Assembly: GCA_029838195.1 (NCBI GenBank)
Contig: JALGVJ010000019.1
Span: forward strand, 1 to 64,000
Source: Promethearchaeota archaeon
Lineage (GTDB): Archaea; Asgardarchaeota; Lokiarchaeia; Sigyniarchaeales; SOKP01
Length of the DNA stretch: 64,000 nt
Direction: 5' to 3'
Below are positions 1 through 64,000 of the stretch, in pieces; positions within the stretch are counted from its first letter, which is position 1; every line of letters starts with the position of its first letter. The translations under genes were made by a program, and so were the position numbers. A model generated the notes under the pieces. The model did not search any database. It was not told where the DNA came from and was given only the letters and a program-made list of their open reading frames with translations.

Positions 1-13
1 CGGACTACAAGCG

Positions 14-60
14 AGAGCCGACAAAACTGCGATTGCTATAATCTTGATTTTTGTCGCTCT
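14..60. other. Imperfect stem-loop at window edge, function unknown
   Basis: AGAGC(C)GACAAAA pairs with TTTTGTCGCTCT; inner GATT-GCTAT-AATC stem. Confidence 0.4.
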
Positions 61-188
61 TAAAGTTAAAAGATTTAAAAACCAAGCTAAATTATAAACT
101 TAAAAATACCCTCAAGAAGATTATTTGATATTTATATTGGAAAATTATCATGTAATATTAAAATAAAAAAATTTGTAAGTGAGATATT

Positions 189-914
189 TTGTTATTTCAA
201 ATGGATTTAGCACGATTTTTAACAGTATATATAGCCCAAGGAATTGGTTTCGCTGTATTTGTATATCTAGCCATTAAAATTCTCAAGCGCGATACGAAAC
301 GATTGAACATCATTTTTTCCCTCTTTTTCATTTCTGCCGCCGCTGGACTCTTCATTAATTTCATCTATGCACCTTTAACGAATCCAAACGTGGTGCTAAT
401 CATGAATTTCTTTACGAATTTCGGAATAGTCTTTAGCGTGATATTTCTCTTAGTATTTGACTTGATCATCTTAAAATCAGAGAAAATCATTACACCCAAG
501 AAACAACTCATGATCATCGGAGGATACGGAATTGCTGCGTTTTGCATGTTGTTCTTTTTATTCATTCCAGGATGGGGCGTGCAAATCGATGCTACCACGA
601 ATTGGAAACCCGTCTGGAGCCTCCCTTTTTATTTCTATGTCATATCGATCATGACAATCATGGCATTCCTTCCCACGGTTTATTATTCCTTTAAAATATA
701 TAATCAATTTGAAGATCCCTTGTTAAAAAAAAAGTGGAAATTTTTCATCATAGGGATGCTCGCTCTATACATGTTTTCCTATTGCATTTTTACTTCCAAT
801 TTCCTGAATATAGATGTTGTTAGAACCGTCATGGGCGGTATTGGGTTGATTTTGGGAATTGTCGGTACGAATTTAATGTATTACGGCGTGGGACGTCAAA
901 TTAGAAAAGATTAG
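189..914 (+). CDS. Multi-pass (~7 TM) membrane protein, HisKA_7TM-like sensor domain without kinase
   Basis: About seven hydrophobic segments; KKKWKFF before the last helices; no H-box or ATPase domain. Confidence 0.7.
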   Translation: MLFQMDLARFLTVYIAQGIGFAVFVYLAIKILKRDTKRLNIIFSLFFISAAAGLFINFIYAPLTNPNVVLIMNFFTNFGIVFSVIFLLVFDLIILKSEKIITPKKQLMIIGGYGIAAFCMLFFLFIPGWGVQIDATTNWKPVWSLPFYFYVISIMTIMAFLPTVYYSFKIYNQFEDPLLKKKWKFFIIGMLALYMFSYCIFTSNFLNIDVVRTVMGGIGLILGIVGTNLMYYGVGRQIRKD

Positions 915-1109
915 ACTTGAAAATATAAAAAATTTTCCTTTTAATTTTCATATCAAAATTTTTTTCTTTTTTTTATTTATATTATGTATTACAAGTGGAA
1001 TGAAATGGAATCATTATCTTGACCATTAAAATCCGTCTTTTATGGAATAAAATCCATGGTATCCTCTACGGTGATGCGAGAATTTGTCATTTTAGGAGGC
1101 AAACCATCC

Positions 1110-1457
1110 ATGCAAAATGAGCTAGAAAGAATTCGAGGCATTGGAAAAACCGCTGCGGAAAGATTATATAAGGCGGGAATCCGTACTATCGAACAATTGG
1201 CCAGCTCTACACCAGAGGAATTAGCGTTTGTCAAGGGAATTGGACTCGTCTCTGCGAAAAAATTAATTAAGAATGCTAAGGAAATCTTAAATTTGGAAAT
1301 GGGTATTGAGAGGGTGCTGGAAAGCATAAAAGAAAATTTCATTAAGAATTGTCCGAAATGCGGGGGACGAATGGAATCAAAATACATCATACTCGGTCCG
1401 GATAAAAGAATTAACGTAAATCAATGTAATATTTGTAAATTTTACATGCCAAAATAA
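1110..1457 (+). CDS. Helix-hairpin-helix protein with C-terminal Zn ribbon
   Basis: Two HhH motifs (IRGIGKTAAERL, VKGIGLVSAKKL) and CPKCGG...CNIC. Start moved to ATG 1110 after GGAGG. Confidence 0.85.
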   Translation: MQNELERIRGIGKTAAERLYKAGIRTIEQLASSTPEELAFVKGIGLVSAKKLIKNAKEILNLEMGIERVLESIKENFIKNCPKCGGRMESKYIILGPDKRINVNQCNICKFYMPK

Positions 1458-1580
1458 CCTTTCTCCTTTTTTTACATGATGTTCTAAAGCGTGTCTTTCA
1501 TGGGCGAGTTTCTAAAAGTATCAAATTTATTCCAAAATTCCCGAAATAATCGTTAGAAAAAAAATCTTGTTAAAAAAGTA

Positions 1581-2339
1581 TCACGTGGCTTTTATCAAGG
1601 CCATTAATTTGGTAAATATCTCACCAGCTTTACCTCTTAACACCACGTCCGCTATATCATCCATGAATGTTTCCTCTTTATTAATGAATATGAGCTTAGC
1701 CCCTTGTTGCTTAGCAAGGGATGGCAGTAAATTTGCGGGACTCACCACTAAAGAACTACCCACCATTAAGAAACAATCTGCCTCGCAGCATGCTTTCATG
1801 GCTTCATCCATTACATGACTAGGTAAGGATTCTCCAAATAATACCACTTTCGGCTTGATAAATCCCGAACACTCGCAAATGGGATATTCAACATTTCTCG
1901 TATCAATTTCCTCTAATTTGTATTCCCTTCCGCATCGGATGCAATGTAATAGTCCATACGTGCCGTGTAATTCATAAATCGGAATCCCTTTATAAGACCC
2001 ACTGCCCGCTTTTTGATGCAACATGTCAATGTTTTGCGTGATAATAGCTTTAACCTTTCCCATTTTCTCTAATTCCGCAATCGCATGATGAACCGGATTA
2101 GGTTTGGCTTTTTCTAACACATCTTCCAATTCCCGATGCATTTTCCAAAAAGGAGCCGGGTCCTGAATAAAATAATAATAGTTCGCATACACAGAAGGGT
2201 CATATTTGCTCCATAATCCTCCCTCACTCCTAAAATCAGCAATCCCCGACTCGGTAGAAGCCCCTGCGCCCGTGAAAACCACGATATTTTGCGAATCTTT
2301 AATGACCCGTGCAGCCTTTTTGAGATCTTCTCCATTCAT
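1581..2339 (-). CDS. cobB: Sir2-family NAD-dependent protein deacylase
   Basis: TGAGASTESGIADFR, TQNIDMLH, ELHG, CxxC/CxC zinc site, GSSLVVSPA. Confidence 0.95.
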   Translation of the reverse strand: MNGEDLKKAARVIKDSQNIVVFTGAGASTESGIADFRSEGGLWSKYDPSVYANYYYFIQDPAPFWKMHRELEDVLEKAKPNPVHHAIAELEKMGKVKAIITQNIDMLHQKAGSGSYKGIPIYELHGTYGLLHCIRCGREYKLEEIDTRNVEYPICECSGFIKPKVVLFGESLPSHVMDEAMKACCEADCFLMVGSSLVVSPANLLPSLAKQQGAKLIFINKEETFMDDIADVVLRGKAGEIFTKLMALIKAT

Positions 2340-2618
2340 GATTAATTGAAATATTATTTTTCATGGGATCAAAACACGATATTATTTTTGTTTTTTCTCC
2401 TTTTAAGAATTAATCATCCATAACATAACAAGTTCGATCACATGGTTGAACTCGCTTTACACGAGTTCCTAACCAAAAACCAAGCAATTATTTCAAGTGA
2501 GAACTTCTCGAATTTTTACGATAAAAACATGAATGTCCTTGAATCAAGGTAAAACTAATATAAAAAAAATAAAAATAAAAAATGAATAAACTCTTGAATA
2601 GGAGTTAAACTAAATGCT

Positions 2619-4058
2619 TTATTGGTTCTCTAATTCCATCGCTTTCAATTTTTTTCTGTTTTCAGCCACTTTTTCCGGCGTCAAGTCAAAATATTTCCAA
2701 AAAATTAGACCGGTAATCAGCATTAAAATAGCAGGAACTATTGCCGTGTGGATTCGAATGCCAAAAACTGCTAATGGGGTTTGTGTGGGCGAGCCTTCCA
2801 CGAAGCCCGTAAATATATGAGAAAGAGCAATGGTTACCGCTATGAATGTTTGACCAAATTTGATGATAAACGATTGAAATCCATAGAAAATGCTATATTG
2901 CGTTTTTCCCGTGCGAACAGATATGTCATCAAGGACATCTCCCATTAATGGAGGGTCTATGTACCAATTGGCGCCAATGCCTATTCCAAAAAATATTAAA
3001 CTAATGATCCAGCCAATTAACGTGGAGACAAAAATCAAGGGCAAGAACGTGGCAAATAATAAAAAGCAAGAGATAATTCCTATTAGGCGATTATTTTTAA
3101 TGCGATTAGCCAATATTGTCCATAGAGGAACGGATATTAACGCCCCTAATAACATCGCTCCCAAGAGAAAGGTTATTGCTGATGCTTCTTCATGCAAGAT
3201 ATACGTTGTAACGTAAAAAGCAGAGGTCTGAATCATAACACCACCAACCTGGTACCCAAAAAAATGTATTATTTTTAAGATAAATCGTTTTTCTTTCAAT
3301 ACTTCTTTAGTAGATTTAATAAAAGGAGGCACTTCTAATTTTATTCCCGATTTGATTCTTTGTTCGTACATGTTGCGAACGCGCCTATCTTCATAAACGC
3401 CAGGGAGGATGAATAAGAAAATTATAAAGCCAAATCCAACGGTCACGAGTGCTGCATTCACGTAGGTGGCGGGGTCAAACGTTTTTATAAACATTGGCGG
3501 GATGATTGCAGCTAAGACTAATCCGATGATTCCTAGAATCGTACCAAAACCTTGCACGGTCCGTCTTTCATTTAAGCCTCTGAATTTATCCGGATAAAGG
3601 CTGACAACATTCACGTCATATACGGTAATGCACGTGTCATAGAGGCAGAGGGTTCCCACTTCCCATCCAAAAATAGCCCATTGATGTTCGGCTACGATTT
3701 CTGGGGAGCCGTACCAATTAGAAGGCACGAGATAAATTAATAAATAGGAGATGAGAAATGGAAATGCTCCGATTATTATCCAAGGAAACCGTTTAAATCC
3801 TTTTTTGTTCCATGGCATGCGAGGGTGAATTTTTTCTATCATCCAGCCCGTAATTGGATCATTTATGGCATTCCAGATGGAATAGAGCACGAAGGCGAGA
3901 GCTGCAATGGCGGAGGACAACCCGATAACATTTTCATAGAAAAAAAACACGGAAAATCCAAAGGCAGCGGCAACCCATTGGCCGAATAATTCGCGGGCGC
4001 CATAGCTTGCCATGATTCGCTTGGGATATTGAGGTATTTCTTTTTCTTGTTCCGTCAT
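2619..4058 (-). CDS. MFS transporter, GPH (MelB-like) family
   Basis: WNAINDP, RFPWI, ~12 TM, C-terminal FDLTPEK. Confidence 0.9.
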   Translation of the reverse strand: MTEQEKEIPQYPKRIMASYGARELFGQWVAAAFGFSVFFFYENVIGLSSAIAALAFVLYSIWNAINDPITGWMIEKIHPRMPWNKKGFKRFPWIIIGAFPFLISYLLIYLVPSNWYGSPEIVAEHQWAIFGWEVGTLCLYDTCITVYDVNVVSLYPDKFRGLNERRTVQGFGTILGIIGLVLAAIIPPMFIKTFDPATYVNAALVTVGFGFIIFLFILPGVYEDRRVRNMYEQRIKSGIKLEVPPFIKSTKEVLKEKRFILKIIHFFGYQVGGVMIQTSAFYVTTYILHEEASAITFLLGAMLLGALISVPLWTILANRIKNNRLIGIISCFLLFATFLPLIFVSTLIGWIISLIFFGIGIGANWYIDPPLMGDVLDDISVRTGKTQYSIFYGFQSFIIKFGQTFIAVTIALSHIFTGFVEGSPTQTPLAVFGIRIHTAIVPAILMLITGLIFWKYFDLTPEKVAENRKKLKAMELENQ

Positions 4059-4244
4059 TTTTCATTTTCAATTTTTTAATTTTTTTAACGGGGAAAAAAA
4101 CATTCTTTTTCAAATGAATAATTTTGTATTAAATAGGTTTTAAAAGTTACTAAAAAAATGGGGGAAGGGAAAGAATAGGGGATTTATATTAGATAATCCA
4201 TTAAACACCTTATTAAATTTTTAAGAAGGGGATATTTTTATGTC

Positions 4245-4970
4245 ATGAAAGACACATATAAACCAAGGAAAAATAAGGGATTAATGAATATGAAAATAAT
4301 GGTTTTTGAGCCACATCCGGACGATCTTCTTTTTGGTCCGGGACCAATCTTGCTGGAATGGATAGAAGAAAAAAGGAATGATATTCATGTGATCACGGTC
4401 ACGGATGGAAGGGCATGTTATCGAGGAGGAGATGTTTATGCGCCAGAGGTAAAGGATTATACTGAAGATGATGTAGCGCGCATGCGGATAGAGGAGGCAA
4501 GAAAAGCCATTTCTTTTTTGGGACTTCCTGAAGAGAATCATTATTTATTTTATTTTCACGATGCTGATGGTTCCAAGTACGTAGCGAAAGGGATAGAAAA
4601 AGCAAAACCCTTGCTTCGAGACGTGGACCGTTTAGTGTGTCCGAGTAAAAATAATAGACACATGGACCATCAAGCCACGCATGATATTGCGGTGGGAGCT
4701 GCAAGAGAGTTAGAATTAAAGGATATAGAGTATTTTATCTATTTCATACCTTCTTATGGGCAATTTCATGAAGATTCTAAAGAAAAACAGTTTGAATATA
4801 CCATTTCGGAAGAAAAAGCCAAGGTATTGATGAACTGGCTTCAGATATATCAATCTCAAGCAAAAATAAAATACACGTGGAAGATGTATACTCGTTTTTT
4901 AAAGAACATTCGAACGTGGAAATATGCGATTTTTAAATATAACGATATGGGTAAATATTATAATTTTTAA
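4245..4970 (+). CDS. PIG-L/LmbE-family deacetylase
   Basis: PHPDD, TDG, R..EA and HMDH motifs, YQSQ; true start may be 4284 or 4290. Confidence 0.9.
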   Translation: MKDTYKPRKNKGLMNMKIMVFEPHPDDLLFGPGPILLEWIEEKRNDIHVITVTDGRACYRGGDVYAPEVKDYTEDDVARMRIEEARKAISFLGLPEENHYLFYFHDADGSKYVAKGIEKAKPLLRDVDRLVCPSKNNRHMDHQATHDIAVGAARELELKDIEYFIYFIPSYGQFHEDSKEKQFEYTISEEKAKVLMNWLQIYQSQAKIKYTWKMYTRFLKNIRTWKYAIFKYNDMGKYYNF

Positions 4971-4998
4971 AGGTGGAAAAAACAATGGGAGATTTTAA

Positions 4999-5996
4999 AT
5001 GAGAGAACTTCACGAAAAAGCGATAAAAAAGTTTGTTGAGTAATTAAAAACTCAAGAGCAATATTTGGCTTTAATAATTGGAGGATCCGTTGCTAAAGGG
5101 CTTGAGAGAGATGATTCGGATATTGATGTCATTCTTGTTGTAAAAGATGATTATTATGAAAAGCAAAAGAAAAAGCGCAGGTTATTATATAGTTCTTCAG
5201 TTTCTCAAGGAAGTAGCTGAAAGAGTGAGGGGTGTCTTCCACGACATAAGGATGAATTAATTCAAGAGATACGTTCCAACTATTCAAGAAGGTTTCAATG
5301 AGAAACAGCCCTTTCCGCTTGTCATTGAGCCCAGAGCCCACGTCTGAATACACCTTGTAGAGGCGATATCCTTTTCTCATGGCATGCCCCTTGAGAAGGG
5401 CAAGCTGTCGATTTAAATCTCCCGATGCCTTTTGTCGAGTGCCGGACACTCGTCCGTAGAGAGCCACCTTCTTTTTTTCATGGGACTTCGTTTTTTCCCG
5501 AATCAACGCAACGCCAAGATGCGTGCTCTCTTGTATCGTCGATGATTGCCAGGTGTCCAGAAATCTGCTTTAGATTTTCCCGAGCGATCCCACCTTCTTA
5601 AAGTTTTAGTACTGACGCCGAATGAGGAGGCAACATATCCGATGGAGCGAGAGAAAGAAAGAGCTCATGAAGAATGCTCAAGAAAGACAATAAAAAACCC
5701 CTTTATTTTTGTGTTCATGTCTAATTTTGCCCAAAATTGGTTTGACTAGTCGGCGACTGTTTCCGTATCAAAAATTATTCATGAATGTGTTAGAAAAGGC
5801 TCCGGAGAAGCCGGAAAACTTTCTCGAATTGATGAAAAATGTATTAAAAGCGCCTAATCGGGAAAATGTTGAAGCCTTATATAATGCGGTCAAAAATTTC
5901 AAAAAATAGAAAGTGCGGGGATTTTGGTCAAATCATTTCCTTTTTGATTCCGAGCTGGCATGGTTAGAAGGAAAACCATGGGTTGGCGATCTCTAA
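4999..5996 (+). pseudogene. Nucleotidyltransferase pseudogene interrupted by an IS607 relic
   Basis: Manual translation from ATG 4999: MRELHEKAIKKFVE*LKTQEQYLALIIGGSVAKGLERDDSDIDVILVV (GS..G...DxD motif; premature TAA 5041). Resumes ~5750 as RRLFPYQKLFMNVLEKAPEKPE...KK*KVRGFWSNHFLFDSELAWLEGKPWVGDL*. Confidence 0.8.
5200..5750 (-). mobile_element. tnpA: Degraded IS607-family element (tnpA serine recombinase, frameshifted, no tnpB)
   Basis: MerR-like HTH SIGYVASSFGVSTKTLRRWD...TPGNHRRY (~5650-5515), then in another frame VALYGRVS..RQ...DLNRQ...DVGSGLNDKRKGL. The DRLxRFG segment is missing. Visibly more GC-rich than the flanks; ends approximate. Confidence 0.85.
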
Positions 5997-6059
5997 TATT
6001 TTTTTTAATTGTACGATTTTAAATTTATTTTAAAAGCATGTAGTCGGGTTATTGAAAAA

Positions 6060-7706
6060 CTATTTCCCATGTCTAAGAATTTTTCCCGGCAGGTGCTCTG
6101 AGCGCTCTCCCTCTCGTAGAACTATAGTACCATTTACAAGAACATGTTTTATTCCAATGGGATATTGATGTGGGTTAGTATATGTAGCCGTATCGATAAT
6201 TGAGGCCGGGTCAAAAATCACGATATCAGCATGAAAATTAGGGCGAATTAATCCTCGATCAAGAATGCCCGCTAATTGGGCAGGCAACGATGTGCTTTTT
6301 CGAATCGCTTCTTCAAGAGAGAGGAGTTTGCGTTCTCGCACGAATTCTCCAAGAAATTTTGGATAGGTTCCATACGTTCGTGGATGAGTTAAGTTTTTAG
6401 AAGTAATGCCTTGGGAGGCCCGAGGCGCAGAATCTGTTTCGAAAGCAATGATCGGGCTTCTTAGAAAGTTAATTATGTCTTCCTCTCCCCGTAAATGGGT
6501 AATAATGACTTCGGGATCCAATTCCTCTTCGATGAGCAAATCAATGAGCGTTTCAAAAGGATCTGCTTCTTGCAGCTTGGCTATTTCTGAGAGATTCTTC
6601 CCCTCGAATGGACCATATTTTTCTGATTTTAAACCCAATGGCAAGATATTTTCCACTCCTAAAAGATCAAATGGGACCCATTCAGGCCAATCTTCTTTTT
6701 TTTCCGGCCCGTTTTTTATTTGATGGATGATCAAATCCCGTGTTTCAGAATGTTTCAGGCATTCCAAGGTTTTCTTTTTTCCACCCTCATAGGACCAAGG
6801 AGGAAGGAGCATTAAAATATCCGTATTTACAGAATCATAAGCATGCATATCGCTTCCCACTTCAATTCCGTTATCCCGAGCTTTTTTTATTAACCTTAAA
6901 AACGTTTTACTGCGCCCCCAATATGGACTTCCAAAAACGGAGGCATGAGAAATTTGAACTTTTACTCCTGTTTTTTCACCGATTTCAATTGCCTCTTGAA
7001 CGGATTTTCTTAATTCACCCGCGTATGATCTCAAATGAGAGTAATAATATCCATTATATCTCGCAACAATCTTGGCTAATTCAATAATTTCCTCAGTTTT
7101 AGCAAACCATCCTGGTGGATAAAACAATCCCGTGGAGATTCCCATAGCGCCCGAGTTCATTGCTTCTATCACGTACTCTTTCATGAGATCCAGTTCTTTT
7201 TCCGTAGGAGCACGATCATCGAACCCCATGACAGCAATTCGAATGGTGCCGTGCCCTACTAATAATTTCATGTTACTCGCTATTCCAATTTCCTCAATCT
7301 TACTCAAATATTCCCCGAAAGTTGTCCAGTCAAATTTATGAGAGTCATGCGAAGGTATAATAGCCCCTAAATATTTTTTTAAAAGATCTAATTTTTCCGG
7401 ATTGATTGGTGCCAAGCTATACCCGCAATTTCCGGCAACATGGGTGGTAATACCTTGCCGTATGGAACTCTCTTGCTTTGGTTCTAAAAAATTAGTAGCA
7501 TCCGCATGACTATGAATATCAATGAAGCCGGGAGATACTATTAATCTCTTCGCATCAATTACTTGGTCGGCATTCTCGCGTTCTAAATAACCAATTTTGG
7601 TTATTTTCTCTCCCTCAATTAGAAGATCCGCTTGAAACCATGGATTACCCGTTCCATCAAGGATCTTTCCATTTTTAATGATAATACTCAAAATGAATGA
7701 CCTCAT
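6060..7706 (-). CDS. N-acyl-D-amino-acid deacylase (amidohydrolase family)
   Basis: PGFIDIHSH, GNCG, STGLFYPPG, HPRTYGTYP, ADIVIFDP. Confidence 0.92.
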   Translation of the reverse strand: MRSFILSIIIKNGKILDGTGNPWFQADLLIEGEKITKIGYLERENADQVIDAKRLIVSPGFIDIHSHADATNFLEPKQESSIRQGITTHVAGNCGYSLAPINPEKLDLLKKYLGAIIPSHDSHKFDWTTFGEYLSKIEEIGIASNMKLLVGHGTIRIAVMGFDDRAPTEKELDLMKEYVIEAMNSGAMGISTGLFYPPGWFAKTEEIIELAKIVARYNGYYYSHLRSYAGELRKSVQEAIEIGEKTGVKVQISHASVFGSPYWGRSKTFLRLIKKARDNGIEVGSDMHAYDSVNTDILMLLPPWSYEGGKKKTLECLKHSETRDLIIHQIKNGPEKKEDWPEWVPFDLLGVENILPLGLKSEKYGPFEGKNLSEIAKLQEADPFETLIDLLIEEELDPEVIITHLRGEEDIINFLRSPIIAFETDSAPRASQGITSKNLTHPRTYGTYPKFLGEFVRERKLLSLEEAIRKSTSLPAQLAGILDRGLIRPNFHADIVIFDPASIIDTATYTNPHQYPIGIKHVLVNGTIVLREGERSEHLPGKILRHGK

Positions 7707-7938
7707 TCATGATGTCTTGTTTTAAATTTTCGAGTTATCTCTTAATAAATTTTATTTTTTTTTCCACCCTATTCTTTTAGAATCGAATAACTAATTTACA
7801 TTTTTATTTTCATGAGATAGTTCATATCAAGTATTAAATAACTTTAACTTCAGGAAGCTTCAATTTCCAAAAAAAACCATTAATTCTAAAAGCTACTTTC
7901 TCAAATAAAAAGAGGAGTTAAAATAAAAAAGAGGGGAG

Positions 7939-9351
7939 TTATTCAACCTTTTGACAAATATTGTCTATTTTTTTAATGGTTTCATCAATGATTTCATCCG
8001 TATGTTTAATACACGTGTAAAAACGGCTGCCTGCCACGCTAATGATTTCTTGATCCACTAAAGCTGCGCCCATGTGCTCCATGAATTCTTTCCGTTCTTT
8101 AATTTGAGGCGCTTGAGAGGGATTCGTTATATCTAAGCCAAACACGCAGCTCGTTTGAAAATGAACAGTAGCATTATAGTTATATGAAAACCATGGTAAA
8201 TCATATTGAGCGAAAACTTCATTCAATCCATTTGACAAGCGAGTTGCGGCTCTGCCCGCTATTTCCGTAGCATTTGTTTTTTCCACGAATTTAATTGCCC
8301 AATAAGCTGCAGCACAGGTCAAGGGATTTGCTGCCAGAGTACCCCCGCAATAAGCCCGTTTGGTACCTCCTCCGACACCTGCCGCTACCGTGGACATTAC
8401 ATCTTCCCTTCCTCCAATAGCTGCCGCTGAAGGATATCCATGACCCACGATTTTACCAAATACAGAAATATCGGGAGTATAATCAAAATATGCCTGACCG
8501 CCGCCCATGTGGAGTCTAAACGCTGCCACCACTTCATCTGAAATTAATAACGCATCATTCTCTCGACATAATTCTTCGACTTCCTTATTGAATCCAGGTT
8601 TTACAGGAATGGCCCCTGATTCACCTCCCATGGGTTCAATGATGACGGCAGCTACCCTTCTTTTCTCTTTAAACATTTTCCTTAAGGCCTCAATATCATT
8701 TGGGGGCGCAGAATCTATATATTGAAAGATTGGTTTTGGAATACCATGGGATTCCATCCGTTTCGTTCCTGGGATGTGCATGTCATAAACTAATTGATCG
8801 GACCATCCATGATAACTCCCTCCAATTTTTATGACATGATTTCGACCAGTAAACACTCGAGCCACGCGAATAGCAAGCATGTCGGCTTCGGTTCCACTCT
8901 GCAACCAGCGAATTTTCTCACATGATGGAAAATGTTTTTGTAAAAGTTCTGCGGCTTTATATTCATATTCATGGGTTATTCCATGACATGAGCCAATTTC
9001 TTGTATTAGTTCCGTGATTTTTTCCGTAAGTGGTTTATAATTATGGCCTAAAATAATCGGGCCTCCACACATTAAATAATCCGTGAGGACTACATCATCA
9101 ACAGTTTGCATGTAGCAATCCCATACCTTCTTGCTTTCCAATGGAAAGGGATAATTGAAGGCAAGATTATGCTCTACACCTCCCGGAATGATCTTTTTTG
9201 CTCGCTCAAAAGCTTGTTTAGATTTAGCGTGATTTTTTTCATATCGCTCTACTATTCCTCGCAATTCTTCCGGTTTGAATCGTTTCATGGGGGACGTTAC
9301 GATTGCATTTATACGCCTAATTTGTTCCTCATATTCCATGTTCGTACTCAT
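7939..9351 (-). CDS. Class III PLP aminotransferase, glutamate-1-semialdehyde 2,1-aminomutase-like
   Basis: IPGGV, SGTEA, GSYHGW, ISDEV..FR, FGK (PLP lysine), GGTLAANP. Confidence 0.88.
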   Translation of the reverse strand: MSTNMEYEEQIRRINAIVTSPMKRFKPEELRGIVERYEKNHAKSKQAFERAKKIIPGGVEHNLAFNYPFPLESKKVWDCYMQTVDDVVLTDYLMCGGPIILGHNYKPLTEKITELIQEIGSCHGITHEYEYKAAELLQKHFPSCEKIRWLQSGTEADMLAIRVARVFTGRNHVIKIGGSYHGWSDQLVYDMHIPGTKRMESHGIPKPIFQYIDSAPPNDIEALRKMFKEKRRVAAVIIEPMGGESGAIPVKPGFNKEVEELCRENDALLISDEVVAAFRLHMGGGQAYFDYTPDISVFGKIVGHGYPSAAAIGGREDVMSTVAAGVGGGTKRAYCGGTLAANPLTCAAAYWAIKFVEKTNATEIAGRAATRLSNGLNEVFAQYDLPWFSYNYNATVHFQTSCVFGLDITNPSQAPQIKERKEFMEHMGAALVDQEIISVAGSRFYTCIKHTDEIIDETIKKIDNICQKVE

Positions 9352-9740
9352 ATCTTTCTTTCAACCTATTTTTAATGTTTTTGAATGTTTTAATTTTAAA
9401 ACTATTTAAAAAATATTGTTCAATTATTTTGATGAAATTTTGGTAACATAATGGTTCAATCAATAAAAAATTCTCATTTTGAATAAAAGGAAATTTCAAT
9501 GAACATGAAACCATTTTTATTCACGAAAAATGTTCTCCTTGAGTATAATTTGGTTAAAATTAATAGTTCTTGACGTAAAATCTTAAGTTAAACTAATCCA
9601 TTCAGTTAAATATATTAATGAATTAAGAGTAAAGCATGCGTGAATTTTTCATTAAAAAAGAAGAATATTCTTTTATTAGATTAAGTCAATTTTTAATATA
9701 AGATTCACTTTTTAACTTGTTAATTTAAATGGTGTAAAAA

Positions 9741-11363
9741 ATGGTAGGAGAAAAAAAATATATTCTGGCAATAGATCATGGGACCCAAGGACCCAAAAGC
9801 GCGATAGTTTCCACATATGGGGAAGTTATTGATTGGGCTTATGAGGAGACGCCCATTCATGCAACGAAGGGTGGAGGAGTAGAGCAAGATCCAGAAGATT
9901 GGTGGAAAGCCATCTTAAAAACGGCAAAACAAGTGATTGATAGTGGAAACGTAAAGATTGACGATATAATTGGCGTGTGTAATTCTTCGCAATGGAGTGG
10001 CACGGTTCCTATTGATAAAAATGGCAATACTTTATACAATGCAATAATTTGGATGGATACTCGGGGAGCCACGTATATTAATAAGGCATTTCATGGATTA
10101 ATTAATGTTTCCGGCTATTCTCTTACAAAAATCTTAAAATGGTTAAAACTCACGGGAGGAGCCCCTTCGCATAGCGGAAAAGACCCTATCGCCCATATTC
10201 TGTGGTTAAAATACGAAGAACCAGAAATCTATGAAAAAACCTATAAATTTTTAGAGCCTCAGGATTATATAAATTTCAAGCTCACGGGAAAGATTGCCGC
10301 TTCTTATTCGTCGATCACAGTTCATTGGGTCACTGACGTGCGTGATATTTACAACATTCATTATGCTCCTAGTTTGATAAAAGCATTAAAAGTAGATGGA
10401 AGCAAATTACCGGAATTAAAAAGCTCCATCGACGTGTTAGGCCCTTTAAAAAAAGAGGTAGCGGAGGAGTTGGGATTAAACAAGGATGTTAAAGTGGTAA
10501 TGGGTGCCCCTGATGTGTTATCTGCCACGATTGGAGCCGGTGCTATAAGAAATTATGACACCTATTTTTATATTGGCACCAGTGATTGGGTTATATGCCA
10601 TGTTCCTTATAAGAAAACGGATATTGCTCATAACATGGCAAGCTTGCCTTCTGCCATTCCAGGACGCTATGTTATTTTGAATGAGCAAGAGATTGCGGGA
10701 GGGGCTTTACAATATCTAAGAAATAATATTTTATATCACAAGGATGAGTTATTAAAGGAAGAGCAAGTTCCAGACGTGTATAAGATATTTGATAAAATTG
10801 TAGAAAAAGTTCCTGCCGGCTCCAATAATTTGATCTTCACGCCATGGTTAATAGGAGAGCGTACACCCGTGGAAGATCACATCATTAGAGGAGGTCTTTA
10901 TAATTTATCTTTAGAAATGACCCGAGAGCATATTATTAGAGCTGTATTTGAAGGCGTTGCGTATAACGTGAGATGGCTTTTCATGTATGTGGAAAAATTT
11001 GTTGAGAAGTGGAAACGAAAAGAAAATCCGAATTTGGGCAAACATGACCCCATCATTCCTGAATTAAGTATCATCGGCGGTGGAGGAAATAGCGATATAT
11101 GGTGTCAGATTTTTGCTGATGTTCTAAATAGAAAAATTAAGCGAGTAAAGAATCCCATCCAAGCCAATGCGAGAGGAGCCGCATTCATAGCCGCCGTTGG
11201 TCTAGGCTATATTGATTGGGAGGATATTCCCAATTTGATGGAATATTCTAAAGAATTCACGCCAAATCCGGAGAATAGAGGAATCTATGATAAGTTATTT
11301 AGGGAATATTTAAACATTTATAAGACAACTCGAAAAATTTACAAGAGGCTCCTCAATCAGTAA
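9741..11363 (+). CDS. FGGY-family carbohydrate kinase (xylulokinase-like)
   Basis: AIDHGTQGPK, EQDPEDWW, WMDTR, GERTP, RAVFEGVAY, GGGG. Confidence 0.93.
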   Translation: MVGEKKYILAIDHGTQGPKSAIVSTYGEVIDWAYEETPIHATKGGGVEQDPEDWWKAILKTAKQVIDSGNVKIDDIIGVCNSSQWSGTVPIDKNGNTLYNAIIWMDTRGATYINKAFHGLINVSGYSLTKILKWLKLTGGAPSHSGKDPIAHILWLKYEEPEIYEKTYKFLEPQDYINFKLTGKIAASYSSITVHWVTDVRDIYNIHYAPSLIKALKVDGSKLPELKSSIDVLGPLKKEVAEELGLNKDVKVVMGAPDVLSATIGAGAIRNYDTYFYIGTSDWVICHVPYKKTDIAHNMASLPSAIPGRYVILNEQEIAGGALQYLRNNILYHKDELLKEEQVPDVYKIFDKIVEKVPAGSNNLIFTPWLIGERTPVEDHIIRGGLYNLSLEMTREHIIRAVFEGVAYNVRWLFMYVEKFVEKWKRKENPNLGKHDPIIPELSIIGGGGNSDIWCQIFADVLNRKIKRVKNPIQANARGAAFIAAVGLGYIDWEDIPNLMEYSKEFTPNPENRGIYDKLFREYLNIYKTTRKIYKRLLNQ

Positions 11364-11791
11364 ATAAAATGACAAAAATTAAACATTTATAAATTTTTAA
11401 GATTTTTATTTTTTTTAATATGAAAATTCCATTTATATTTTTAGTCTACTATTATTGATTAACCCAAAAATTTTTTTATATTAAAAACGGTTATTAATTT
11501 TCATTGTTGGTTCATATTTTCACTTTCTCCACTTACTTTTGTCTCTCTTCTTTTTTTTTTCAAAAATTAAGATTTTTAAAATAACAAGTAAAGCCTTTTT
11601 GGGACAAAAAACCAATCAATTTCAAAAATTAAAATAAATTGATTAATTGTCATATTTCTTGTAATAGAAAATTTTTTTTTTCATTGTTCTCTAATCGAAG
11701 GAAATATAAGCCCTTATAATGAATGATAGCTTTGCCAAATCATATTAAAAAAAACTTAAAAATTAGTCAAAAAATTATGAAAAAAATAGAG

Positions 11792-13180
11792 TTATAAATT
11801 TAATTCTTTAATTTTACTTTTGAGTTCTCTTGTTTTTTCAGGGGTTAAATCGTATATGAAAATGAAAACGAGAAGTGCTAAAAGATTAAGGAACATGGGA
11901 AATAAAGCTGCTTGAACACGAATTCCAAAAAGGGCTAAAGGAGTTTGACTTTCTGCGTTAGGATCAAATCCCGTTAATTCATGGCTAATGGCAATAATTA
12001 ATGCAATAACTATTGAATTTAAGGATAAGAAAAAAGAACGGAGCCCCATGAATGTACCTTCCATTCGTTTACCTGATTTAACAATAGCTTCATCAATAGT
12101 ATCGGCGAAGACAGGATCTATTCCCACTCTTATAGCAGCGCCTCCTATCCCGTATGCAAGAGTTGCAAGGGTAAATCCTACTAAATTTTGTACGAACATG
12201 AACGGTAATAAAAGAATTGTGCTGATAAACGCGCCATAAATCAACATTTTTCGGTGGTTGTTTAATTTATGAGATAAACGGAGCCAAAAATACATCGAGC
12301 CTAAAGAACCGATAATAAATCCCGCCATGAGAAATATGGAACTACTTGCTTCCTCTTGTAATATATATTTTGTTACATATTGAAGGGATCCGAGAAGGCA
12401 CCCCGCTACTATACCATCCATAAAAAAGAGCACGATAACCACGACAAAATTCTTGGAAGACAATACGATTTTAAACGCTTGAAAGAATGAAACTTTTTCT
12501 TTATCAACATCCATTTCAAGATATCTTTCTTTCATCTCTTTTGATTCGATATGGCCAGGTATGATGGCAATAAATAAGATTAAACAAACTACGGCAAGAA
12601 TCCAAGCCATTCTCGTATATGATTGGCGATCTCCATAAGTGATGAAAAGCGGAGGCACAATTGAGCCTACTGCGGTCCCAACTAAAAGAAATGCCCTCCC
12701 CAATGTACCTACATTACGTCTATCCGAATCCATGCGAAATTTATCAGGAAATAATGCCCAATGATTTAAAGAAAAAGCGGTGAATGCTAATTCGTAGAGA
12801 CAGAGAAAAGTTACAACCCAAAAAAACAAAATCAATTGTCCACTAATAGGGTCAACATTTGGTGGCGAAAATATGGCGACTAGAAGAAATATAGCAGGAA
12901 TACCACTTCCCATTACCCAAGGAAATCTTTTTCCATACCGTTTCCAAAATTTCTTCGGACGATCGGCGATATAACCGATGATGGGATTATTTACTGCGTT
13001 CCATACTGAAAATATAGTATAAGCAATAGTAATGAGCCATACGTTCAATTTCACTTCTGTTTCCCAAAATATAAAGAAAAAGACACTGATAAAAATTGAA
13101 AGTGTATTCATTAAGAATTTTGTCAACGAATAGGAGACTATTGAAAGGTTTGTTTCTTTATGTTCTAATTCTCTTGACAT
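11792..13180 (-). CDS. MFS transporter, GPH family
   Basis: WNAVNNP, GKRFPW, ~12 TM, YDLTPEK; paralogous to 2619-4058. Confidence 0.9.
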   Translation of the reverse strand: MSRELEHKETNLSIVSYSLTKFLMNTLSIFISVFFFIFWETEVKLNVWLITIAYTIFSVWNAVNNPIIGYIADRPKKFWKRYGKRFPWVMGSGIPAIFLLVAIFSPPNVDPISGQLILFFWVVTFLCLYELAFTAFSLNHWALFPDKFRMDSDRRNVGTLGRAFLLVGTAVGSIVPPLFITYGDRQSYTRMAWILAVVCLILFIAIIPGHIESKEMKERYLEMDVDKEKVSFFQAFKIVLSSKNFVVVIVLFFMDGIVAGCLLGSLQYVTKYILQEEASSSIFLMAGFIIGSLGSMYFWLRLSHKLNNHRKMLIYGAFISTILLLPFMFVQNLVGFTLATLAYGIGGAAIRVGIDPVFADTIDEAIVKSGKRMEGTFMGLRSFFLSLNSIVIALIIAISHELTGFDPNAESQTPLALFGIRVQAALFPMFLNLLALLVFIFIYDLTPEKTRELKSKIKELNL

Positions 13181-13516
13181 GTTTAAATCTACCTTGTTAT
13201 ATTTTTTTTATTTTCTTTATTTTATTTTTCTTTATTTTATTTTTCTTTAAATGTTAATATCTTTAAAACAGAGTATTCAATTGATAAACCCTAATATATA
13301 TTGAATATAGAAGTATGATATGTCTTATAAAAATTATCATAAAGATCTTATTTCCGAATCATTTCATGCGTGTTTATTAAATTTTTAATTAATTATGGCA
13401 CTCATGTTCGAGTTAAATTTTATTAGAAAAAAGCAATTTGAAATGTGAAATTATTAAAAAAGTGGTAAAAAATGATAAGAAATAAAAATTAAAAAAGGAA
13501 CTTTATTAAAAAATTA

Positions 13517-15442
13517 TTAATAAAAGAGGTTTTCTATTTCTTGTTTAAGTCGCGATGGGGAAATTTTCGGTTTTCTATCCATGGTTAATAATCCATTTAC
13601 CTCCTGAAATTGATCATATAATTCTGTATAGCAAAATCCATGAATCCATTCCTTTCTCGCATCAAACATTTTCAATAAATTTATGACTTTTTCAAGAAGT
13701 TCATCAGAAGATTTTCCAACACCCCCATATCCCCAGCTCTCTTCACTTTCTTCTGATTCAAGTCCAAATCCCCCAATCTCACTGTAGATTATCGGTTCAT
13801 CTTCATAGAAATAAGGTTCAAGATACGTGGGAAAGGCCGATCGCAAGTCGAATTTTTTTTCTTCCTCGAAAGAATTCGCTAATAACTCATAGCGACCGTA
13901 TAAATGAATGGTGCATAAATCTGTTTTGGTATGGAACCAGCCATCATTATCAACGACTAATCTTGTAGGATCAAGCGATTTCATTAAGTAATATAATGAT
14001 ACAGTGTAATTCCTTCTCTCCGGATTTCGATGAGCTCCTTGTATACCCCACCCTTCATTTAGAATCGTCCATACAATGATGGAGGGGTGATTATAATCTC
14101 GTTCGATTTCAGCTGCAAATTGATTAATAATGCGTAATTGTGCTTTTGGTGTAAATTGGAATGCATTTCCGATTTCTCCCCATACTAAAACACCCATTTT
14201 GTCGCACCAATATAAAAAACGAGGATCAAATACTTTCTGATGAGTTCTTAAGCCATTAAATCCAAATTCTTTAATATATTGAATATCACGCTTGATTGCT
14301 TCATCTGAAGGGGCAGTATAAAGCCCATCCGGCCAGTAGCCTTGTACAAGAAACAATTTTTGATAAATTGGTTTATTATTCAACAACACTCGTTTATTTG
14401 TTCCAATAGGACGGTCAGAAAGAGAAATCTTTCTCATTCCAAAATAGCATTGTACTTCATCATAGATTTCATTTAAACGAGAATCATATATAGTTAAAAT
14501 GAGGTCATATAAATTAGGCGTGACTGTATCCCATAGATGTAATTTATCTTTCGGTATTTTCATTTTAAATTTGAAAGGGCTGGGATTTTGTATGCGTATC
14601 TGTGTTCCTTTAGGCCTTAATATTTTTCTATCCCTTTTTGCCTTGAGGTCTCCCAAAAAACTAAGATTAATATTTTCTTGAGCAATATCTTCATCATTAA
14701 AAAATACTTTAGCAGAAAGTCTCAAATTAGGATTACCTTTACCTGCTACATCACATTCCAAGATTATATGAGAATCATCTATATTGGGGGTAATTTTAAC
14801 CCATTTTAGATAATTTTTCAAGGAAACACATTCAAGCCATACAGTTTGCCAAATACCAGACACGCGCGGATAAAAAATACTTGTTGGTTTTTCGAACCAA
14901 AATTGCTTACCTCGTGGGATTTCTATGTCTGAACTAGGATCTTCCACCCGAACGACTAAAATATTATTTTTTTCAATAATATCGGTAATATCTAAAGTAA
15001 ACCCTATGTACCCACCTTCATGTTCTCCTACCCGCTCTCCATTTAAAAATACCATGCAATAGTAATCAACCGCTCCAAAATGTAATAAAATACGGTTATC
15101 ATCGAATTGAGAAGGAAGTTCAAATTCTTTTCGGTACCAAATAATGTCATGGAAAGATAGATCTCCAATTCCACTTAACTTGCTCTGAAAACAGAACGGT
15201 ACAATAATTTTCCTATTGAATTTCTCTTTTTGTTCCTTTTTATACCATTTTTGTTTTAAACCTACATTCTCATCATCGAAAGAAAATTCCCATTCGCCAT
15301 TAAGATTCAGCCAATTATCCTTTCTTTTAAAATGAGGCCTTGGATATTCTGGCCTAGGTATATTATCATTATTTTTTAAGGTCATATAATCTAAAATAAA
15401 ATATTGCTTATTTTTTTTAAGATTGTTAACATCCAAAATCAA
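13517..15442 (-). CDS. Glycoside hydrolase family 2 (beta-galactosidase/glucuronidase-like)
   Basis: PRPEYPRP, LHFGAVD, SGIWQTVWLE, GFNGLRTHQK, NEGWG (acid/base), YSEIGG (nucleophile). Real start probably the Met of MTLKNND. Confidence 0.93.
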   Translation of the reverse strand: MILDVNNLKKNKQYFILDYMTLKNNDNIPRPEYPRPHFKRKDNWLNLNGEWEFSFDDENVGLKQKWYKKEQKEKFNRKIIVPFCFQSKLSGIGDLSFHDIIWYRKEFELPSQFDDNRILLHFGAVDYYCMVFLNGERVGEHEGGYIGFTLDITDIIEKNNILVVRVEDPSSDIEIPRGKQFWFEKPTSIFYPRVSGIWQTVWLECVSLKNYLKWVKITPNIDDSHIILECDVAGKGNPNLRLSAKVFFNDEDIAQENINLSFLGDLKAKRDRKILRPKGTQIRIQNPSPFKFKMKIPKDKLHLWDTVTPNLYDLILTIYDSRLNEIYDEVQCYFGMRKISLSDRPIGTNKRVLLNNKPIYQKLFLVQGYWPDGLYTAPSDEAIKRDIQYIKEFGFNGLRTHQKVFDPRFLYWCDKMGVLVWGEIGNAFQFTPKAQLRIINQFAAEIERDYNHPSIIVWTILNEGWGIQGAHRNPERRNYTVSLYYLMKSLDPTRLVVDNDGWFHTKTDLCTIHLYGRYELLANSFEEEKKFDLRSAFPTYLEPYFYEDEPIIYSEIGGFGLESEESEESWGYGGVGKSSDELLEKVINLLKMFDARKEWIHGFCYTELYDQFQEVNGLLTMDRKPKISPSRLKQEIENLFY

Positions 15443-15796
15443 AAAATCCTAAATTCCATTCATTTTTCAAAGGAAAACTTTTAAATAAGAATGTTATTAT
15501 CATGTTATCTTTTAAATTTAATGCTTGTTGAGCTTTTCCTTGAATTCGTTGAAATGGTTTATTTATTCAAAAATTATACAAATTGGAATTAGAATAGGTG
15601 AAATAAAATGCGTATTAATCTTTATCCTTCACGATATATCCATAAGAAAAAAATACAGACCTAAAGACTTCACATTAGATACCATGAAAGAATCTAATCA
15701 CGTAATTTTTTAACATTATTGAGAATAATTAATCATATTCTTGAGAATTTAATGAACCAATAAAAAATAAAGAAAAAAAAATTTTATTATTATATT

Positions 15797-17287
15797 TTAG
15801 AGAATTTCACCTTCCGATTTCTTAATAAAGAATAGGGGAATTAATGCTAATAGAGTTAAGAGAGCAGAGAAAATAATTACCGGAGGGGTAGGAATAAAAC
15901 CAGATTCTCCTTCAACTATTATTGGGATTCCATATAATTGTATGACAAAAGAGCCTATGAAAGGGCCGATAACCATCGGAATACCCACCATGAAAATTAA
16001 TCGAACTCCTTGAAATTTACCTATGTCTCCTTGCGGGTATTTGTCTTGCATCCAGGAATTCCGAACAACTCCAGACAATTGAGAAAAAGTGAGAGATAAC
16101 ATGTAAATAATCGTAACCAACCATATATTTTTCACGAAAGCAAAAATTAACAATGTTAATGTTCCAATAATGATATACAACATTAATAGTAGCTTGCGAT
16201 TTGTCTTTTTTATGAGAAATCCCAATATTAAAACTAAAATGGTAGAACAACCGATTAAGAATAAAGCTATGAGACTGATTATAGTTTTAGAAAATCCTAA
16301 ATAATGCTCCAAGTAAATGAAAAGATAAGGGAAATAAACATTCGATGCAATTCCGCCTATTGCCATGTTCAAGAAGAGAAGATAGAGAATTTTATTCTCT
16401 TTAAGATCCTGAATGGACACCAGTTCTTTTAATTCGGTCAACAATGATTTCGAAGATGCTTGCGTGGACTCAAGAATTTGGGGCTCTTTAATCATCACCC
16501 CGGCGATTAATCCGCTAACTGAAACAATCCCACCTAAGATATAGAAGAAAATGAAATAACCATAAGTATCAATAATGACGCCCGCAACGCCTAAAGCAAT
16601 AAGATTAGCAAGCAACGCCGCCGCAGTATTAATACTATTAATCTTATTGCGATTGGTGGGATGTCCTATATCAGTAATCCAGGCATTATAAGCAGCATCA
16701 TTTGCCGTAGAACCAAAAAAAGTCATGATGGCATCCATGATGACCACCATTACTACTGCAATTCCTATTACTTGAATTAAAGCTACTAACGGAAAAATAG
16801 CTGTAATAATACCCCATAAAATGTAGCCAAATAATATATATGGTTTCCTTCTTCCCATTTTAGTATGGGTTCGGTCACTTAATGACCCAATGATTAGCGT
16901 AGTAATCGTAGCCACTACAGCAGAGACGGCAACCATCCATGCGATTGGCCTAGGATCTGGAGTTAACATATCGAAAACAAAAGTATTAAACCAGGTATTT
17001 TCAACCGCCCATGCTATTTGTCCTGTTAATCCAAGAATTATCATAATGCCTAAATTCCTACGCCCAATTTTTACAATTTCAGACTTGCTATTTTTAATTT
17101 CTGTGTTTGATGTATCTTGATTATTTGTAATTTTATCATCACGAAATATTTTTAATTTAAAAGGCTGTTGATAAATGTATAACCATTGATTCTTTTTAAA
17201 ATCTTCTCTCACATTTATGACATGCTCATGAACATCATGTATCGTTCCCTCTCCTTGCGCTTGCTCTATGAATTCTACTCTCATCAA
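15797..17287 (-). CDS. MFS sugar transporter; N-terminal ~50 codons probably not translated
   Basis: WAVENTWFN, SDRT...GRRKPY, ANDAAYNAW, GKFQGVR. Confidence 0.85.
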   Translation of the reverse strand: MMRVEFIEQAQGEGTIHDVHEHVINVREDFKKNQWLYIYQQPFKLKIFRDDKITNNQDTSNTEIKNSKSEIVKIGRRNLGIMIILGLTGQIAWAVENTWFNTFVFDMLTPDPRPIAWMVAVSAVVATITTLIIGSLSDRTHTKMGRRKPYILFGYILWGIITAIFPLVALIQVIGIAVVMVVIMDAIMTFFGSTANDAAYNAWITDIGHPTNRNKINSINTAAALLANLIALGVAGVIIDTYGYFIFFYILGGIVSVSGLIAGVMIKEPQILESTQASSKSLLTELKELVSIQDLKENKILYLLFLNMAIGGIASNVYFPYLFIYLEHYLGFSKTIISLIALFLIGCSTILVLILGFLIKKTNRKLLLMLYIIIGTLTLLIFAFVKNIWLVTIIYMLSLTFSQLSGVVRNSWMQDKYPQGDIGKFQGVRLIFMVGIPMVIGPFIGSFVIQLYGIPIIVEGESGFIPTPPVIIFSALLTLLALIPLFFIKKSEGEIL

Positions 17288-17419
17288 GCGGCTCTTCGCA
17301 AGGTATTTTTAGTAAGGAGCAACTTGAGATAGGACTTTAAATATAATGAGATTGGTTTTTAATAAGATTAAAATATCTCCTTGATCTAACCTTTAAAAAC
17401 AAGGAAAAAAAGAATATTG

Positions 17420-17683
17420 ATGGAAGATTTCATCCATGTTTTAGGAATTCTTTTTGCCATTTTAGCTGATTTTATCTCTAATTTGAGATTCGTATGGCAA
17501 AAAATGGTTGTAAATGAGATTCCGAAGAATTCCGAAGAATGAGCTTCGTTTTTTAGAAATACGGTAAAAAAGCCTCCATGGTTAATGGAATTAGTATCCG
17601 AAATTGTCTTTGGAATTATTTTCGTGTTAGCCACTAAATCGTTAATAGGCAGTCTATTTATGAATATCTCATGGAAAACATAA
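17420..17683 (+). pseudogene. Relic of a DMT/NIPA-like membrane protein (5' part)
   Basis: MEDFIHVLGILFAILADFISNLRFVWQKMVVNEIP..., 10-nt tandem duplication TCCGAAGAAT at 17521-17540, then FFRNTVKKPPWLMELV. Confidence 0.5.
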
Positions 17684-17966
17684 ATCCTACTACTACTACT
17701 ACTATCATGGACAGATTAAATAAGTTAACTTACGTTTTGATGCAGCTTGTTAACGCAGAGGATACTGGCGACATAATGGAAATTTATATGCTTTCCAAGG
17801 TTCACGAGTTTTACAATATTTGAGAATTGATATTTTTATGACCAATCATGTTTAAAATAATTTTGTTTAATAATTTGGTTAATCAAATAATAAAATGGTT
17901 AATGTAATATTTAAATGGGCACAAGATTTAAATACAAGTTTTTATATCTGTTATTAGGTATAAGAA

Positions 17967-18077
17967 ATGAACGCTTCCAATATCGGAATTCGAAAACATC
18001 AAAAAGCTAATTATCCAAATTTAGGATTACAATTTGTGTCATTTCAACAAATTGAGTCCATGAATGAAAAAATTTAG
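17967..18077 (+). CDS. Possible 36-aa leader ORF upstream of the B12 mutase gene
   Basis: ATG 17967 to TAG 18077 (MNASNIGIRKHQKANYPNLGLQFVSFQQIESMNEKI); TTTAAATA box ~35 nt upstream and AGGT before the ATG. Confidence 0.3.
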   Translation: MNASNIGIRKHQKANYPNLGLQFVSFQQIESMNEKI

Positions 18078-19851
18078 AATCAACTATCTTAATTTTCCTT
18101 ACATAAGGGTGATAAATATTACAAGGAGTAATTCAAAAAGGAATACGGAACCAAAAATAGTAGCTGCCTGTATCGGGCAATGTGTCCATGTGGCTGGCGC
18201 TCATAATTTCATGAGTATTGCAACCCAGTTAGGTTATAATTGCATTTTTATAGGACCCGCCACGCCTATTCCTTCAATTATAAAAGTAATCGAAAGGGTA
18301 AGGCCCGAAATTGTTGGATTAAGCTATCGTTTAACTCCCCATACGGTAAAACCCTTATTAGTAGAATTTGAGAGGGAATACATGAAACTTAAAGTTAAGC
18401 CAAAAAAATTATTTTTTGCCGGAACACCAAAAGTAGTGGAAGAGGCTAAAGCTCACGAAATTTTTGATCATTATTTCATTGGAGGAGAGTCAAAATATCA
18501 AATACTTGCGGCGTTAAAAGGCGAATTTGCAGATCAACAAGTCCAACAAGAAATCCCAATGGAGTTAATTTCGCGAATAGAGTGGAAAAAGCCTTATCCC
18601 GTGATACGAGCCCATTTTGGTTTGCCCAGTCTGGAAAATACAATTAAAGGGATTGAAGAAATAGCTGAAGCCAGTGCATTAGACATAATTTCGATAGCTC
18701 CTGATCAAAATACCCAACAAAATTATTTTCATCCAGAAGAGTGCATTCAATCGCTATCTGGGGCGGGAGGGGTTCCCTTAAAAAGTGAGGCAGATTTTTT
18801 CAAATTACATGAAGCCCGATTAAGAGGAAATTTTCCTTTATTAAGGATATATGCAGGAACAAGAGATTTCATTAAATTAGCAGAATTATATCAGCGGACG
18901 ATAAAAAATGCCTGGGCTGCAATTCCCATTTTTTGGTTTAATCAAATGGATGGCAGAGGTCCCTTGAGTTTGAAGGATTCCATTAAAGAACATTTAAAAG
19001 CGATTGAATGGCATGCTAAAAATAATATTCCCGTAGAAATAAATGATCCTCATCATTGGGGTCTTCGAGATGCACCTGATGCGATTGAAGTTGCTGATAT
19101 GTTTTTGTGTGGTATAATAGCAAAAACTTTAGGAGTCCGGTATTTTATTGCGCAATACATGTTTAATACACCCCCTTCAAATTCTTTAGAAATGGATTTA
19201 GCTAAAAATCTTGCGAAAGATGAACTCCTACACGAATTAGTTGATGCGAATTTCAAAATCATTCGTCAGACGCGGACGGGTTTAGCAAGTTTTCCTTTAA
19301 ATTTAGAGAAAGCAAAAGGGCAATTAGCAGCGGCAACATTAATCCAATTAACAATGAGACCAGATATTTTACATGTAGTGAGTTATTCTGAAGCAAGTCA
19401 TGCTGCTCGGCCTGAGGAAATAATAGAGAGTTGTAATATTGTGGATCAAGTGATAGATCAAGTATATTCAAGTAAGTTAAATGTTATTGATGATCGCGTG
19501 ACTCAACGAAAAGAAGATTTAATTAAGCAAGCCAGATGGATCATTGATTTAATTCCGTCCTTAACAAAATCTACGGATGAGATACAAAATCCTTATATAA
19601 ATCTTGAAGCTCTCACGCGATTAGTAAAACACGGGATTTTTGATGCGCCTCACTTAAAAAACAATAAATATGCGCAAGGAAAAATAAAAACCAAAATTAT
19701 TGATGGGGCATGTATATCATGGGACGATCAGCTTCAGAAACCAATCGATGAGATAGAACGAATATTGCAAATCCTTTCGAAAATTTCTCATGAATTTCCT
19801 CAATTAAAACAGGTTCGAAAAAAAATTGCAAAGATGGAGTTGATGGAATAA
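18064..19851 (+). CDS. Cobalamin-dependent mutase-like protein: B12-binding domain fused to a glutamate-mutase-E-like TIM barrel
   Basis: CVHVAG (DxHxxG variant), VGLSYRL and FAG B12 motifs; the barrel region follows GlmE segments in order (see findings). Start likely GTG 18109 or ATT 18118. Confidence 0.75.
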   Translation: MKKFRINYLNFPYIRVINITRSNSKRNTEPKIVAACIGQCVHVAGAHNFMSIATQLGYNCIFIGPATPIPSIIKVIERVRPEIVGLSYRLTPHTVKPLLVEFEREYMKLKVKPKKLFFAGTPKVVEEAKAHEIFDHYFIGGESKYQILAALKGEFADQQVQQEIPMELISRIEWKKPYPVIRAHFGLPSLENTIKGIEEIAEASALDIISIAPDQNTQQNYFHPEECIQSLSGAGGVPLKSEADFFKLHEARLRGNFPLLRIYAGTRDFIKLAELYQRTIKNAWAAIPIFWFNQMDGRGPLSLKDSIKEHLKAIEWHAKNNIPVEINDPHHWGLRDAPDAIEVADMFLCGIIAKTLGVRYFIAQYMFNTPPSNSLEMDLAKNLAKDELLHELVDANFKIIRQTRTGLASFPLNLEKAKGQLAAATLIQLTMRPDILHVVSYSEASHAARPEEIIESCNIVDQVIDQVYSSKLNVIDDRVTQRKEDLIKQARWIIDLIPSLTKSTDEIQNPYINLEALTRLVKHGIFDAPHLKNNKYAQGKIKTKIIDGACISWDDQLQKPIDEIERILQILSKISHEFPQLKQVRKKIAKMELME

Positions 19852-21122
19852 TGAAATTTTGTGTAATTGGAGCAGGATCCGGGGGACGAGCATTTGCAGC
19901 TTATCTTTCTTCGAAAGGATTTCAAGTTTCACTTTATAATCGTTCTTATTCAAGAATTGCTGATATAAAAAAAGCGGGGGGAATTACTGCTTTTGGTTGC
20001 TTGAAAGGTTTTTATCCAATTAGATTGGTCACACAAAATCTACAATTAGCAGTAAGCGATGCTAATATTATTTTAATAGTAGTCCCTGCTTCTGCTCATG
20101 AAAGTATTGCTAAAAAACTCGCACCATTTCTTAAAAACGGTCAAATCATATTGTTAAATCCTGGCAGAACATTTGGAGCTATAGAAGTTAAGAAAATAAT
20201 AGGTGAGAGAAGAAAGGATCTCTCTATTTTTGTAGGAGAAACTCAAACGCTACTCTTTACATGTAGAGCTTTAAAGAATAATGGAGTAAATATTTTAAAA
20301 ATAAAAAATACCGTGAATTTCTCAACATTTCCCGAGAATCATGTTCATGTCGTCCATAATATATTAGCTTATATTTTTCCTCAATTGATTCCCGTGGATA
20401 ATTATCTTGAAGTTACTTTTAATAATATTGGCATGCTACTTCATCCTGCTATCACATTGTTTAATGCTGGAATGATGGATATAGGCAAACCTTTTAAATT
20501 CTATAATGAAGGGGCAAGCATTAAAATTTGTCAAGTTCTTGAAACAGTAGAAGCTGAAATTAATAAAATTTTAAGTGAATTAGGTTTAAAACAATTTCGA
20601 TTTACCAAATGGGCAGAATCTTCTTATGGAATAAAGAGCGAATCGATATACGATGCCATCCAAAAAATTGAAGCATACAAGCCAGTAAATGCCCCTAATC
20701 AATTAATTACACGATACCTCACGGAAGATGTGCCGACTGGGCTTGTTCCCATTTCTTCTCTAGCAGAATTTCTCGATATCGAAATTCCCACTATTGAATC
20801 AATTATTTTATTAACAAGTTTGTTATGTGGTATTGCTTTTAAAAAAACGGGGAGGACACTCCAAAAATTGGGACTTCACGATTATTTAATTAATCACATA
20901 AATGTCATGCGAATAAGGGGACTTGAAAAAGAAGGATTATTTACGGTTGAAAAGATTTTATCTAATCCTAATGAGTTCAAAATTTGTATTAATTGCGAAC
21001 AACTTAATTATCACGAAAATAATGCTTGTTGGTTATGCCATGAAAAAAATTTTAGACAACCAAGGGAAAATGATTTTGTTAAAATATATAATAATGACGA
21101 AAAATCATTAATTCGAGCGTAA
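19851..21122 (+). CDS. NAD/NADP octopine/nopaline (opine) dehydrogenase family protein with C-terminal Zn-ribbon extension
   Basis: VIGAGSGG, NPGRTFGA, ETQTL, NIGMLLHP, RYLTEDVPTGL. Start overlaps the upstream stop (TAATG). Confidence 0.9.
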   Translation: MKFCVIGAGSGGRAFAAYLSSKGFQVSLYNRSYSRIADIKKAGGITAFGCLKGFYPIRLVTQNLQLAVSDANIILIVVPASAHESIAKKLAPFLKNGQIILLNPGRTFGAIEVKKIIGERRKDLSIFVGETQTLLFTCRALKNNGVNILKIKNTVNFSTFPENHVHVVHNILAYIFPQLIPVDNYLEVTFNNIGMLLHPAITLFNAGMMDIGKPFKFYNEGASIKICQVLETVEAEINKILSELGLKQFRFTKWAESSYGIKSESIYDAIQKIEAYKPVNAPNQLITRYLTEDVPTGLVPISSLAEFLDIEIPTIESIILLTSLLCGIAFKKTGRTLQKLGLHDYLINHINVMRIRGLEKEGLFTVEKILSNPNEFKICINCEQLNYHENNACWLCHEKNFRQPRENDFVKIYNNDEKSLIRA

Positions 21123-21276
21123 TTTTTTTTTCTCTTTCTAGCTTTTCATTTTGATTGAAAAATCTATATTGAATAGTTTTTAAATCCTATTTGGATTATT
21201 TATCAAATTAAATTTATTAGTAAGAACCATTAAATAAAAATAATGAGAAAAATAAGATGTTTAAAAGCTTTTTTAT

Positions 21277-22464
21277 CTAATAACGTTTATTTAATTTTTC
21301 CACGTGTTTTTTTCTTCGATTAACATATTTTTGGATATAAGAAAGCGCATCATTTACCGCATAGTCATATGCAGAAATATTTTTCTCTAATGCACCTTGG
21401 ATGATCTCGTTTACTTTTTCGTCTATTTTTCCTCTAACGAAATCAAATATTTCTTCAGGAGATTTTGCTATTTTATTTACGCCTATAGCCAAGATTTCTC
21501 CCGCATTAGCCACGAAATCGGGAAAGGCTATGATTTCTTTCTCATGAAGGATTTTCGTGATACCATTTTCATACGGAATATTCGCTGCTGGAATTATTGC
21601 TTTCACATGAATGTTATCCACATTGTTTCTATTAATGACATCAGGGCGAGCTCCTGGAATGATGAAATCAATGGGATGGTCTTTTGAAAGTTCGAATAAT
21701 TTTTCTTTTTCTACCTTGATTAGATTTTTACTTTCATAATGATTAATGAGATCATCCCCGTATTGTTGTTTCAATTTCATCAACTTGTCTAAATCCAGCC
21801 CCTTTTCGTTAAAAATGGCTCCTTTAATGGTTGAAACGCCATTTAACTGATATCCCAATTCTTTCAAACTCATAGCTATTCCAATGCCTACTTTCCCAAA
21901 TCCTTCTAATAGAATTTTTGGTTTAGAATTCTCTTCAAATTTACCCTTTGATTTTAAATACTTAAAAATCGCTTCAATGCAGTATGAAACGCCATATCCC
22001 GTGAATAATTCTTCTACGGGAAAACCGTTTTTTTTCATGCCAAGAGGTTTCGGTGCCAATCCAGGTTTACCAATGATATTAAAAATTCGCTCAATATCTC
22101 GGTCATAGGTTCCCATATCAGGGCCGCATACGTATTTATCTTCTAAAATGTTTGTTTTTATTGCTTCTGCAAAACCGGTAATTAATAAATCTTTTTTTTC
22201 CGAAAAAGGATCTCCTTTAATTCCTGCTTTAGCCCCTCCTACTTTAAGTCGATAGCTGGCAAATTTATAAGACATTGCTCGTGCCAATCGTACGATTTCT
22301 TCAAGAGAAACGTCTGGTTCCATCCGAATACCGCCTGCGGGCCATCCAATTGATGTATTATCGAACACTAAGTATCCTTCTAATCCAATACTAGAGTTTC
22401 TTACAATCACTATCTTCTCAGGTCCTAATTCATCAAAAAAATCAGTGGGTAAAGCATTACTCAT
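21277..22464 (-). CDS. Glu/Leu/Phe/Val dehydrogenase family protein
   Basis: GGIRM, LARAMSYK, GGAKAG, GPDMGT, TGYGV, EGFGKVG, PDFVANAG. Confidence 0.9.
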   Translation of the reverse strand: MSNALPTDFFDELGPEKIVIVRNSSIGLEGYLVFDNTSIGWPAGGIRMEPDVSLEEIVRLARAMSYKFASYRLKVGGAKAGIKGDPFSEKKDLLITGFAEAIKTNILEDKYVCGPDMGTYDRDIERIFNIIGKPGLAPKPLGMKKNGFPVEELFTGYGVSYCIEAIFKYLKSKGKFEENSKPKILLEGFGKVGIGIAMSLKELGYQLNGVSTIKGAIFNEKGLDLDKLMKLKQQYGDDLINHYESKNLIKVEKEKLFELSKDHPIDFIIPGARPDVINRNNVDNIHVKAIIPAANIPYENGITKILHEKEIIAFPDFVANAGEILAIGVNKIAKSPEEIFDFVRGKIDEKVNEIIQGALEKNISAYDYAVNDALSYIQKYVNRRKKHVEKLNKRY

Positions 22465-22856
22465 TTAATCTAACCCCCCTCGTTAAGAATTTTAATAGTA
22501 TTTTTTTATTAAGTTATTAATTGATTTAAATGAATCCCATTTTAAAATACTAATGAAAAAGAAAAGAGAGAATTTAATATTCAGTTCTTATTCAAGAGGG
22601 ACCTCCCCTTAAAAAGTAAATTTGTCTCAAAAAATAGAAATTGGAGAAAAATAAACTTAATATATATCCAAATAGATTTAAAAAAGGAAAAGAATTATTA
22701 AAAATAGAAATTTTTTCCATTATTAATAGAAATTTGAACCCTGTTTTACGTGTTTAGTATTATTATTCTTAAAAAAATGGAATTGAGGCAAAAATAGCGG
22801 GATTATTATTAATAATTAAAATTACAATAAACAAGTTGGGTGAATCGATATAAGAA

Positions 22857-23108
22857 TTGAATAGTTTAAAAGAAGTTGATGAGTTAGATAAGAAAGTAAG
22901 AAATATAGCATTAATTATCATGATGATAGGAATCGGATTAATGGTATTGTGGTTAATCTATTGGATAATTTTTTCTTCGATTAAGTTTCAAATTGTATTG
23001 TACCTTGGAATAGGGTTATTTTTAGGAGGTTTATTATTTTTATCACGAATCCAATTTGTCATGTGGGCTAAAAAGAAAGAGAAAAGAGCATTTTTTAAAA
23101 TAGTTTAA
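22857..23108 (+). CDS. Small two-TM membrane protein
   Basis: Two hydrophobic helices, basic C-terminus, GGTGA upstream of a TTG start. Confidence 0.6.
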   Translation: MNSLKEVDELDKKVRNIALIIMMIGIGLMVLWLIYWIIFSSIKFQIVLYLGIGLFLGGLLFLSRIQFVMWAKKKEKRAFFKIV

Positions 23109-23181
23109 ATGATACTCGGGTAAGCCTCTCGTATCAAGAAAGTAGGGTAAAATTTGAAGAATGTTAAAATGAGTTTTTTTT

Positions 23182-23295
23182 GCTAATCTTGGATCAATTT
23201 TGCAGAAAAAGGTCGTAAATGAGCTTCCAATAGATTAGCCTCGTTTTTTTAGAAATGTGGTAAAAAAGACTCTTTGGTTAATGGAATTTGTCTAA
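23182..23295 (+). pseudogene. Second relic of the same DMT/NIPA-like gene
   Basis: ANLGSILQKKVVNELPID*PRFFRNVVKKTLWLMEFV*; clear nucleotide similarity to 17477-17600. Confidence 0.5.
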
Positions 23296-23466
23296 TCATC
23301 ATTAGTTCCTTTTTACTCGCTAAAAGACAAGTTCCAGTAGATAGGATCCAATGAAGCATGAAATAAAAATAGATTTTTATAAGAGGACTTTTTCTTTAAA
23401 CTATTATCTTTCCATTCATGCTATATAATAATCCTTATCATGCTAAAATAAGAGAATAAGTTACAC

Positions 23467-24111
23467 ATGAAGTTAAAGAAAAAAGAAAAAAGTTCGCTTA
23501 TTGAATTGGGTTCTAAATATTTAACTGAATTCATTAAAGGCATGAAATTCTTACACGAGCAAATAAATGAATTAATAGAAGATGGTAAAAACAAGGAAAA
23601 GACCATTAAAGTAATTCAAAGTGAACACGCCTTGGATAAAATTAAAGATGAGTATATAAAGGTTTTATATGAAGAAAAACGAGCATTACCGTTTCTTGTG
23701 GAGGATAGATATCGAATCATTAAATATTTGGATCGAATTTCAGATGAATCAGAAGATTTGGCTCATTTATTAAGGATATACCCTTTTGTTTTCTATGAGG
23801 ATATAAAAGAGCCCTTAAAAAACATTAATGACCTATGTTTGGATGTCATGAAGGAATTAGCCGAATTAGTATCCTTAATGGAACGAGATTTTAAAACGGC
23901 TTATCAAAAAACTTTTTACATTGAAAATCTGAAAAGAAAAGCAAGGAATTTTAAATATCATGTCTTAGAAGATATTTATAAAAAAACTGATAAAACCTTA
24001 ATGATTTACTTGACCGCAAAAATAATTATAAAATTATACGATATGATTGTGCACGCTGAGGAAATTAGCGATTATCTTAGAAGTTTAATCATAAAATATC
24101 CGAATAAATGA
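23467..24111 (+). CDS. DUF47/PhoU-like phosphate transport regulator
   Basis: Helical; EHALDKIK, PFLVEDR, ISDESEDLA, AEEISD; directly upstream of a PiT gene. Confidence 0.85.
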   Translation: MKLKKKEKSSLIELGSKYLTEFIKGMKFLHEQINELIEDGKNKEKTIKVIQSEHALDKIKDEYIKVLYEEKRALPFLVEDRYRIIKYLDRISDESEDLAHLLRIYPFVFYEDIKEPLKNINDLCLDVMKELAELVSLMERDFKTAYQKTFYIENLKRKARNFKYHVLEDIYKKTDKTLMIYLTAKIIIKLYDMIVHAEEISDYLRSLIIKYPNK

Positions 24112-24137
24112 GAAACATGAAAGGTGGGCGATTGTAA

Positions 24138-25109
24138 TTGGAATTCATGACTCTTTCATTAATTTTTTTAATAATATCTATATTTATAGCCATTGGTATT
24201 GGGGCGAATGATGAAACATTTTCTACGCTCTATGGTTCCAAAATTTTATCCATGAGGCAAATTCTCTTATTAGCAACGATATTTGCCATAACTGGCGCAA
24301 TCTTCTTAGGTGAGGGTGTGAGTAAAACCGTGGGAAAAAATATTCTTGAAATTGAAATTACTCACGCCGTGGTTATTACGATATTGATTTCTACTACCAT
24401 TTGGTTAATTATTTCTTCTTCCTTAGGATTGCCTATATCGACAACTCACGCTACAATAGGAGCGATTTTGGGGATTGGGATATTTTTAGGGGGGATAAAT
24501 GGGGTGAATTGGCAAACTATTTTAACAATGAGTTCATGGTGGATTTTTTCACCGATTATCGGGTATATTTCTACTTATTTTTCGTATAAACTACTTCAGA
24601 GATATAAAATTAAGCGTTTAAATGGGTTCATTGATTATCAAAAGACAGAGAAGCGTTTTTCGGTGATGCTTTTAGTTATAATATGCATGACTGCGTTTTC
24701 TCGAGCGGGAAATGATTGTTCAAACGCTATTGGTATAGTTGTCGGCATGGAAATTATTGATGTGGATGTATTACTAATCATTTCAGGAATAAGTTTTGCA
24801 TTGGGAATAATTCTGATTGGGAGAAGTGTGATAAAAAGTGTTGGAACCATCACGGAGTTGCGACCTAGCACGGCATTTGCATCCGAGGCACCTACCGCAT
24901 TAATTTTATTCATTGGAACATTACTGGGGATTCCTCTTTCTGGATCGCACATGTTGATTGCATCCCTTATTGGACTTTCAAAAGCAAGCCGTAATCCTGT
25001 GAGAGAAAAAAAAGTATTGAAAATTTTTATCATTTGGCTTTTAACTTTTCCTATTGCAGCCATTTTGTCGTATTTACTCTATTTTCCGGTTGTATATTTT
25101 TTACCTTAA
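24138..25109 (+). CDS. Inorganic phosphate transporter (PiT family)
   Basis: GAND, GLPISTTHA, AGNDCSNAIG, GIPLSGSH. Confidence 0.92.
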   Translation: MEFMTLSLIFLIISIFIAIGIGANDETFSTLYGSKILSMRQILLLATIFAITGAIFLGEGVSKTVGKNILEIEITHAVVITILISTTIWLIISSSLGLPISTTHATIGAILGIGIFLGGINGVNWQTILTMSSWWIFSPIIGYISTYFSYKLLQRYKIKRLNGFIDYQKTEKRFSVMLLVIICMTAFSRAGNDCSNAIGIVVGMEIIDVDVLLIISGISFALGIILIGRSVIKSVGTITELRPSTAFASEAPTALILFIGTLLGIPLSGSHMLIASLIGLSKASRNPVREKKVLKIFIIWLLTFPIAAILSYLLYFPVVYFLP

Positions 25110-25371
25110 ATACATTTTTAAAATTGGGTAAAATTATTCTTTTTTTATTGCTTTCAATATCATGAATTTTAATTGGAGAAAAATTTTTCCACCTTGGTTT
25201 TGTATTGATTAAAATTACTTTATAATTTTAAAGAATCTCATGGTAAATTCTATAATAACGGCTTAATTTTTTAGAATCAGTATGTAACTCATCAATTAAG
25301 AGAAGAGAACTTTTTACTTCCACCATCATTTTAAAAAGAAAGGATTCAATGAGAAAGGAAATGGGATCTTC

Positions 25372-26232
25372 ATGGGAATAAAAGAGAAACTTAAAAAACA
25401 ATTAGAAAATGAATTATTGGAAGAGGAGCTTAATTTACTTCCTAGCGGATTTCAATCCGTAGGGAAAACAATTATCATAAAACTCAATCCTCGCTTAATG
25501 AAACAGAGATTTAAAATAGGCCAAGCCTACTTAAAAATATTTCCTAATATGAGAAATGTCTACTTGAATCAAGGGGCAATCGTAGGTAAATTTAGAGTGC
25601 CAGAAAACATGGAATATCTAGCAGGTGAAGAAAATCCTATCGTGGTTCACAAGGAAAACGGCGTTCTTTATAGATTTGATATTACTAAAATCATGTTTTC
25701 AAAAGGAAACGTGCGGGAGAGAAAATATTTATCTACTTTGGTCTATCCTAATGAAATCATTGTAGACATGTTTGCGGGCATAGGATATTTTAGTTTGCCC
25801 ATTGCAGTTCATTCTCCGGTTAAAAAAATATATAGTATTGAATTAAATCCCGTTGCCTTCCAATATTTAAAAGAGAACATTAAGCTAAACCACGTGGAGG
25901 ATAAAATCATTCCTATTTTAGGAGATTGTCGAGAAGAAGTGGTTAAACTTAGCAATTCCGGTGTTCGAGCAGATCGTGTGATCATGGGCGTGTTTCCAGC
26001 ACCTCGAGATTACATTGAACAAGCTCTTACCCTAACAAAAGAACCGGGAACCGTTTTTCATTATGAAGGAGTGGTAAAAAAAGATGAACAGGATTATCTA
26101 ACCTTATATGAGGATTTCAAGAAAAAAGCATCAGAATCTCAATTAAAATGTGAATTAAAAGAAAAACGATATGTAAAAAGTTATGGACCAAGGCTTTATC
26201 ATGTAGTTCTGGACATTTTCATCCAAAAATGA
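25372..26232 (+). CDS. Trm5/Taw2 (TYW2)-family tRNA G37 modification enzyme
   Basis: HKENG..Y.FD..KIMFSKGN..ER, DMFAGIGYF, ELNP, ADRVIMG, FHYE. Confidence 0.85.
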   Translation: MGIKEKLKKQLENELLEEELNLLPSGFQSVGKTIIIKLNPRLMKQRFKIGQAYLKIFPNMRNVYLNQGAIVGKFRVPENMEYLAGEENPIVVHKENGVLYRFDITKIMFSKGNVRERKYLSTLVYPNEIIVDMFAGIGYFSLPIAVHSPVKKIYSIELNPVAFQYLKENIKLNHVEDKIIPILGDCREEVVKLSNSGVRADRVIMGVFPAPRDYIEQALTLTKEPGTVFHYEGVVKKDEQDYLTLYEDFKKKASESQLKCELKEKRYVKSYGPRLYHVVLDIFIQK

Positions 26233-26327
26233 AACAACTACCAAATTTTTAAATAAATAAATGATTTTCATCATTTTATAAAAAGCATGTCGCATGATAT
26301 TGTTTATAAAATTTATTTTGATATCTA

Positions 26328-27614
26328 ATGTCCAAACGAATAACGATTGGGTTGGATTATTCACATAATAATCCATTGATTTTAGAAACCTCGAGTTATA
26401 ATGAGTTCATTGATTTTCTCTTCGCATCTAATTATCAATTAAGTAAAATAGAAACCGGATTATATTCCATTGATATTTTAGAGCAATATGATGTAATTAT
26501 TTTATCAACGCCTATTAATGCGAAGTTAGATCCAGCAGAAATAAATGCCTTAGAAGAATTCGTGAAATTGGGAGGCGGCCTCCTCATAGCTAGCTCCAGT
26601 GGAGCCGACCATTCTAATAATACGAATTTAAATGAGTTAACAAGTCGTTTTGGATTTAAATTCGTTTCCGATGAAATTTTTGACTCCATGAATTATGTCG
26701 TTCTTCAGAAGAGGATAATTTTAGATGATATTACACCTCATGCGATTACTGAATTAGTAAATAAAGCGGTATTTTCTAATGCGTGCTCATTAGAAATTTT
26801 AGAGGAGGTAGCCGAACACGACGAGGTAGAAATAGATGCATTAATCCATGGAGGGCTTAATTGTTGGAGGAGAGTATTAAGGGGAAAAGAGTGGGTGGAG
26901 GAAGACAGCCCCAAAATACCCCTTTTAGTTGCTTGCAAGTATCATGAAGGAAGGGTCGTAGGATTTGGGACGATTTCCATTTTTTCATCCCTCGGCAGGG
27001 AGTATGGTTTTAAAGCATTTGATAACAACAATTTAATCGCCAATATTTTAAGATGGCTAACGATTAAAGCGGTTTCGGAAGAAAAAGTAATAAATTTAAC
27101 TTTAAACAATGAAATTTATCAATGGTTAACCGATTTAAAAAATTCAGAGAATTGGGAAACCATTTCTGATATCATTACCGTGGCATTAAAATATTTTAAA
27201 GATCATTACAAAAAGATCATGGAAAAATTACGCAGAGTAGAATTAGAAAAATATAAGACCAAACAGATTTTAGAAACAGAAGGTGTAAGTGATCACGAGA
27301 TTAAAGTGGATGAGAAAATATTAAAAAGGATACCGAATAGAGATAAAAAAGATCTTGAGGAAATCCTCAAATCTCTCAGTGAGATTACGGGAGAAAAATA
27401 TGACTTTTCAAAAGAATTCTTAGAATTGGAAGAAAAATTTAAAAAGAAAAATATTGTTGAATATTCCCTCGAAAAAGAAAAGGTAGAACTTATTGATAAA
27501 TATTATGAGGAAGATCTTAAAAGATTTAAAAAAGAAACTGGGAAAAACGCCATTTGGCGAGGTAAAATCACGCAAGCTTTTAAAGATTGGCTAAGAGAGC
27601 AATATAAGGAATGA
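26328..27614 (+). CDS. GIFT/DUF4350 (IFT52-like, GATase-fold) domain protein with RHH-like segment and C-terminal ETGKNAIWRGKIT motif
   Basis: LDYSHN, YDVIILSTP, EINALEEFVKLGGGLLI, TNLNEL...FGFKF, GRVVGFG...DNNNLIANILRWL. Confidence 0.7.
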   Translation: MSKRITIGLDYSHNNPLILETSSYNEFIDFLFASNYQLSKIETGLYSIDILEQYDVIILSTPINAKLDPAEINALEEFVKLGGGLLIASSSGADHSNNTNLNELTSRFGFKFVSDEIFDSMNYVVLQKRIILDDITPHAITELVNKAVFSNACSLEILEEVAEHDEVEIDALIHGGLNCWRRVLRGKEWVEEDSPKIPLLVACKYHEGRVVGFGTISIFSSLGREYGFKAFDNNNLIANILRWLTIKAVSEEKVINLTLNNEIYQWLTDLKNSENWETISDIITVALKYFKDHYKKIMEKLRRVELEKYKTKQILETEGVSDHEIKVDEKILKRIPNRDKKDLEEILKSLSEITGEKYDFSKEFLELEEKFKKKNIVEYSLEKEKVELIDKYYEEDLKRFKKETGKNAIWRGKITQAFKDWLREQYKE

Positions 27615-27704
27615 ATAGAAGAAATTATTTTAGGCACCCTTGCCCCATGAAATTTAAGGAAAAAATTCAAATTCCTTCTGATTTTCTCTTTCTAGACATA
27701 CTTC

Positions 27705-29105
27705 ATGAATTATTTCATTTTTATTTTAGGCTCGAACTGGAAGTTATCACTTGCAGAGTTGGATTATTGCTTAAAAAATTCAAGATTTAAGGGTAGAATC
27801 ATAGATTATTCTGCTACAGCAGCTATAGTAGAATTTGAATCCCTCCTCGAGCAAAAATATTTTATTAATGAACTCATGGAATTTCAATACTTATTAGGAG
27901 GAGTTCAAAAAATTGGAAAAGCCGCGGGTTTCATTGATTATCAGTCTTTAAGGAATGCTTTTCCTGAAAAGATAGGCAATTTTAAACGGGTAAAGAACGA
28001 AAGGGAAAAAATCAGAAACATTTTAAATTCTGTGGTGGATGATGTTTTCCTTAATATTAAAAATAAGGAATATTTTTTTGCCGTATCTCTTTATCCGATT
28101 TTTTTTGATGATAAATATTATACCGATGTTTTAATAAAACATTTCTTACCCTTCCTTAATAAAGAGATCATGTCCTTATTATTTGAAAAAGGTGCGAAAA
28201 AGGCTTTATATTACAAATATCCGGAAAAATACATTGCTGAGGGGACGTTAAATCCAATTTTTCCTCACCACGTAATTACTTATAACTTGTTAACTGAAAC
28301 CAGGGCTGAAATCATTTTTAGCATGACAGAGGAAGGCATTTATATAGGGAGAACATTTACAACGGATGATCCGAATTTTAAGCGAAAAATTGATGCTGAA
28401 AGACCCCATAAAGATTTTAAAAGTTCCATTCCTCCTAAATTGGCATTAATACTATTGAATTTCTTGAACTTATTTGAAAATAGACATGAAAAAAAAATCT
28501 TGGATCCTTTTGTAGGCAATGGAATGATCTTTTTAATGGCGTTTTTACAAGATTTTGATGTTTATGGCGCAGATCTTGATAAACAAAGGGTTATTAATAC
28601 ACAAAAAAACATCGAATGGTTATCTAAAGAATTAAATCAGGCACCTCCAAAAAATTTACAGGAAAAACTCATCGTTTCTGACGTGAAAGATTTACCAAAC
28701 CGTTTTCCACCCAATTATTTCGATGGCATCGTATCTGAACCGTTCATGGGGCCTTTTTACGTGGAAAAGCCTTATTATACGGAAATAAAAGGATTAATCC
28801 ACTCTCAATTAAATCCATTATTCCATCAAATTTTTGAATCTTCACGATATCTTTTAAAAAAGGGGGGAAGAATTAGCATTACGTCCCCCCTCATTCACGC
28901 TTTAGATGGAGGAGCATTACAACCTGACCTCCAAAGGATTGCTCAAGAAACAGGATTTATAACTCTGCCATTAATGGACACTGAAAGGATTATTAATAAA
29001 TCCGATAAACGCCTTAGATTTTCTGATAAAAATATCTTTTCTTTAATTGATGCAAAGAAAGACCAAATAATTATGAGAAAATTTCACGTATTTGAAAAAC
29101 AATAA
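27705..29105 (+). CDS. Trm11/TrmG10-like tRNA guanine-N2 methyltransferase
   Basis: LSLAEL, RP...SIPPKLA, ILDPFVGNG, YGADLD, FDGIVSEPFMG. Confidence 0.8.
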   Translation: MNYFIFILGSNWKLSLAELDYCLKNSRFKGRIIDYSATAAIVEFESLLEQKYFINELMEFQYLLGGVQKIGKAAGFIDYQSLRNAFPEKIGNFKRVKNEREKIRNILNSVVDDVFLNIKNKEYFFAVSLYPIFFDDKYYTDVLIKHFLPFLNKEIMSLLFEKGAKKALYYKYPEKYIAEGTLNPIFPHHVITYNLLTETRAEIIFSMTEEGIYIGRTFTTDDPNFKRKIDAERPHKDFKSSIPPKLALILLNFLNLFENRHEKKILDPFVGNGMIFLMAFLQDFDVYGADLDKQRVINTQKNIEWLSKELNQAPPKNLQEKLIVSDVKDLPNRFPPNYFDGIVSEPFMGPFYVEKPYYTEIKGLIHSQLNPLFHQIFESSRYLLKKGGRISITSPLIHALDGGALQPDLQRIAQETGFITLPLMDTERIINKSDKRLRFSDKNIFSLIDAKKDQIIMRKFHVFEKQ

Positions 29106-29120
29106 TATTCCTAACACGTC

Positions 29121-29804
29121 ATGAATTACGAAGAATTGCTTGATAAAATTGAAAATGCATTAGAAGGAGAGGTCCACCTTGATCAATTAGCCCAAAAAAG
29201 CGAGGATCCCTTTAAAATATTAATTTCGACCATCCTTTCAGCAAGAACGAAGGATGCAAATACAAGGGAAGCTACACGAGCGTTATTTTCTAAATACAAA
29301 ACTCCAAAAGAAATTGCTAATGCCGGTTTAGAGGATTTAGAAAAATTAATTTATCCCGCTGGCTTCTATAAGGTAAAAGCAGCACGCATTAAAGAAGTTT
29401 CAAGAATTTTAATGGAAAAATTCAATGGAAAGATTCCAAATACTTTTGAGGATTTGATAAATCTCCCCGGTGTAGGAGCAAAAACTGCTAATTGCGTGCT
29501 CGTGTATGCCTTTAAAATTCCGGCCATCCCAGTAGATACTCACGTCCATAGAATAGCCAATCGAATTTTTTCCGATATCAAGACAAAAAATCCGAAAGAA
29601 ACAGAAGCACGATTAAAAAGAAAAATACCCAAACAATATTGGATAAGAATTAATAGACTGTTTGTTAAATTTGGACAGCAAATTTGCTTGCCCATTAATC
29701 CTAAACATGATATATGTCCCATCGAAGATATCTGTGCTAAAGATTTTTCCATGGAAGAAGAGCGAAAAAAAATCAAGAAAAATAAGAAAAAAAAGAATAA
29801 ATAG
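29121..29804 (+). CDS. nth: Endonuclease III
   Basis: PFKILISTILSART, HhH LPGVGAKTA, PVDTHVHR, Fe-S motif C-x6-H-x2-C-x5-C. Confidence 0.95.
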   Translation: MNYEELLDKIENALEGEVHLDQLAQKSEDPFKILISTILSARTKDANTREATRALFSKYKTPKEIANAGLEDLEKLIYPAGFYKVKAARIKEVSRILMEKFNGKIPNTFEDLINLPGVGAKTANCVLVYAFKIPAIPVDTHVHRIANRIFSDIKTKNPKETEARLKRKIPKQYWIRINRLFVKFGQQICLPINPKHDICPIEDICAKDFSMEEERKKIKKNKKKKNK

Positions 29805-29806
29805 TA

Positions 29807-30379
29807 TTAATACTCTATAAATTTCTTTCTTTTATAAAAAACATGGCCCAAGCTGACACCTCCTAACAATCCGAATAAATGGGCCCATAAATTAATACCC
29901 GGCGCAAGAGACATTATTAAAAAATAAATTATGTAGAGAAATGCTAAGAAAATAAGAGAACGATCGTGGTATATCGTTAAAATAAAAGAAGCACCAATGA
30001 GACCAAAAATCGCCCCTGAAGCACCAAGACTTATCGTGAGGGGAGGAAGGAGGATGAGCGAGAAAAGATTACCAATCACTCCAGAAATTAAATATATTGA
30101 GAGATATTCTAACTTGGAAAAATTATTTTCAATAACGATTCCAAAGAAAAATAAGGCTAGCATGTTGGAAAATAAATGAAAAATATCAGCATGTAAAAAC
30201 ATCGCAGTAAAAAGGCGCCATATTTGACCTTCTTGAATGATTTTATTGTTAATTTGAGCAAAAAAAAGCAAGTATTGGACATCTACGGCTGAAAAATAGA
30301 TGAAACATGAAACGTTAAGAATTAATAAGAGGAGCGTGAGTCTTGAATTTTTTAAGGATTTTTCATCCACGACAAACAT
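29807..30379 (-). CDS. Rhomboid intramembrane serine protease
   Basis: WRLFTAMFLH, HLFSNM, GASGAIFG, AHLFG. Confidence 0.95.
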   Translation of the reverse strand: MFVVDEKSLKNSRLTLLLLILNVSCFIYFSAVDVQYLLFFAQINNKIIQEGQIWRLFTAMFLHADIFHLFSNMLALFFFGIVIENNFSKLEYLSIYLISGVIGNLFSLILLPPLTISLGASGAIFGLIGASFILTIYHDRSLIFLAFLYIIYFLIMSLAPGINLWAHLFGLLGGVSLGHVFYKRKKFIEY

Positions 30380-30498
30380 GGTTCATTTAAAAATAGACCC
30401 GATTGTTAATCTATAATAGTAAAATATATTAGAACATGTTATTTATAGTTGTTTAAAAAAAGATCTATTTAAAAATATAGGAAGAAGATAAATTTTCC

Positions 30499-31719
30499 AT
30501 GAGCATGAAAGATTTTTACAAAAATAGGAAGAAAAAATTAATCGATGCATTGGTAAGAAACGAGATCTTGAAAGACAAGCGCTTGATAGATGCCTTCATG
30601 GAGGTTAACTTAGAAGATTTCATCGATAGACGATATGTCAATCCCATAAATTTATATGCGGACGTTCCTAATTTGTTCTATTTCAAAAACGAGCAAAATT
30701 ACCGGACTATCTCGGCTCCGCACATGATTTCTATCATGCTTCAAGGATTAGCATTGGAAGAAGATGATGATTTATTGATTTTAGGGGCAAAAAGCGGATA
30801 TATAGCAGCTTTAGCTCATAAATTGGCGCCCAAGGGAGAAATTTATATTCTTGAGGCAAATGCCGAAATTGCTAAAATTACTGAGAATAATTTAAAAAAA
30901 ACAAAAAATGATGAAAGGATAAACGTTATAGTAAAAAATCCCTTAGAAGGAATGCCAGAGTTGAGTCCATGGCAGAAAATTTTAGTCACGGGAGCTATAG
31001 AACAAGACCGAATTTATCCATTACTCTGGCAATTAGATAATGAAGGCGTGCTATATGCTCCAATTGGAAAAGAATACATTCAAATTTACACGCAAATCAT
31101 GCGGATTAGAGATGATTTTTACGGTAAAAAGCAACTCCAAGTAAGGTTCACGCCTTTAATGACACAATTAGAACTTGACGAGTTAGAATTAATAACAGAT
31201 TTCAATGAAGTTAAAATCATCGATGATCCTCAAAAAGTCGAAAACACTCTTGAAAAGAAACAGGAAAAATACATGAATAAAATTAACATTAAATACGCTC
31301 CGAATATTTTTGATGATATTAGTCTAGAGGAGGAAGAAGGGATAGAAACGCTTACTACAAACCAACTAGCGAATATTGTTTCAGATCTTGAGGAAATCAA
31401 ATCTCAATTAAATAATCTTAAAAAATCGAAGGAAATTCGATCGTGCTTTTTATGCATTGATGAGATTGAAAAGAGGATCGAACACTTAAAGTTATATAAA
31501 AAGATTTTTGATATAGGATTAAAAAAGCTTCAATATCATGTAAATCAAATTATAGGATATAATCTCAATCGAAAAGACCTTGAAAATCAAGATCTAACTG
31601 AAACTGAATTTCTTGAGAAGGAAAAGGAAATCTTCCAAAAACAATTAGAGTCAGTTTCAGTCCTTCAAGACCTTGTTAATAAGGAATTAAAGAGGTTAAA
31701 AAAGTTAAAAAATCTTTAA
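30499..31719 (+). CDS. Protein-L-isoaspartate O-methyltransferase-like protein with long C-terminal helical extension
   Basis: TISAPHM, LILGAKSGYIAA, ILVTGA, QL...GVLYAPIG, VRFTPL. Confidence 0.8.
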   Translation: MSMKDFYKNRKKKLIDALVRNEILKDKRLIDAFMEVNLEDFIDRRYVNPINLYADVPNLFYFKNEQNYRTISAPHMISIMLQGLALEEDDDLLILGAKSGYIAALAHKLAPKGEIYILEANAEIAKITENNLKKTKNDERINVIVKNPLEGMPELSPWQKILVTGAIEQDRIYPLLWQLDNEGVLYAPIGKEYIQIYTQIMRIRDDFYGKKQLQVRFTPLMTQLELDELELITDFNEVKIIDDPQKVENTLEKKQEKYMNKINIKYAPNIFDDISLEEEEGIETLTTNQLANIVSDLEEIKSQLNNLKKSKEIRSCFLCIDEIEKRIEHLKLYKKIFDIGLKKLQYHVNQIIGYNLNRKDLENQDLTETEFLEKEKEIFQKQLESVSVLQDLVNKELKRLKKLKNL

Positions 31720-31974
31720 GATTGGATTTAAGTATTTAATATTTTTAATTTTTTTTAGATTTGGATGAATTTTCGAGAATTTTTTTCCTCATCATATTGA
31801 ATTTGATTTATTAAACCTAAAGTGAATAAAATTTTAATTGGGAAAAAATAGCGCTAAATTCTTTTGAATGTTATTTTTACTTGGGGAAATTTTTTAATTA
31901 CAGCAAAATACAATTTAATAAAATGAACTTAATTATTTTGCTAAAAAATTTTCCTGAATGAGAGAGCTTTAATT

Positions 31975-33063
31975 ATGCCTATCATGATGAACGCCAAGGA
32001 ACGGTATCTTGCAGTTTTTGATGATGATAAAAGAAAAAAGTTGGAGAGGGTTCCCACTTTTGTTCAATATATCCGTGAAGAATTTATCGCACTTCATCAG
32101 AGAACATTATTAGAAAAGTATAAAGGAATTGTATTTAATAATGCTTATTTTGATGTCCCTATGATATTGGGTTTTGATTCTATTTTTTCTCCCTTTCCCT
32201 CAAGTGTCAAATTTAGAGCTCTAAAAATCATTCCACCGGGAAGCGAGGAGATAAAAATAGGTTTAGATGGGGAGCCCGTAAAGAAAAAAAATACGTATTA
32301 TCAAGGAGGATACGTGTGGAATCTTGATGTGTTGGATGAAATGGAGAGTAATTTAAAAATTATCGATAATAGCGAATCTATTAAAAAAGTCTTGCGCTAT
32401 CATGAGAAATTATCACCAAAAATATTTCCTATATTAAGCGTCGATGGAATTTTTGATAAAGCATGGAGATCCATGGGAATGGGTGTTTTTAGCAAGCATT
32501 TTAGAAAAAATTCCAAATTATATCAACGCGTTATAAAATTTTATGCTCAGATTCTTGAGATTAATGTAGAAGGCTTGTTAAACACTCGAAGTACAAAAAA
32601 TTTAGTTCTCACGATATTGGATGACATTGCCTATAAGGGAAATTTAATGATATCACCTGCAAGATGGAGGAAAGATTATTTAAAGTTATATAAGAACATT
32701 ACTTCTATGATACAAGATGCTGAGATGATCCCCCAGATTCATTCTGACGGGGATGTTACAGAGATCATACCCCATTTAATCGAGGCTGGCTTTCGTGGCT
32801 TGCAAGGTTGGGAAGGAGGCTGTAATCCTTATTACATTAACGAAAAATTTCCGGATTTTGTAGTGATTGGGTTTGGTGATGTGAGCTATATTCTTCCCCA
32901 TGGAACAAGAAAAGAAATTGAAAATCACGTGAAGATGTTAATGGACGCATTAAAAGAGAACAGACATTTTATTATAGGCCCGAGTACCGTTATTTTTAAA
33001 GAAATTCCCCTTGAAAACGTGAAATATTTTATTGCTGCTATTAAAAAATATGGAAGATATTAA
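31975..33063 (+). CDS. Uroporphyrinogen decarboxylase/MtaA-like family protein
   Basis: MNAKER, DDIAYKGNLMISP, HSDG, FIIGPS, IPLENV. Confidence 0.85.
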   Translation: MPIMMNAKERYLAVFDDDKRKKLERVPTFVQYIREEFIALHQRTLLEKYKGIVFNNAYFDVPMILGFDSIFSPFPSSVKFRALKIIPPGSEEIKIGLDGEPVKKKNTYYQGGYVWNLDVLDEMESNLKIIDNSESIKKVLRYHEKLSPKIFPILSVDGIFDKAWRSMGMGVFSKHFRKNSKLYQRVIKFYAQILEINVEGLLNTRSTKNLVLTILDDIAYKGNLMISPARWRKDYLKLYKNITSMIQDAEMIPQIHSDGDVTEIIPHLIEAGFRGLQGWEGGCNPYYINEKFPDFVVIGFGDVSYILPHGTRKEIENHVKMLMDALKENRHFIIGPSTVIFKEIPLENVKYFIAAIKKYGRY

Positions 33064-33206
33064 AAAAAAGCTAATTTAATAATCGTTTCAAGAAGAAGTT
33101 ATATATTCAAAGATGAGTTAGAAGTTCGAGGTATCTGAGGGAACTAAAGATGATTTTTCATTTACACTAACGTGTACTTTTTGAGTTATTATCTAAGAGG
33201 AGTCTA

Positions 33207-34532
33207 TTATTTGGTGGGAAGCAGAATAATAACTTTACTCCCCTTGGAATAATCTTCTTTTATTCTATTTTCTACCCAGATTTCGCCTTTGTAACTTTCA
33301 ATAATTTTTTTTACGAGCGAAAGGCTTAATCCTGTCCCTGTAATTGATTTTTCTTTCAGCGTTGCTCGTTCAAAAATTTTTTTCTTAATCGCATCATGTA
33401 TTCCAATACCGTTATCACTAATTTCTATTTTTTGATATTTTGAATCATTAATAATTATTTCATGGCTTTTTGCTGTAATTTCTATGATTTCATTTTTATT
33501 GTGAATTATTGCATTATTGAGAATATTTTTAAAAACATCAAATAGGAGTTCATTTGCTTTTACAAGAGTTTTTTCCGCACCATGTTCAAGCGTGATTTTT
33601 AATTTCTTATGGGGATATTTCTTTTTTATCAAATCAATTGATTTTTTTAGGCATTTCCAAGCATCCATTTCTTTTAGAGGATATTCTTTTTCATCCATTT
33701 CCGATAATTTTTTTATGTTATAAACTAAATTTGCAGCTCGATTTATTTGTCCATGCACGAGAACAATTAAATCAAAAAAATCTTTTTTATCTTGTAGATC
33801 TTTCCCGTAGATAGCAAAAAGATCCAGCGCAGATTGAATGCTCTGGAGAATATTATTTATATCATGAGTAAATAAATCCTTATAAAATTCTGCTCGATTA
33901 TAGGATGTTCGAAATTTTTCTTCTGATTGGTGTAACTTGCTTTCGGTAGGCGCTGAAAGACCTGTGGCTAAAAGTGAACCACCTAACATCAATTTCATGA
34001 AATAAGCGATTTCCCACATTCCTTGGATGGAAAAATTATGCAACACGGAAAAAAATAAGGTTAAAAACGTAAAAATTTGAGCAAGCAAGAGAAAAAGATG
34101 AGTAATGGATTTTATTTTTAAATATATTTTTGTCATAAATGCCATCATTATTAAAATATAGAGGAGAAACGGAATTTGAATAAAATTTATTAAAGCGACG
34201 GAAAAAATTATAAATATCACGGGAAATACTCTTTCATTACCATTATAATGAGTCTCCGGAGATCCTCTATTATTAAAGAAAATTTGATAATATTCTTGAA
34301 AAATAGACGAGGAAAGAAAAAGTGCTGAGATGAAATAAAAAATATTACTAATTAAGCGATAAATGCTATTATAATACCGAAAGATGAAGATTATATTACC
34401 GATCGTGAAAAAAATAGATGTAAAGAGCCATAATAAAAGAAAATTGCCTTTTTTATATAAAACGATAAAAAGACCAGAAATTATTGCGGTGTAAACCGCA
34501 AAAATAATGTCAATAATATTCTCATCAAGCAT
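33207..34532 (-). CDS. Membrane sensor histidine kinase
   Basis: N-terminal TMs, H-box FTHDINNILQ, NILNNAIIH, DNGIGI, GTGLSL. Confidence 0.92.
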   Translation of the reverse strand: MLDENIIDIIFAVYTAIISGLFIVLYKKGNFLLLWLFTSIFFTIGNIIFIFRYYNSIYRLISNIFYFISALFLSSSIFQEYYQIFFNNRGSPETHYNGNERVFPVIFIIFSVALINFIQIPFLLYILIMMAFMTKIYLKIKSITHLFLLLAQIFTFLTLFFSVLHNFSIQGMWEIAYFMKLMLGGSLLATGLSAPTESKLHQSEEKFRTSYNRAEFYKDLFTHDINNILQSIQSALDLFAIYGKDLQDKKDFFDLIVLVHGQINRAANLVYNIKKLSEMDEKEYPLKEMDAWKCLKKSIDLIKKKYPHKKLKITLEHGAEKTLVKANELLFDVFKNILNNAIIHNKNEIIEITAKSHEIIINDSKYQKIEISDNGIGIHDAIKKKIFERATLKEKSITGTGLSLSLVKKIIESYKGEIWVENRIKEDYSKGSKVIILLPTK

Positions 34533-34869
34533 TTATTTCACGTGTAATGATTGAGATTAGAATTAAGCCAAAATGATTTTAACGATTTGATTTTTCAAAC
34601 ACACCATCTATTTATTAATGTTATTTTTTCCTTATATATTCATTTTTTAGGACTTAAAAAAAATTACCGGAACTCTTTAAATGAAAGGAATTTAAACACT
34701 TACCTTAAAAATTTTCGTGAAAGTAATTCTAAATTTGAATAATACAGATTTAAGAAAAAATCTATAAAGAATGGCTAAAATTGTTATTTTCACATTAAAA
34801 AAAGAGATTAAAAAAATTATTTGCTTTATTTTTTGAAGAAAATATAAAAAAAGAGAAAAAGAGAAAAAT

Positions 34870-36978
34870 TTAATCATATTTACTTTGAAAATCTTTTATT
34901 TTTGCTAAAACTTCATCTTTAAAATTCCCGACGATAAATTTAGCATGTTCTTTAAGTTCTTTAGCATATTGCATTAGTTGGTGTAAAATGGGACCTGGTG
35001 GGAACTTATCGCGTTTTTCCTCAATTAATTCCGCTAATTTATGCCCTTCAATGCCTTCTTCAACTTTTTTTATGAGTTCATTGAAGATATCATTTAAAAT
35101 TCCTTTCTTGAATTCTGGAACAGAGGGTTTTGGAATTTCCTCTTGGGGAGCCGCTTTTGTTGCCGTTGGTTCTTCTGCCATTGTGACGCTTTCTCGTCCT
35201 TTAACAACCACGTTAGGTTCTGATCGAGGATATTCACCTTGACCTGCGCACGTATAATGAAGATTTATGGTTTCATTTCCTTGTAATTCTTTTATTTTTA
35301 TTTCTAGTTCTTTCACGCCTTCCGTTTCTGTCATTTCATATGGAAATTCGAATTTTGTTTCTGTCAAAGTAAATCCGGCAGGGATGACATCTCGAACCAC
35401 GATATTTTCTAATTCTATTTCTCCTTTATTTTGAAGTCTTATCGAGATATCAAATTCTCCTTCATTTATACCCGGTTTAATGCTTTTTAGAGTTTTCAAT
35501 CTTCTTTTAACGTATTTTATTCCAATAACAGGTTCTTCTGGGGGAGAGATCACGAATTCTTTTCCTTTTACAGGGGAGTTTGCCTTAATTACTACCGGTG
35601 TATTATATCTGGATTCGGGCTTAGGATTTTTAGCTTTTAAAGGATAAGTCATTAATAATTGAGAGTTGGAAGGTAGTTCTTTTTCCATGTTTCGTAATTT
35701 TATAGTGATAACATGTTTTGTGTCTGGACTGACATCATCAGGATCTATAGAGATTTTTTCTAAATATTCAGATCGTTCTTGGCATTCTTTGACTTCCATG
35801 GGGTTTTTTACAACTAGTTTTATGTCTGGAATGGAAGGTGGAATGAAATCGGCGGGAATTTCATCCTCAATTTCAAGCGAATCAATGGGAGCCGTTCCCT
35901 TGTTAAAGATCGTATTGGTTATTTTCATATCAGTATTAGCATAAGCGGCTACTTCTGGTGGTTCAATCGTTTTCGTAATTTCGGCGCTGAGCACTGGATA
36001 ATAGGTTGGCTCTTTTTTTATTACTCCAATTACTCGGGTAATGACTTTAAATAAAGGAGTAAAGCTGACTTCGGATTCCAATTCAGGAACGTTGGGACTA
36101 TCAATGTTAAAATCGTGAGACCACGATTGATCGGGGTTTAATTCGAGATTTGGAGATTCTGACACGATTAATTCTGCGCCCGTCGGAATTTTATGTGAAA
36201 CTTGAACTTTTTCCAATCTGACCTTGAATTCAGAATCATTAATGAATTCAACTGTACAATCCCACGTGCCCGGGCGCGCTCCTTCATCTCTCTCAACCCC
36301 ACTAATGGAATCCGTTAATCCGCGAATCAATGGATTGAACATGGTGAGAATCTTGTCATTAATAAGATATTCTACGGTTAATGCGCCAAGAGATATATCT
36401 TCTCGTTCTGTTGGATTGACATTTAAGTGGATTTCGAGGTTTGCTTTTTCTCCGGATCCTAAATTATTAAATTCCCAAAGAGCTACTCGCTTTCCTTCTT
36501 GTTCTTTGATTTCTGCGGCTCCATAATTCGGGGTTTTTAATTCTATTTCTTGAAAAATCTTGGGAAGTTCTCTCGTTACTTTTACATCTTCGATGGATTT
36601 ATCAAGAGGATTGCTAATGGTTATTTTTAAACTACACTTATTCACGTTTTCATAAAGAAATGTATCATTAACCACATTCATGATTTCCCTTTCTACATCA
36701 AAAACTTCTTCTACTTTTATCGAAGGCTCTTTTATTTTTTGAATTTGATATTCCTGTTTAAACTCTTGACCGGGATTAATTGTTCCTATGTTCAATACCT
36801 TTGAAATATTGGTATTTACGGTTTCTTTTAAATCGCATGTGAGGTTCCATAATCTACTTTTATTCGTGGCGTTTTTCACTTGAAGGGTTCCATTGCATTT
36901 GATCGATTTAATCTGCTGCTTAGCATCGAGTATTACGTTTTCATTATCCGTTATGTCTATAATAATAAATTCGGACAT
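34870..36978 (-). CDS. Cytoplasmic multi-beta-sandwich protein: N-terminal mu-homology-domain-like region, DUF11-like repeats, helical C-terminal domain
   Basis: No signal peptide; repeated N(K)G...I..D.IP.(G)F motifs; N-terminus resembles the AP mu C-terminal domain by eye. Confidence 0.6.
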   Translation of the reverse strand: [702 protein letters not shown]

Positions 36979-37155
36979 GCTTCTCTTACCCTAATCTATT
37001 TTTATTAAAAATAAGGTTAATTTTTCTTTAAATACTTAATTTATTTTAAACATGTAATATTAATTCATTAATTTAAATCTAATGATATAGATAATCCTTT
37101 CATTTTATTATTATTGAAGCATGAATGTGATTTGAGAGAAAAATCTTGAATAAAC

Positions 37156-38001
37156 GTGAAAAGAATTATAAAGCTCATAAAGAAGTTTAATATTTTGATG
37201 CAAAAGGCCGTAGAGGGGCCTAATTGCACAGATCCTGCAATTTGTAAAGGAGATTGCTGCTCTATTGAAATTGGAGTGCCTAAAGCATTTGCGAAGATTT
37301 TAATTAAAAAAAACCTTGCGAAACCGAGTGATTTCATCCGAGACAATGTTTTTAGTTTTAAATTGCGCTTTGAACCCAATACTGGTAAATGTTTCTTATT
37401 CAATGAACAGTTAAATGGATGTTCTATTCATTATTCGGGTTTAAAACCTCCACAGTGTTGGATTTATCCTACGGGGTTTTCTCAAGATACTAAAAAGGAA
37501 ATATCTTGTAAAAAAATTAAAGGATGGAGAATTGTATCTCCTAGAAAAGCAAAAAAAGCTGAAAAATTATTTTCAAAATATTTAAAATATTGTAAAAAAG
37601 AAGCACGAAAGGAACTGGAAAATATTGAACATAGGATTGGTAAACTTGAAAATAGCGAATCTAAAAGGATTTATAAGAGCCTTCAGCAAGAATTAATGAG
37701 ATTTCCCCCTAGCCAGATTGCGGGTTTTCGGGATGGGTGGTCTTCATTCAACCTTCTCCTTGCAGAAGGATACTCTTTACAATTAAAAAAAATTTGTGAA
37801 AGCTATCATTCTTCTTGTCCTATTTTACATGATAACTTCTTAAAATGTGCTCATGTTTGTCTAAAGGTTTCAACTGTGATTCTAAACATTTTATTTCAGA
37901 ATTTGCGGGATTTTATTTCCAAAGAGGGAATACCACCTTCGGGTGAATATCCTTTTTATTTATTATTTAAATATGTGAATATGAAAAACAAAAAAGAGTG
38001 A
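37156..38001 (+). CDS. YkgJ-like cysteine-cluster protein
   Basis: C...C.GDCC, CFLF....GCSIH, KPPQCWIYP. Confidence 0.75.
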   Translation: MKRIIKLIKKFNILMQKAVEGPNCTDPAICKGDCCSIEIGVPKAFAKILIKKNLAKPSDFIRDNVFSFKLRFEPNTGKCFLFNEQLNGCSIHYSGLKPPQCWIYPTGFSQDTKKEISCKKIKGWRIVSPRKAKKAEKLFSKYLKYCKKEARKELENIEHRIGKLENSESKRIYKSLQQELMRFPPSQIAGFRDGWSSFNLLLAEGYSLQLKKICESYHSSCPILHDNFLKCAHVCLKVSTVILNILFQNLRDFISKEGIPPSGEYPFYLLFKYVNMKNKKE

Positions 38002-38159
38002 GATAAATAGTACTGGTTTTTTATCGGGACTTTTTTTTACAACATGCTCAATCACGATAAGATAGAATATCTTCTGGATAATACATGTTCTTAAAATATA
38101 TAATAGTATTAGTATAAATTGTATTTGAAAATATAATGAACTAACATAATTTAAGAATC

Positions 38160-38528
38160 ATGACATTAACAATAGATAGAACCTTGAAAGAATTGACCAG
38201 ACTCACGTTTTCACGAGAATATAATTATTTAGAGGGGCCTCATAAAATTAGGGGAAAATCAGGAAAAAAGTGGATTTTTGATGCCCTCATAAAAAATACT
38301 AATTCTGATAAATATGGGGTGTTTGTAAGAGATTGGAAAAGAGAAATTTCAATTACTCAGTTACGTCAATTACATAAAGCGTGTTTAGATACGAACATGA
38401 GTGGAGGCATTTTAGTGTGTAATTATATTTCCGAGTTTTCAAGGGACTATAGTAAACAATTTGGAATCCAGTTATTATCGAGGGGAGAAATGATTTCGAT
38501 TTTAAGGAATCGGCAAATTGAAATTTAA
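38160..38528 (+). CDS. Mrr-like PD-(D/E)XK domain protein, probably degenerate
   Basis: GKSGKKWIFD, VFVRDW, GGILVCN, FGIQLLS. Confidence 0.7.
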   Translation: MTLTIDRTLKELTRLTFSREYNYLEGPHKIRGKSGKKWIFDALIKNTNSDKYGVFVRDWKREISITQLRQLHKACLDTNMSGGILVCNYISEFSRDYSKQFGIQLLSRGEMISILRNRQIEI

Positions 38529-38599
38529 ATAAACAGTCGCCGACTATTCAAAACAATTTTGGATAAAATTAGACATGAACACAAAAATAAAGGTCTTAT

Positions 38600-39673
38600 T
38601 TAATAAATAGAGATATTTAAAAATGATAAAAATAAGAGCAGTGCAATACCGACTCCAAATGGATTGAGTATATTATCTTGTAATTTTATTATACTCGTGA
38701 GCATGTCAATAAAAAAAAATGTAAAAGAAGCGATAAGGGAAACCATGATACTTAAAGAGAGAGACCACTGCGAATAGCCCATCACATTGGAAAATAATAT
38801 GGCTATAAATGCAGAGAAGAAACTAAAAAAAAATCCGGAGAGATAGCCTTCTATCGTTTTATGTCCATTTTTAGGAAAATAATGATTTTTATGTGAATAT
38901 TGTATTCCAATAATAGAAGACATGGCATCCGCAATTGAGCTTATCAATAGAATGATAAAAAAAATGGGAAAACTAAAAAAAATAAAAGGTCCAAAACTAA
39001 ATACCATTACAAACGTGCTTGAAAACGTGTCTAATTCGTCCGAATATAATCCTGCTTTACACAATTTAACAGCAAAATTTGGCATGTAATTAAATGCTAA
39101 TAATCTTATAAGATCTTCCAACAAGAACGCTAATGCAAAATCTATTCCAATAATGATAATTATAAAATAGGCATAATCCCGCCAAGCTCCTTTTAGAATG
39201 GGTTGTAAAAAATAGCAAATAAGAATAATAACTATTACAACTGCTCCAGGAATGAGATGGGAATATTTACGCCTTATTGTATTTTTTCGATCATAATTTT
39301 CCAAAAATTTCTTGCAAAATTGCTCATAACTTTGAAAATCTTGAAATTGAGGGGGATCTTTTCTAGTTTTAAATTTATTCAGAAACCCAAGTAAAATTAT
39401 AAAGATAAATAACCCGAATATACAAGTATTGCCGATTATTATAAATTCTTCAAGAGCAGAACCTAAAAATACTCCCTGATGCTGATCGGCAAATTTTAAG
39501 AGCATGAAAGGATATAGCATGCCAAATCCAAGTGTTAAAAGAACGTATAAAATTTCATTAAATTTCTTGACTCGTGATTTTCCAAGCAGACTCCATGTCT
39601 TTATCACGTGATAACTCATGAATAGCACGAATATGCCAAAAGTGATAGGTACTATAAATAGTGAAAAATTAAT
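38600..39673 (-). CDS. Polyprenol/dolichol/diacylglycerol kinase family (CTP-dependent) membrane protein
   Basis: RRKYSH, ADAMSSIIG, KTIEG, DNILNP. Frame is open upstream of GTG 39628 to ATT 39673. Confidence 0.82.
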   Translation of the reverse strand: MNFSLFIVPITFGIFVLFMSYHVIKTWSLLGKSRVKKFNEILYVLLTLGFGMLYPFMLLKFADQHQGVFLGSALEEFIIIGNTCIFGLFIFIILLGFLNKFKTRKDPPQFQDFQSYEQFCKKFLENYDRKNTIRRKYSHLIPGAVVIVIILICYFLQPILKGAWRDYAYFIIIIIGIDFALAFLLEDLIRLLAFNYMPNFAVKLCKAGLYSDELDTFSSTFVMVFSFGPFIFFSFPIFFIILLISSIADAMSSIIGIQYSHKNHYFPKNGHKTIEGYLSGFFFSFFSAFIAILFSNVMGYSQWSLSLSIMVSLIASFTFFFIDMLTSIIKLQDNILNPFGVGIALLLFLSFLNISIY

Positions 39674-39674
39674 T

Positions 39675-40766
39675 TCAAATCCCCTCCGTATGGGTCATGA
39701 GTAGCTTTATTTCTTCATTGGTAAATCGAGAATGCTTGAAAAGGTCGTGAAATTTAAAAGTCGCTTTATTTCTAATTTTATTAAATAATTTTATATCATT
39801 TACTTGAATGTCCTCTAAATTTGTGGTGCCTAATTTAAGCCGTCCAAGGTTTTGTATATAGGGACAAGCATCAAGTTTTAAATTAATGAGTGCGCAACTT
39901 AAAGCATCTAGAGCAACAGAATCAATAGAACATAATACGAGCTTTAAATTATTAATAGAACCTCGTAATGGACCATTTCCTTCCATTGCAGGAGCTGCAT
40001 CAATGACAGAAAAAATGGGAAAAATGGTCTTAGCCATTCTATTAATGTTGATAGCGAGAGCCGTTTTTGATGTTGTTAGATTGTCCTTTCTGGAAAGCAT
40101 GCTAGGATTTTTAGGGCCAAATCCATGCATGTAGGCCTTAACAACAGCACCTTCATCAATTATCTCCCCTGTTGACTTTCTACGTGCCTTTGAAAGACAT
40201 CCCATTAAATTCTTGACTGATAACGTCAACCCTAAGACATCATGAGATTTAAATTTAGCTACAGAAATAATGGGATACATGGTAGCAGTTTTTGAAATTC
40301 CTAATTCAATATCAAATGGATTTTCCGACCCCAAGGGATCTCCTGGCGAATAAATCTCAAACCAGCTTCCAACTTCATCTTTATTAAAATCAAGAGGCGT
40401 CCAAAGTTCCTCATCTAACATGAAACCGTTATTTTTCATTGCCTTAATGGAATCAGGCTCTCCTTTCGAATTATTAGTCGACCCTTCAGCTAATATAATA
40501 TTTTGAAATCCTAATTCTTTTAAATATTTTGCTAAAATCTCACATAATAGGGGGCTAGAAACAGGTAATCCATTATTGATCCGTTCGGTTGGTAAGATAT
40601 TGGGTTTAATGATGATTGTAGAAAACTGATTTAATATATTTTTAAAAAAATTTTCAAAATGGCTGAAGATCTTTCTTATATTCTTACTATTTTTATCAAT
40701 AGATTTTTTTATTTCTATTAAGTATATTTTAGAAGGCCGATATTGAGCAGCATTTTTCTCCATCAC
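39675..40766 (-). CDS. DUF362 domain protein
   Basis: IIKPN, AEGS, KFKSH...TLSVKNLMG, MEGNGP..G, DSVALD. Confidence 0.88.
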   Translation of the reverse strand: MMEKNAAQYRPSKIYLIEIKKSIDKNSKNIRKIFSHFENFFKNILNQFSTIIIKPNILPTERINNGLPVSSPLLCEILAKYLKELGFQNIILAEGSTNNSKGEPDSIKAMKNNGFMLDEELWTPLDFNKDEVGSWFEIYSPGDPLGSENPFDIELGISKTATMYPIISVAKFKSHDVLGLTLSVKNLMGCLSKARRKSTGEIIDEGAVVKAYMHGFGPKNPSMLSRKDNLTTSKTALAININRMAKTIFPIFSVIDAAPAMEGNGPLRGSINNLKLVLCSIDSVALDALSCALINLKLDACPYIQNLGRLKLGTTNLEDIQVNDIKLFNKIRNKATFKFHDLFKHSRFTNEEIKLLMTHTEGI

Positions 40767-40925
40767 GTTGGATCATAAATTAATTGATATTTTATATCTT
40801 TTATCCCCTTAAAGATATTTGTTAGAATATTTTAAACCATGAAAAGAAGTATTTTGATAGCTCTACTTTTATTAGTAGATCGGACCTCTTGCCATTGCCC
40901 AGTTCCCAAATATAGATCTAGTTAA

Positions 40926-40951
40926 ATAGATGAAAATGTGCGTTCATCTAT
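40926..40951. promoter_or_regulatory. Perfect 9-bp inverted repeat between divergent genes (possible operator)
   Basis: ATAGATGAA-N8-TTCATCTAT. Confidence 0.4.
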
Positions 40952-40999
40952 AAAATATCAGTTAAAAGTTTAAAAGGCATAATTTCTCTTTTTTTTATC

Positions 41000-42523
41000 A
41001 TGGAAATATATGACTTAGTTGTAATAGGGTCTGGTGTAGGGTTAACCGTTCTTAATTATGGGATACGATTTGGATGGAAGTGTTGTTTAGTAGAAAATAG
41101 CAAGGTTGGAGGGACGTGTCTCACGCGAGGATGCATTCCTTCAAAAATTTTAGTATATCCTGCAGATATCATAAGAGAAGCACAACACGCAAGAAAAGTG
41201 GGCGTTTCTTTTAAAATTGAAAACATAGATTGGAACTTAATTGCGAAAAGAATGTGGTCTCAAATTGATGAGAGTAAATCCATGGAAGAAGGATTGAAAA
41301 GCGTGCCAAATTTAGATTTTTTTAAAGGAAATGGGGAATTCGTGGGAGAATATGAAATGGTGGTAAGATCTGTGAAAGATCAATCCATAATTGCATCATT
41401 TATAGGAAAAAAATTCGTAATTGCATCAGGAGCTCGTTCTTTCATTCCGCTTATTAAAAATATTGAAGAAGTTGGATATGTCACGAATGAGAGTTTTTTT
41501 GGAGAGAAATTTCCAAAAAAGCCATGGAATAGTTTAATAATTATTGGAGGGGGGGTTATTGCTGCGGAATTTGCTCATGTATTTTCAGCAATGAATACAA
41601 AAGTATCAATAATTGAAATGCTACCTCGCCTGGTAGCAACGGAAGAGCCGGAAATAAGTGAAATTTTAGAAAATTATTTCAGAAAACACATGAACGTGTT
41701 GGTAAATCATAAAGCAATAGAAGTGGGAAAAAAAGGGAATAAAAAAATTGTCATCGTGGAAGATGTAAATACGGGAGAGAGGAAAGAAATCGAAGGAGAA
41801 GAAATCTTGGTCGCAACTGGCCGTAAATCCAATACCGATATTTTAAAAGTTGAAAAAACGGGGGTTGAAACTGATAAAAGAGGGTGGATTAAGACTGATG
41901 AATATCTTCAAACGACCAAGGAAAATATTTGGTGTATTGGAGATGCTAATGGTTTATATCAATTTCGGCATAAAGCAAATTATGAAGCGGAAATATGCAT
42001 TCGAAATATTTTTGGGAGTGAAGAAGATAAATCTACCGTAGATTATTCCTCTGTTCCTTGGGCAATTTTCAGTTATCCGCAAATTGGCCACGTGGGGATG
42101 ACAGAACAAGAAGCTTTGGAGAAAGGGCATGAAATTTATGTTGCTAAAAATAGATATTCTTCGGTGGCAAAAGGGTTTGCGATGGGATTTGAAGAGGGGA
42201 GTGAAGACGATGGATTAGTGAAATTAATTATTGATAAATCGTATAAAATTTTAGGGACTCACGTGGTTGGACCTCACGCAGCTATTCTTGTTCAGCCTTT
42301 TGCTTATTTAATGAATGCCGGATATACATGTAACATTCCGGAGAGAGAAGGTGAAGGAGAAGTTCCTAATATTAAAAGAGCATGTCCCGAAAGTGGTTCT
42401 TTCATGCCAATTTATCATTCTATGGTGATTCATCCTTCATTAAACGAGCTGACCGCTTGGGCAATTGGAAGCCTTCAACCCGTAAATATTAACCACGACC
42501 ATGCCCATGAACATCATCATTGA
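41000..42523 (+). CDS. Class I pyridine nucleotide-disulfide oxidoreductase (dihydrolipoamide dehydrogenase/mycothione reductase-like)
   Basis: VIGSG, GGTCLTRGCIPSK, GGGVIAAE, ATGR..N, IGD, HPSLNE; His-rich tail. Confidence 0.9.
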   Translation: MEIYDLVVIGSGVGLTVLNYGIRFGWKCCLVENSKVGGTCLTRGCIPSKILVYPADIIREAQHARKVGVSFKIENIDWNLIAKRMWSQIDESKSMEEGLKSVPNLDFFKGNGEFVGEYEMVVRSVKDQSIIASFIGKKFVIASGARSFIPLIKNIEEVGYVTNESFFGEKFPKKPWNSLIIIGGGVIAAEFAHVFSAMNTKVSIIEMLPRLVATEEPEISEILENYFRKHMNVLVNHKAIEVGKKGNKKIVIVEDVNTGERKEIEGEEILVATGRKSNTDILKVEKTGVETDKRGWIKTDEYLQTTKENIWCIGDANGLYQFRHKANYEAEICIRNIFGSEEDKSTVDYSSVPWAIFSYPQIGHVGMTEQEALEKGHEIYVAKNRYSSVAKGFAMGFEEGSEDDGLVKLIIDKSYKILGTHVVGPHAAILVQPFAYLMNAGYTCNIPEREGEGEVPNIKRACPESGSFMPIYHSMVIHPSLNELTAWAIGSLQPVNINHDHAHEHHH

Positions 42524-42896
42524 GTTGCGCATCGAATTTCTTGTATATTTTTTTATGCTTAATCCCTTTTTAAAATATGATTTTAGTTTTTTTATCTTAT
42601 TGAAATACTAAAGGAGGCTTTTAGGATTTTTTTATTTATCCGTGAACCCATTGACCAAAGTAGCGAGGGTTTAAGATTTAATAACAAATTTTTTAATTTG
42701 CACCAATTAGCGAAGATGTCTTATAAAGATTTAAAAATCTATCAATCTCTCATGTTTTAAATAAAATTGAACCTATTTTTAATCCTAAATTTTATTAATG
42801 GAAAGATATGATTTTTCTTCAATTTTTTTTTAAAATACTTCTTCATACTTAATATGGAATAAAAAAGATTAGCACTCATTATAAATTAAAAACCTC

Positions 42897-45800
42897 ATGA
42901 CCCTTACCAAAATGAAAAAAAATTTACGAAAATTTGATAAACAAGTATTAGCTCGTTACATGGAATCGGAATGTACGAGACAATTGTTTTTAGATCTCGG
43001 GCAAACCAATCCTCAAGCATGGTTTAAACCCGTAAGACCCCTAAAAAAGCCGAAAAGATTTTATAAGATGACAAATAATCTTGAAGAATTAGGCCATAGA
43101 TATGAACAAAAAGTTTATTTTTTAATAAAACATCTCTTCAAGAACGTGCGGTGTTCGATAAGTAAAGGAGGAAAAGTGTCTAATATTATTTTAGATTCTA
43201 ACTATTTAACAAATCTACACGATCAGCTCTTAAGGAATAAACGCGATATTTGGCTTTTAGAACACGAATATGAAAATCCTCCCGAATTTTTCCGTGAACT
43301 TTTTTCAATTACTAATCCTCATGATCCGATTCCGCTTGATTTTTCTGATCAACGGCCTGATATCATGATTATCGGTAATGGGATAAATGTTTTTTTGAAC
43401 GAAATTAGAGAACTTCTACCGGATGGGACAATACGCACCCTTCCGCAAGGGCAAATAGGAGAGCGCCAAGGAATTTCGGTTTTTGATATTAAAAATATAA
43501 GAGAAATAAAAATAGGAAAGAAACAATTTATTGAAGTCTTGTATTACATGCGAACCTTGGCGTATTTTATTTATAAATATAAATTAGAAGATAAATTTTA
43601 TGTTAGAGTAGATGGCAATGGGATCTTTCCTCACTTAAAAGATAAAGATTTATTTAGCATTAAAACTACAGCAGATTTTCTTGATCAAATAATCAAAATT
43701 CCTTGGGAGGAGTCAAATCGAATTTTTCATGATATCATGGAAGAAATCAGGGAATTATGGAATGATTGCCCCCAAGCCATTGAAGATGTACCGGTGAACG
43801 TCCAACTTAGTTGTGGATATTGTTATTTTTTAGAAGATTGTAAGGCAACTTTAGGAATGGATGGAGATACACCTCCTGAAAAATGGTCTTTAAAATTACT
43901 TCCCTATAATTCCATTTCCATCTCCGAACAACTCATGGAACGGGGTTTTAAAACAATCGGAGATATCGCAAAAAAAATATCGACTATTAGGATTGGAGAT
44001 ACTCCCGAGCCCATATATTCTGAATTGCCCCTTTTAGAACTTAAAGCAAATGCCCTTATTGAAAACACCTCAATTAAACCTAAATTGGGACAAATTCATT
44101 CTTATTCCATTCCAAAATATACGGATATCGCTTTAACCTTTGCTGTAGAAACAGATCCGGCAAACCAGCGCGTGTATGGTGCCTCTCTTTATTTATACAT
44201 GTCTGTTCCCCCTAATGCGCCATATAGTGCAATCTTTGACAATTGGTGGAGAATTTGGAAAGAGGGTTTAGAAAACTCAAAAAATGCATCGCAGATTCAT
44301 GCAGAACTTCAACCATATCTTTTTAATAAAATTTCCCTTAGATACGTGGAACTTTTCTATGATCATTTATTGAATTTGAAAAATATTTTGATATTTCCAA
44401 AAGGAATGTTGAAAAAGAATGGAACTCCACGCAAGCAAACGATAATTATTTATCAATATGCTATCGTTAATAAAAAAGAATCAGATAAAGAAGAGGTTGA
44501 ATTAGCAAGAAATCTCATCTATAAGATCAATACTATTTTGAGTTTTTGCAATATTATTGAAAATCATATTGTTGTGGAGGGCCAAAATCAAGGGGAATAT
44601 TTTGGACCAAGAACGAGTATTTTCTATTGGTCTGCCCGTCAACTCAATAATTTCCAAGACATGCTAGAAAGATCCTTAGAAAATCTCGTCAATCATCCTC
44701 GAGATGCAGCGATGTTCGAATCTATTTTATCCTTATTTACTCCTTCTGATTCGGAGGTAAAGCATCCCTACCAACACAAGAAGTTATTCAATGTACGTAC
44801 TTTTGCTGAAACGATATTTGGTTTTCCCTCTATTATTTCTTATACGTGGCACGAGATTGCAAAAAAAGAATTGAATCGACCATCTCATCCAAAATTTTGG
44901 ATTCCACATTTTAATTACATGGACTTCAATTCATGGCATGAATACCTTTTAGAGAACAGAAGGAAAGTCAAGAGAGAATTAGAACGAGAAATCAAGCTGC
45001 AATTAATCCATAAAGTTCGAACGATAAATGATTTACGAATATATCTCCAGAGAAGAGGAGGAGAGATGATTTCAAAACATTCTCGAACAATTAGCGATTC
45101 AAAAATTCAAGAAGTATTATTGCCGAATAGCTTCCATCCCATCGCTTTTGTTTGGTATTTATTTTCTAAATATACTGGAACCATGGATGAGTTAGAAGCA
45201 GACATTTATCGAACTATTTATCCGGAGTATAGCATAGGAAAATTAGTTGCCGCAAGGGTTAAACACCTAAAATTTAATTGGGATCTTGAAGGCAAACTTT
45301 TTTGTACATTTGCAATAATAGGCTTGTCCAGTAATATGAAAATTAACGAAGGGGATCGCGTGTATCTTCTTCCAGGTGAAGAACGCGGGAGAAAATCCGG
45401 ACTCTCCATGAGAAACTGCGAGATCACAATTGAAAAAATGGAGTGGACACCTAAATTAAATGGATATCAAATTTATTCAAAAAACCTAAACACCAAGTTT
45501 TATGAAAGATACATTGGTAATGAAACTAATCATGAATGGTTTTTATATCCAAGATCAATGGATAGCTGGTCTAAAAAATTATATGGCACCAATGGATTGT
45601 TATTAAGAGACAACATGGGACGATCTTGGTTGGGTGCCCGCTTATCTTACCTGTGGAACATTAGATCAAAACCCGTACTCTATTGGCCAAAAAAATGGAC
45701 TTTTACTGCTCCTTCAGTATATCTATTTGCCCCTGAACTATTGTTTCAATTAATTAGCAAGAAACATTTGAATATTAACCAAAATTTAATAACCAAAATA

Positions 45801-47393
45801 TCACCAACCCCAGATATTTCACAAAAAAAAGCAATTAATCACTCTTTGTTTTACCATATCTCGGGAATTCAAGGTCCTCCCGGAACGGGTAAATCGCAGA
45901 CAATCGCAGCATTGATTGATGAATATTACATGCGATGTAAGCAAAAAGGTCAAAAGTCAGTGAAAATATTAGTGACCGCCTTTTCTTATTCAGCATTGCG
46001 AGTAGTGATTGATAAAATTAGGACGAGTAAGAATCAAGATGAGATTCCAACTCCTTCCTCAAAAATGCAAATGATTTTTTTAAGGTCTAATTATCAAAAG
46101 CCGGTAGAGCCTATAAGTGGAACTCGTCATGTTGATGATTTACAACGTAAATATAAGACTTGGAAATGGAATGGAAAATCAAACACCGTTACTCCAAATA
46201 AACCTTTAGAAAATTTATTAGAGGACGATTTTATTTTATTCGCTAATGCCCATCAATTACACTATTTACGTGAACGTGTTTCAGATACTTTTGCTTTCGA
46301 TTTAATTATTGTAGATGAAGCAAGTCAAGTTCCGGTAGATCATTTCATGGCTAGTTTACATTACATTCACAAGCATGCTTTCCACGTGATTAAACCCCTA
46401 ACAGCTCGGAATCCCAATCAGCGGGTTAAATCACCAGAAAACGTGGAGAAGCTTGAATTAGATCCAACTAAATCATATTATCCTTTAACTAAAATAGTAA
46501 TTGTGGGAGATTATAATCAATTACCTCCCGTACAACCCGTACAACCTCCAAAAAATCTAAAGAAAGTATTAGATAGCTTATTTGGATATTATGTCAAATC
46601 TCACGGAATACCTAATCGACAGCTCAAGGTAAATTATCGTTCAAACAAGGATATTGTAAATTACACGAGAATGTTGGGGATATATAGGAATTTAAAACCT
46701 CATCCGAAGAATGCATTAAGAACATTAGATGGAACCGTTTCTAATTTAAAGAAACCATGGTTAAGACAAGTACTAGATCCTAAAAAATCCATAGTTTCAC
46801 TAATTCATGATAAAAAATATGAGATTGGAGTGAGCGCTTTAGAGGCAAAATTAGTTGCTCAAATCACTATTGGATATTTTGATATGATTTCTCTGAAAAA
46901 CGAGGAAGAGGAGCAAATTTTTTGGAGTGAAAAGTTAGGTGTAGTGGCTCCGCATAACGCTCAAGGACGATTAATCATTCGAAATATTTATGAATGCATG
47001 ACAAATACAACTAATCCAAAAACGCATTTAGATCATTCAGAATTAATGCGTTATTTAAAAAACTCCATCTACTCCGTTGAAAAATTTCAAGGTTCTGATA
47101 GGGAACTAATCATCTCTTCTATTGGCATTTCAGACAGGGATCAACTAAACGCAGAAAGTGAATTCATCTATAATTTAAATAGATTTAACGTCCTCACATC
47201 CAGGGCAAAAGCTAAAATTATATTAATTTGCAGTAAGAAATTCTTAGATTTTATTCCTAATGAAAGGGAAGTTATGATTGAATCTGCAAAAATTAGAAAT
47301 TTTGCGTGCAATTTTTGTAATGTTAAGGATGTATTACATGTATTAGATGAAAAGAATCAGCCAATTGAAATTGAATTTAGATATAAAAAATAA
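42897..47393 (+). CDS. Dna2-like nuclease-helicase (Fe-S PD-(D/E)XK nuclease + HhH-like + inactive RNase H-like + SF1B helicase)
   Basis: C26...C306xxC309x5C315, RPD...DIK; GPPGTGKS, DEASQ, GDYNQLPP, NYRS, APHNAQ, VEKFQGSD, RFNVLTSRAK. Confidence 0.85.
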   Translation: MTLTKMKKNLRKFDKQVLARYMESECTRQLFLDLGQTNPQAWFKPVRPLKKPKRFYKMTNNLEELGHRYEQKVYFLIKHLFKNVRCSISKGGKVSNIILDSNYLTNLHDQLLRNKRDIWLLEHEYENPPEFFRELFSITNPHDPIPLDFSDQRPDIMIIGNGINVFLNEIRELLPDGTIRTLPQGQIGERQGISVFDIKNIREIKIGKKQFIEVLYYMRTLAYFIYKYKLEDKFYVRVDGNGIFPHLKDKDLFSIKTTADFLDQIIKIPWEESNRIFHDIMEEIRELWNDCPQAIEDVPVNVQLSCGYCYFLEDCKATLGMDGDTPPEKWSLKLLPYNSISISEQLMERGFKTIGDIAKKISTIRIGDTPEPIYSELPLLELKANALIENTSIKPKLGQIHSYSIPKYTDIALTFAVETDPANQRVYGASLYLYMSVPPNAPYSAIFDNWWRIWKEGLENSKNASQIHAELQPYLFNKISLRYVELFYDHLLNLKNILIFPKGMLKKNGTPRKQTIIIYQYAIVNKKESDKEEVELARNLIYKINTILSFCNIIENHIVVEGQNQGEYFGPRTSIFYWSARQLNNFQDMLERSLENLVNHPRDAAMFESILSLFTPSDSEVKHPYQHKKLFNVRTFAETIFGFPSIISYTWHEIAKKELNRPSHPKFWIPHFNYMDFNSWHEYLLENRRKVKRELEREIKLQLIHKVRTINDLRIYLQRRGGEMISKHSRTISDSKIQEVLLPNSFHPIAFVWYLFSKYTGTMDELEADIYRTIYPEYSIGKLVAARVKHLKFNWDLEGKLFCTFAIIGLSSNMKINEGDRVYLLPGEERGRKSGLSMRNCEITIEKMEWTPKLNGYQIYSKNLNTKFYERYIGNETNHEWFLYPRSMDSWSKKLYGTNGLLLRDNMGRSWLGARLSYLWNIRSKPVLYWPKKWTFTAPSVYLFAPELLFQLISKKHLNINQNLITKISPTPDISQKKAINHSLFYHISGIQGPPGTGKSQTIAALIDEYYMRCKQKGQKSVKILVTAFSYSALRVVIDKIRTSKNQDEIPTPSSKMQMIFLRSNYQKPVEPISGTRHVDDLQRKYKTWKWNGKSNTVTPNKPLENLLEDDFILFANAHQLHYLRERVSDTFAFDLIIVDEASQVPVDHFMASLHYIHKHAFHVIKPLTARNPNQRVKSPENVEKLELDPTKSYYPLTKIVIVGDYNQLPPVQPVQPPKNLKKVLDSLFGYYVKSHGIPNRQLKVNYRSNKDIVNYTRMLGIYRNLKPHPKNALRTLDGTVSNLKKPWLRQVLDPKKSIVSLIHDKKYEIGVSALEAKLVAQITIGYFDMISLKNEEEEQIFWSEKLGVVAPHNAQGRLIIRNIYECMTNTTNPKTHLDHSELMRYLKNSIYSVEKFQGSDRELIISSIGISDRDQLNAESEFIYNLNRFNVLTSRAKAKIILICSKKFLDFIPNEREVMIESAKIRNFACNFCNVKDVLHVLDEKNQPIEIEFRYKK

Positions 47394-47416
47394 GAGGTAA
47401 TGGAAGGCGAAAAAAC

Positions 47417-49048
47417 ATAGAACCTTTTAGCTTTATTCATGTTGCAGATTTGCATTTAGGTAAAAAACAATATAACTTAGAGATAAGATATAAAGATTAT
47501 TTTAACACGTTTCAACGCATATTATCAATAGCAGTTAAAAAAAACGTGGATTTCCTGTTAATTGCTGGTGATATATTTGATAACAGGAAAATAGATCCTT
47601 CAGTTTTGAGTGAAGTTTTTAATATCATTCAAAATTTTAAAAAAGAATGTTTAAAAAAATTAGATAGGGAAATTCCATTAATTTGTATCGAAGGAAACCA
47701 TGATAATCCTTTATCTTCTTCAAAATCATGGATGAGCTTCTTGGCCGATTTGAATCTAATAATTTTACTAGAAGGATATTATGATATATCCTCTCAGTCC
47801 ATCATCTTTCCTCCCTATTCTGAAAAGACTCGCAAGGGAGGATTCATTAAAATAAAAGATTGTTGCATTTATGGATTACCATTTTATGGGAGTTTCACTT
47901 ATAAACTTTTTCCTTCTATTCGTGCTGCCATCAAAGACTCGAAAGAATGCTTTAATATATTAATGATGCATTTCGGCATTAAGGGATATGATGAAATGAA
48001 ACCCGGGATTCCTTATGAAAAAGAATTGGAACTGTTAAGGGAGAAAGTTGATTATTTAGCGTTAGGTCATTATCACCGACATTATTCTCATCCTCCAAAA
48101 GAGCCTTGGATTTACAATCCCGGCAGTATTGAAATCAATACCACACGAGAATTATACGCATTTAGAAATAACAAATATGATGATAAAGCATGGAGAAGTG
48201 AAAGAGGAATTATCTTAGGAAAAATAATGGGAAAAGAACCTTATCAACAAGACTTTGATCTTATTGAATTTGATAATGGAGCCTTGAATGTAGATATGAT
48301 ACCTAATAGAAAATTTTTAACATTAGAACCTATCGACATCAGTCAATCGAATTCTTTTAAAGATGCAATCATTCTCATTAAAGAAAAATTAAAAAAATTA
48401 GTTCCTTTGAAAGAAAAAGGGAAAGAATTGCCAGATGAGGATTTAAATAAAATGATCATAGTTTTTTCCCTAAAAGGAGAAATCCCTTATTCTAGGATAG
48501 AAATTAATATGGGTGAATTAAGAAGAGAACTCTTAGAAACTTTTGATATTTTAGATGTAAGAATTTCAACAAAACGTTTGATATCTACCTTAGATTCGAT
48601 TGAATTATTTGATGAAGGGAAAACCATCAATGAATTAGAAAAAGAAATATTTCTTTCCATCATCGAGCAAAACCCAGATCATGCTCCAAAAAAGGAACAA
48701 ATTATGAATTTAATTGAGGATTTGAAGACAGAATTACTCCTTAAAAAACCGAATATAAAATATTTAAAACAGAAAGTAGAAGAATGGTCCAAATTAACAT
48801 ATAAACAATTTCATGAAATTAAATCTCCAAGGGATAAGTTAGGAGCGGAAAAGAAAGAAATAGATAATTCAGATATCGATCTCGGAGAAATAGCCATGGA
48901 TTTTCCGGAAAGTGAAACAGAAATGAAAGAAGGGGAAGATTTAGAAAAAATTGAAGAGGAGGATTTCGAATTATATGAAGAGTTAGAAATTGATTTAGAT
49001 GATTTTATAGATGATGAGAGACGCAAAAATAAAGAAAAGGAGAAGTGA
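47417..49048 (+). CDS. mre11: Mre11/SbcD nuclease
   Basis: HVADLHLG, AGDIFD, EGNHD, MHFG, LGHYH, NPGS; acidic tail. Start lies upstream of the ORF-track TTG (see findings). Confidence 0.92.
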   Translation: MEPFSFIHVADLHLGKKQYNLEIRYKDYFNTFQRILSIAVKKNVDFLLIAGDIFDNRKIDPSVLSEVFNIIQNFKKECLKKLDREIPLICIEGNHDNPLSSSKSWMSFLADLNLIILLEGYYDISSQSIIFPPYSEKTRKGGFIKIKDCCIYGLPFYGSFTYKLFPSIRAAIKDSKECFNILMMHFGIKGYDEMKPGIPYEKELELLREKVDYLALGHYHRHYSHPPKEPWIYNPGSIEINTTRELYAFRNNKYDDKAWRSERGIILGKIMGKEPYQQDFDLIEFDNGALNVDMIPNRKFLTLEPIDISQSNSFKDAIILIKEKLKKLVPLKEKGKELPDEDLNKMIIVFSLKGEIPYSRIEINMGELRRELLETFDILDVRISTKRLISTLDSIELFDEGKTINELEKEIFLSIIEQNPDHAPKKEQIMNLIEDLKTELLLKKPNIKYLKQKVEEWSKLTYKQFHEIKSPRDKLGAEKKEIDNSDIDLGEIAMDFPESETEMKEGEDLEKIEEEDFELYEELEIDLDDFIDDERRKNKEKEK

Positions 49049-51762
49049 GATTCATGCTAATCAAGAGAATTGAATTAAAAAATATATCCACTCATGAGAA
49101 TACTGCTATCGACTTTGAAGAAGGTTTAAATATATTATTAGGACAAAATGGAACAGGAAAATCCACGATATTAAAAATGATAGGGTATGTTTTATTTGAT
49201 TACTTACCCGGTACTCAAATGTCATATGTACGAGCTGGTCGTGGTAAAAAGATTACCCATGGGGTAATAAAATTATGGATTGTTGGATTGAATGATGATC
49301 TCTATGTAATCGAAAGAACGATTGGGAAATCGAACAATACGGTAGAAGTTCGAGATGGACGTTTCGGATTACCCATTTCAAAAATAAATGATAAATTGAG
49401 TCTCCTAACGTGGTTAAGAACTCAATTCTCGCTAAAAGGAACAATTGATTTATCCACGCTTTTTGAAACTTCTATTGGGATTCCCCAAGGAACTTTTTGT
49501 GAGCCTTTTTTGCGCACGCCAGCTCAGAGGAGAAAATTTTTTAATCCCATTCTCCAAGTGGACGTTTATCGAAAAGTGTGGGAAAAACTACGTGAACTAT
49601 TGAAAGAATTCTCAGGAGAAATTGAAAAAACTGAGATATACATAGATACGCTAAGTGAAGTACTCATTAAAAGAGAGGATTTACTTAATGAAAACAAAAA
49701 AATTGAGCAAGAATTAAAAGAAAATAAAAAAGTATTGGAGGAATGTGAAAAAGAATTAGATAAAGTTAGCCAAGAAACGGATCAGCTAAAAAAAATCAAG
49801 GAAGAACGGGATAAATTAATTTCTGAGACCTCCCGATTGCATGTGAAAAAAGAAAGCCTCTTGAATTCCATCGATGAACTTAAAGGGCAAATAGAAGAGG
49901 CACGAAAAGCTCGTAAAATTTGTGAAGATACTAAAAAAGATCATTTAAAATATATGGCTTTAATAGAAAAACAAGAAAAGCTTGAAAAAAGATTTGAAGA
50001 ATTAGAAGTGAAGAAGAATAGGTATCAAGAATTAAGAGAGCAAGTAACAAGAATAAATGGTATTTTTACAGAAAAGGAAAAAGAAAAAAAAACTATTGAG
50101 AATTCGAAGGAGAAATTCATTAAATTAGAAAAAATCAAAGAAAAGGAAGAAAAAATAAACTCGGAAATTGAAAACATACGAAGTGAGCTTACACTAATTT
50201 CTACTTCAGAAAAACAATTATCAGAATTGCGGGAAAAATATAGTGAATTAAGTAAAGAAATATATAAACATGAAGAATTAATCCTTAAAGAAAAAGAATG
50301 GAAAGAAAATCTGGAAAAATTAAAACAATTTGAAAGAGAGCTCGAAAATTTAACAAGAGAAAAAATACTTCTTGAAGCTAATTTAAATCAGGTAAAAGAA
50401 TATGAAAATATTTCAAAAAATAACACATGTCCTTTTCTTAATGAACCTTGTAAAAACATACGAAAGACTCCCTTAGAGACAATTTTTCAAGAAAAAGTGG
50501 TGAAAATTAATGAGAGCATGCGTTTCGTGGACCAAAAAATTGATTCGATTAATGAAGATATCAAGAAACTAGAACCCATTCGAGAACAACTAGAGGAGCT
50601 GAAAAATATTAAAATTAGATATACCGAGATTAAAACACGAAGAGAAGAAATTATTGAAAGAATAAATGCTCAAAAAGAAATTGTGGACGAGAAAAAGTCC
50701 TTTCAAGAAAAATTAAATTCTCTTGAATCACAAAAAAAAGATCTTGAAGAACAGCTAAAAGAATATCATGTTTTAAAAAATTTAATAGAACATGAATTAC
50801 CTGCTATAATAAAAACATTAAAAGCTCTTGAAAAAGAAAGAGAGCCAATGACTAAAGAATTAGCTTCCTTAGAAAATCAATTAAAAGATTTTCAAACCCT
50901 TTCTTCTGAATTAATTAAAATCAAAAAAGTTTTACAAAAAACCAGAAGTAGGCATGAATTATACCAAAAAAATGAACAACTAGCAGCGAAATTAATCGAA
51001 TTTGAAGAAAGTTTAAAAAATAAAGAAAAGGAACACGAGAAATTGAAAACCTTACTCCACAATAAAATCGCTTTAAAAGAAGAATTCGATGTAAAATTTA
51101 ACGAAGTTAAATTTAAACAATTACAGGATAAAAAAGAAGAACTAATTGAAAGGAAAAGTATTTTAAAAACTACAATCGATAATCTCAAAAAAAACCAATC
51201 TAAAATCGAAGTAGAATTAAAAGAGTTGAACGAGAAAGAAGCGGAATTAAAAGAGTTTGAAAAAATTAGGGAATGGTATGGCTTTTTGGAAAAATTAATT
51301 GGAGACATGCGTACTTGGTTTAATGAAGCAGGTCCAAAGATAACAAAAGCTCTATTAAACCAAATTAATAACATGGCTTCCCAGATTTATCGAGAGCTCA
51401 TGAATGATGATTCTTTGAAACTGATTTGGGAAGAAGATTTTAATATCCTAATAATTTCTCCTGAAAATGAAAAATCCTACAATCAACTATCTGGAGGAGA
51501 GCAAATGGCAACGGCGTTAGCAGTGAGATTGGCAATACTAAAAACATTAACAAATATAGATTTTGCTTTTTTTGATGAACCTACGACAAATTTAGATTCA
51601 GAGAAAAGAATTAATTTAGCTCAATGCATTCAAAATTTAAAAGGGTTTAAACAACTTTTTGTAATTTCTCATGATGATACTTTTGAAGAAATTGCTGATA
51701 ACGTAATTAAATTCACAAAAGATCAGAATGAGATAACACGAGTTCAATTTTTTACAAAATAA
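49045..51762 (+). CDS. rad50: Rad50/SbcC SMC-like ATPase
   Basis: GQNGTGKST, IPQG Q-loop, long coiled coil with CPFLNEPC hook, LSGGE, FFDEPTTNLD, VISH. Overlaps the mre11 stop. Confidence 0.95.
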   Translation: MRFMLIKRIELKNISTHENTAIDFEEGLNILLGQNGTGKSTILKMIGYVLFDYLPGTQMSYVRAGRGKKITHGVIKLWIVGLNDDLYVIERTIGKSNNTVEVRDGRFGLPISKINDKLSLLTWLRTQFSLKGTIDLSTLFETSIGIPQGTFCEPFLRTPAQRRKFFNPILQVDVYRKVWEKLRELLKEFSGEIEKTEIYIDTLSEVLIKREDLLNENKKIEQELKENKKVLEECEKELDKVSQETDQLKKIKEERDKLISETSRLHVKKESLLNSIDELKGQIEEARKARKICEDTKKDHLKYMALIEKQEKLEKRFEELEVKKNRYQELREQVTRINGIFTEKEKEKKTIENSKEKFIKLEKIKEKEEKINSEIENIRSELTLISTSEKQLSELREKYSELSKEIYKHEELILKEKEWKENLEKLKQFERELENLTREKILLEANLNQVKEYENISKNNTCPFLNEPCKNIRKTPLETIFQEKVVKINESMRFVDQKIDSINEDIKKLEPIREQLEELKNIKIRYTEIKTRREEIIERINAQKEIVDEKKSFQEKLNSLESQKKDLEEQLKEYHVLKNLIEHELPAIIKTLKALEKEREPMTKELASLENQLKDFQTLSSELIKIKKVLQKTRSRHELYQKNEQLAAKLIEFEESLKNKEKEHEKLKTLLHNKIALKEEFDVKFNEVKFKQLQDKKEELIERKSILKTTIDNLKKNQSKIEVELKELNEKEAELKEFEKIREWYGFLEKLIGDMRTWFNEAGPKITKALLNQINNMASQIYRELMNDDSLKLIWEEDFNILIISPENEKSYNQLSGGEQMATALAVRLAILKTLTNIDFAFFDEPTTNLDSEKRINLAQCIQNLKGFKQLFVISHDDTFEEIADNVIKFTKDQNEITRVQFFTK

Positions 51763-51946
51763 TGTATTTAGCTCTTAAGTGGAAACTAGCGAACAGACAC
51801 TTCGATTAAGGAAAATTTATCGAGTTATAAGGGAGAATGGAATAGCTATTTCAAAATCAGATTGTAAAGATATTAGAATAAAAAATGACGCAAATATAAG
51901 GTAATAGAACTAAAATAAAAAAAGATATAATTAGATGCTTAATGTC

Positions 51947-52150
51947 CTATAAATCTTTAGCTTTTACGGTTTTTCTATTATTTGCTTTCGCTCGCTCAAC
52001 CGCTTTATCTAATATTCCCATAATAATCTGGTTCAATTGCCCCCCATCAAGTAATGCGGAGCTGGTATTTAGCCCTTTAGATTTAATATAATCTCTAATT
52101 TTTGATTTTACATACAAGGGTTCTACACTTTGCTTTTTCTTTTTTGCCAT
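51947..52150 (-). CDS. Histone-fold protein (short, no alpha3; Lys-rich N-terminus)
   Basis: VKSKIRDYIK, ILDKAVERAKANNRKTVKAKDL (RxTxxxxD). Confidence 0.85.
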   Translation of the reverse strand: MAKKKKQSVEPLYVKSKIRDYIKSKGLNTSSALLDGGQLNQIIMGILDKAVERAKANNRKTVKAKDL

Positions 52151-52578
52151 GGTTTTTTCTCCTCTTTTAATTCTTCTTATGATTACTTTTTAAGAATTTA
52201 TTTTTTAGATTTTATTATTTTAATATTTGACGACTTTCTTATTTAAATGTTTACTATTTAACTATGATTAAACTGGAAAAATACCTTTTTGTTTAGTAAT
52301 ATTACAAATTTTTTTCAATGAAAAAGAAGCTTAACTATTAAAACTCTAAAGAACTCATTTGAAATGAATTTCCGAACCAAACATGTTTAAATTTTTCAAG
52401 TTTAGAACTTATATTTTGTTAAAACGAAAGCAAGAAGCTATAAATTAATTTATTCCTACCAATATAATTATAATTCAAGGTTAAGGGTAATAAATTTATA
52501 AAAAAAAAGGAGTTATTTGGTATTGCGCATGTAATTGAAGAGAACGATCAACATTCTCTATAATCGTTTCCCTCACGT

Positions 52579-52857
52579 TTATTTGGGTGGGGATAATACG
52601 ATTTCAATGCTGGAAACGTTGTTGTTTTGTCCATTCTCTCCTTCTAATTGTTCAGTAGAAAGCCTGATCTCCTTATATTCCGTTCCTTTTAGAAATCGGT
52701 TCCTTAATATTTCACACACATCAACAGCGTGTGAAATAGCACGTCCTCGAGCTTTTATCGTGCATTCTTCGCCCTTATTTAAAATCATCATTGTTGCCAT
52801 TACATAATTCATAGTAGGCCTTCTTCCAACAAAAACAGCGTTTTCATCTTTCGACAT
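52579..52857 (-). CDS. albA: Alba DNA/RNA-binding protein
   Basis: VFVGRRPTMNYV, IKARGRAISHAVDV, VSSIEIVL. Confidence 0.97.
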   Translation of the reverse strand: MSKDENAVFVGRRPTMNYVMATMMILNKGEECTIKARGRAISHAVDVCEILRNRFLKGTEYKEIRLSTEQLEGENGQNNNVSSIEIVLSPPK

Positions 52858-53168
52858 AGTATATTACCTCTTTATGGTTGTTTTTTTGATATATTTCAGT
52901 ATATTTTAATTATTTGCTTTTAATTCCCTATTTCTTATAGTTTTGCGAATTATTGTAGGAATGTTTTTTCAGTTGTTTTACTGGTTGTTACATGTATAAT
53001 ATAGTGTCATTATCTAAAATAATCTTAGATAAGACATGAATAAAAAATTTTCTGAATTTATTAAATTTTATTGTAATCAGATACAAATAAATGCAATCTA
53101 TTTATTTTTTTTTTTTTCCTTGATATAATCCATCTTATAATTAAAGGAAAAAATTTTAGTGATTAGAA

Positions 53169-53184
53169 GCGAACTTTAGTTCGC
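53169..53184. other. Short palindrome next to a T11 tract (terminator-like or operator)
   Basis: GCGAACT-TT-AGTTCGC followed by a T run on the + strand. Confidence 0.3.
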
Positions 53185-53332
53185 AAGGATTTTTTTTTTT
53201 CAAAAATCAAATAATCGAAAAATTGCAAGAAATGAAAAACGAAGTAAATTCCAACCAATCCATCTAATTATCTTGTAAAAAGAGGTCCAAATTCCAAAGA
53301 ACATGATAGAGAAGCAATTGGATGAGAAGCTA

Positions 53333-54271
53333 TTAGAAATCAAAATCATCTGTTTCACTTTCGGGCTCTTCTTCTCCGTGCTCCTTCTTTTCTTTTTTAT
53401 GCACGACATTTTCCACCTCTTCGCTCGTGATCGCTTGCGTATGCTCGATTTCTAAATATTCATGTTTCTGTTTCTCTTTTAAAGCTACGCTCTCCCCTCT
53501 TTTTATTACTAATTCTTTTTCTACTTCCTCCCCCTCGTCTTCCTCTTTTTTAATGAAATCCCATACTATACTGATAACTAAGAGCAATGATAAAATGACT
53601 AAGAGAGGTATTAATAGTCCCGAATCAGTTAAAAATATTTTTACGTAGCCAATATAAGGAATTCTGCCAACCACGATACCAATAACATTTTCTTCAGGAA
53701 CCCACGCTGGATCTGGATAATTATTATTATCTCCTTTAGTTAAAAACCACCATCTCTGACCATCATGATATTTATCAATAACGCGATGGACAATGGGATC
53801 ATTAGGTGCTCCCGGCCACAACCCTCTTGGATCATAAACGATTACATCACCCGTCATGTCCTCTACCGTTCCCGCTTTAATCTGGGAGGGGTCGTCCACG
53901 CCTCGCAAAAATAAAAGATCTCCCACATGTATATTCGGCTCCATGGAGCGCGAAACCACTACAACCATTGGTGTAGGCGTATTTAGGGTAATTTGCAAGA
54001 TAAAATAGATTAAATACGAACCTGTAAATGCAAATATGAGGAGGAACGCCGAAACAATGATTTTTTTCTTATTCTCACCTTTAAGAAGTTGAGTTCTTTT
54101 CGAATGTTTTCGGAACATCGTGTTATTTTTTGAATTCTTTACGATAAAAGACGTCATTCGTAATTTATGGTCTTTATATCTTGATAAAGATATAAATTTT
54201 CCGATAAGGAAATTTTTAAAAGAGAAATATTGTAGAAATATAAAAAATTTTATCAGTAGCACGGGGTTCAA
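53333..54271 (-). CDS. sec11: Signal peptidase I (Sec11/S26B)
   Basis: VVVSRSMEP, GDLL, IVHRV, TKGDNN..D, IPYIG. True start likely the Met of MTSFIVK. Confidence 0.93.
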   Translation of the reverse strand: MNPVLLIKFFIFLQYFSFKNFLIGKFISLSRYKDHKLRMTSFIVKNSKNNTMFRKHSKRTQLLKGENKKKIIVSAFLLIFAFTGSYLIYFILQITLNTPTPMVVVVSRSMEPNIHVGDLLFLRGVDDPSQIKAGTVEDMTGDVIVYDPRGLWPGAPNDPIVHRVIDKYHDGQRWWFLTKGDNNNYPDPAWVPEENVIGIVVGRIPYIGYVKIFLTDSGLLIPLLVILSLLLVISIVWDFIKKEEDEGEEVEKELVIKRGESVALKEKQKHEYLEIEHTQAITSEEVENVVHKKEKKEHGEEEPESETDDFDF

Positions 54272-54349
54272 TTAGTATATTCAAATTAAAGTTTTTTTAC
54301 ATCCGCCATCTAATAGAAATGAGAGTAAATTAAATCTTTAAGGAGCCCT

Positions 54350-55150
54350 TTATTTAAACAACATTAAAATGGCCAGAAAAATTAAAAATATCATTACAAA
54401 AACTTGGAGTTTCTTTCCGGAAATCTTATTAGATACGTGAGCACCCATAATTGATCCAATGATGCCACCAATGCTTAAAATAATTCCAAGAATGAAATTA
54501 ATTTGCCCATACATCATCTTGATTATAGCGTTAAATAAAGCAGTAAAAAACACGATTGCAGTAGATGTAGCTGTAGAAAAATGGATGGGATATCCAACGA
54601 TGATGTTTAAAGCGGGGGTATTAATAACTCCCCCACCAATTCCTAAAAAATTTGCAACAAATCCCGAAAGAATAAAAAATGGAATTCCTCGTTTTAAATC
54701 TCTTTTAAGATCGTTATTATTTTCTTGTTGGTATGAGTTCTCATCTAGTTTATTTTCACGTGATTTTTGGAAATAATCTTTTAAAATTAAATTAATAGCA
54801 ATGACGATTAATAACGAAGAAAATATTATTTTTAATACAATACTCTCTAACGGATAAAATGAAAAAATAACGCTACTGATAAAACTGCCCAATATTGAAA
54901 AAATTGAGAAAATCATAGCAATTTTAAGATTACAGCGTTTTTGTTTTAAAAAAATGATTAAAGCAACGGAAGAAGTTATTAAAATAATTAATATCGAAGT
55001 GTCTATTGCTTCTTGGATCGCAATATTGAAAAAAACCGTTAATACAGGAACATTTATCGTACCTCCCGACGTTCCCGTGAGACTTGCTAAAAATCCTGAA
55101 ATGATACCGAATAAAAATAAAATAATAATGAGCTGCGTTGTAAACTCCAT
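54350..55150 (-). CDS. TauE/SafE-family sulfite exporter
   Basis: GTSGG..VP, GIGGGVINTP, ATS; about 8 TM. Confidence 0.9.
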   Translation of the reverse strand: MEFTTQLIIILFLFGIISGFLASLTGTSGGTINVPVLTVFFNIAIQEAIDTSILIILITSSVALIIFLKQKRCNLKIAMIFSIFSILGSFISSVIFSFYPLESIVLKIIFSSLLIVIAINLILKDYFQKSRENKLDENSYQQENNNDLKRDLKRGIPFFILSGFVANFLGIGGGVINTPALNIIVGYPIHFSTATSTAIVFFTALFNAIIKMMYGQINFILGIILSIGGIIGSIMGAHVSNKISGKKLQVFVMIFLIFLAILMLFK

Positions 55151-55410
55151 TGTAATGAAAAACGAGTGAAAATCTTTAGATAATTTAGTAAAAACTTTCT
55201 AAGAAATAAAGTTAATGATTTAGAATGCTCACTTGCCCGATACGACTTCTTGGGATCTCATCCGTCGCTTTATTTTTTTATTCATTTTTGAAAGCTAAAA
55301 ATCCTTTATTAGAATTCAATCTTATAAAAAAATTGAATTGCCGTCATCCAATATTAAAACATTTCCCTCTAAATATTTTAATAATAATTTAGGTCACTAA
55401 ATTTGAAGAA

Positions 55411-56577
55411 CTAAATGAAACCTCTTTTTGTTAGCTTATTTTTCGAAATCTCATTATTACCTTTTTTTCTACTCTTTTTGAAATAATAGGAAATTACTAT
55501 TAATGAAAAAATTCCTGCTAAAAAGCACATTAGAAGGAGTAAAGTCCCATGATATGGGATATAATATGGAAATTTCCAAGGTTTATATCCTTGATAACTT
55601 TTATTCAAGGGATATAAATAATTATTATAAAGAAATTGCTCCACCGTTTTTCCCGTAATTTCAAGACTCTTCTTGGAGATCGAAGTCAAATCATCCCTAG
55701 TTGTATGATGATAAGGCCAATCCGGATTATTCCAGAAATTTATGATAAGATCCACGGAGGGAATGCCCAATTCCAGGAAAGAATCGTGATCATCTATAAC
55801 TGAAGCAGAATTGGGATTTTCAGGAAAAACATCCGTAAAATCTAAACCTCGACCAATTTCAAAAATCTCTTCTAATAATGAAGGAGTAGATTTTTGTTCT
55901 TTAATAAATTGAAGATTAATCCCCCCGACCATGTCTAACAAAATCAAGCAATCAAAATATTCATGCTCGGGATTATGATACGCGTCAATATGTTCCGCAA
56001 AAATTTTAGATCCTTCGCACCAATCCCAACCCTCTATTCCAGGACTAACATCATATCCTTGATCTTCCGCATCAAAAAAAAGAAACCAAACTTGACATTC
56101 TAAATTTTTCTCCTTAATTTGCAATACTCGGGCTAATTCGAGCAAAACAGCACATCCGCTAGCGCCATCATTAGCTCCAGGTACAGGGGTTTTCTTGGCA
56201 AAATCATCCTTGGTAGCTCTTGCCCGTGTATCAAAGTGAGTGGCTAAAATCACGATATTTGGCTTTTGGGGATTCAATTTAAAGAGTAAGTTTCTACACG
56301 AGACATTATTAATAATAAATTCTTGGAAAATCGGATAATAATCGTCATCAATCTTATCAAATTCCCTAATAAAATAATTTAAACAACTCTTGGATTCTTT
56401 AGAACCGGGAATTCTCGGCCCCAGTTCAACCTGCCTTCTAACATGAACAAGAGCCTTTTGTCCCTCAAAAAGTAACTCTGCATCCACGTTTTGAACCAAA
56501 TCATGAGAAAAATTTATTGAATTGATGAACATAAAAATGATTAATAAATACGTGGATTTCTTTCGAAACCGTAGCAT
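55411..56577 (-). CDS. M28-family peptidase (glutaminyl-cyclase-like), secreted and C-terminally anchored
   Basis: GPRIPGS, HFDTR, GANDGASG, FFDAED, LLDMVG, DDH, HHTTRD; signal peptide and C-terminal TM. Confidence 0.88.
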   Translation of the reverse strand: MLRFRKKSTYLLIIFMFINSINFSHDLVQNVDAELLFEGQKALVHVRRQVELGPRIPGSKESKSCLNYFIREFDKIDDDYYPIFQEFIINNVSCRNLLFKLNPQKPNIVILATHFDTRARATKDDFAKKTPVPGANDGASGCAVLLELARVLQIKEKNLECQVWFLFFDAEDQGYDVSPGIEGWDWCEGSKIFAEHIDAYHNPEHEYFDCLILLDMVGGINLQFIKEQKSTPSLLEEIFEIGRGLDFTDVFPENPNSASVIDDHDSFLELGIPSVDLIINFWNNPDWPYHHTTRDDLTSISKKSLEITGKTVEQFLYNNYLYPLNKSYQGYKPWKFPYYIPYHGTLLLLMCFLAGIFSLIVISYYFKKSRKKGNNEISKNKLTKRGFI

Positions 56578-56807
56578 TCTACACTCTAAAATGAAATATT
56601 TTCGTATAAAATTTGGGATTTTTAAAAACGCCTGTCAAAATAATCGTTCAATGATTAAAAGAAGCGAATTTATAAAAAAAAGGTAGAAAAATGATTTTAA
56701 GAATCCATCTGGCTCAAGGGTAAAGATAGGATTTATTTTTTGAAAGTAAAAATTTTTTTTATGTTAAATTCTTAAAATAGGTATCAATTAGGAAAATTTA
56801 TGGCACT

Positions 56808-58046
56808 TTGACTAAAAAAATGAGAAAGAAATTTACTCTAAAATTCAAGGATGATTACGGTCTCAATTCTTTGTGGATTGGATTATTTGTAGATATTCTA
56901 GGTTTCTATATCGTAATTCCTTTCTTACCAACATTTATAGAAGTTTTTAATACAACTCCTTTTGTTATTGGACTTCTATTAGCAACCAATGCCGTTTTCA
57001 CGTTATTTTTTGCTCCTATTTGGGGACGACTCAGTGATAAAGTCGGAAGAAAACCTATATTAATCATTTCCCAGACGGGAACATTTACTGCATTCCTACT
57101 CTTAGCCTTTTCCAATTCTGTTTTCATGCTTTTCCTTGCCCGAATGGTGGATGGCATCTTTGGAGGCAATTTCCCAATGGTTAAAGCAATCATCTCAGAT
57201 AAAGTGCCTCCGAAAGAGAGAGGATTACAAATGACTAATATTGGTGTTTGTCACGTTCTTGCGGGATTGGTTGGACCTGGAGTAGGAGGTTTTTTATCTG
57301 TTTTACGATTATTGGGACCTGAATATCCCGTCTTTACCGTAGGGATGGGATCTGCGGGTCTTTCTTTAATTACTATTTTCATTACTATTTTCTTTGTTGA
57401 AGAATCATGGCCAAGAGAAAGAAGAATAAAATTCATGAAAAAAGAAAAAGTAAATTTAAAACTTCGAACAAACGAAGATGCCATGTACTTGTTAACACAA
57501 TACAGCTTTCACACTTTTTCATTTACAATTTATATATCCACATTAACCATTTATCTTGGTATCGTGTTAAATTTAGACGTCATAGGAATTAGCATCTTAT
57601 TGACAATTTCGGGAATTTCTCGTACCATTGTAAGATTCACGTTATTCAAACCCACGTTGCGAGTAATGGGTGAAAAAAATATGACAAGAATGGGCTTATT
57701 AGTAGTATTCATAACTTTTTTCCTAATAGGTTTTGTACATGATATACTTGGATTTACCATATTAATGCTACTCGTGAGCTATGGAATCTCGTGTTCTCGT
57801 GGATTATTAATAAGTAAAATCACCCAAACAGTTTCTCCCAAAGAAATGGGAAAAATTAATGGATATACAACCACCTTGGACAGTTTAGCTCAAATTTTTG
57901 GCCCTATTATTGGAAGTTTTATTTTAACAGTGTCCGAACCATATTGGTGGGGCGTTTTAATGGGCGTCTTGGCATTAATTGCTTTTCTAATGGTTTTCAA
58001 GAAAATCACGCCATATCATACTAAAGTTGAATTAAACGAGGAATAA
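56808..58046 (+). CDS. MFS transporter, DHA1/TetA-like
   Basis: GRLSDKVGRKP, LARMVDGIFGGN, GPGVGG, GPIIG. Confidence 0.9.
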   Translation: MTKKMRKKFTLKFKDDYGLNSLWIGLFVDILGFYIVIPFLPTFIEVFNTTPFVIGLLLATNAVFTLFFAPIWGRLSDKVGRKPILIISQTGTFTAFLLLAFSNSVFMLFLARMVDGIFGGNFPMVKAIISDKVPPKERGLQMTNIGVCHVLAGLVGPGVGGFLSVLRLLGPEYPVFTVGMGSAGLSLITIFITIFFVEESWPRERRIKFMKKEKVNLKLRTNEDAMYLLTQYSFHTFSFTIYISTLTIYLGIVLNLDVIGISILLTISGISRTIVRFTLFKPTLRVMGEKNMTRMGLLVVFITFFLIGFVHDILGFTILMLLVSYGISCSRGLLISKITQTVSPKEMGKINGYTTTLDSLAQIFGPIIGSFILTVSEPYWWGVLMGVLALIAFLMVFKKITPYHTKVELNEE

Positions 58047-58193
58047 CTAGCATTTCCTCCTTAAAGAAACGTGATTTAATTTTTAGTTAGAATGAGAAAA
58101 TTATAAATCCAAATTTATAGTTAGAGTTTTTTCAAAAATGTTTTCTTTTTATTTTATGCGATAATAAAATTAAGTACAAAAATAAAAAAAAGA

Positions 58194-58616
58194 TTATTTG
58201 GGCTCAAATCCAAGGTCTATTTTAGTCTCTCCTTTAATTGTACTTTCTAAAAATTTAACTTTTACGGGCATTCCAATTTCAATGGTGTCTGGTTTCGATT
58301 CATCGACTCCAACTAGTTGAGCAGAAACCATCGGTCCTTCCTTGAGCTTAATGACAGAGAAACAATAGGGATGATTCCTATCATATCCCTTCTCAATAAA
58401 ATAGGGTGTTCCCACAGTAATACTGGTAAAAGCCGCTAATTCTCCCTCTCCCGACATTTCTACCCATTCCATGTTAGCAGAATTGCATTTAATGCAGAGC
58501 TTTCGCACGGGGACATATAGCTCACCGCAAGTTTTACAGCGGGTGCCCATCAATTTTTTGTTCTGGAGAAATTCCAAATAGTTTTGGATGGTAAAATCTT
58601 TATCTGTTTCTGACAT
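58194..58616 (-). CDS. DUF35 Zn-ribbon/OB-fold protein (thiolase partner)
   Basis: CKTCG...P.R..C.KC, GEL..FT, IGMPVKV. Confidence 0.92.
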   Translation of the reverse strand: MSETDKDFTIQNYLEFLQNKKLMGTRCKTCGELYVPVRKLCIKCNSANMEWVEMSGEGELAAFTSITVGTPYFIEKGYDRNHPYCFSVIKLKEGPMVSAQLVGVDESKPDTIEIGMPVKVKFLESTIKGETKIDLGFEPK

Positions 58617-58631
58617 TATTAAAAATCACCT

Positions 58632-59897
58632 CTATTTTTTATAAATCGTGACGACACAAGTACCTCCACTGCCCCCAAGATTATGTGTTAATGCTCGTTC
58701 AACATCAAATTTTACTTGCCTATTACGTTCAGCAACGCCTCGCATTTGTTTAAAAATTTCTACGGCTTGCGCTACTCCAGTTGCTCCTACTGGATGACCT
58801 TTAGATTTCAATCCACCTGAAGTATTAATCGGCAAAGTGCCATCTCGTTTTGTTTCTCCGTTCCTAATTGCTTCTACAGCCTTACCTTTTTCGTAAAATC
58901 CGAGATCTTCCATGGCAAGAATTTCTGCGATGGTGAAGCAATCATGTACTTCAGCCATTTGGATATCCTTAGGTTCCATGCCTGCCATTTTATAGGCCTG
59001 TCGGGCGGCTTCTCTGGTAGCTATGAAACTTGTTAACTCATCTCTATCATGAAGGGAAAGAGCAGCACTTCCTTGACCCGTTCCGGCAATCCAGATGGGA
59101 GTATCCGTAAATTTTTTAGCCACGTCGGCTGAGGCTACAAATACACATGCGGCACCATCCGTGACTAAAGAACAATCAAATAATCTTAAAGGAAAGGCAA
59201 TCATCGGGTTTGATGAACTCTTTAGGAAATCAAACTCGTCCTTCCAATCAGGGGCAGGTTTACCTTCTTTAGTTAATCGGCTTATCTTTTTCTCCATTAT
59301 TTGCTTGATGGTTTGTTGCATTTGGGCATACGGATTTTCTGCGCCATTTTTATGATTTTTAATACCCACTCGCATTAAGTCTTCTGGAGTCGTTCCATAT
59401 TTTTTGAAATGAGCAGTAGCTATAGTGGCATATAATCCAGGGAAAGTCGCACCTGCCGTGTATTCAAAGAGAGAATCACTGGCAGTAGCGAGGGTATCGG
59501 TAACTAACGCGGTGGGCAATTCATTCATGCATTCCATTCCCGCTACGGCAATAACATCATGAATTCCTGAAGCAACCGCAATGATAGCTTGGCGCAAGGC
59601 GATTCCAGAACTCGCACATGCGCCTTCAAACCGAGGAGCTGGTTTTGGAGTTAGCCCCACGAGATTTGCCATTTGAGGCCCTAAATGTCCTTGGTGATTG
59701 AATAGATCTGATGAATAATTACCTACATAGCAAGCGTCTATATCTTTAGGCTCTATCCCATTATCGACAGATTTTACAGCTTCTAACCATGCGTCTATCC
59801 ACATATCGGGATTTCTTTTTTGTGGAAAATTCCTTCCAAATTTATTCATGCCCGCTCCTATTATGGCTACTTTTCTTGCTAGATTTCCCATTTTCAA
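58632..59897 (-). CDS. Thiolase, archaeal/SCP2 type
   Basis: EGACASSG, DCS.VTDGAA, EVHDCFT, GHPVGATG, HNLGG. Confidence 0.95.
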   Translation of the reverse strand: MKMGNLARKVAIIGAGMNKFGRNFPQKRNPDMWIDAWLEAVKSVDNGIEPKDIDACYVGNYSSDLFNHQGHLGPQMANLVGLTPKPAPRFEGACASSGIALRQAIIAVASGIHDVIAVAGMECMNELPTALVTDTLATASDSLFEYTAGATFPGLYATIATAHFKKYGTTPEDLMRVGIKNHKNGAENPYAQMQQTIKQIMEKKISRLTKEGKPAPDWKDEFDFLKSSSNPMIAFPLRLFDCSLVTDGAACVFVASADVAKKFTDTPIWIAGTGQGSAALSLHDRDELTSFIATREAARQAYKMAGMEPKDIQMAEVHDCFTIAEILAMEDLGFYEKGKAVEAIRNGETKRDGTLPINTSGGLKSKGHPVGATGVAQAVEIFKQMRGVAERNRQVKFDVERALTHNLGGSGGTCVVTIYKK

Positions 59898-60120
59898 CTC
59901 TCGTTTAGATTTTAATTTTATTGAATGAATGAATGAATTATTTAATTTGAATTTTGGCCAAATTATATTTTTTATCTCTATTTTGATAAACTATCCACAA
60001 CCACGCATTTTTGGTCTTTATATTACACGAGTTAAGGATGATAATCATGACGAAATGGTAACCTTAAATGAAATTGGATGAAAATAAATATTTTTATCCA
60101 TGCGTTCATTATTTTTATTC

Positions 60121-60558
60121 ATGTCAAAATTAGAACCTGTAAAGTGGGACGATTATAAAGAAGGGGATTCTGCCTCTTTTTCTAAAACGGTTACAGAAGC
60201 AGACGTAATATTATTTGCTGGAATTTCTGGAGATTTTAATCCAATTCACATTAATGAGGAGTTCGCAAAAACTCAGATGTTTGGAACACGAGTTGTACAT
60301 GGAGCATTTAGTTCTGCTTTAATTTCAGCTGTCTTAGGTGTTAAATTATTTGGCCCAGGAGTATTATATGGCTCGCAATCGGTGACTTTTAAAAAACCAG
60401 TATATATTGGAGATACATTAACCGCTGTTGCCACAGTTAAGGAAAAATATACTAAGAAAGAAGGCAAGTTAAAATTCATTAAATGTGATACCAAAGTATA
60501 TAATCAGAAAAATGAGATTGTGACAGATGGAGAAGCTGTAATTTTATGTTTGCATTAA
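60121..60558 (+). CDS. MaoC-family (R)-enoyl-CoA hydratase
   Basis: FAGISGDFNPIH, VVHG, FKKPVYIGD. Start moved to the second Met. Confidence 0.93.
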   Translation: MSKLEPVKWDDYKEGDSASFSKTVTEADVILFAGISGDFNPIHINEEFAKTQMFGTRVVHGAFSSALISAVLGVKLFGPGVLYGSQSVTFKKPVYIGDTLTAVATVKEKYTKKEGKLKFIKCDTKVYNQKNEIVTDGEAVILCLH

Positions 60559-60721
60559 TATTTTAAATTTTTTTTTAATTATCATAAGTTTTTTATCATC
60601 ATGATAAAAATATCTTGTAATATGATCATCTTAAGAGTTTCCTTTTCGAGAAAATATTGATTAGTTGATTAGTTGGAACAATTTTCATGCTAAATATTTT
60701 TTCCATTTTCTTTTAATGTTT

Positions 60722-61609
60722 TTATACTTGAAGAGTTTTTTTAATTCGATGGCGGATTATAATTGTAAGACCAATAGATATTATAAAAACGCTAAAAAGG
60801 GTTATAAATATTACTAATATAAATATTAGTAAAGTCGACTATGATTTGTTTACATGTATTGTTAAAAAATCCGTAAAGCTGTCAGCTTGAAATGTTAGAA
60901 AAATCGGCGTATCGCTAATTTCAATAGAATTATCATTAAGAATTTTACGAGCACCAGAATATATATCATGGATTATAACATTTCCGATGGTATCTGGAAT
61001 ATCTAAAGTTATTTTTAGAGTTTTGCTTTCATAAAGAGTTGGATCATACCATATAATTAACGCTGAAGATCCGTCTTTTTTTCGATATAAAGCACACATA
61101 ATATCATTTATATCAATTCCTCCTTCTTTTTTAAGGAGATCTTGACATATTTCACTATTAGAACAATATTTGCTGAATAGTCTATACGCATAAGCACCTT
61201 TCTTCCAATTATTATTAGAATCCAATAAACCGAAATAATTTTCCGAATTTCTGGGGTCAGAGTGTTCATCTTCGGAATCTTTCATGCAATACCAAAATAA
61301 CGTCTTTATTTGAAATGCTGTTGCAATAACAGATGATTTTATAACATTTTCAGCTAATTTTTCCATTGAAACCCTCCAAGGATAAAAACCTCCGGTTGGA
61401 TTACCTATTTCAGTAATTAAATAGTCTCCGGTAAATCCATAGTTTTTTCCAATAGTCATGAATTGCATTATTCCTTGATATAATGAACTCTGATCATAAT
61501 TATAAAAATAAAGAGAAATTGCATCGACATGAAAGATTTCGTATAAAAATTTTTGAGGAATATTAAAATCACCAATTTTATTTTGAAAATCTTGTAAAGT
61601 TTTAGTCAA
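60722..61609 (-). pseudogene. 5'-truncated membrane-anchored clan-A glycoside hydrolase relic with in-frame TAG
   Basis: YLITEIG, FWYC..D, ENYFGL, K.AYAY with no N-terminal half. After TAG 60841-60839 the frame continues STLLIFILVIFITLFSVFIISIGLTIIIRHRIKKTLQV* (TM anchor). Confidence 0.65.
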
Positions 61610-61720
61610 TCATTAAAATTTTATTATTTTAAATCTTATTTATTTTCATGATTTTCCTCCCTTGTTATCTTTTCCTTATATTCACGTGAAATTTTATTAA
61701 AAAAAAGATTAGAGAACTCC

Positions 61721-62464
61721 ATGAAAATTATATTTTTGGGAACAAATGGATGGTATTCAACGAGGCATGCAAATACGAGTTGTATTTTAATTAAGACCGA
61801 TAATTTTAATCTCGTTCTGGATGCTGGCGATGGATTATATAAGTTAGACAAATATATTGATGATGACAAGCCCGTTTACATTTTCCTCAGTCATTTGCAC
61901 CTTGATCACGTAATTGGATTTCATATCTTGAATAAGTTCAGGTTTAAAAAACCTTTAGAAATTTTTGGGTATATAGGGACGAGACAAGGATTAAATACCT
62001 TGCTTCAACATCCCTTCACAGCTTCAATAGAAGAGCTCCCTTTTTCTTTGAAAATTCACGAGGTTAATGAAGGTTCTCATGATATTCCCCTTCCTTTTAT
62101 GAGCTTGCTTTTAAAACACGCGGATCCTTGTATTGGATATAGATTTTCCATCGATGATAAAATAATAACTTATTGTACGGATACAGGAGAATGTGAAAAC
62201 CTTTATTTACTTGCAAGTAATGCAGATCTTTTCATAAGCGAGTCTTCTTATAAGCCAGAACAAGTGGAATGGGAATGGCCTCATCTTAATCCTGAAACAG
62301 CAGCCATGATTGCGAAACGATCTAACGTGAAACAATTGATTTTAACTCATTTTGATGCCGAACTTTATAATACTCCTGAAAGCAAAGTAGAAGCTGAAAA
62401 TCGAGCAAGACGATTATTTCCAACAACCATAATAGCTCATGATGATTTAGAATTAAAAATTTAA
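61721..62464 (+). CDS. RNase Z-like metallo-beta-lactamase-fold hydrolase
   Basis: FLGT.G, LDAG.G, SHLHLDH, YCTDT, ESSY, HL, LILTHF. Confidence 0.88.
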   Translation: MKIIFLGTNGWYSTRHANTSCILIKTDNFNLVLDAGDGLYKLDKYIDDDKPVYIFLSHLHLDHVIGFHILNKFRFKKPLEIFGYIGTRQGLNTLLQHPFTASIEELPFSLKIHEVNEGSHDIPLPFMSLLLKHADPCIGYRFSIDDKIITYCTDTGECENLYLLASNADLFISESSYKPEQVEWEWPHLNPETAAMIAKRSNVKQLILTHFDAELYNTPESKVEAENRARRLFPTTIIAHDDLELKI

Positions 62465-62578
62465 CCCTATATATCATATATTTAATTCGAGAAAAATTTA
62501 AGCTCTATTCCGATATAAAAAATATTTTTTCCTCTGAAAATAATTATTTAATTAAGGACATGTGTTTATTTTAATTTT

Positions 62579-63559
62579 TCACGCTTTGGTACCCATTCCG
62601 ATTAATAAGCCTTGATGTTCAAAAATTTCGATATTTGAAAATCCTCCTTGTTCCATGTCCGATCTCAACTCTTCTACAGAAAAAATGCGGTTATTTAGAG
62701 CAATATTGTAAAGTTTTATTAAATCATTTAAAAATAGGTTTTCAGTAGGGAGAATTCTCATGATGGCCACTAATATCACTAATCCATCGGGCCTTATAAT
62801 GCGGCTAACTTCTTCTAAAATTTCCAAGCGTGTCATTCCATGAAATTTAGGATCTTTTTTATACACCGGTATCATTATAGCATCAAAAATTTGTTCAGGA
62901 GCAAATATTCTACCCGGGCTCATTTCTGGAAACTTGAGATTCTTAATATTAGCCCCATTTAATACCGTATTCGCATCGTTTTTGGACAAAATATACTGTT
63001 CTTTCGAATATTGGGAAAGGAGCTTTACAATTGGCAACATGACGTATTCCGAGAACCAAATAGATAAAATTTTGTTAAATCTCTTATTTTTTATTTTTTC
63101 TAAAAATTTTCTTGAAAATTCTTCACGAAATTCGTCTGAAACCATCACGTTATTATTGATGAGAAATTTTAATAATAACAAAGGAAGATAATTAGTATAA
63201 GGCGTGTGATGAATGCTAGAAATCTTGTTCTTCCCGTTATGAATGAATTTTACGAGCCCCTTTTTTTCCAAATTATTTAACATGTTATAAAAACTCGGCG
63301 GATGTAGGTTTTTCTTTTTCTCGTTCACACAAGCAAAAAACTTCTTACCGTGTTCCTGTAACTCGGATACTTCATACCCAGTTGTTTCTTCCTTAAATTC
63401 CAAAAATTGTTTTACCTCGGTATATAACGAATGCCTCACAATTGGTTCGCTATATCTTACTAAAAATTGAAGCGTTATGATATCTTTAATGGTAAAATTA
63501 GCAAATTCAGAAATATTATGATAATTCGCAAATTTTAAAAATTCCTCTTCATTTGTCAT
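62579..63559 (-). CDS. Winged-helix + degenerate class I methyltransferase-fold protein (putative regulator)
   Basis: SFYNMLNNLEKKGLV (wHTH); FDAI, EVSRIIRPDG, EELRSDMEQGGFSNIEI, but no GxGxG motif. Confidence 0.6.
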   Translation of the reverse strand: MTNEEEFLKFANYHNISEFANFTIKDIITLQFLVRYSEPIVRHSLYTEVKQFLEFKEETTGYEVSELQEHGKKFFACVNEKKKNLHPPSFYNMLNNLEKKGLVKFIHNGKNKISSIHHTPYTNYLPLLLLKFLINNNVMVSDEFREEFSRKFLEKIKNKRFNKILSIWFSEYVMLPIVKLLSQYSKEQYILSKNDANTVLNGANIKNLKFPEMSPGRIFAPEQIFDAIMIPVYKKDPKFHGMTRLEILEEVSRIIRPDGLVILVAIMRILPTENLFLNDLIKLYNIALNNRIFSVEELRSDMEQGGFSNIEIFEHQGLLIGMGTKA

Positions 63560-63750
63560 GATTTTCTAATTCAATCCAGTATTTACCGTACTATAATTTA
63601 TCATCACGCATTTTAATTTAAATTTACTAAATTTGTAAAAATTTTTATACAAATCTAATAAATTTAAAAATTCATCTTCATTATTTTTCTTGATATCAAT
63701 TTTTTAAAAATGAACACGAATTAAAAATAAAAATTAAAAGTTTGAGGAAA

Positions 63751-64000
63751 ATGTTACCAGAACAATTTGATAAATTTGATATAGATAATTTAAGCAAACC
63801 TAATGCCTTACCTGAAGATATCGACTATGAAAATCACATAATCGCTACTTATATTGCACGACTCCACCGAAAAATGGATGCCTTTTACATGACACAAGCT
63901 CTTTGTATTGAGCAATCTACAGGTACTTTTATTCCGGTGCCAGAAGAGACCCCCGAGACGCGTAGGAAGCACGTAGCAAAAGTAATCGGATTATGGTCCA
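63751..64000 (+). CDS. RuBisCO-like protein (form IV-type), N-terminus; runs off the window
   Basis: Not in the ORF track. Manual translation MLPEQFDK...IIATY...ALCIEQSTGTFIPVPEETPETRRKHVAKVIGLW matches the RuBisCO-family E(Q/S)STGT motif; GAGG upstream. Confidence 0.8.
   Translation, partial: MLPEQFDKFDIDNLSKPNALPEDIDYENHIIATYIARLHRKMDAFYMTQALCIEQSTGTFIPVPEETPETRRKHVAKVIGLWS

Follow-up and report, generated by a model that had tools for sequence, protein, structure and literature searches.

A single-chain B12 enzyme, with a cobalamin-binding domain in front of a barrel like that of glutamate mutase E (GlmE), overlaps an opine dehydrogenase gene in Promethearchaeota archaeon, and the two genes keep together, with their conserved residues, across archaea and bacteria; among anaerobes the unit is widespread. 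We consider it somewhat more probable than not that the operon acts as one metabolic step pair, an AdoCbl radical isomerase with an NAD(P)-dependent opine dehydrogenase, and we lean towards biosynthesis; that AdoCbl is used, what type of reaction takes place, on which class of substrate and in which direction, are proposals set out below. The features of the locus, numbered within the 64,000 nucleotides analysed here (the window), are as follows.

18064-19851, + strand: single-chain B12 enzyme gene, 595 aa from the first ATG (open reading frame and translation)
18145-18531, + strand: cobalamin-binding Rossmann domain, residues about 28-156 (Pfam, profile match, structure, conservation)
18181-18198, + strand: His-loop CVHVAG of the Rossmann domain, residues 40-45
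18322-18333, + strand: SYRL of the Rossmann domain, residues 87-90
18550-19773, + strand: GlmE-like TIM barrel with C-terminal subdomain, residues about 163-570 (predicted model, Foldseek, VIA-align)
18607-18621, + strand: RAHFG, conserved strand-end motif of the barrel
18703-18717, + strand: DQNTQ, conserved strand-end motif of the barrel
18838-18867, + strand: LLRIYAGTRD, conserved strand-end motif of the barrel
18946-18960, + strand: MDGRG, conserved strand-end motif of the barrel
19030-19047, + strand: PVEIND, conserved strand-end motif of the barrel
19381-19395, + strand: SYSEA, conserved strand-end motif of the barrel
19849-19853, + strand: TAATG stop/start overlap (stop TAA 19849-19851, ATG 19851-19853)
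19851-21122, + strand: opine dehydrogenase, 423 aa (PF02317, homology to 1BG6)
19869-19886, + strand: GAGSGG dinucleotide loop of the dehydrogenase
within 20436-20450, + strand: catalytic His198 of the dehydrogenase
within 20709-20732, + strand: Arg288/Asp293 of the dehydrogenase
20985-21038, + strand: C-terminal CxxC...CWxC extension of the dehydrogenase, zinc-ribbon-like (alignment; 423-aa subgroup only)
21123-21131, + strand: nine-T run directly after the dehydrogenase stop, candidate archaeal terminator
21277-22464, - strand: convergent Glu/Leu/Phe/Val dehydrogenase (Pfam, E 1.1e-35)

Both reading frames of the pair exist as a preliminary description of this DNA had given them, as does the TAATG that it took to couple them, and the Asgard copy of the pair is intact. 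The nearest homologues of the B12 enzyme (575-582 aa, 64-76% identical) have N-termini that align to the GTG at 18109, and its real start may therefore be this codon, a likely alternative that gives 580 aa; residues 1-27 are disordered in the predicted model. The B12-binding domain proposed earlier from CVHVAG and SYRL was recovered with both motifs inside it (PF02310 B12-binding on residues 31-94; 28.6 bits, E 1.3e-6, slightly below the cut-off of 32.1). A profile search matched the N-terminal domain to the corrinoid protein 4JGI (E 3.7e-6), and model residues 26-156 superposed on corrinoid and B12 domains at Z 15 (VIA-align).

Checked against the B12 motif DxHxxG/SxL/GG, the domain retains His42, Gly45 and Ser87 and has Cys for Asp; C40, H42 and G45 each reach 90% conservation or more in the family alignment, and the canonical DPHT.G is found in one divergent subfamily of the relatives. 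We know of no characterised AdoCbl enzyme with such a change, and two aligned relatives (P0154 and P0170) have lost the His loop entirely. Both points would suit a protein that binds cobalamin but performs no radical catalysis and acts, for example, as a sensor, as a carrier of B12 or by regulating the dehydrogenase. We hold this to be highly improbable, however: about twenty residues at the C-terminal strand ends of the barrel are invariant across distant subfamilies, which is the pattern of an active site, the Asgard copies are 64-76% identical, and the fusion of some relatives to a reactivase (see below) makes sense only for a radical enzyme that is damaged by turnover.

The fold class was read from the predicted model (pLDDT 87.7). 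In the structural comparison with glutamate mutase and other AdoCbl mutases that had been suggested as a check, the best match of the barrel was GlmE (1cb7_B; Foldseek E 5.9e-15), with a superposition at Z 30.0 and rmsd 3.1 Å over 375 residues, in which residues 163-570 of the model lie on residues 43-440 of the chain (VIA-align). Only AdoCbl isomerases followed (lysine aminomutase, Z 27.8; ornithine aminomutase, Z 25.4; methylmalonyl-CoA mutase, Z 20.6), and methyl-transfer-type barrels, e.g. dihydropteroate synthase, reached about Z 15. These matches agree with the GlmE-like barrel and the fused S+E-type architecture of the preliminary description and do not bear out the methyltransferase or radical-SAM fold that it had named as the alternative. 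At the sequence level the link to GlmE is marginal: Met_asp_mut_E (PF06368) matched residues 338-544 with 27.1 bits vs. a cut-off of 26.6, covering profile positions 184-380 only, the B12 enzyme stayed under the cut-off in a genome-wide profile search (21.4 bits), and hhalign gave E 0.015 at a probability of about 3%, which is weak taken alone. Among the earlier by-eye pairings with GlmE, hhalign reproduced DQNTQ~DAYTR, LLRIYAGTRD~LQARHGTPD, GVRYFIAQY~GVKSITVGY, SFPLNLEKAKG~GFPEDESKAF and SYSEA~SPHEA in order and register; RAHFG~QPRAG was not reproduced, though it is the better fit to the structural offset.

We argue for AdoCbl radical chemistry, as had been proposed, because relatives exist that are fused to MutL (PF13941; P0144, P0148 and P0151), because Pfam finds no cap domain ahead of the Rossmann domain, and because the Glu that would bind the ribose is retained as Glu443. 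MutL is the reactivating chaperone of glutamate mutase (PMC4682846). Profile searches found neither PF13941 MutL nor methylaspartase (PF07476) in the 96.6%-complete genome, and a genome search found no PduO-type adenosyltransferase; a CobA-type adenosyltransferase (188 bits) lies on the same contig slightly past the window and would provide the capacity to make AdoCbl.

Most homologues are named 'methionine synthase' in NCBI, a name that we rejected for this protein (TIGR02082, 17.6 bits vs. a cut-off of 1010.85; no match to PF02607, PF02574 or PF00809 at E ≤0.1). A corrinoid methyltransferase of this kind would be in keeping with the best sequence matches of the N-terminal domain, which are MetH-type and corrinoid-protein B12 domains, and with a genome rich in corrinoid methyltransferase proteins. 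Nevertheless, such an enzyme would need to do without the cap and without a homocysteine or pterin barrel, its barrel is far closer to AdoCbl isomerases than to methyl-transfer barrels, and its family includes the MutL fusions, so that we regard this explanation as close to refuted.

In GlmE, we take Arg66, Arg100 and Arg149 to be the arginine claw that binds both glutamate carboxylates, Glu171 to sit at the substrate amino group and Glu330 to hold the ribose of 5'-deoxyadenosine. The mapping of these residues onto the B12 enzyme relies on low-confidence alignments and the predicted model (GlmE numbering checked against 6H9E), its confidence being low because the sequence link to GlmE is marginal. 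By hhalign, Arg100 and Arg149 would correspond to Gln218 and Tyr263, both invariant across the superfamily alignment, and Glu171 to Ala285 with the neighbouring Trp284, likewise invariant in the family; Glu330 would correspond to Glu443, which is invariant in all subfamilies. The equivalent of Arg66 is ambiguous, as it is His184 by eye and is positioned elsewhere by hhalign. The earlier claim that the claw and the catalytic Glu are replaced (by H, Q, Y and W) thus stands for Arg100, Arg149 and Glu171 and is ambiguous for Arg66. Since invariant residues of other kinds occupy those three positions, free glutamate is an unlikely substrate; that the genome yielded neither methylaspartase nor MutL points the same way. 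Arg182 and Arg/Lys261, each two residues before a replaced claw position, are conserved, and for this reason a carboxylate-binding site may be retained in shifted form. The strand-end motifs shared with GlmE are GT.D after strand 3 and [HS]EA, which contains the ribose-binding Glu.

The partner is assigned by Octopine_DH (PF02317; 126.5 bits, E 1.1e-36, Pfam) and by a full-length match to N-(1-D-carboxyethyl)-L-norvaline dehydrogenase (1BG6; E 8e-71). Its GAGSGG loop, His198, Arg288 and Asp293 are invariant, the triad having been compared in 18 partners of the B12 enzyme; the role of the triad we presume from octopine dehydrogenase. Many of its homologues have 419-438 aa (mostly 423 aa), beside forms of 367-375 aa. 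Oligo-T tracts terminate archaeal transcription, and the nine-T run is likely such a terminator; because it follows the dehydrogenase, we treat the pair as a two-gene unit.

Whether the pair co-occurs across genomes had been posed as a further check. Of 80 loci, 78 have the dehydrogenase as the immediate neighbour in the same orientation; one of the two exceptions is cut off by a contig edge, which leaves 78 of 79 informative loci. They come from archaea and bacteria and include Asgard archaea, Chloroflexota, Thermoanaerobacter and Caldanaerobacter. Stop and start also overlap or abut in three loci (L001-L003) and in most of the 80, and in one metagenome-assembled genome (L061) the two proteins are fused in frame. 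Significant homologues of the B12 enzyme number 4721 by word-indexed search, its relatives among 50%-identity representatives number 688 by exhaustive search, and species-representative genomes hold at least 595 stretches encoding one. The highly conserved Asgard clade occurs in 78 of the 201 genomes that were sampled from the phylum, and the cultured Promethearchaeum syntrophicum MK-D1 also has a locus (L064).

Among carbon-skeleton mutases nothing parallels this obligate association, in one case a fusion, with an enzyme that forms imines. It could be accounted for by a PLP-independent aminomutase, in which an imine of amine and 2-oxo acid formed by the dehydrogenase replaces the PLP aldimine and the nitrogen undergoes a 1,2-migration on the B12 radical enzyme; the next-best structures are indeed those of lysine 5,6- and ornithine 4,5-aminomutase (Z 27.8 and 25.4 vs. 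30.0 for GlmE). However, Pfam gives no match to aminomutase families, the B12 domain (residues 28-156) has no conserved Lys, the PLP anchor in those enzymes, and a free imine is short-lived and would require channelling between both proteins. We judge this explanation, which is without precedent, improbable.

The genes around the pair bear on the direction of the reaction. The preliminary description had noted that a Glu/Leu/Phe/Val dehydrogenase converges on the pair. In 80 other loci, the 8 kb around the pair contain no homologue of this gene, and a role for it is therefore not supported. AsnB is near the pair in 20 of 84 loci, mostly directly after it, and DUF5698/DUF2179 membrane proteins in 15 loci. 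Many of these recurrent neighbours belong to Chloroflexota, or to Asgard lineages, that are related to one another, and do not count as independent observations. MFS or CitMHS transporters recur as well. One form of the B12 enzyme carries a fused ATP-grasp of the glutathione-synthetase/RimK type, with a C26 amidotransferase gene behind it, and in four Asgard loci the pair is followed by a GCS2 ligase and a C26 amidotransferase (in a fifth, by C26 without GCS2). No amidation or export genes adjoin the pair in this window, and the AsnB copies of this genome are unlinked to it.

A catabolic pair would be one in which an amino-acid fermenter imports an unusual amino acid or an N-(carboxyalkyl)amino acid for rearrangement by the B12 enzyme, after which the dehydrogenase oxidatively cleaves or deaminates the product to amino acid and 2-oxo acid. 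Opine dehydrogenases are reversible, glutamate, lysine and ornithine mutases offer parallels in clostridial fermentations, and all well-known enzymes of the GlmE/aminomutase type serve, to our knowledge, fermentations. Most Asgard loci, moreover, hold the pair alone with MFS transporters and AsnC/Lrp-type amino-acid-responsive regulators nearby, and in this window an MFS gene lies divergently upstream with no anabolic gene attached. Against this, the ATP-consuming amidating enzymes that recur beside the pair (AsnB, ATP-grasp, GCS2 with amidotransferase) are a better fit to synthesis, and no downstream catabolic genes, for example for lyases or thiolases, recur across the loci. We consider a catabolic role unlikely, if less so than the other alternatives.

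In the biosynthetic reading that we prefer, the isomerase would be a glutamate-mutase S subunit fused ahead of a GlmE-like barrel, with cobalt ligated by His42 of the CxHxxG loop and the 5'-deoxyadenosyl group held by the barrel, where Glu443 would stand in place of GlmE Glu330. A substrate other than free glutamate would then undergo a radical-driven 1,2-rearrangement, and the dehydrogenase, acting immediately before or after, would form or break the C-N bond in an N-(carboxyalkyl)amino acid. An opine-type compound, with an acidic amino acid or a 2-oxo acid as its building block, would be isomerised, and in many relatives the product would be amidated (by AsnB, or by ligase and glutamine amidotransferase) and exported. 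That an opine is the substrate of the mutase we infer from the adjacency of the genes. It is possible, if doubtful, that the pair represents a new class of B12 radical reaction, on a secondary-amine (opine-type) substrate or an imine delivered by the dehydrogenase. Asgard archaea and many bacterial anaerobes would then make N-carboxyalkyl amino acids of an unrecognised family, rearranged and in many cases amidated, possibly as solutes or metal binders.

Known AdoCbl isomerase reactions number only about a dozen, and additions have been rare in recent decades. The active site described here differs from that of every characterised relative, and the family, large and strongly conserved, has members in archaea as well as bacteria that public records wrongly call 'methionine synthase'. 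Knowing the substrate would bring in a further B12 reaction, put thousands of annotations right and show which metabolite Asgard archaea make or use, and the question can be tested now in cultivable carriers such as Thermoanaerobacter and Caldanaerobacter.

The only other characterised GlmE-related carbon-skeleton mutase of which we are aware is 2-methyleneglutarate mutase of Eubacterium barkeri, a single chain with its own B12 domain at the C-terminus and no dehydrogenase partner. In their pathways, lysine and ornithine aminomutases work alongside an amino-acid dehydrogenase. These AdoCbl enzymes (lysine 5,6-/ornithine 4,5-aminomutase; PDB 1XRS, 8T0V, 3KOW) have the same barrel-plus-Rossmann build (Z 25-28), but they carry PLP on a Lys of the Rossmann domain that has no conserved counterpart in the B12 enzyme. 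The window dehydrogenase shares its Rossmann loop and His/Arg/Asp triad with 1BG6 (Arthrobacter sp. 1C) and differs in its CxxC...CWxC extension and in being locked to a B12 enzyme.

The novelty claimed earlier for the pair was overstated, as two papers of 2009 had flagged it. Zhang, Rodionov, Gelfand and Gladyshev (2009) predicted a novel B12-dependent family that has an N-terminal distant B12 domain, is always adjacent to pfam02317 and has asparagine synthase and D-Ala-D-Ala-ligase-like genes nearby (PMC2667541), and Hore_09740/Hore_09750 were described as a putative operon in Halothermothrix orenii (PMC2626281). All three traits of the predicted family are reproduced here, and our loci include the same taxa, Thermoanaerobacter/Caldanaerobacter (Clostridia) and Chloroflexota. 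Literature searches found no functional characterisation of the pair. The two studies dealt with 11 bacteria and with a few genera of thermophiles, and they recognised neither the GlmE-like barrel nor the AdoCbl class; the present copy is archaeal (Asgard). With GlmS/GlmE of Clostridium cochlearium (EC 5.4.99.1; PDB 1CB7, 1CCW, 1I9C, 6H9E) the B12 enzyme has in common the B12 Rossmann domain and the TIM barrel, at about 15% identity; however, the known enzyme consists of two subunits, has Asp in DxHxxG and is encoded with mutL and methylaspartase, while the enzyme described here is a single chain with the B12 domain in front, has Cys at that position and, with neither of those genes in its genome, has an obligate opine dehydrogenase partner instead.

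The window carries a gene for a B12 enzyme and one for an opine dehydrogenase on the same strand, with a third gene facing them:

18064-19851, + strand: B12 enzyme ORF, 595 aa, co-oriented with the opine dehydrogenase ORF
19851-21122, + strand: opine dehydrogenase ORF, 423 aa
21277-22464, - strand: Glu/Leu/Phe/Val dehydrogenase gene, 395 aa, convergent with the pair

The two ORFs and their overlap are as the preliminary description had reported: the junction reads TAATG, and the last A of the stop codon is the first base of the dehydrogenase start. A run of nine Ts lies directly 3' of the dehydrogenase stop codon (window G+C ~32%). Homologues of the B12 enzyme are 575-582 aa long, and since their N-termini line up with the GTG at 18109 the gene may start there; the AlphaFold2 model shows residues 1-27 as disordered. 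Upstream, between a divergent MFS gene and the B12 gene, lies an unusually long, AT-rich spacer (17288-18063, 776 bp) that holds short ORFs only and gave no Rfam match. MFS transporters, a GH2, phosphate uptake genes and a tRNA-modification gene make up the window neighbours of the pair, and the nearest homologues of both proteins come from MAGs of Promethearchaeota, Thor-, Hod-, Hermod- and Odinarchaeota, which marks the source of this DNA as an Asgard archaeon.

We found that the pair recurs well beyond this genome. Exact protein look-up led to three contigs on which the genes share a 4-nt overlap and the flanks differ. Among 80 loci from species-representative genomes (22 Asgard, including the cultured Promethearchaeum syntrophicum MK-D1; many of the rest Chloroflexota, with Thermoanaerobacter, Caldanaerobacter, other Bacillota and one Poribacteria), 78 have a same-strand opine dehydrogenase by the B12 gene (directly downstream in 69, directly upstream in six, one or two genes off in three); one exception is ended by a contig edge and the other lies on a Poribacteria contig of 3.5 kb. 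The co-occurrence by which the preliminary description had proposed to check the coupling is thus seen in other genomes. Its convergent Glu/Leu/Phe/Val dehydrogenase drops out as a third member, no homologue being present near the pair in the 80 loci; this protein also falls far short of all NCBIfam equivalog cut-offs (best score 112 bits vs. 620). Within the phylum the B12 gene is patchy (78/201 sampled genomes; 38/85 high-quality ones), and is therefore accessory rather than core. Some copies depart from the usual layout: in an Anaerolineaceae MAG (L061, 5392-8154; one instance) both enzymes form a single 920-aa frame, which may reflect either a genuine gene fusion or misassembly; some Asgard copies, in the related genomes G005 and G031, carry one or two in-frame TGA codons; and copies in genus g36 are ~505-520 aa throughout, with a TAA within the region matching the C-terminal part.

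Most homologues of the B12 enzyme are publicly named methionine synthase. We reject this identity: Pfam assigns residues 31-94 to a B12-binding domain (28.6 bits, slightly short of the cut-off) and residues 338-544 to Met_asp_mut_E (27.1 bits vs. a cut-off of 26.6), and the NCBIfam methionine synthase match is at noise level (17.6 bits vs. a cut-off of 1010). PDB sequence and profile searches returned B12 domains only and never the glutamate mutase E subunit (GlmE), so the link to GlmE needed a comparison of folds. A confident AlphaFold2 model built from 23 diverse relatives (pLDDT 87.7, pTM 0.82) predicts a Rossmann domain (~28-156) followed by an eight-stranded barrel and a helical C-terminal region (together ~163-570). 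Foldseek with this predicted model ranked GlmE first (1cb7_B, E 5.9e-15) and then only AdoCbl isomerases before anything else, and VIA-align gave the same picture (GlmE, Z 30.0, rmsd 3.1 Å over 375 residues; lysine 5,6-aminomutase, Z 27.8; ornithine 4,5-aminomutase, Z 25.4; methylmalonyl-CoA mutase, Z 20.6), with ThiC (~Z 17) and GcpE and dihydropteroate synthase (both ~Z 15-16) well below the isomerases. From these rankings the predicted barrel is GlmE-like, as first proposed, and not the methyltransferase or radical-SAM fold that had been named as the outcome speaking against that proposal.

We compared the active sites against the annotated GlmE record of E. coli O157:H7, with numbering tied to the C. 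cochlearium structure; its landmarks are Arg66 in QPRAG, Arg100 in AYTRQ, Arg149 in ARHGTPD, Glu171 in NEGGG and Lys326/Glu330 in KTPHEA. Comparison by hhalign (with the single GlmE, with a profile of 14 GlmE sequences, and restricted to the N-terminal half of the barrel) returned one consistent register, which is statistically weak (E 0.015, probability ~3%) and agrees with the Pfam match range and the structural ranges:

GlmE positions and their tentative counterparts in the B12 enzyme (hhalign, probability ~3%)
Arg100: Gln218
Arg149: Tyr263
Glu171: Ala285, beside Trp284
Tyr181: Gly297, inside the invariant Asp296-Gly297-Arg298
Glu330: Glu443

The original by-eye alignment paired Arg66 with His184, consistent with the structural offset; hhalign puts Arg66 elsewhere. 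His184, Gln218, Tyr263, Arg182, Asp296 and Arg298 are invariant in all four subfamilies, as are Glu325, Arg335, Gln364, Lys381, Arg404 and His437, and most invariant residues lie at the C-terminal strand ends of the modelled barrel or just past them. At the level of this weak register, then, the claim of a rewired active site is supported: Arg100, Arg149 and Glu171 appear replaced, and Gln218 and Tyr263 are invariant. Arg182 and Arg/Lys261 stand two residues ahead of replaced arginine positions and, judged from sequence, could bind a carboxylate one rung deeper, in a larger pocket. No methylaspartase gene was found in the window's genome, and free glutamate is an unlikely substrate.

Several features point to adenosylcobalamin (AdoCbl) rather than methylcobalamin as the cofactor. 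Pfam found neither a cap domain before the Rossmann domain nor a methyl-donor or methyl-acceptor barrel in the B12 enzyme. Glu443, in SYSEA, pairs in the hhalign register with GlmE Glu330, in HEA, which we take to be the residue holding the 5'-deoxyadenosine ribose, and is invariant in all subfamilies examined. Three relatives (P0144, 41% identical, E 4e-92; P0148; P0151) are fused to MutL (PF13941), the reactivating chaperone of glutamate mutase (PMC4682846). A CobA-type ATP:cob(I)alamin adenosyltransferase (188 bits) is encoded on the same contig, ~2.3 kb past the window end (G000 contig 62, locus L005, 66316-66831, - strand). Two observations, however, count against AdoCbl: MutL was not found in the window's genome, and the Asp of DxHxxG is Cys in the B12 enzyme (CVHVAG; C40, H42 and G45 are ≥90% conserved), the canonical Asp being kept in a divergent Bacteroidota-type subfamily. 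The predicted AdoCbl class, proposed at the outset, is supported by the cap-less architecture, the MutL fusions and Glu443. The genome has 18 B12-binding-domain matches, many in small corrinoid proteins.

The partner aligns along its entire length with N-(1-D-carboxyethyl)-L-norvaline dehydrogenase (1BG6; E 8e-71) and keeps GAGSGG, His198, Arg288 and Asp293, none of which varies in 18 dehydrogenase partners of the B12 enzyme. Its C-terminal tail of ~50 residues carries a zinc-ribbon-like CxxC...CWxC (20985-21038); this tail recurs in many homologues that are 419-438 aa long (423 in most cases), and most partners are 367-375 aa. A complex prediction of mutase residues 28-592 with dehydrogenase residues 1-350 scored 0.00 vs. 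a mark of 0.32, which gives no verdict either way. The genome also encodes a second opine dehydrogenase paralogue (locus L007, G000 contig 35, 7041-8129), 29% identical and adjoining an amino-acid permease, an amidohydrolase and an alpha/beta hydrolase; given that identity, the amidohydrolase and permease neighbours and no B12 gene there, we rejected it as a duplicate of the system, and it may act in a different opine-type pathway.

As to the direction of the pathway, clustering of ORFs in the loci of the pair showed several recurrent neighbours. Glutamine-dependent asparagine synthase (AsnB) occurs in 20 loci (three Asgard), mostly right after the pair. A DUF5698/DUF2179 membrane protein is found in 15 loci and a D-Ala-D-Ala-ligase-like ATP-grasp in four. 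CitMHS transporters also recur; one, which bears a TrkA_C domain, separates the two genes of the pair. Downstream of the pair, four Asgard loci carry a C26 amidotransferase, a gamma-glutamylamine cyclotransferase and a GCS2 carboxylate-amine ligase, joined in two of them by an MFS transporter; a fifth Asgard locus has the same amidotransferase/cyclotransferase block without GCS2, and in one bacterial form the B12 enzyme is fused to a glutathione-synthetase/RimK-type ATP-grasp, followed by a C26 amidotransferase. Common to these partly related loci are exporters and three different means of amidating a carboxylate, a pattern suggestive of biosynthesis of an amidated acidic compound. In the window itself no amidating or exporter gene of this set accompanies the pair, and the genome's AsnB copies lie elsewhere. 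We regard a biosynthetic role as somewhat more likely than a catabolic one. In some Chloroflexota, which are related genomes, Na+/H+ exchangers with TrkA_C, Na/Ca exchangers, CitMHS-TrkA_C and mannosylglycerate-hydrolase-like genes lie near the pair; the window has nothing similar, and we treat a connection with salt or potassium as a lead at most.

Two relatives of the B12 enzyme have different surroundings. The MutL-fused subfamily lacks the opine dehydrogenase and lies by oligopeptide transporter genes; its 1226-aa form (L090, 3908-7588; L091, 4255-7935), one chain of B12 domain, GlmE-like barrel and MutL, has oligopeptide ABC ATPases and an AAT (C45) acyltransferase as neighbours and probably represents a sister enzyme that uses a different substrate. 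The divergent Bacteroidota-type subfamily with canonical DxHxxG (L092, 4719-7821) has its opine dehydrogenase upstream and sits inside a polysaccharide gene cluster (sugar nucleotidyltransferase, DegT aminotransferase, glycosyltransferases, flippase), a context that hints at opine-type decoration of glycans.

Taken together, the observation in the preliminary description is confirmed and its interpretation partly supported. We lean, by a modest degree, towards a glutamate-mutase-lineage AdoCbl radical isomerase with a changed pocket that would act together with the opine dehydrogenase on an N-carboxyalkyl-amino-acid-type metabolite. An octopine dehydrogenase, Teth514_2108, which may or may not be the paired gene, was up in ethanol-adapted Thermoanaerobacter in one transcriptome paper. 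Zhang et al., 2009 (PMC2667541) had already flagged the B12-enzyme family, and the operon Hore_09740/09750 of Halothermothrix orenii and other thermophilic anaerobes was listed in 2009 as ‘role still unknown’ (PMC2626281); our literature searches found no later characterisation of the pair. The finding is therefore a new archaeal member of a family flagged in 2009 and never studied, rather than a new family, to which we add the GlmE-like fold, the arguments for AdoCbl and the active-site comparison.

Follow-up and report, generated by a model that had tools for sequence, protein, structure and literature searches.

In archaea, mre11-rad50 can be partnered in its operon by nurA-herA, which provides both motor and nuclease for long-range resection: an FtsK-type hexameric ATPase (HerA) and an RNase-H-like nuclease (NurA). 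Archaeal Rad50 combines a split ABC ATPase head with a long coiled coil that bears a CxxC zinc hook at its apex. Eukaryotic Dna2 works after MRN/MRX, partnering Mre11-Rad50 (MR) in end resection. In B. subtilis, addB-addA-sbcD-sbcC form a putative operon, in which the helicase-nuclease genes immediately precede the Mre11 homologue, itself followed by the Rad50 homologue (PMC1533848). The same order is seen in three genes (the triad) of a 64,000-nt stretch, hereafter the window, from a Promethearchaeota archaeon (GCA_029838195.1 JALGVJ010000019.1:1-64000), an organism that is, as had been suspected, an Asgard (Lokiarchaeial) archaeon. This Firmicute operon, which the original prediction missed, is the closest analogue known for the triad. 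Both have two nuclease activities per motor machine (judged for the archaeal protein by domain folds), the likeness between AddAB and the 1498-aa archaeal protein being limited to folds, without further sequence similarity. The AddAB motor is of SF1A (3'-5') type, built from two subunits and equipped with two RecB-type nucleases, whereas the triad enzyme is one polypeptide with an SF1B Upf1-type motor, a Cas4-type nuclease and a DEDD-type exonuclease fold.

All three genes lie on the plus strand, and the ORFs are present as predicted. The helicase gene (P0001) occupies 42897-47393 and encodes the 1498-aa nuclease-exonuclease-helicase, for which about 80 full-length homologues were found, each roughly 1490 aa long; the longest ORFs of the other two are 47450-49048 (mre11) and 49045-51762 (rad50). 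The helicase gene is preceded by an AT-rich intergenic stretch of 373 nt without an ORF (42524-42896, plus strand), presumed to be the promoter region of the three-gene unit (a sigma-70 scan is inapplicable to archaea). Translation of mre11 from the longest-ORF start, TTG 47450, would remove the catalytic Asp of ‘ADLHLG’. Because mre11 begins in a common register in all 12 relatives examined (with ATG in 10 of them, the closest ones reading M-E/Q/D-P), and the window reads ATA-GAA-CCT in that register, the true start is probably ATA 47417, 23 nt past the helicase stop, giving a product of about 543 aa (47417-49048). Homologues of rad50 begin M-[LI]-I-x-K-I, matching ATG 49054, most likely the start of a 902-aa product (49054-51762) 5 nt after the mre11 stop. 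With the starts thus corrected, the genes are separated by 23 nt and 5 nt: the near-abutting arrangement originally described holds, the supposed overlap of rad50 with the mre11 stop does not, a 4-nt overlap being confined to the longest rad50 ORF. The gene next downstream of rad50 is convergent.

The N-terminus of the 1498-aa protein (residues 1-335; 42897-43901) was modelled with AF2 at a pLDDT of 92.5 and, by its fold and motifs, is assigned to the Cas4/AddB/Dna2/EXO5 class of Fe-S-type PD-(D/E)xK nucleases, the class of all VIA-align matches above Z 7. Cas4 structures came out highest (7mi4_A, Z 10.2; 8d3l_I, Z 9.6; SSO0001, Z 7.7), followed by Dna2 (5ean_A, Z 7.6) and AddB (Z 7.1), which shares the Fe-S ‘staple’ Cas4-type nuclease. 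The nuclease motifs are E122, D155, D197-x-K199 and Y217, and the four cysteines bracket them where they had been placed, as C26 and C306-x2-C309-x5-C315. In 72 full-length homologues, C306, C309 and C315 never vary and C26 is kept in 94%; in a 42-sequence alignment of Asgard and bacterial members, all four, together with E122, D155, D197, K199 and Y217, are invariant. Nuclease activity of the domain is predicted, and the cysteines may bind a 4Fe-4S cluster. A putative helix-hairpin-helix (HhH) linker follows (residues ~336-398; 43902-44090), suggested by helices in the model and by profile hits to HHH_5 and DUF4332 at the corresponding position in P0222, a distant homologue.

Between this linker and the helicase lies a domain that the original nuclease-then-helicase layout had overlooked, a DEDD/DnaQ-type 3'-5' exonuclease fold (residues ~408-770; 44118-45206; AF2 model pLDDT 86.5). 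All 50 VIA-align matches listed for it are DEDD-type exonuclease folds (Z 9.4-14.1), the best being 8d0b_F (Z 14.1, 198 aligned residues, rmsd 3.5), and by fold it is nearest to the exonuclease domains of family-B polymerases. In DEDD (DnaQ-like) exonucleases, four acidic residues (DxE, D, D) make up the active site together with a His or a Tyr. The conserved candidate residues here are E418, D420, E533, E555 and H671-x4-D676, and since E418-x-D420, which closes strand 1, stands as a reversed first motif (ExD) where the family normally has DxE, the putative 3'-5' exonuclease activity is uncertain. The C-terminal part is an intact Upf1/Dna2-type SF1B helicase, as predicted: a beta-barrel plus stalk of Upf1/Sen1/Dna2 1B/1C type (residues ~785-970; 45249-45806), matched by Foldseek to Upf1, Sen1 and Dna2 with a probability of 0.93-0.98 over about 150-200 columns, leads into the helicase core (residues 971-1498; 45807-47393), which matches Pfam AAA_11 and AAA_12 and, in profile search of the PDB, IGHMBP2, Upf1 and Dna2. 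The motifs GPPGTGKS, DEASQ, GDxNQLPP and the R-finger are present, with an insert of about 60 aa between motifs II and III.

The second product is identified as an Mre11 from its five calcineurin-type phosphoesterase motifs (DLH, GDIFD, GNHD, MMHFG, GHYHRH), the first of which is encoded only if translation begins at ATA 47417, and from its model matches: Metallophos in Pfam (49.6 bits) and, as best matches in NCBIfam, Mre11 models, whose equivalog cut-offs lie above the 84 bits obtained. Its C-terminus is a long acidic extension. Rad50 aligns over its full length with NF003034 (195 bits, below the 700-bit cut-off), and Walker A, LSGGE, Walker B and H-loop of the head are intact. In place of the canonical CxxC hook, the coiled-coil apex reads CPFLNEPC; this C-x6-C is the form in this clade, versus CPVC or CPLC in the Harpocratesius branch.

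The adjacency of the helicase to mre11-rad50 turned out to be strongly conserved. Of the related loci, 38 extend 1 kb or more downstream of a subfamily-A helicase gene, and in 35 of these helicase, mre11 and rad50 follow one another in this order on one strand, at helicase identities of 40-68%; one further locus has mre11-rad50 upstream of the helicase on the other strand. In a tree of full-length genes, the MR-linked helicases form a single Lokiarchaeial clade (SH-aLRT 99). An alternative is that the helicase-nuclease acts independently of Mre11-Rad50, with a role, e.g., at flaps or forks or in the quality control of nucleic acids, the Lokiarchaeial adjacency reflecting shared regulation only. 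Most of the helicase family has neither mre11-rad50 nor a conserved neighbour (Heimdallarchaeia, Kariarchaeota, a second Lokiarchaeial paralogue, Myxococcota and Alphaproteobacteria), so the enzyme can work without MR; one member nested within the linked clade (L084) lacks MR within 10 kb; and in MK-D1 the helicase and mre11 are separated by a pair of unrelated genes, of which one runs on the opposite strand, with an insertion also in its relatives. Against this, the gene order is kept over deep divergence in the 35 loci, the genes nearly abut, and a specific long Mre11 form (500-550 aa) is found in helicase-carrying genomes or at contig ends, and we consider independent action quite unlikely.

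Even less credible, to the point of being highly improbable, is that eukaryotic Dna2 has its Asgard orthologue, or even its direct ancestor, in the 1498-aa protein, with an MR-Dna2 partnership that predates eukaryotes. The outline is indeed common to both, since Dna2 (PDB 5EAN) likewise runs from a Cas4-class nuclease with C...CxxCx5C through barrel and stalk to an SF1B helicase; homologues bear automatic labels such as ‘DNA2/NAM7 helicase-like’; and a 2025 paper reported eukaryotic Dna2 to be related to some Asgard homologues (PMC12680538). The Dna2 architecture that the original prediction read from the four cysteines and the SF1B helicase is not retained, however: an extra module of about 440 aa, the HhH segment and a DEDD fold of ~360 aa, stands between nuclease and barrel, and the nuclease is nearer to Cas4 than to Dna2. 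PF08696 matched neither the whole protein nor, at E up to 10, residues 1-347, nor anything across the source genome, while a 971-aa Asgard protein used as positive control scored 65.7 bits. In direct search the protein matched Dna2 (22.6 bits) no better than Upf1 (25.9 bits), and in profile search IGHMBP2 (61.8), Upf1 (61.0) and Dna2 (59.0) were tied; orthology with Dna2 was rejected. A distinct PF08696-positive family of ~970-1130 aa occurs in other Asgard lineages; one such Dna2-like protein (~1000 aa) matches mouse Dna2 at E=1.7e-64, with 221 bits to Dna2 versus 126 to IGHMBP2, and an MK-D1-like genome carries both a member of this family and the triad.

The triad is an accessory module, patchy even within genera: it is present in 51 of 400 Asgard genomes, in 12 of the 90 high-quality ones and in 2 of 54 genomes of one genus. 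The absence of HerA and NurA holds for the locus but not for the genome, in which a separate nurA-herA-mre11-rad50 locus (contig 89) and a herA-mre11-rad50 locus bring the MR-containing loci to three, all different; since the triad is additional to the former, it is not the organism's only resection machinery. Within this taxonomic family, the triad (28 genomes) and nurA-herA-type Rad50 (44 genomes) lie mostly in different genomes, occurring together in 3 versus 9.1 expected in a test that ignores genome relatedness. This fits the triad and NurA-HerA being interchangeable resection partners of Mre11-Rad50, and the triad appears to be an alternative to NurA-HerA. HerA and NurA are both unrelated to the 1498-aa protein.

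The patchy distribution would suit anti-virus or anti-plasmid defence equally well: Rad50-Mre11 would sense foreign DNA ends or structures out of the ordinary, and the two-nuclease helicase would be the effector that destroys the invader. Besides the patchiness within genera, the helicase family crosses the divide between Asgard archaea and bacteria, some genomes hold paralogues, and the source genome has its three different MR loci; nor is MR housekeeping here, because many complete genomes of the taxonomic family lack Rad50. PADLOC gave matches to MkoA, DpdJ and LmuB-type models, but only generic cores are covered, that of the helicase for MkoA and DpdJ and that of the ABC ATPase for mad3 and LmuB; the triad components did not match any defence system in PADLOC as a whole. 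The surrounding genes are metabolic; apart from one weak 122-aa Mrr-like ORF, they include no integrase, restriction-modification or other defence gene, and the flanks are kept in relatives (collinear in the nearest one). Moreover, the rare co-occurrence with the repair-type nurA-herA-mre11-rad50 locus suggests an equivalent role for the two. Defence is a minority reading, unlikely yet clearly ahead of independent action and of Dna2 orthology; because RecBCD and AddAB serve both repair and defence, the defence and resection readings may not be exclusive.

The best reading of the triad, in keeping with the end-resection module originally envisaged, is an accessory DNA-end-processing module (resection or degradation) whose three genes act as one unit, which we regard as somewhat probable. 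Recognition and clipping of DNA ends would fall to Mre11-Rad50, after which the 1498-aa enzyme would load on the end so opened, its SF1B motor translocating 5'-to-3' while the Cas4-type Fe-S nuclease degrades DNA, and the DEDD-type domain could possibly trim the other strand, the outcome being long-range resection or outright end degradation. Of this, the gene order with its conservation, the domain folds, the intact motifs and the distribution are observed, while Fe-S binding, both nuclease activities, the polarity, the coupling to Mre11-Rad50 (physical or functional) and the order of events are inferred. By analogy, the triad would be the archaeal functional counterpart of Firmicute AddAB plus SbcCD and, in broad terms, of eukaryotic MRN plus Dna2. 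A more far-reaching version, which we advance tentatively and hold to be possible rather than probable, is that it constitutes a third, previously undescribed archaeal class of long-range end resection, with an SF1B motor, a 5'-strand Fe-S nuclease and a 3'-5' exonuclease in one polypeptide that docks on a dedicated Mre11-Rad50 pair (perhaps via the extended tail of Mre11), taking over the function of NurA-HerA in those Lokiarchaeia that have it, cultured MK-D1 and L. ossiferum among them.

Several features were counted against the end-processing module: the patchy distribution (which fits defence genes equally well), the insertion in MK-D1, the family branches without MR, the reversed E-x-D of the DEDD domain and the ATA at the mre11 start position.

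Two further groups of proteins resemble parts or all of the helicase. The TM0106-type nucleases (PF12705 or Cas4 plus PF13482 RNase_H_2) join an N-terminal Cas4-like nuclease to an RNase-H/DEDD-fold domain and are the nearest protein-language-model clusters for residues 1-790 (scores 0.92-0.95); they differ in having about 500-600 aa and no helicase. Membership of the TM0106 family was rejected, as the TIGR03491 model was unmatched: at E up to 10, the 1498-aa protein had no match to TIGR03491, PF12705 or PF13482, nor did residues 1-790 and two homologues to TIGR03491, and a link to these nucleases is suggested by fold and protein-language-model features only. The alphaproteobacterial proteins annotated as ‘Bifunctional RecB family nuclease/DEAD/DEAH box helicase’ (e.g., WP_133162272.1 and WP_213163959.1) form a distant, uncharacterised sister group of about 1390-1450 aa with the same layout: their N-termini match profile positions 6-430 (E about 1e-30 to 1e-47), and AAA_11 and AAA_12 are present as well.

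The three co-oriented genes of the original prediction were present as longest-ORF calls on the (+) strand of the window (helicase, 42897-47393; mre11, 47450-49048; rad50, 49045-51762). Upstream of this triad lies an AT-rich spacer of 373 nt, and the small genes downstream are convergent with the end of rad50, among them those for a 67-aa basic protein (51947-52150, (-)) and the chromatin protein Alba (52579-52857, (-)). The register at the mre11 start was identical in 12 of 12 relatives compared (ATG in 10 of them, TTG and ATA in the others), and in the nearest relatives Mre11 opens with M-E/Q/D-P, followed by the motif F-I/V-H-x-A/S-D-L/I-H-L-G. In the window there is no in-frame ATG, GTG or TTG upstream of the first catalytic motif of Mre11; the sole such codon is at 47450, and a start there removes the first metal-binding Asp. 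The exact position of the relatives' start is occupied by ATA-GAA-CCT at 47417. Judged by this alignment, mre11 probably starts at the near-cognate ATA (47417-47419), unless the assembly is in error there or the gene is losing its start. As an alternative, the ATG at 47401 followed by a frameshift was dropped, because the ATA aligns with the ATG of the relatives. If the ATA is the start, mre11 begins 23 nt past the helicase stop, as predicted (within ~25 nt). The rad50 homologues open with M-[LI]-I-x-K-I, corresponding to ATG 49054, which leaves a gap of 5 nt after the mre11 stop, and the overlap proposed for these two genes was therefore abandoned. An Rfam search of window positions 40000-56000 gave no match. 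The triad is surrounded by metabolic genes, and collinear flanks are seen in the nearest relative and, in part, in more distant ones, which together argues against a mobile island. The sole defence-flavoured gene near the triad is a 122-aa ORF (38160-38528, (+)) with weak matches to Mrr_cat and inactive restriction endonucleases.

The helicase gene encodes a large protein of 1498 aa, in which Pfam recognized AAA_11 and AAA_12 alone (residues 973-1447). Residues 1-970 had no match in Pfam, NCBIfam or PDB sequences, profiles included, and because sequence searches were uninformative the domain identities of this part come from fold comparison only (Foldseek by itself gave no significant match for either AlphaFold model). 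When the model of residues 1-345 (pLDDT 92.5; built with a 42-sequence alignment) was compared with ~48,000 PDB representatives, the best matches were all nucleases of the Cas4/RecB class: Cas4 (7mi4_A, Z 10.2, 196 aligned residues; 8d3l_I, Z 9.6), 3l0a (Z 8.5), MGME1 (Z 7.9), the SSO0001 Cas4 (Z 7.7), RecE (Z 7.7), the nuclease domain of Dna2 (5ean_A, residues 124-419, Z 7.6), EXO5 (Z 7.5), AdnAB (Z 7.4) and AddB (Z 7.1). The four-Cys pattern of the prediction (C26 and C306, C309 and C315, the last three as C-x2-C-x5-C) was borne out, C306, C309 and C315 being invariant and C26 94% conserved in 72 full-length homologues. In the alignment of 42 Asgard and bacterial sequences, C26, R28, E122, P154, D155, D197, K199, E213, Y217, C306, C309 and C315 were invariant. 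In the model of residues 346-970 (pLDDT 86.5), residues ~408-770 fold like DnaQ/DEDD 3'-5' exonucleases; the 50 listed structure matches were all of DEDD type, led by family-B polymerase exonuclease domains (best match 8d0b_F, Z 14.1, 198 aligned residues, rmsd 3.5). Candidate residues of a DEDDh-like site are conserved (E418-x-D420 at the end of the first strand, E533, E555, and H671-x4-D676), and the domain is thus a putative exonuclease. Over the last ~190 residues of this part, Foldseek aligned the model with the barrel and stalk of Upf1, Sen1 and Dna2 (probability 0.93-0.98). Protein-language-model features likened residues 1-790 to TM0106-type RecB-like nucleases (Cas4-like plus RNase_H_2; scores 0.92-0.95), a lead that agrees with the predicted folds, and the helicase part to generic bacterial AAA_11/12 helicases. 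By fold, the N-terminal nuclease is nearer to Cas4 than to Dna2. The models and Pfam together suggest the order Cas4-type four-Cys nuclease, HhH, DEDD exonuclease fold, barrel/stalk and SF1B helicase.

Full-length homologues of the large protein were found in Promethearchaeota/Lokiarchaeia (among them Promethearchaeum syntrophicum MK-D1, Lokiarchaeum ossiferum and Harpocratesius), in Heimdallarchaeota and Kariarchaeota, in lineages whose source names are Hermod-, Sigyn- and Hodarchaeales and, with 28-41% identity, in Myxococcota-type MAGs. The profile of the N-terminal 970 residues retrieved 439 cluster representatives (E up to 1e-3), among them a distant alphaproteobacterial group of ~1390-1450 aa, named 'bifunctional RecB family nuclease/DEAD/DEAH box helicase' by NCBI. 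Contigs labelled Myxococcota or Bradymonadales that carry full-length homologues are up to 431 kb long (loci L046, L053, L056, L060-L062, L070, L072-L074, L079 and L081); their homologues form a clade of their own, except for that of the 'Myxococcales' contig L053. The latter falls within the Heimdall group, perhaps through mis-binning or recent transfer.

To survey gene order, 79 related loci were searched with the window's Mre11 and Rad50 (tblastn), and the 38 loci that combine a helicase gene of the type linked to Mre11-Rad50 (MR) with 1 kb or more of sequence downstream were scored. The order helicase, mre11, rad50 on one strand was found in 35 of the 38; at L041, mre11-rad50 lies upstream of the helicase on the opposite strand, at L084 no mre11-rad50 was found within 10 kb of the helicase, and at the third locus the sequence stops after 669 nt. 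The adjacency is thus conserved within this type; most of the helicase family is without MR. The MR-linked helicase genes included in the tree form one clade (SH-aLRT 99), with L084 as the sole nested exception. A second Lokiarchaeial paralogue, which lacks MR, is sister to this clade; the Heimdall and Kari branches come next, and the bacterial homologues form a separate clade (support 100). Family members without MR have no conserved neighbour in common. In MK-D1, an opposite-strand oxidoreductase-like gene and a CitMHS transporter gene lie between the helicase and mre11.

Mre11 of the 500-550-aa type was found in helicase-carrying genomes or at contig ends. A ~400-aa Mre11-like phosphoesterase, 35-44% identical to the triad Mre11, occurs once in most genomes of the window's family (e.g., L109-L114); because this solitary gene has neither Rad50 nor HerA or NurA within 9 kb, it was rejected as the 'same' MR in triad-less genomes. 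The triad Rad50 aligns end-to-end with the archaeal Rad50 model (195 bits). Its coiled-coil apex, CPFLNEPC (C-x6-C; window 50446-50469, residues ~468-475), is by its sequence a variant Rad50 hook, conserved throughout the Lokiarchaeial triad clade, whereas in the Harpocratesius branch the zinc hook is canonical (CPVC or CPLC). The triad rad50 is directly followed, in two genera, by another Rad50/SMC-like gene (~840-870 aa; G151:C1:31403-33874 and G274:C25:10469-12967).

The window's genome (4.5 Mb, 96.6% complete) contains two MR loci beyond the triad, which is thus additional there. A canonical-looking nurA-herA-mre11-rad50 cluster lies on contig 89 (L021, 92000-105000; Rad50 of 698 aa with a CPLC hook), and the predicted absence of HerA and NurA accordingly holds at the triad locus but not in the genome. 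The neighbours of this cluster encode a 625-aa protein of NERD plus UvrD-like helicase type (upstream) and a DUF559-like protein (downstream). On contig 87 (L022, 26000-44000), a 460-aa unknown protein is followed by herA-mre11-rad50, with a Rad50 of 1075 aa without CxxC; only 6 of the family's 135 genomes have this type of locus. A nurA-herA-like pair that is separate from it precedes an HNH_4 protein, an order with a defence-like look. Contig 89 of the same genome also encodes a 1515-aa protein (L107:5157-9704) with DUF4011, an SF1 helicase, an MTES_1575 endonuclease and DUF3320, the layout of Hhe-type anti-phage helicases.

The helicase family is present in 51 of 400 Asgard genomes (12 of 90 high-quality genomes), in 26 of 134 in the window's taxonomic family, and in 2 of 54 and 8 of 42 in two genera. 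A Rad50 of any type (E up to 1e-25) was detected in only 49 of the family's 135 genomes; several genomes with 100% completeness had none at this threshold. Within the family the triad occurs in 28 genomes and a nurA-herA-type Rad50 in 44, with both in 3 vs 9.1 expected (naive one-sided Fisher p=0.0035, relatedness of genomes ignored); in one genus the counts were 11/42 and 13/42 with an overlap of 0. Because related genomes are not independent, this rare co-occurrence is only suggestive. MR-based systems in these archaea appear to be interchangeable accessory modules, not fixed housekeeping genes.

The original observation was confirmed with small corrections, and its interpretation is partly supported. 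The best-supported reading is that the triad is a functional module, in which Mre11-Rad50 would process DNA ends and the large protein, with its helicase and two nuclease folds, would degrade DNA over long distances. The nearest known system is the addB-addA-sbcD-sbcC operon of Firmicutes (PMC1533848), in which the gene order and the Fe-S nuclease class are identical to those of the triad; eukaryotic MRN with Dna2 resembles it more loosely, and in archaea the alternative to the triad helicase as MR partner is NurA-HerA. We found no description of such a module in Asgard archaea in the searchable literature. In textbook accounts Mre11-Rad50 works with NurA-HerA in archaea, while Dna2 or Exo1 takes this part in eukaryotes and RecBCD, AddAB or AdnAB in bacteria. 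RecBCD and AddAB serve both in repair and in the destruction of foreign linear DNA, and the triad may act in recombinational repair, in such destruction or, like them, in both: patchy distribution and cross-domain spread speak for defence, whereas the housekeeping-type neighbourhood, stable location and rare co-occurrence with the NurA-HerA locus speak for repair. In the Lokiarchaeial clade, including the two cultured species examined, MR has as its conserved operon partner an uncharacterized helicase that carries two nuclease folds.

The large protein is not Dna2 kin. The module proposed as MR-Dna2-type is real, but its relation to Dna2 did not hold: mouse Dna2 matched the large protein with 22.6 bits, below Upf1 (25.9), and the family profile scored IGHMBP2, Upf1 and Dna2 nearly equally (62, 61 and 59 bits). 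PF08696 had no match on the large protein or anywhere in the window's genome, and the best 120 matches of a helicase-domain search were all members of the large-protein family. If the triad helicase resects ends, the archaeal relatives of eukaryotes would have evolved the fusion of an Fe-S nuclease to an SF1B motor working with MR separately from Dna2. A distinct Asgard family with PF08696 and AAA_11/12 is present in 31/31, 10/12, 11/22 and 11/14 genomes of four taxonomic families. Its members, with PF08696 and/or PDDEXK_1 plus AAA_11/12, include a 971-aa protein (L122:1987-4902, (-)), which matches mouse Dna2 with E=1.7e-64 and 221 bits (vs 126 for IGHMBP2), and a 1127-aa protein (L121:2032-5415, (-)) from an MK-D1-like genome that has the triad as well. 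Eukaryotic Dna2 is reported to be related to some Asgard homologues (PMC12680538), and the PF08696-positive proteins are the more likely subject of that remark. Setting the triad helicase family apart from these true Dna2 homologues matters for tracing the origins of eukaryotic repair proteins. The Dna2-like proteins are universal in some Asgard families and missing from the window's family, and the one with E=1.7e-64 to mouse Dna2 has a C-terminal RING-like match.
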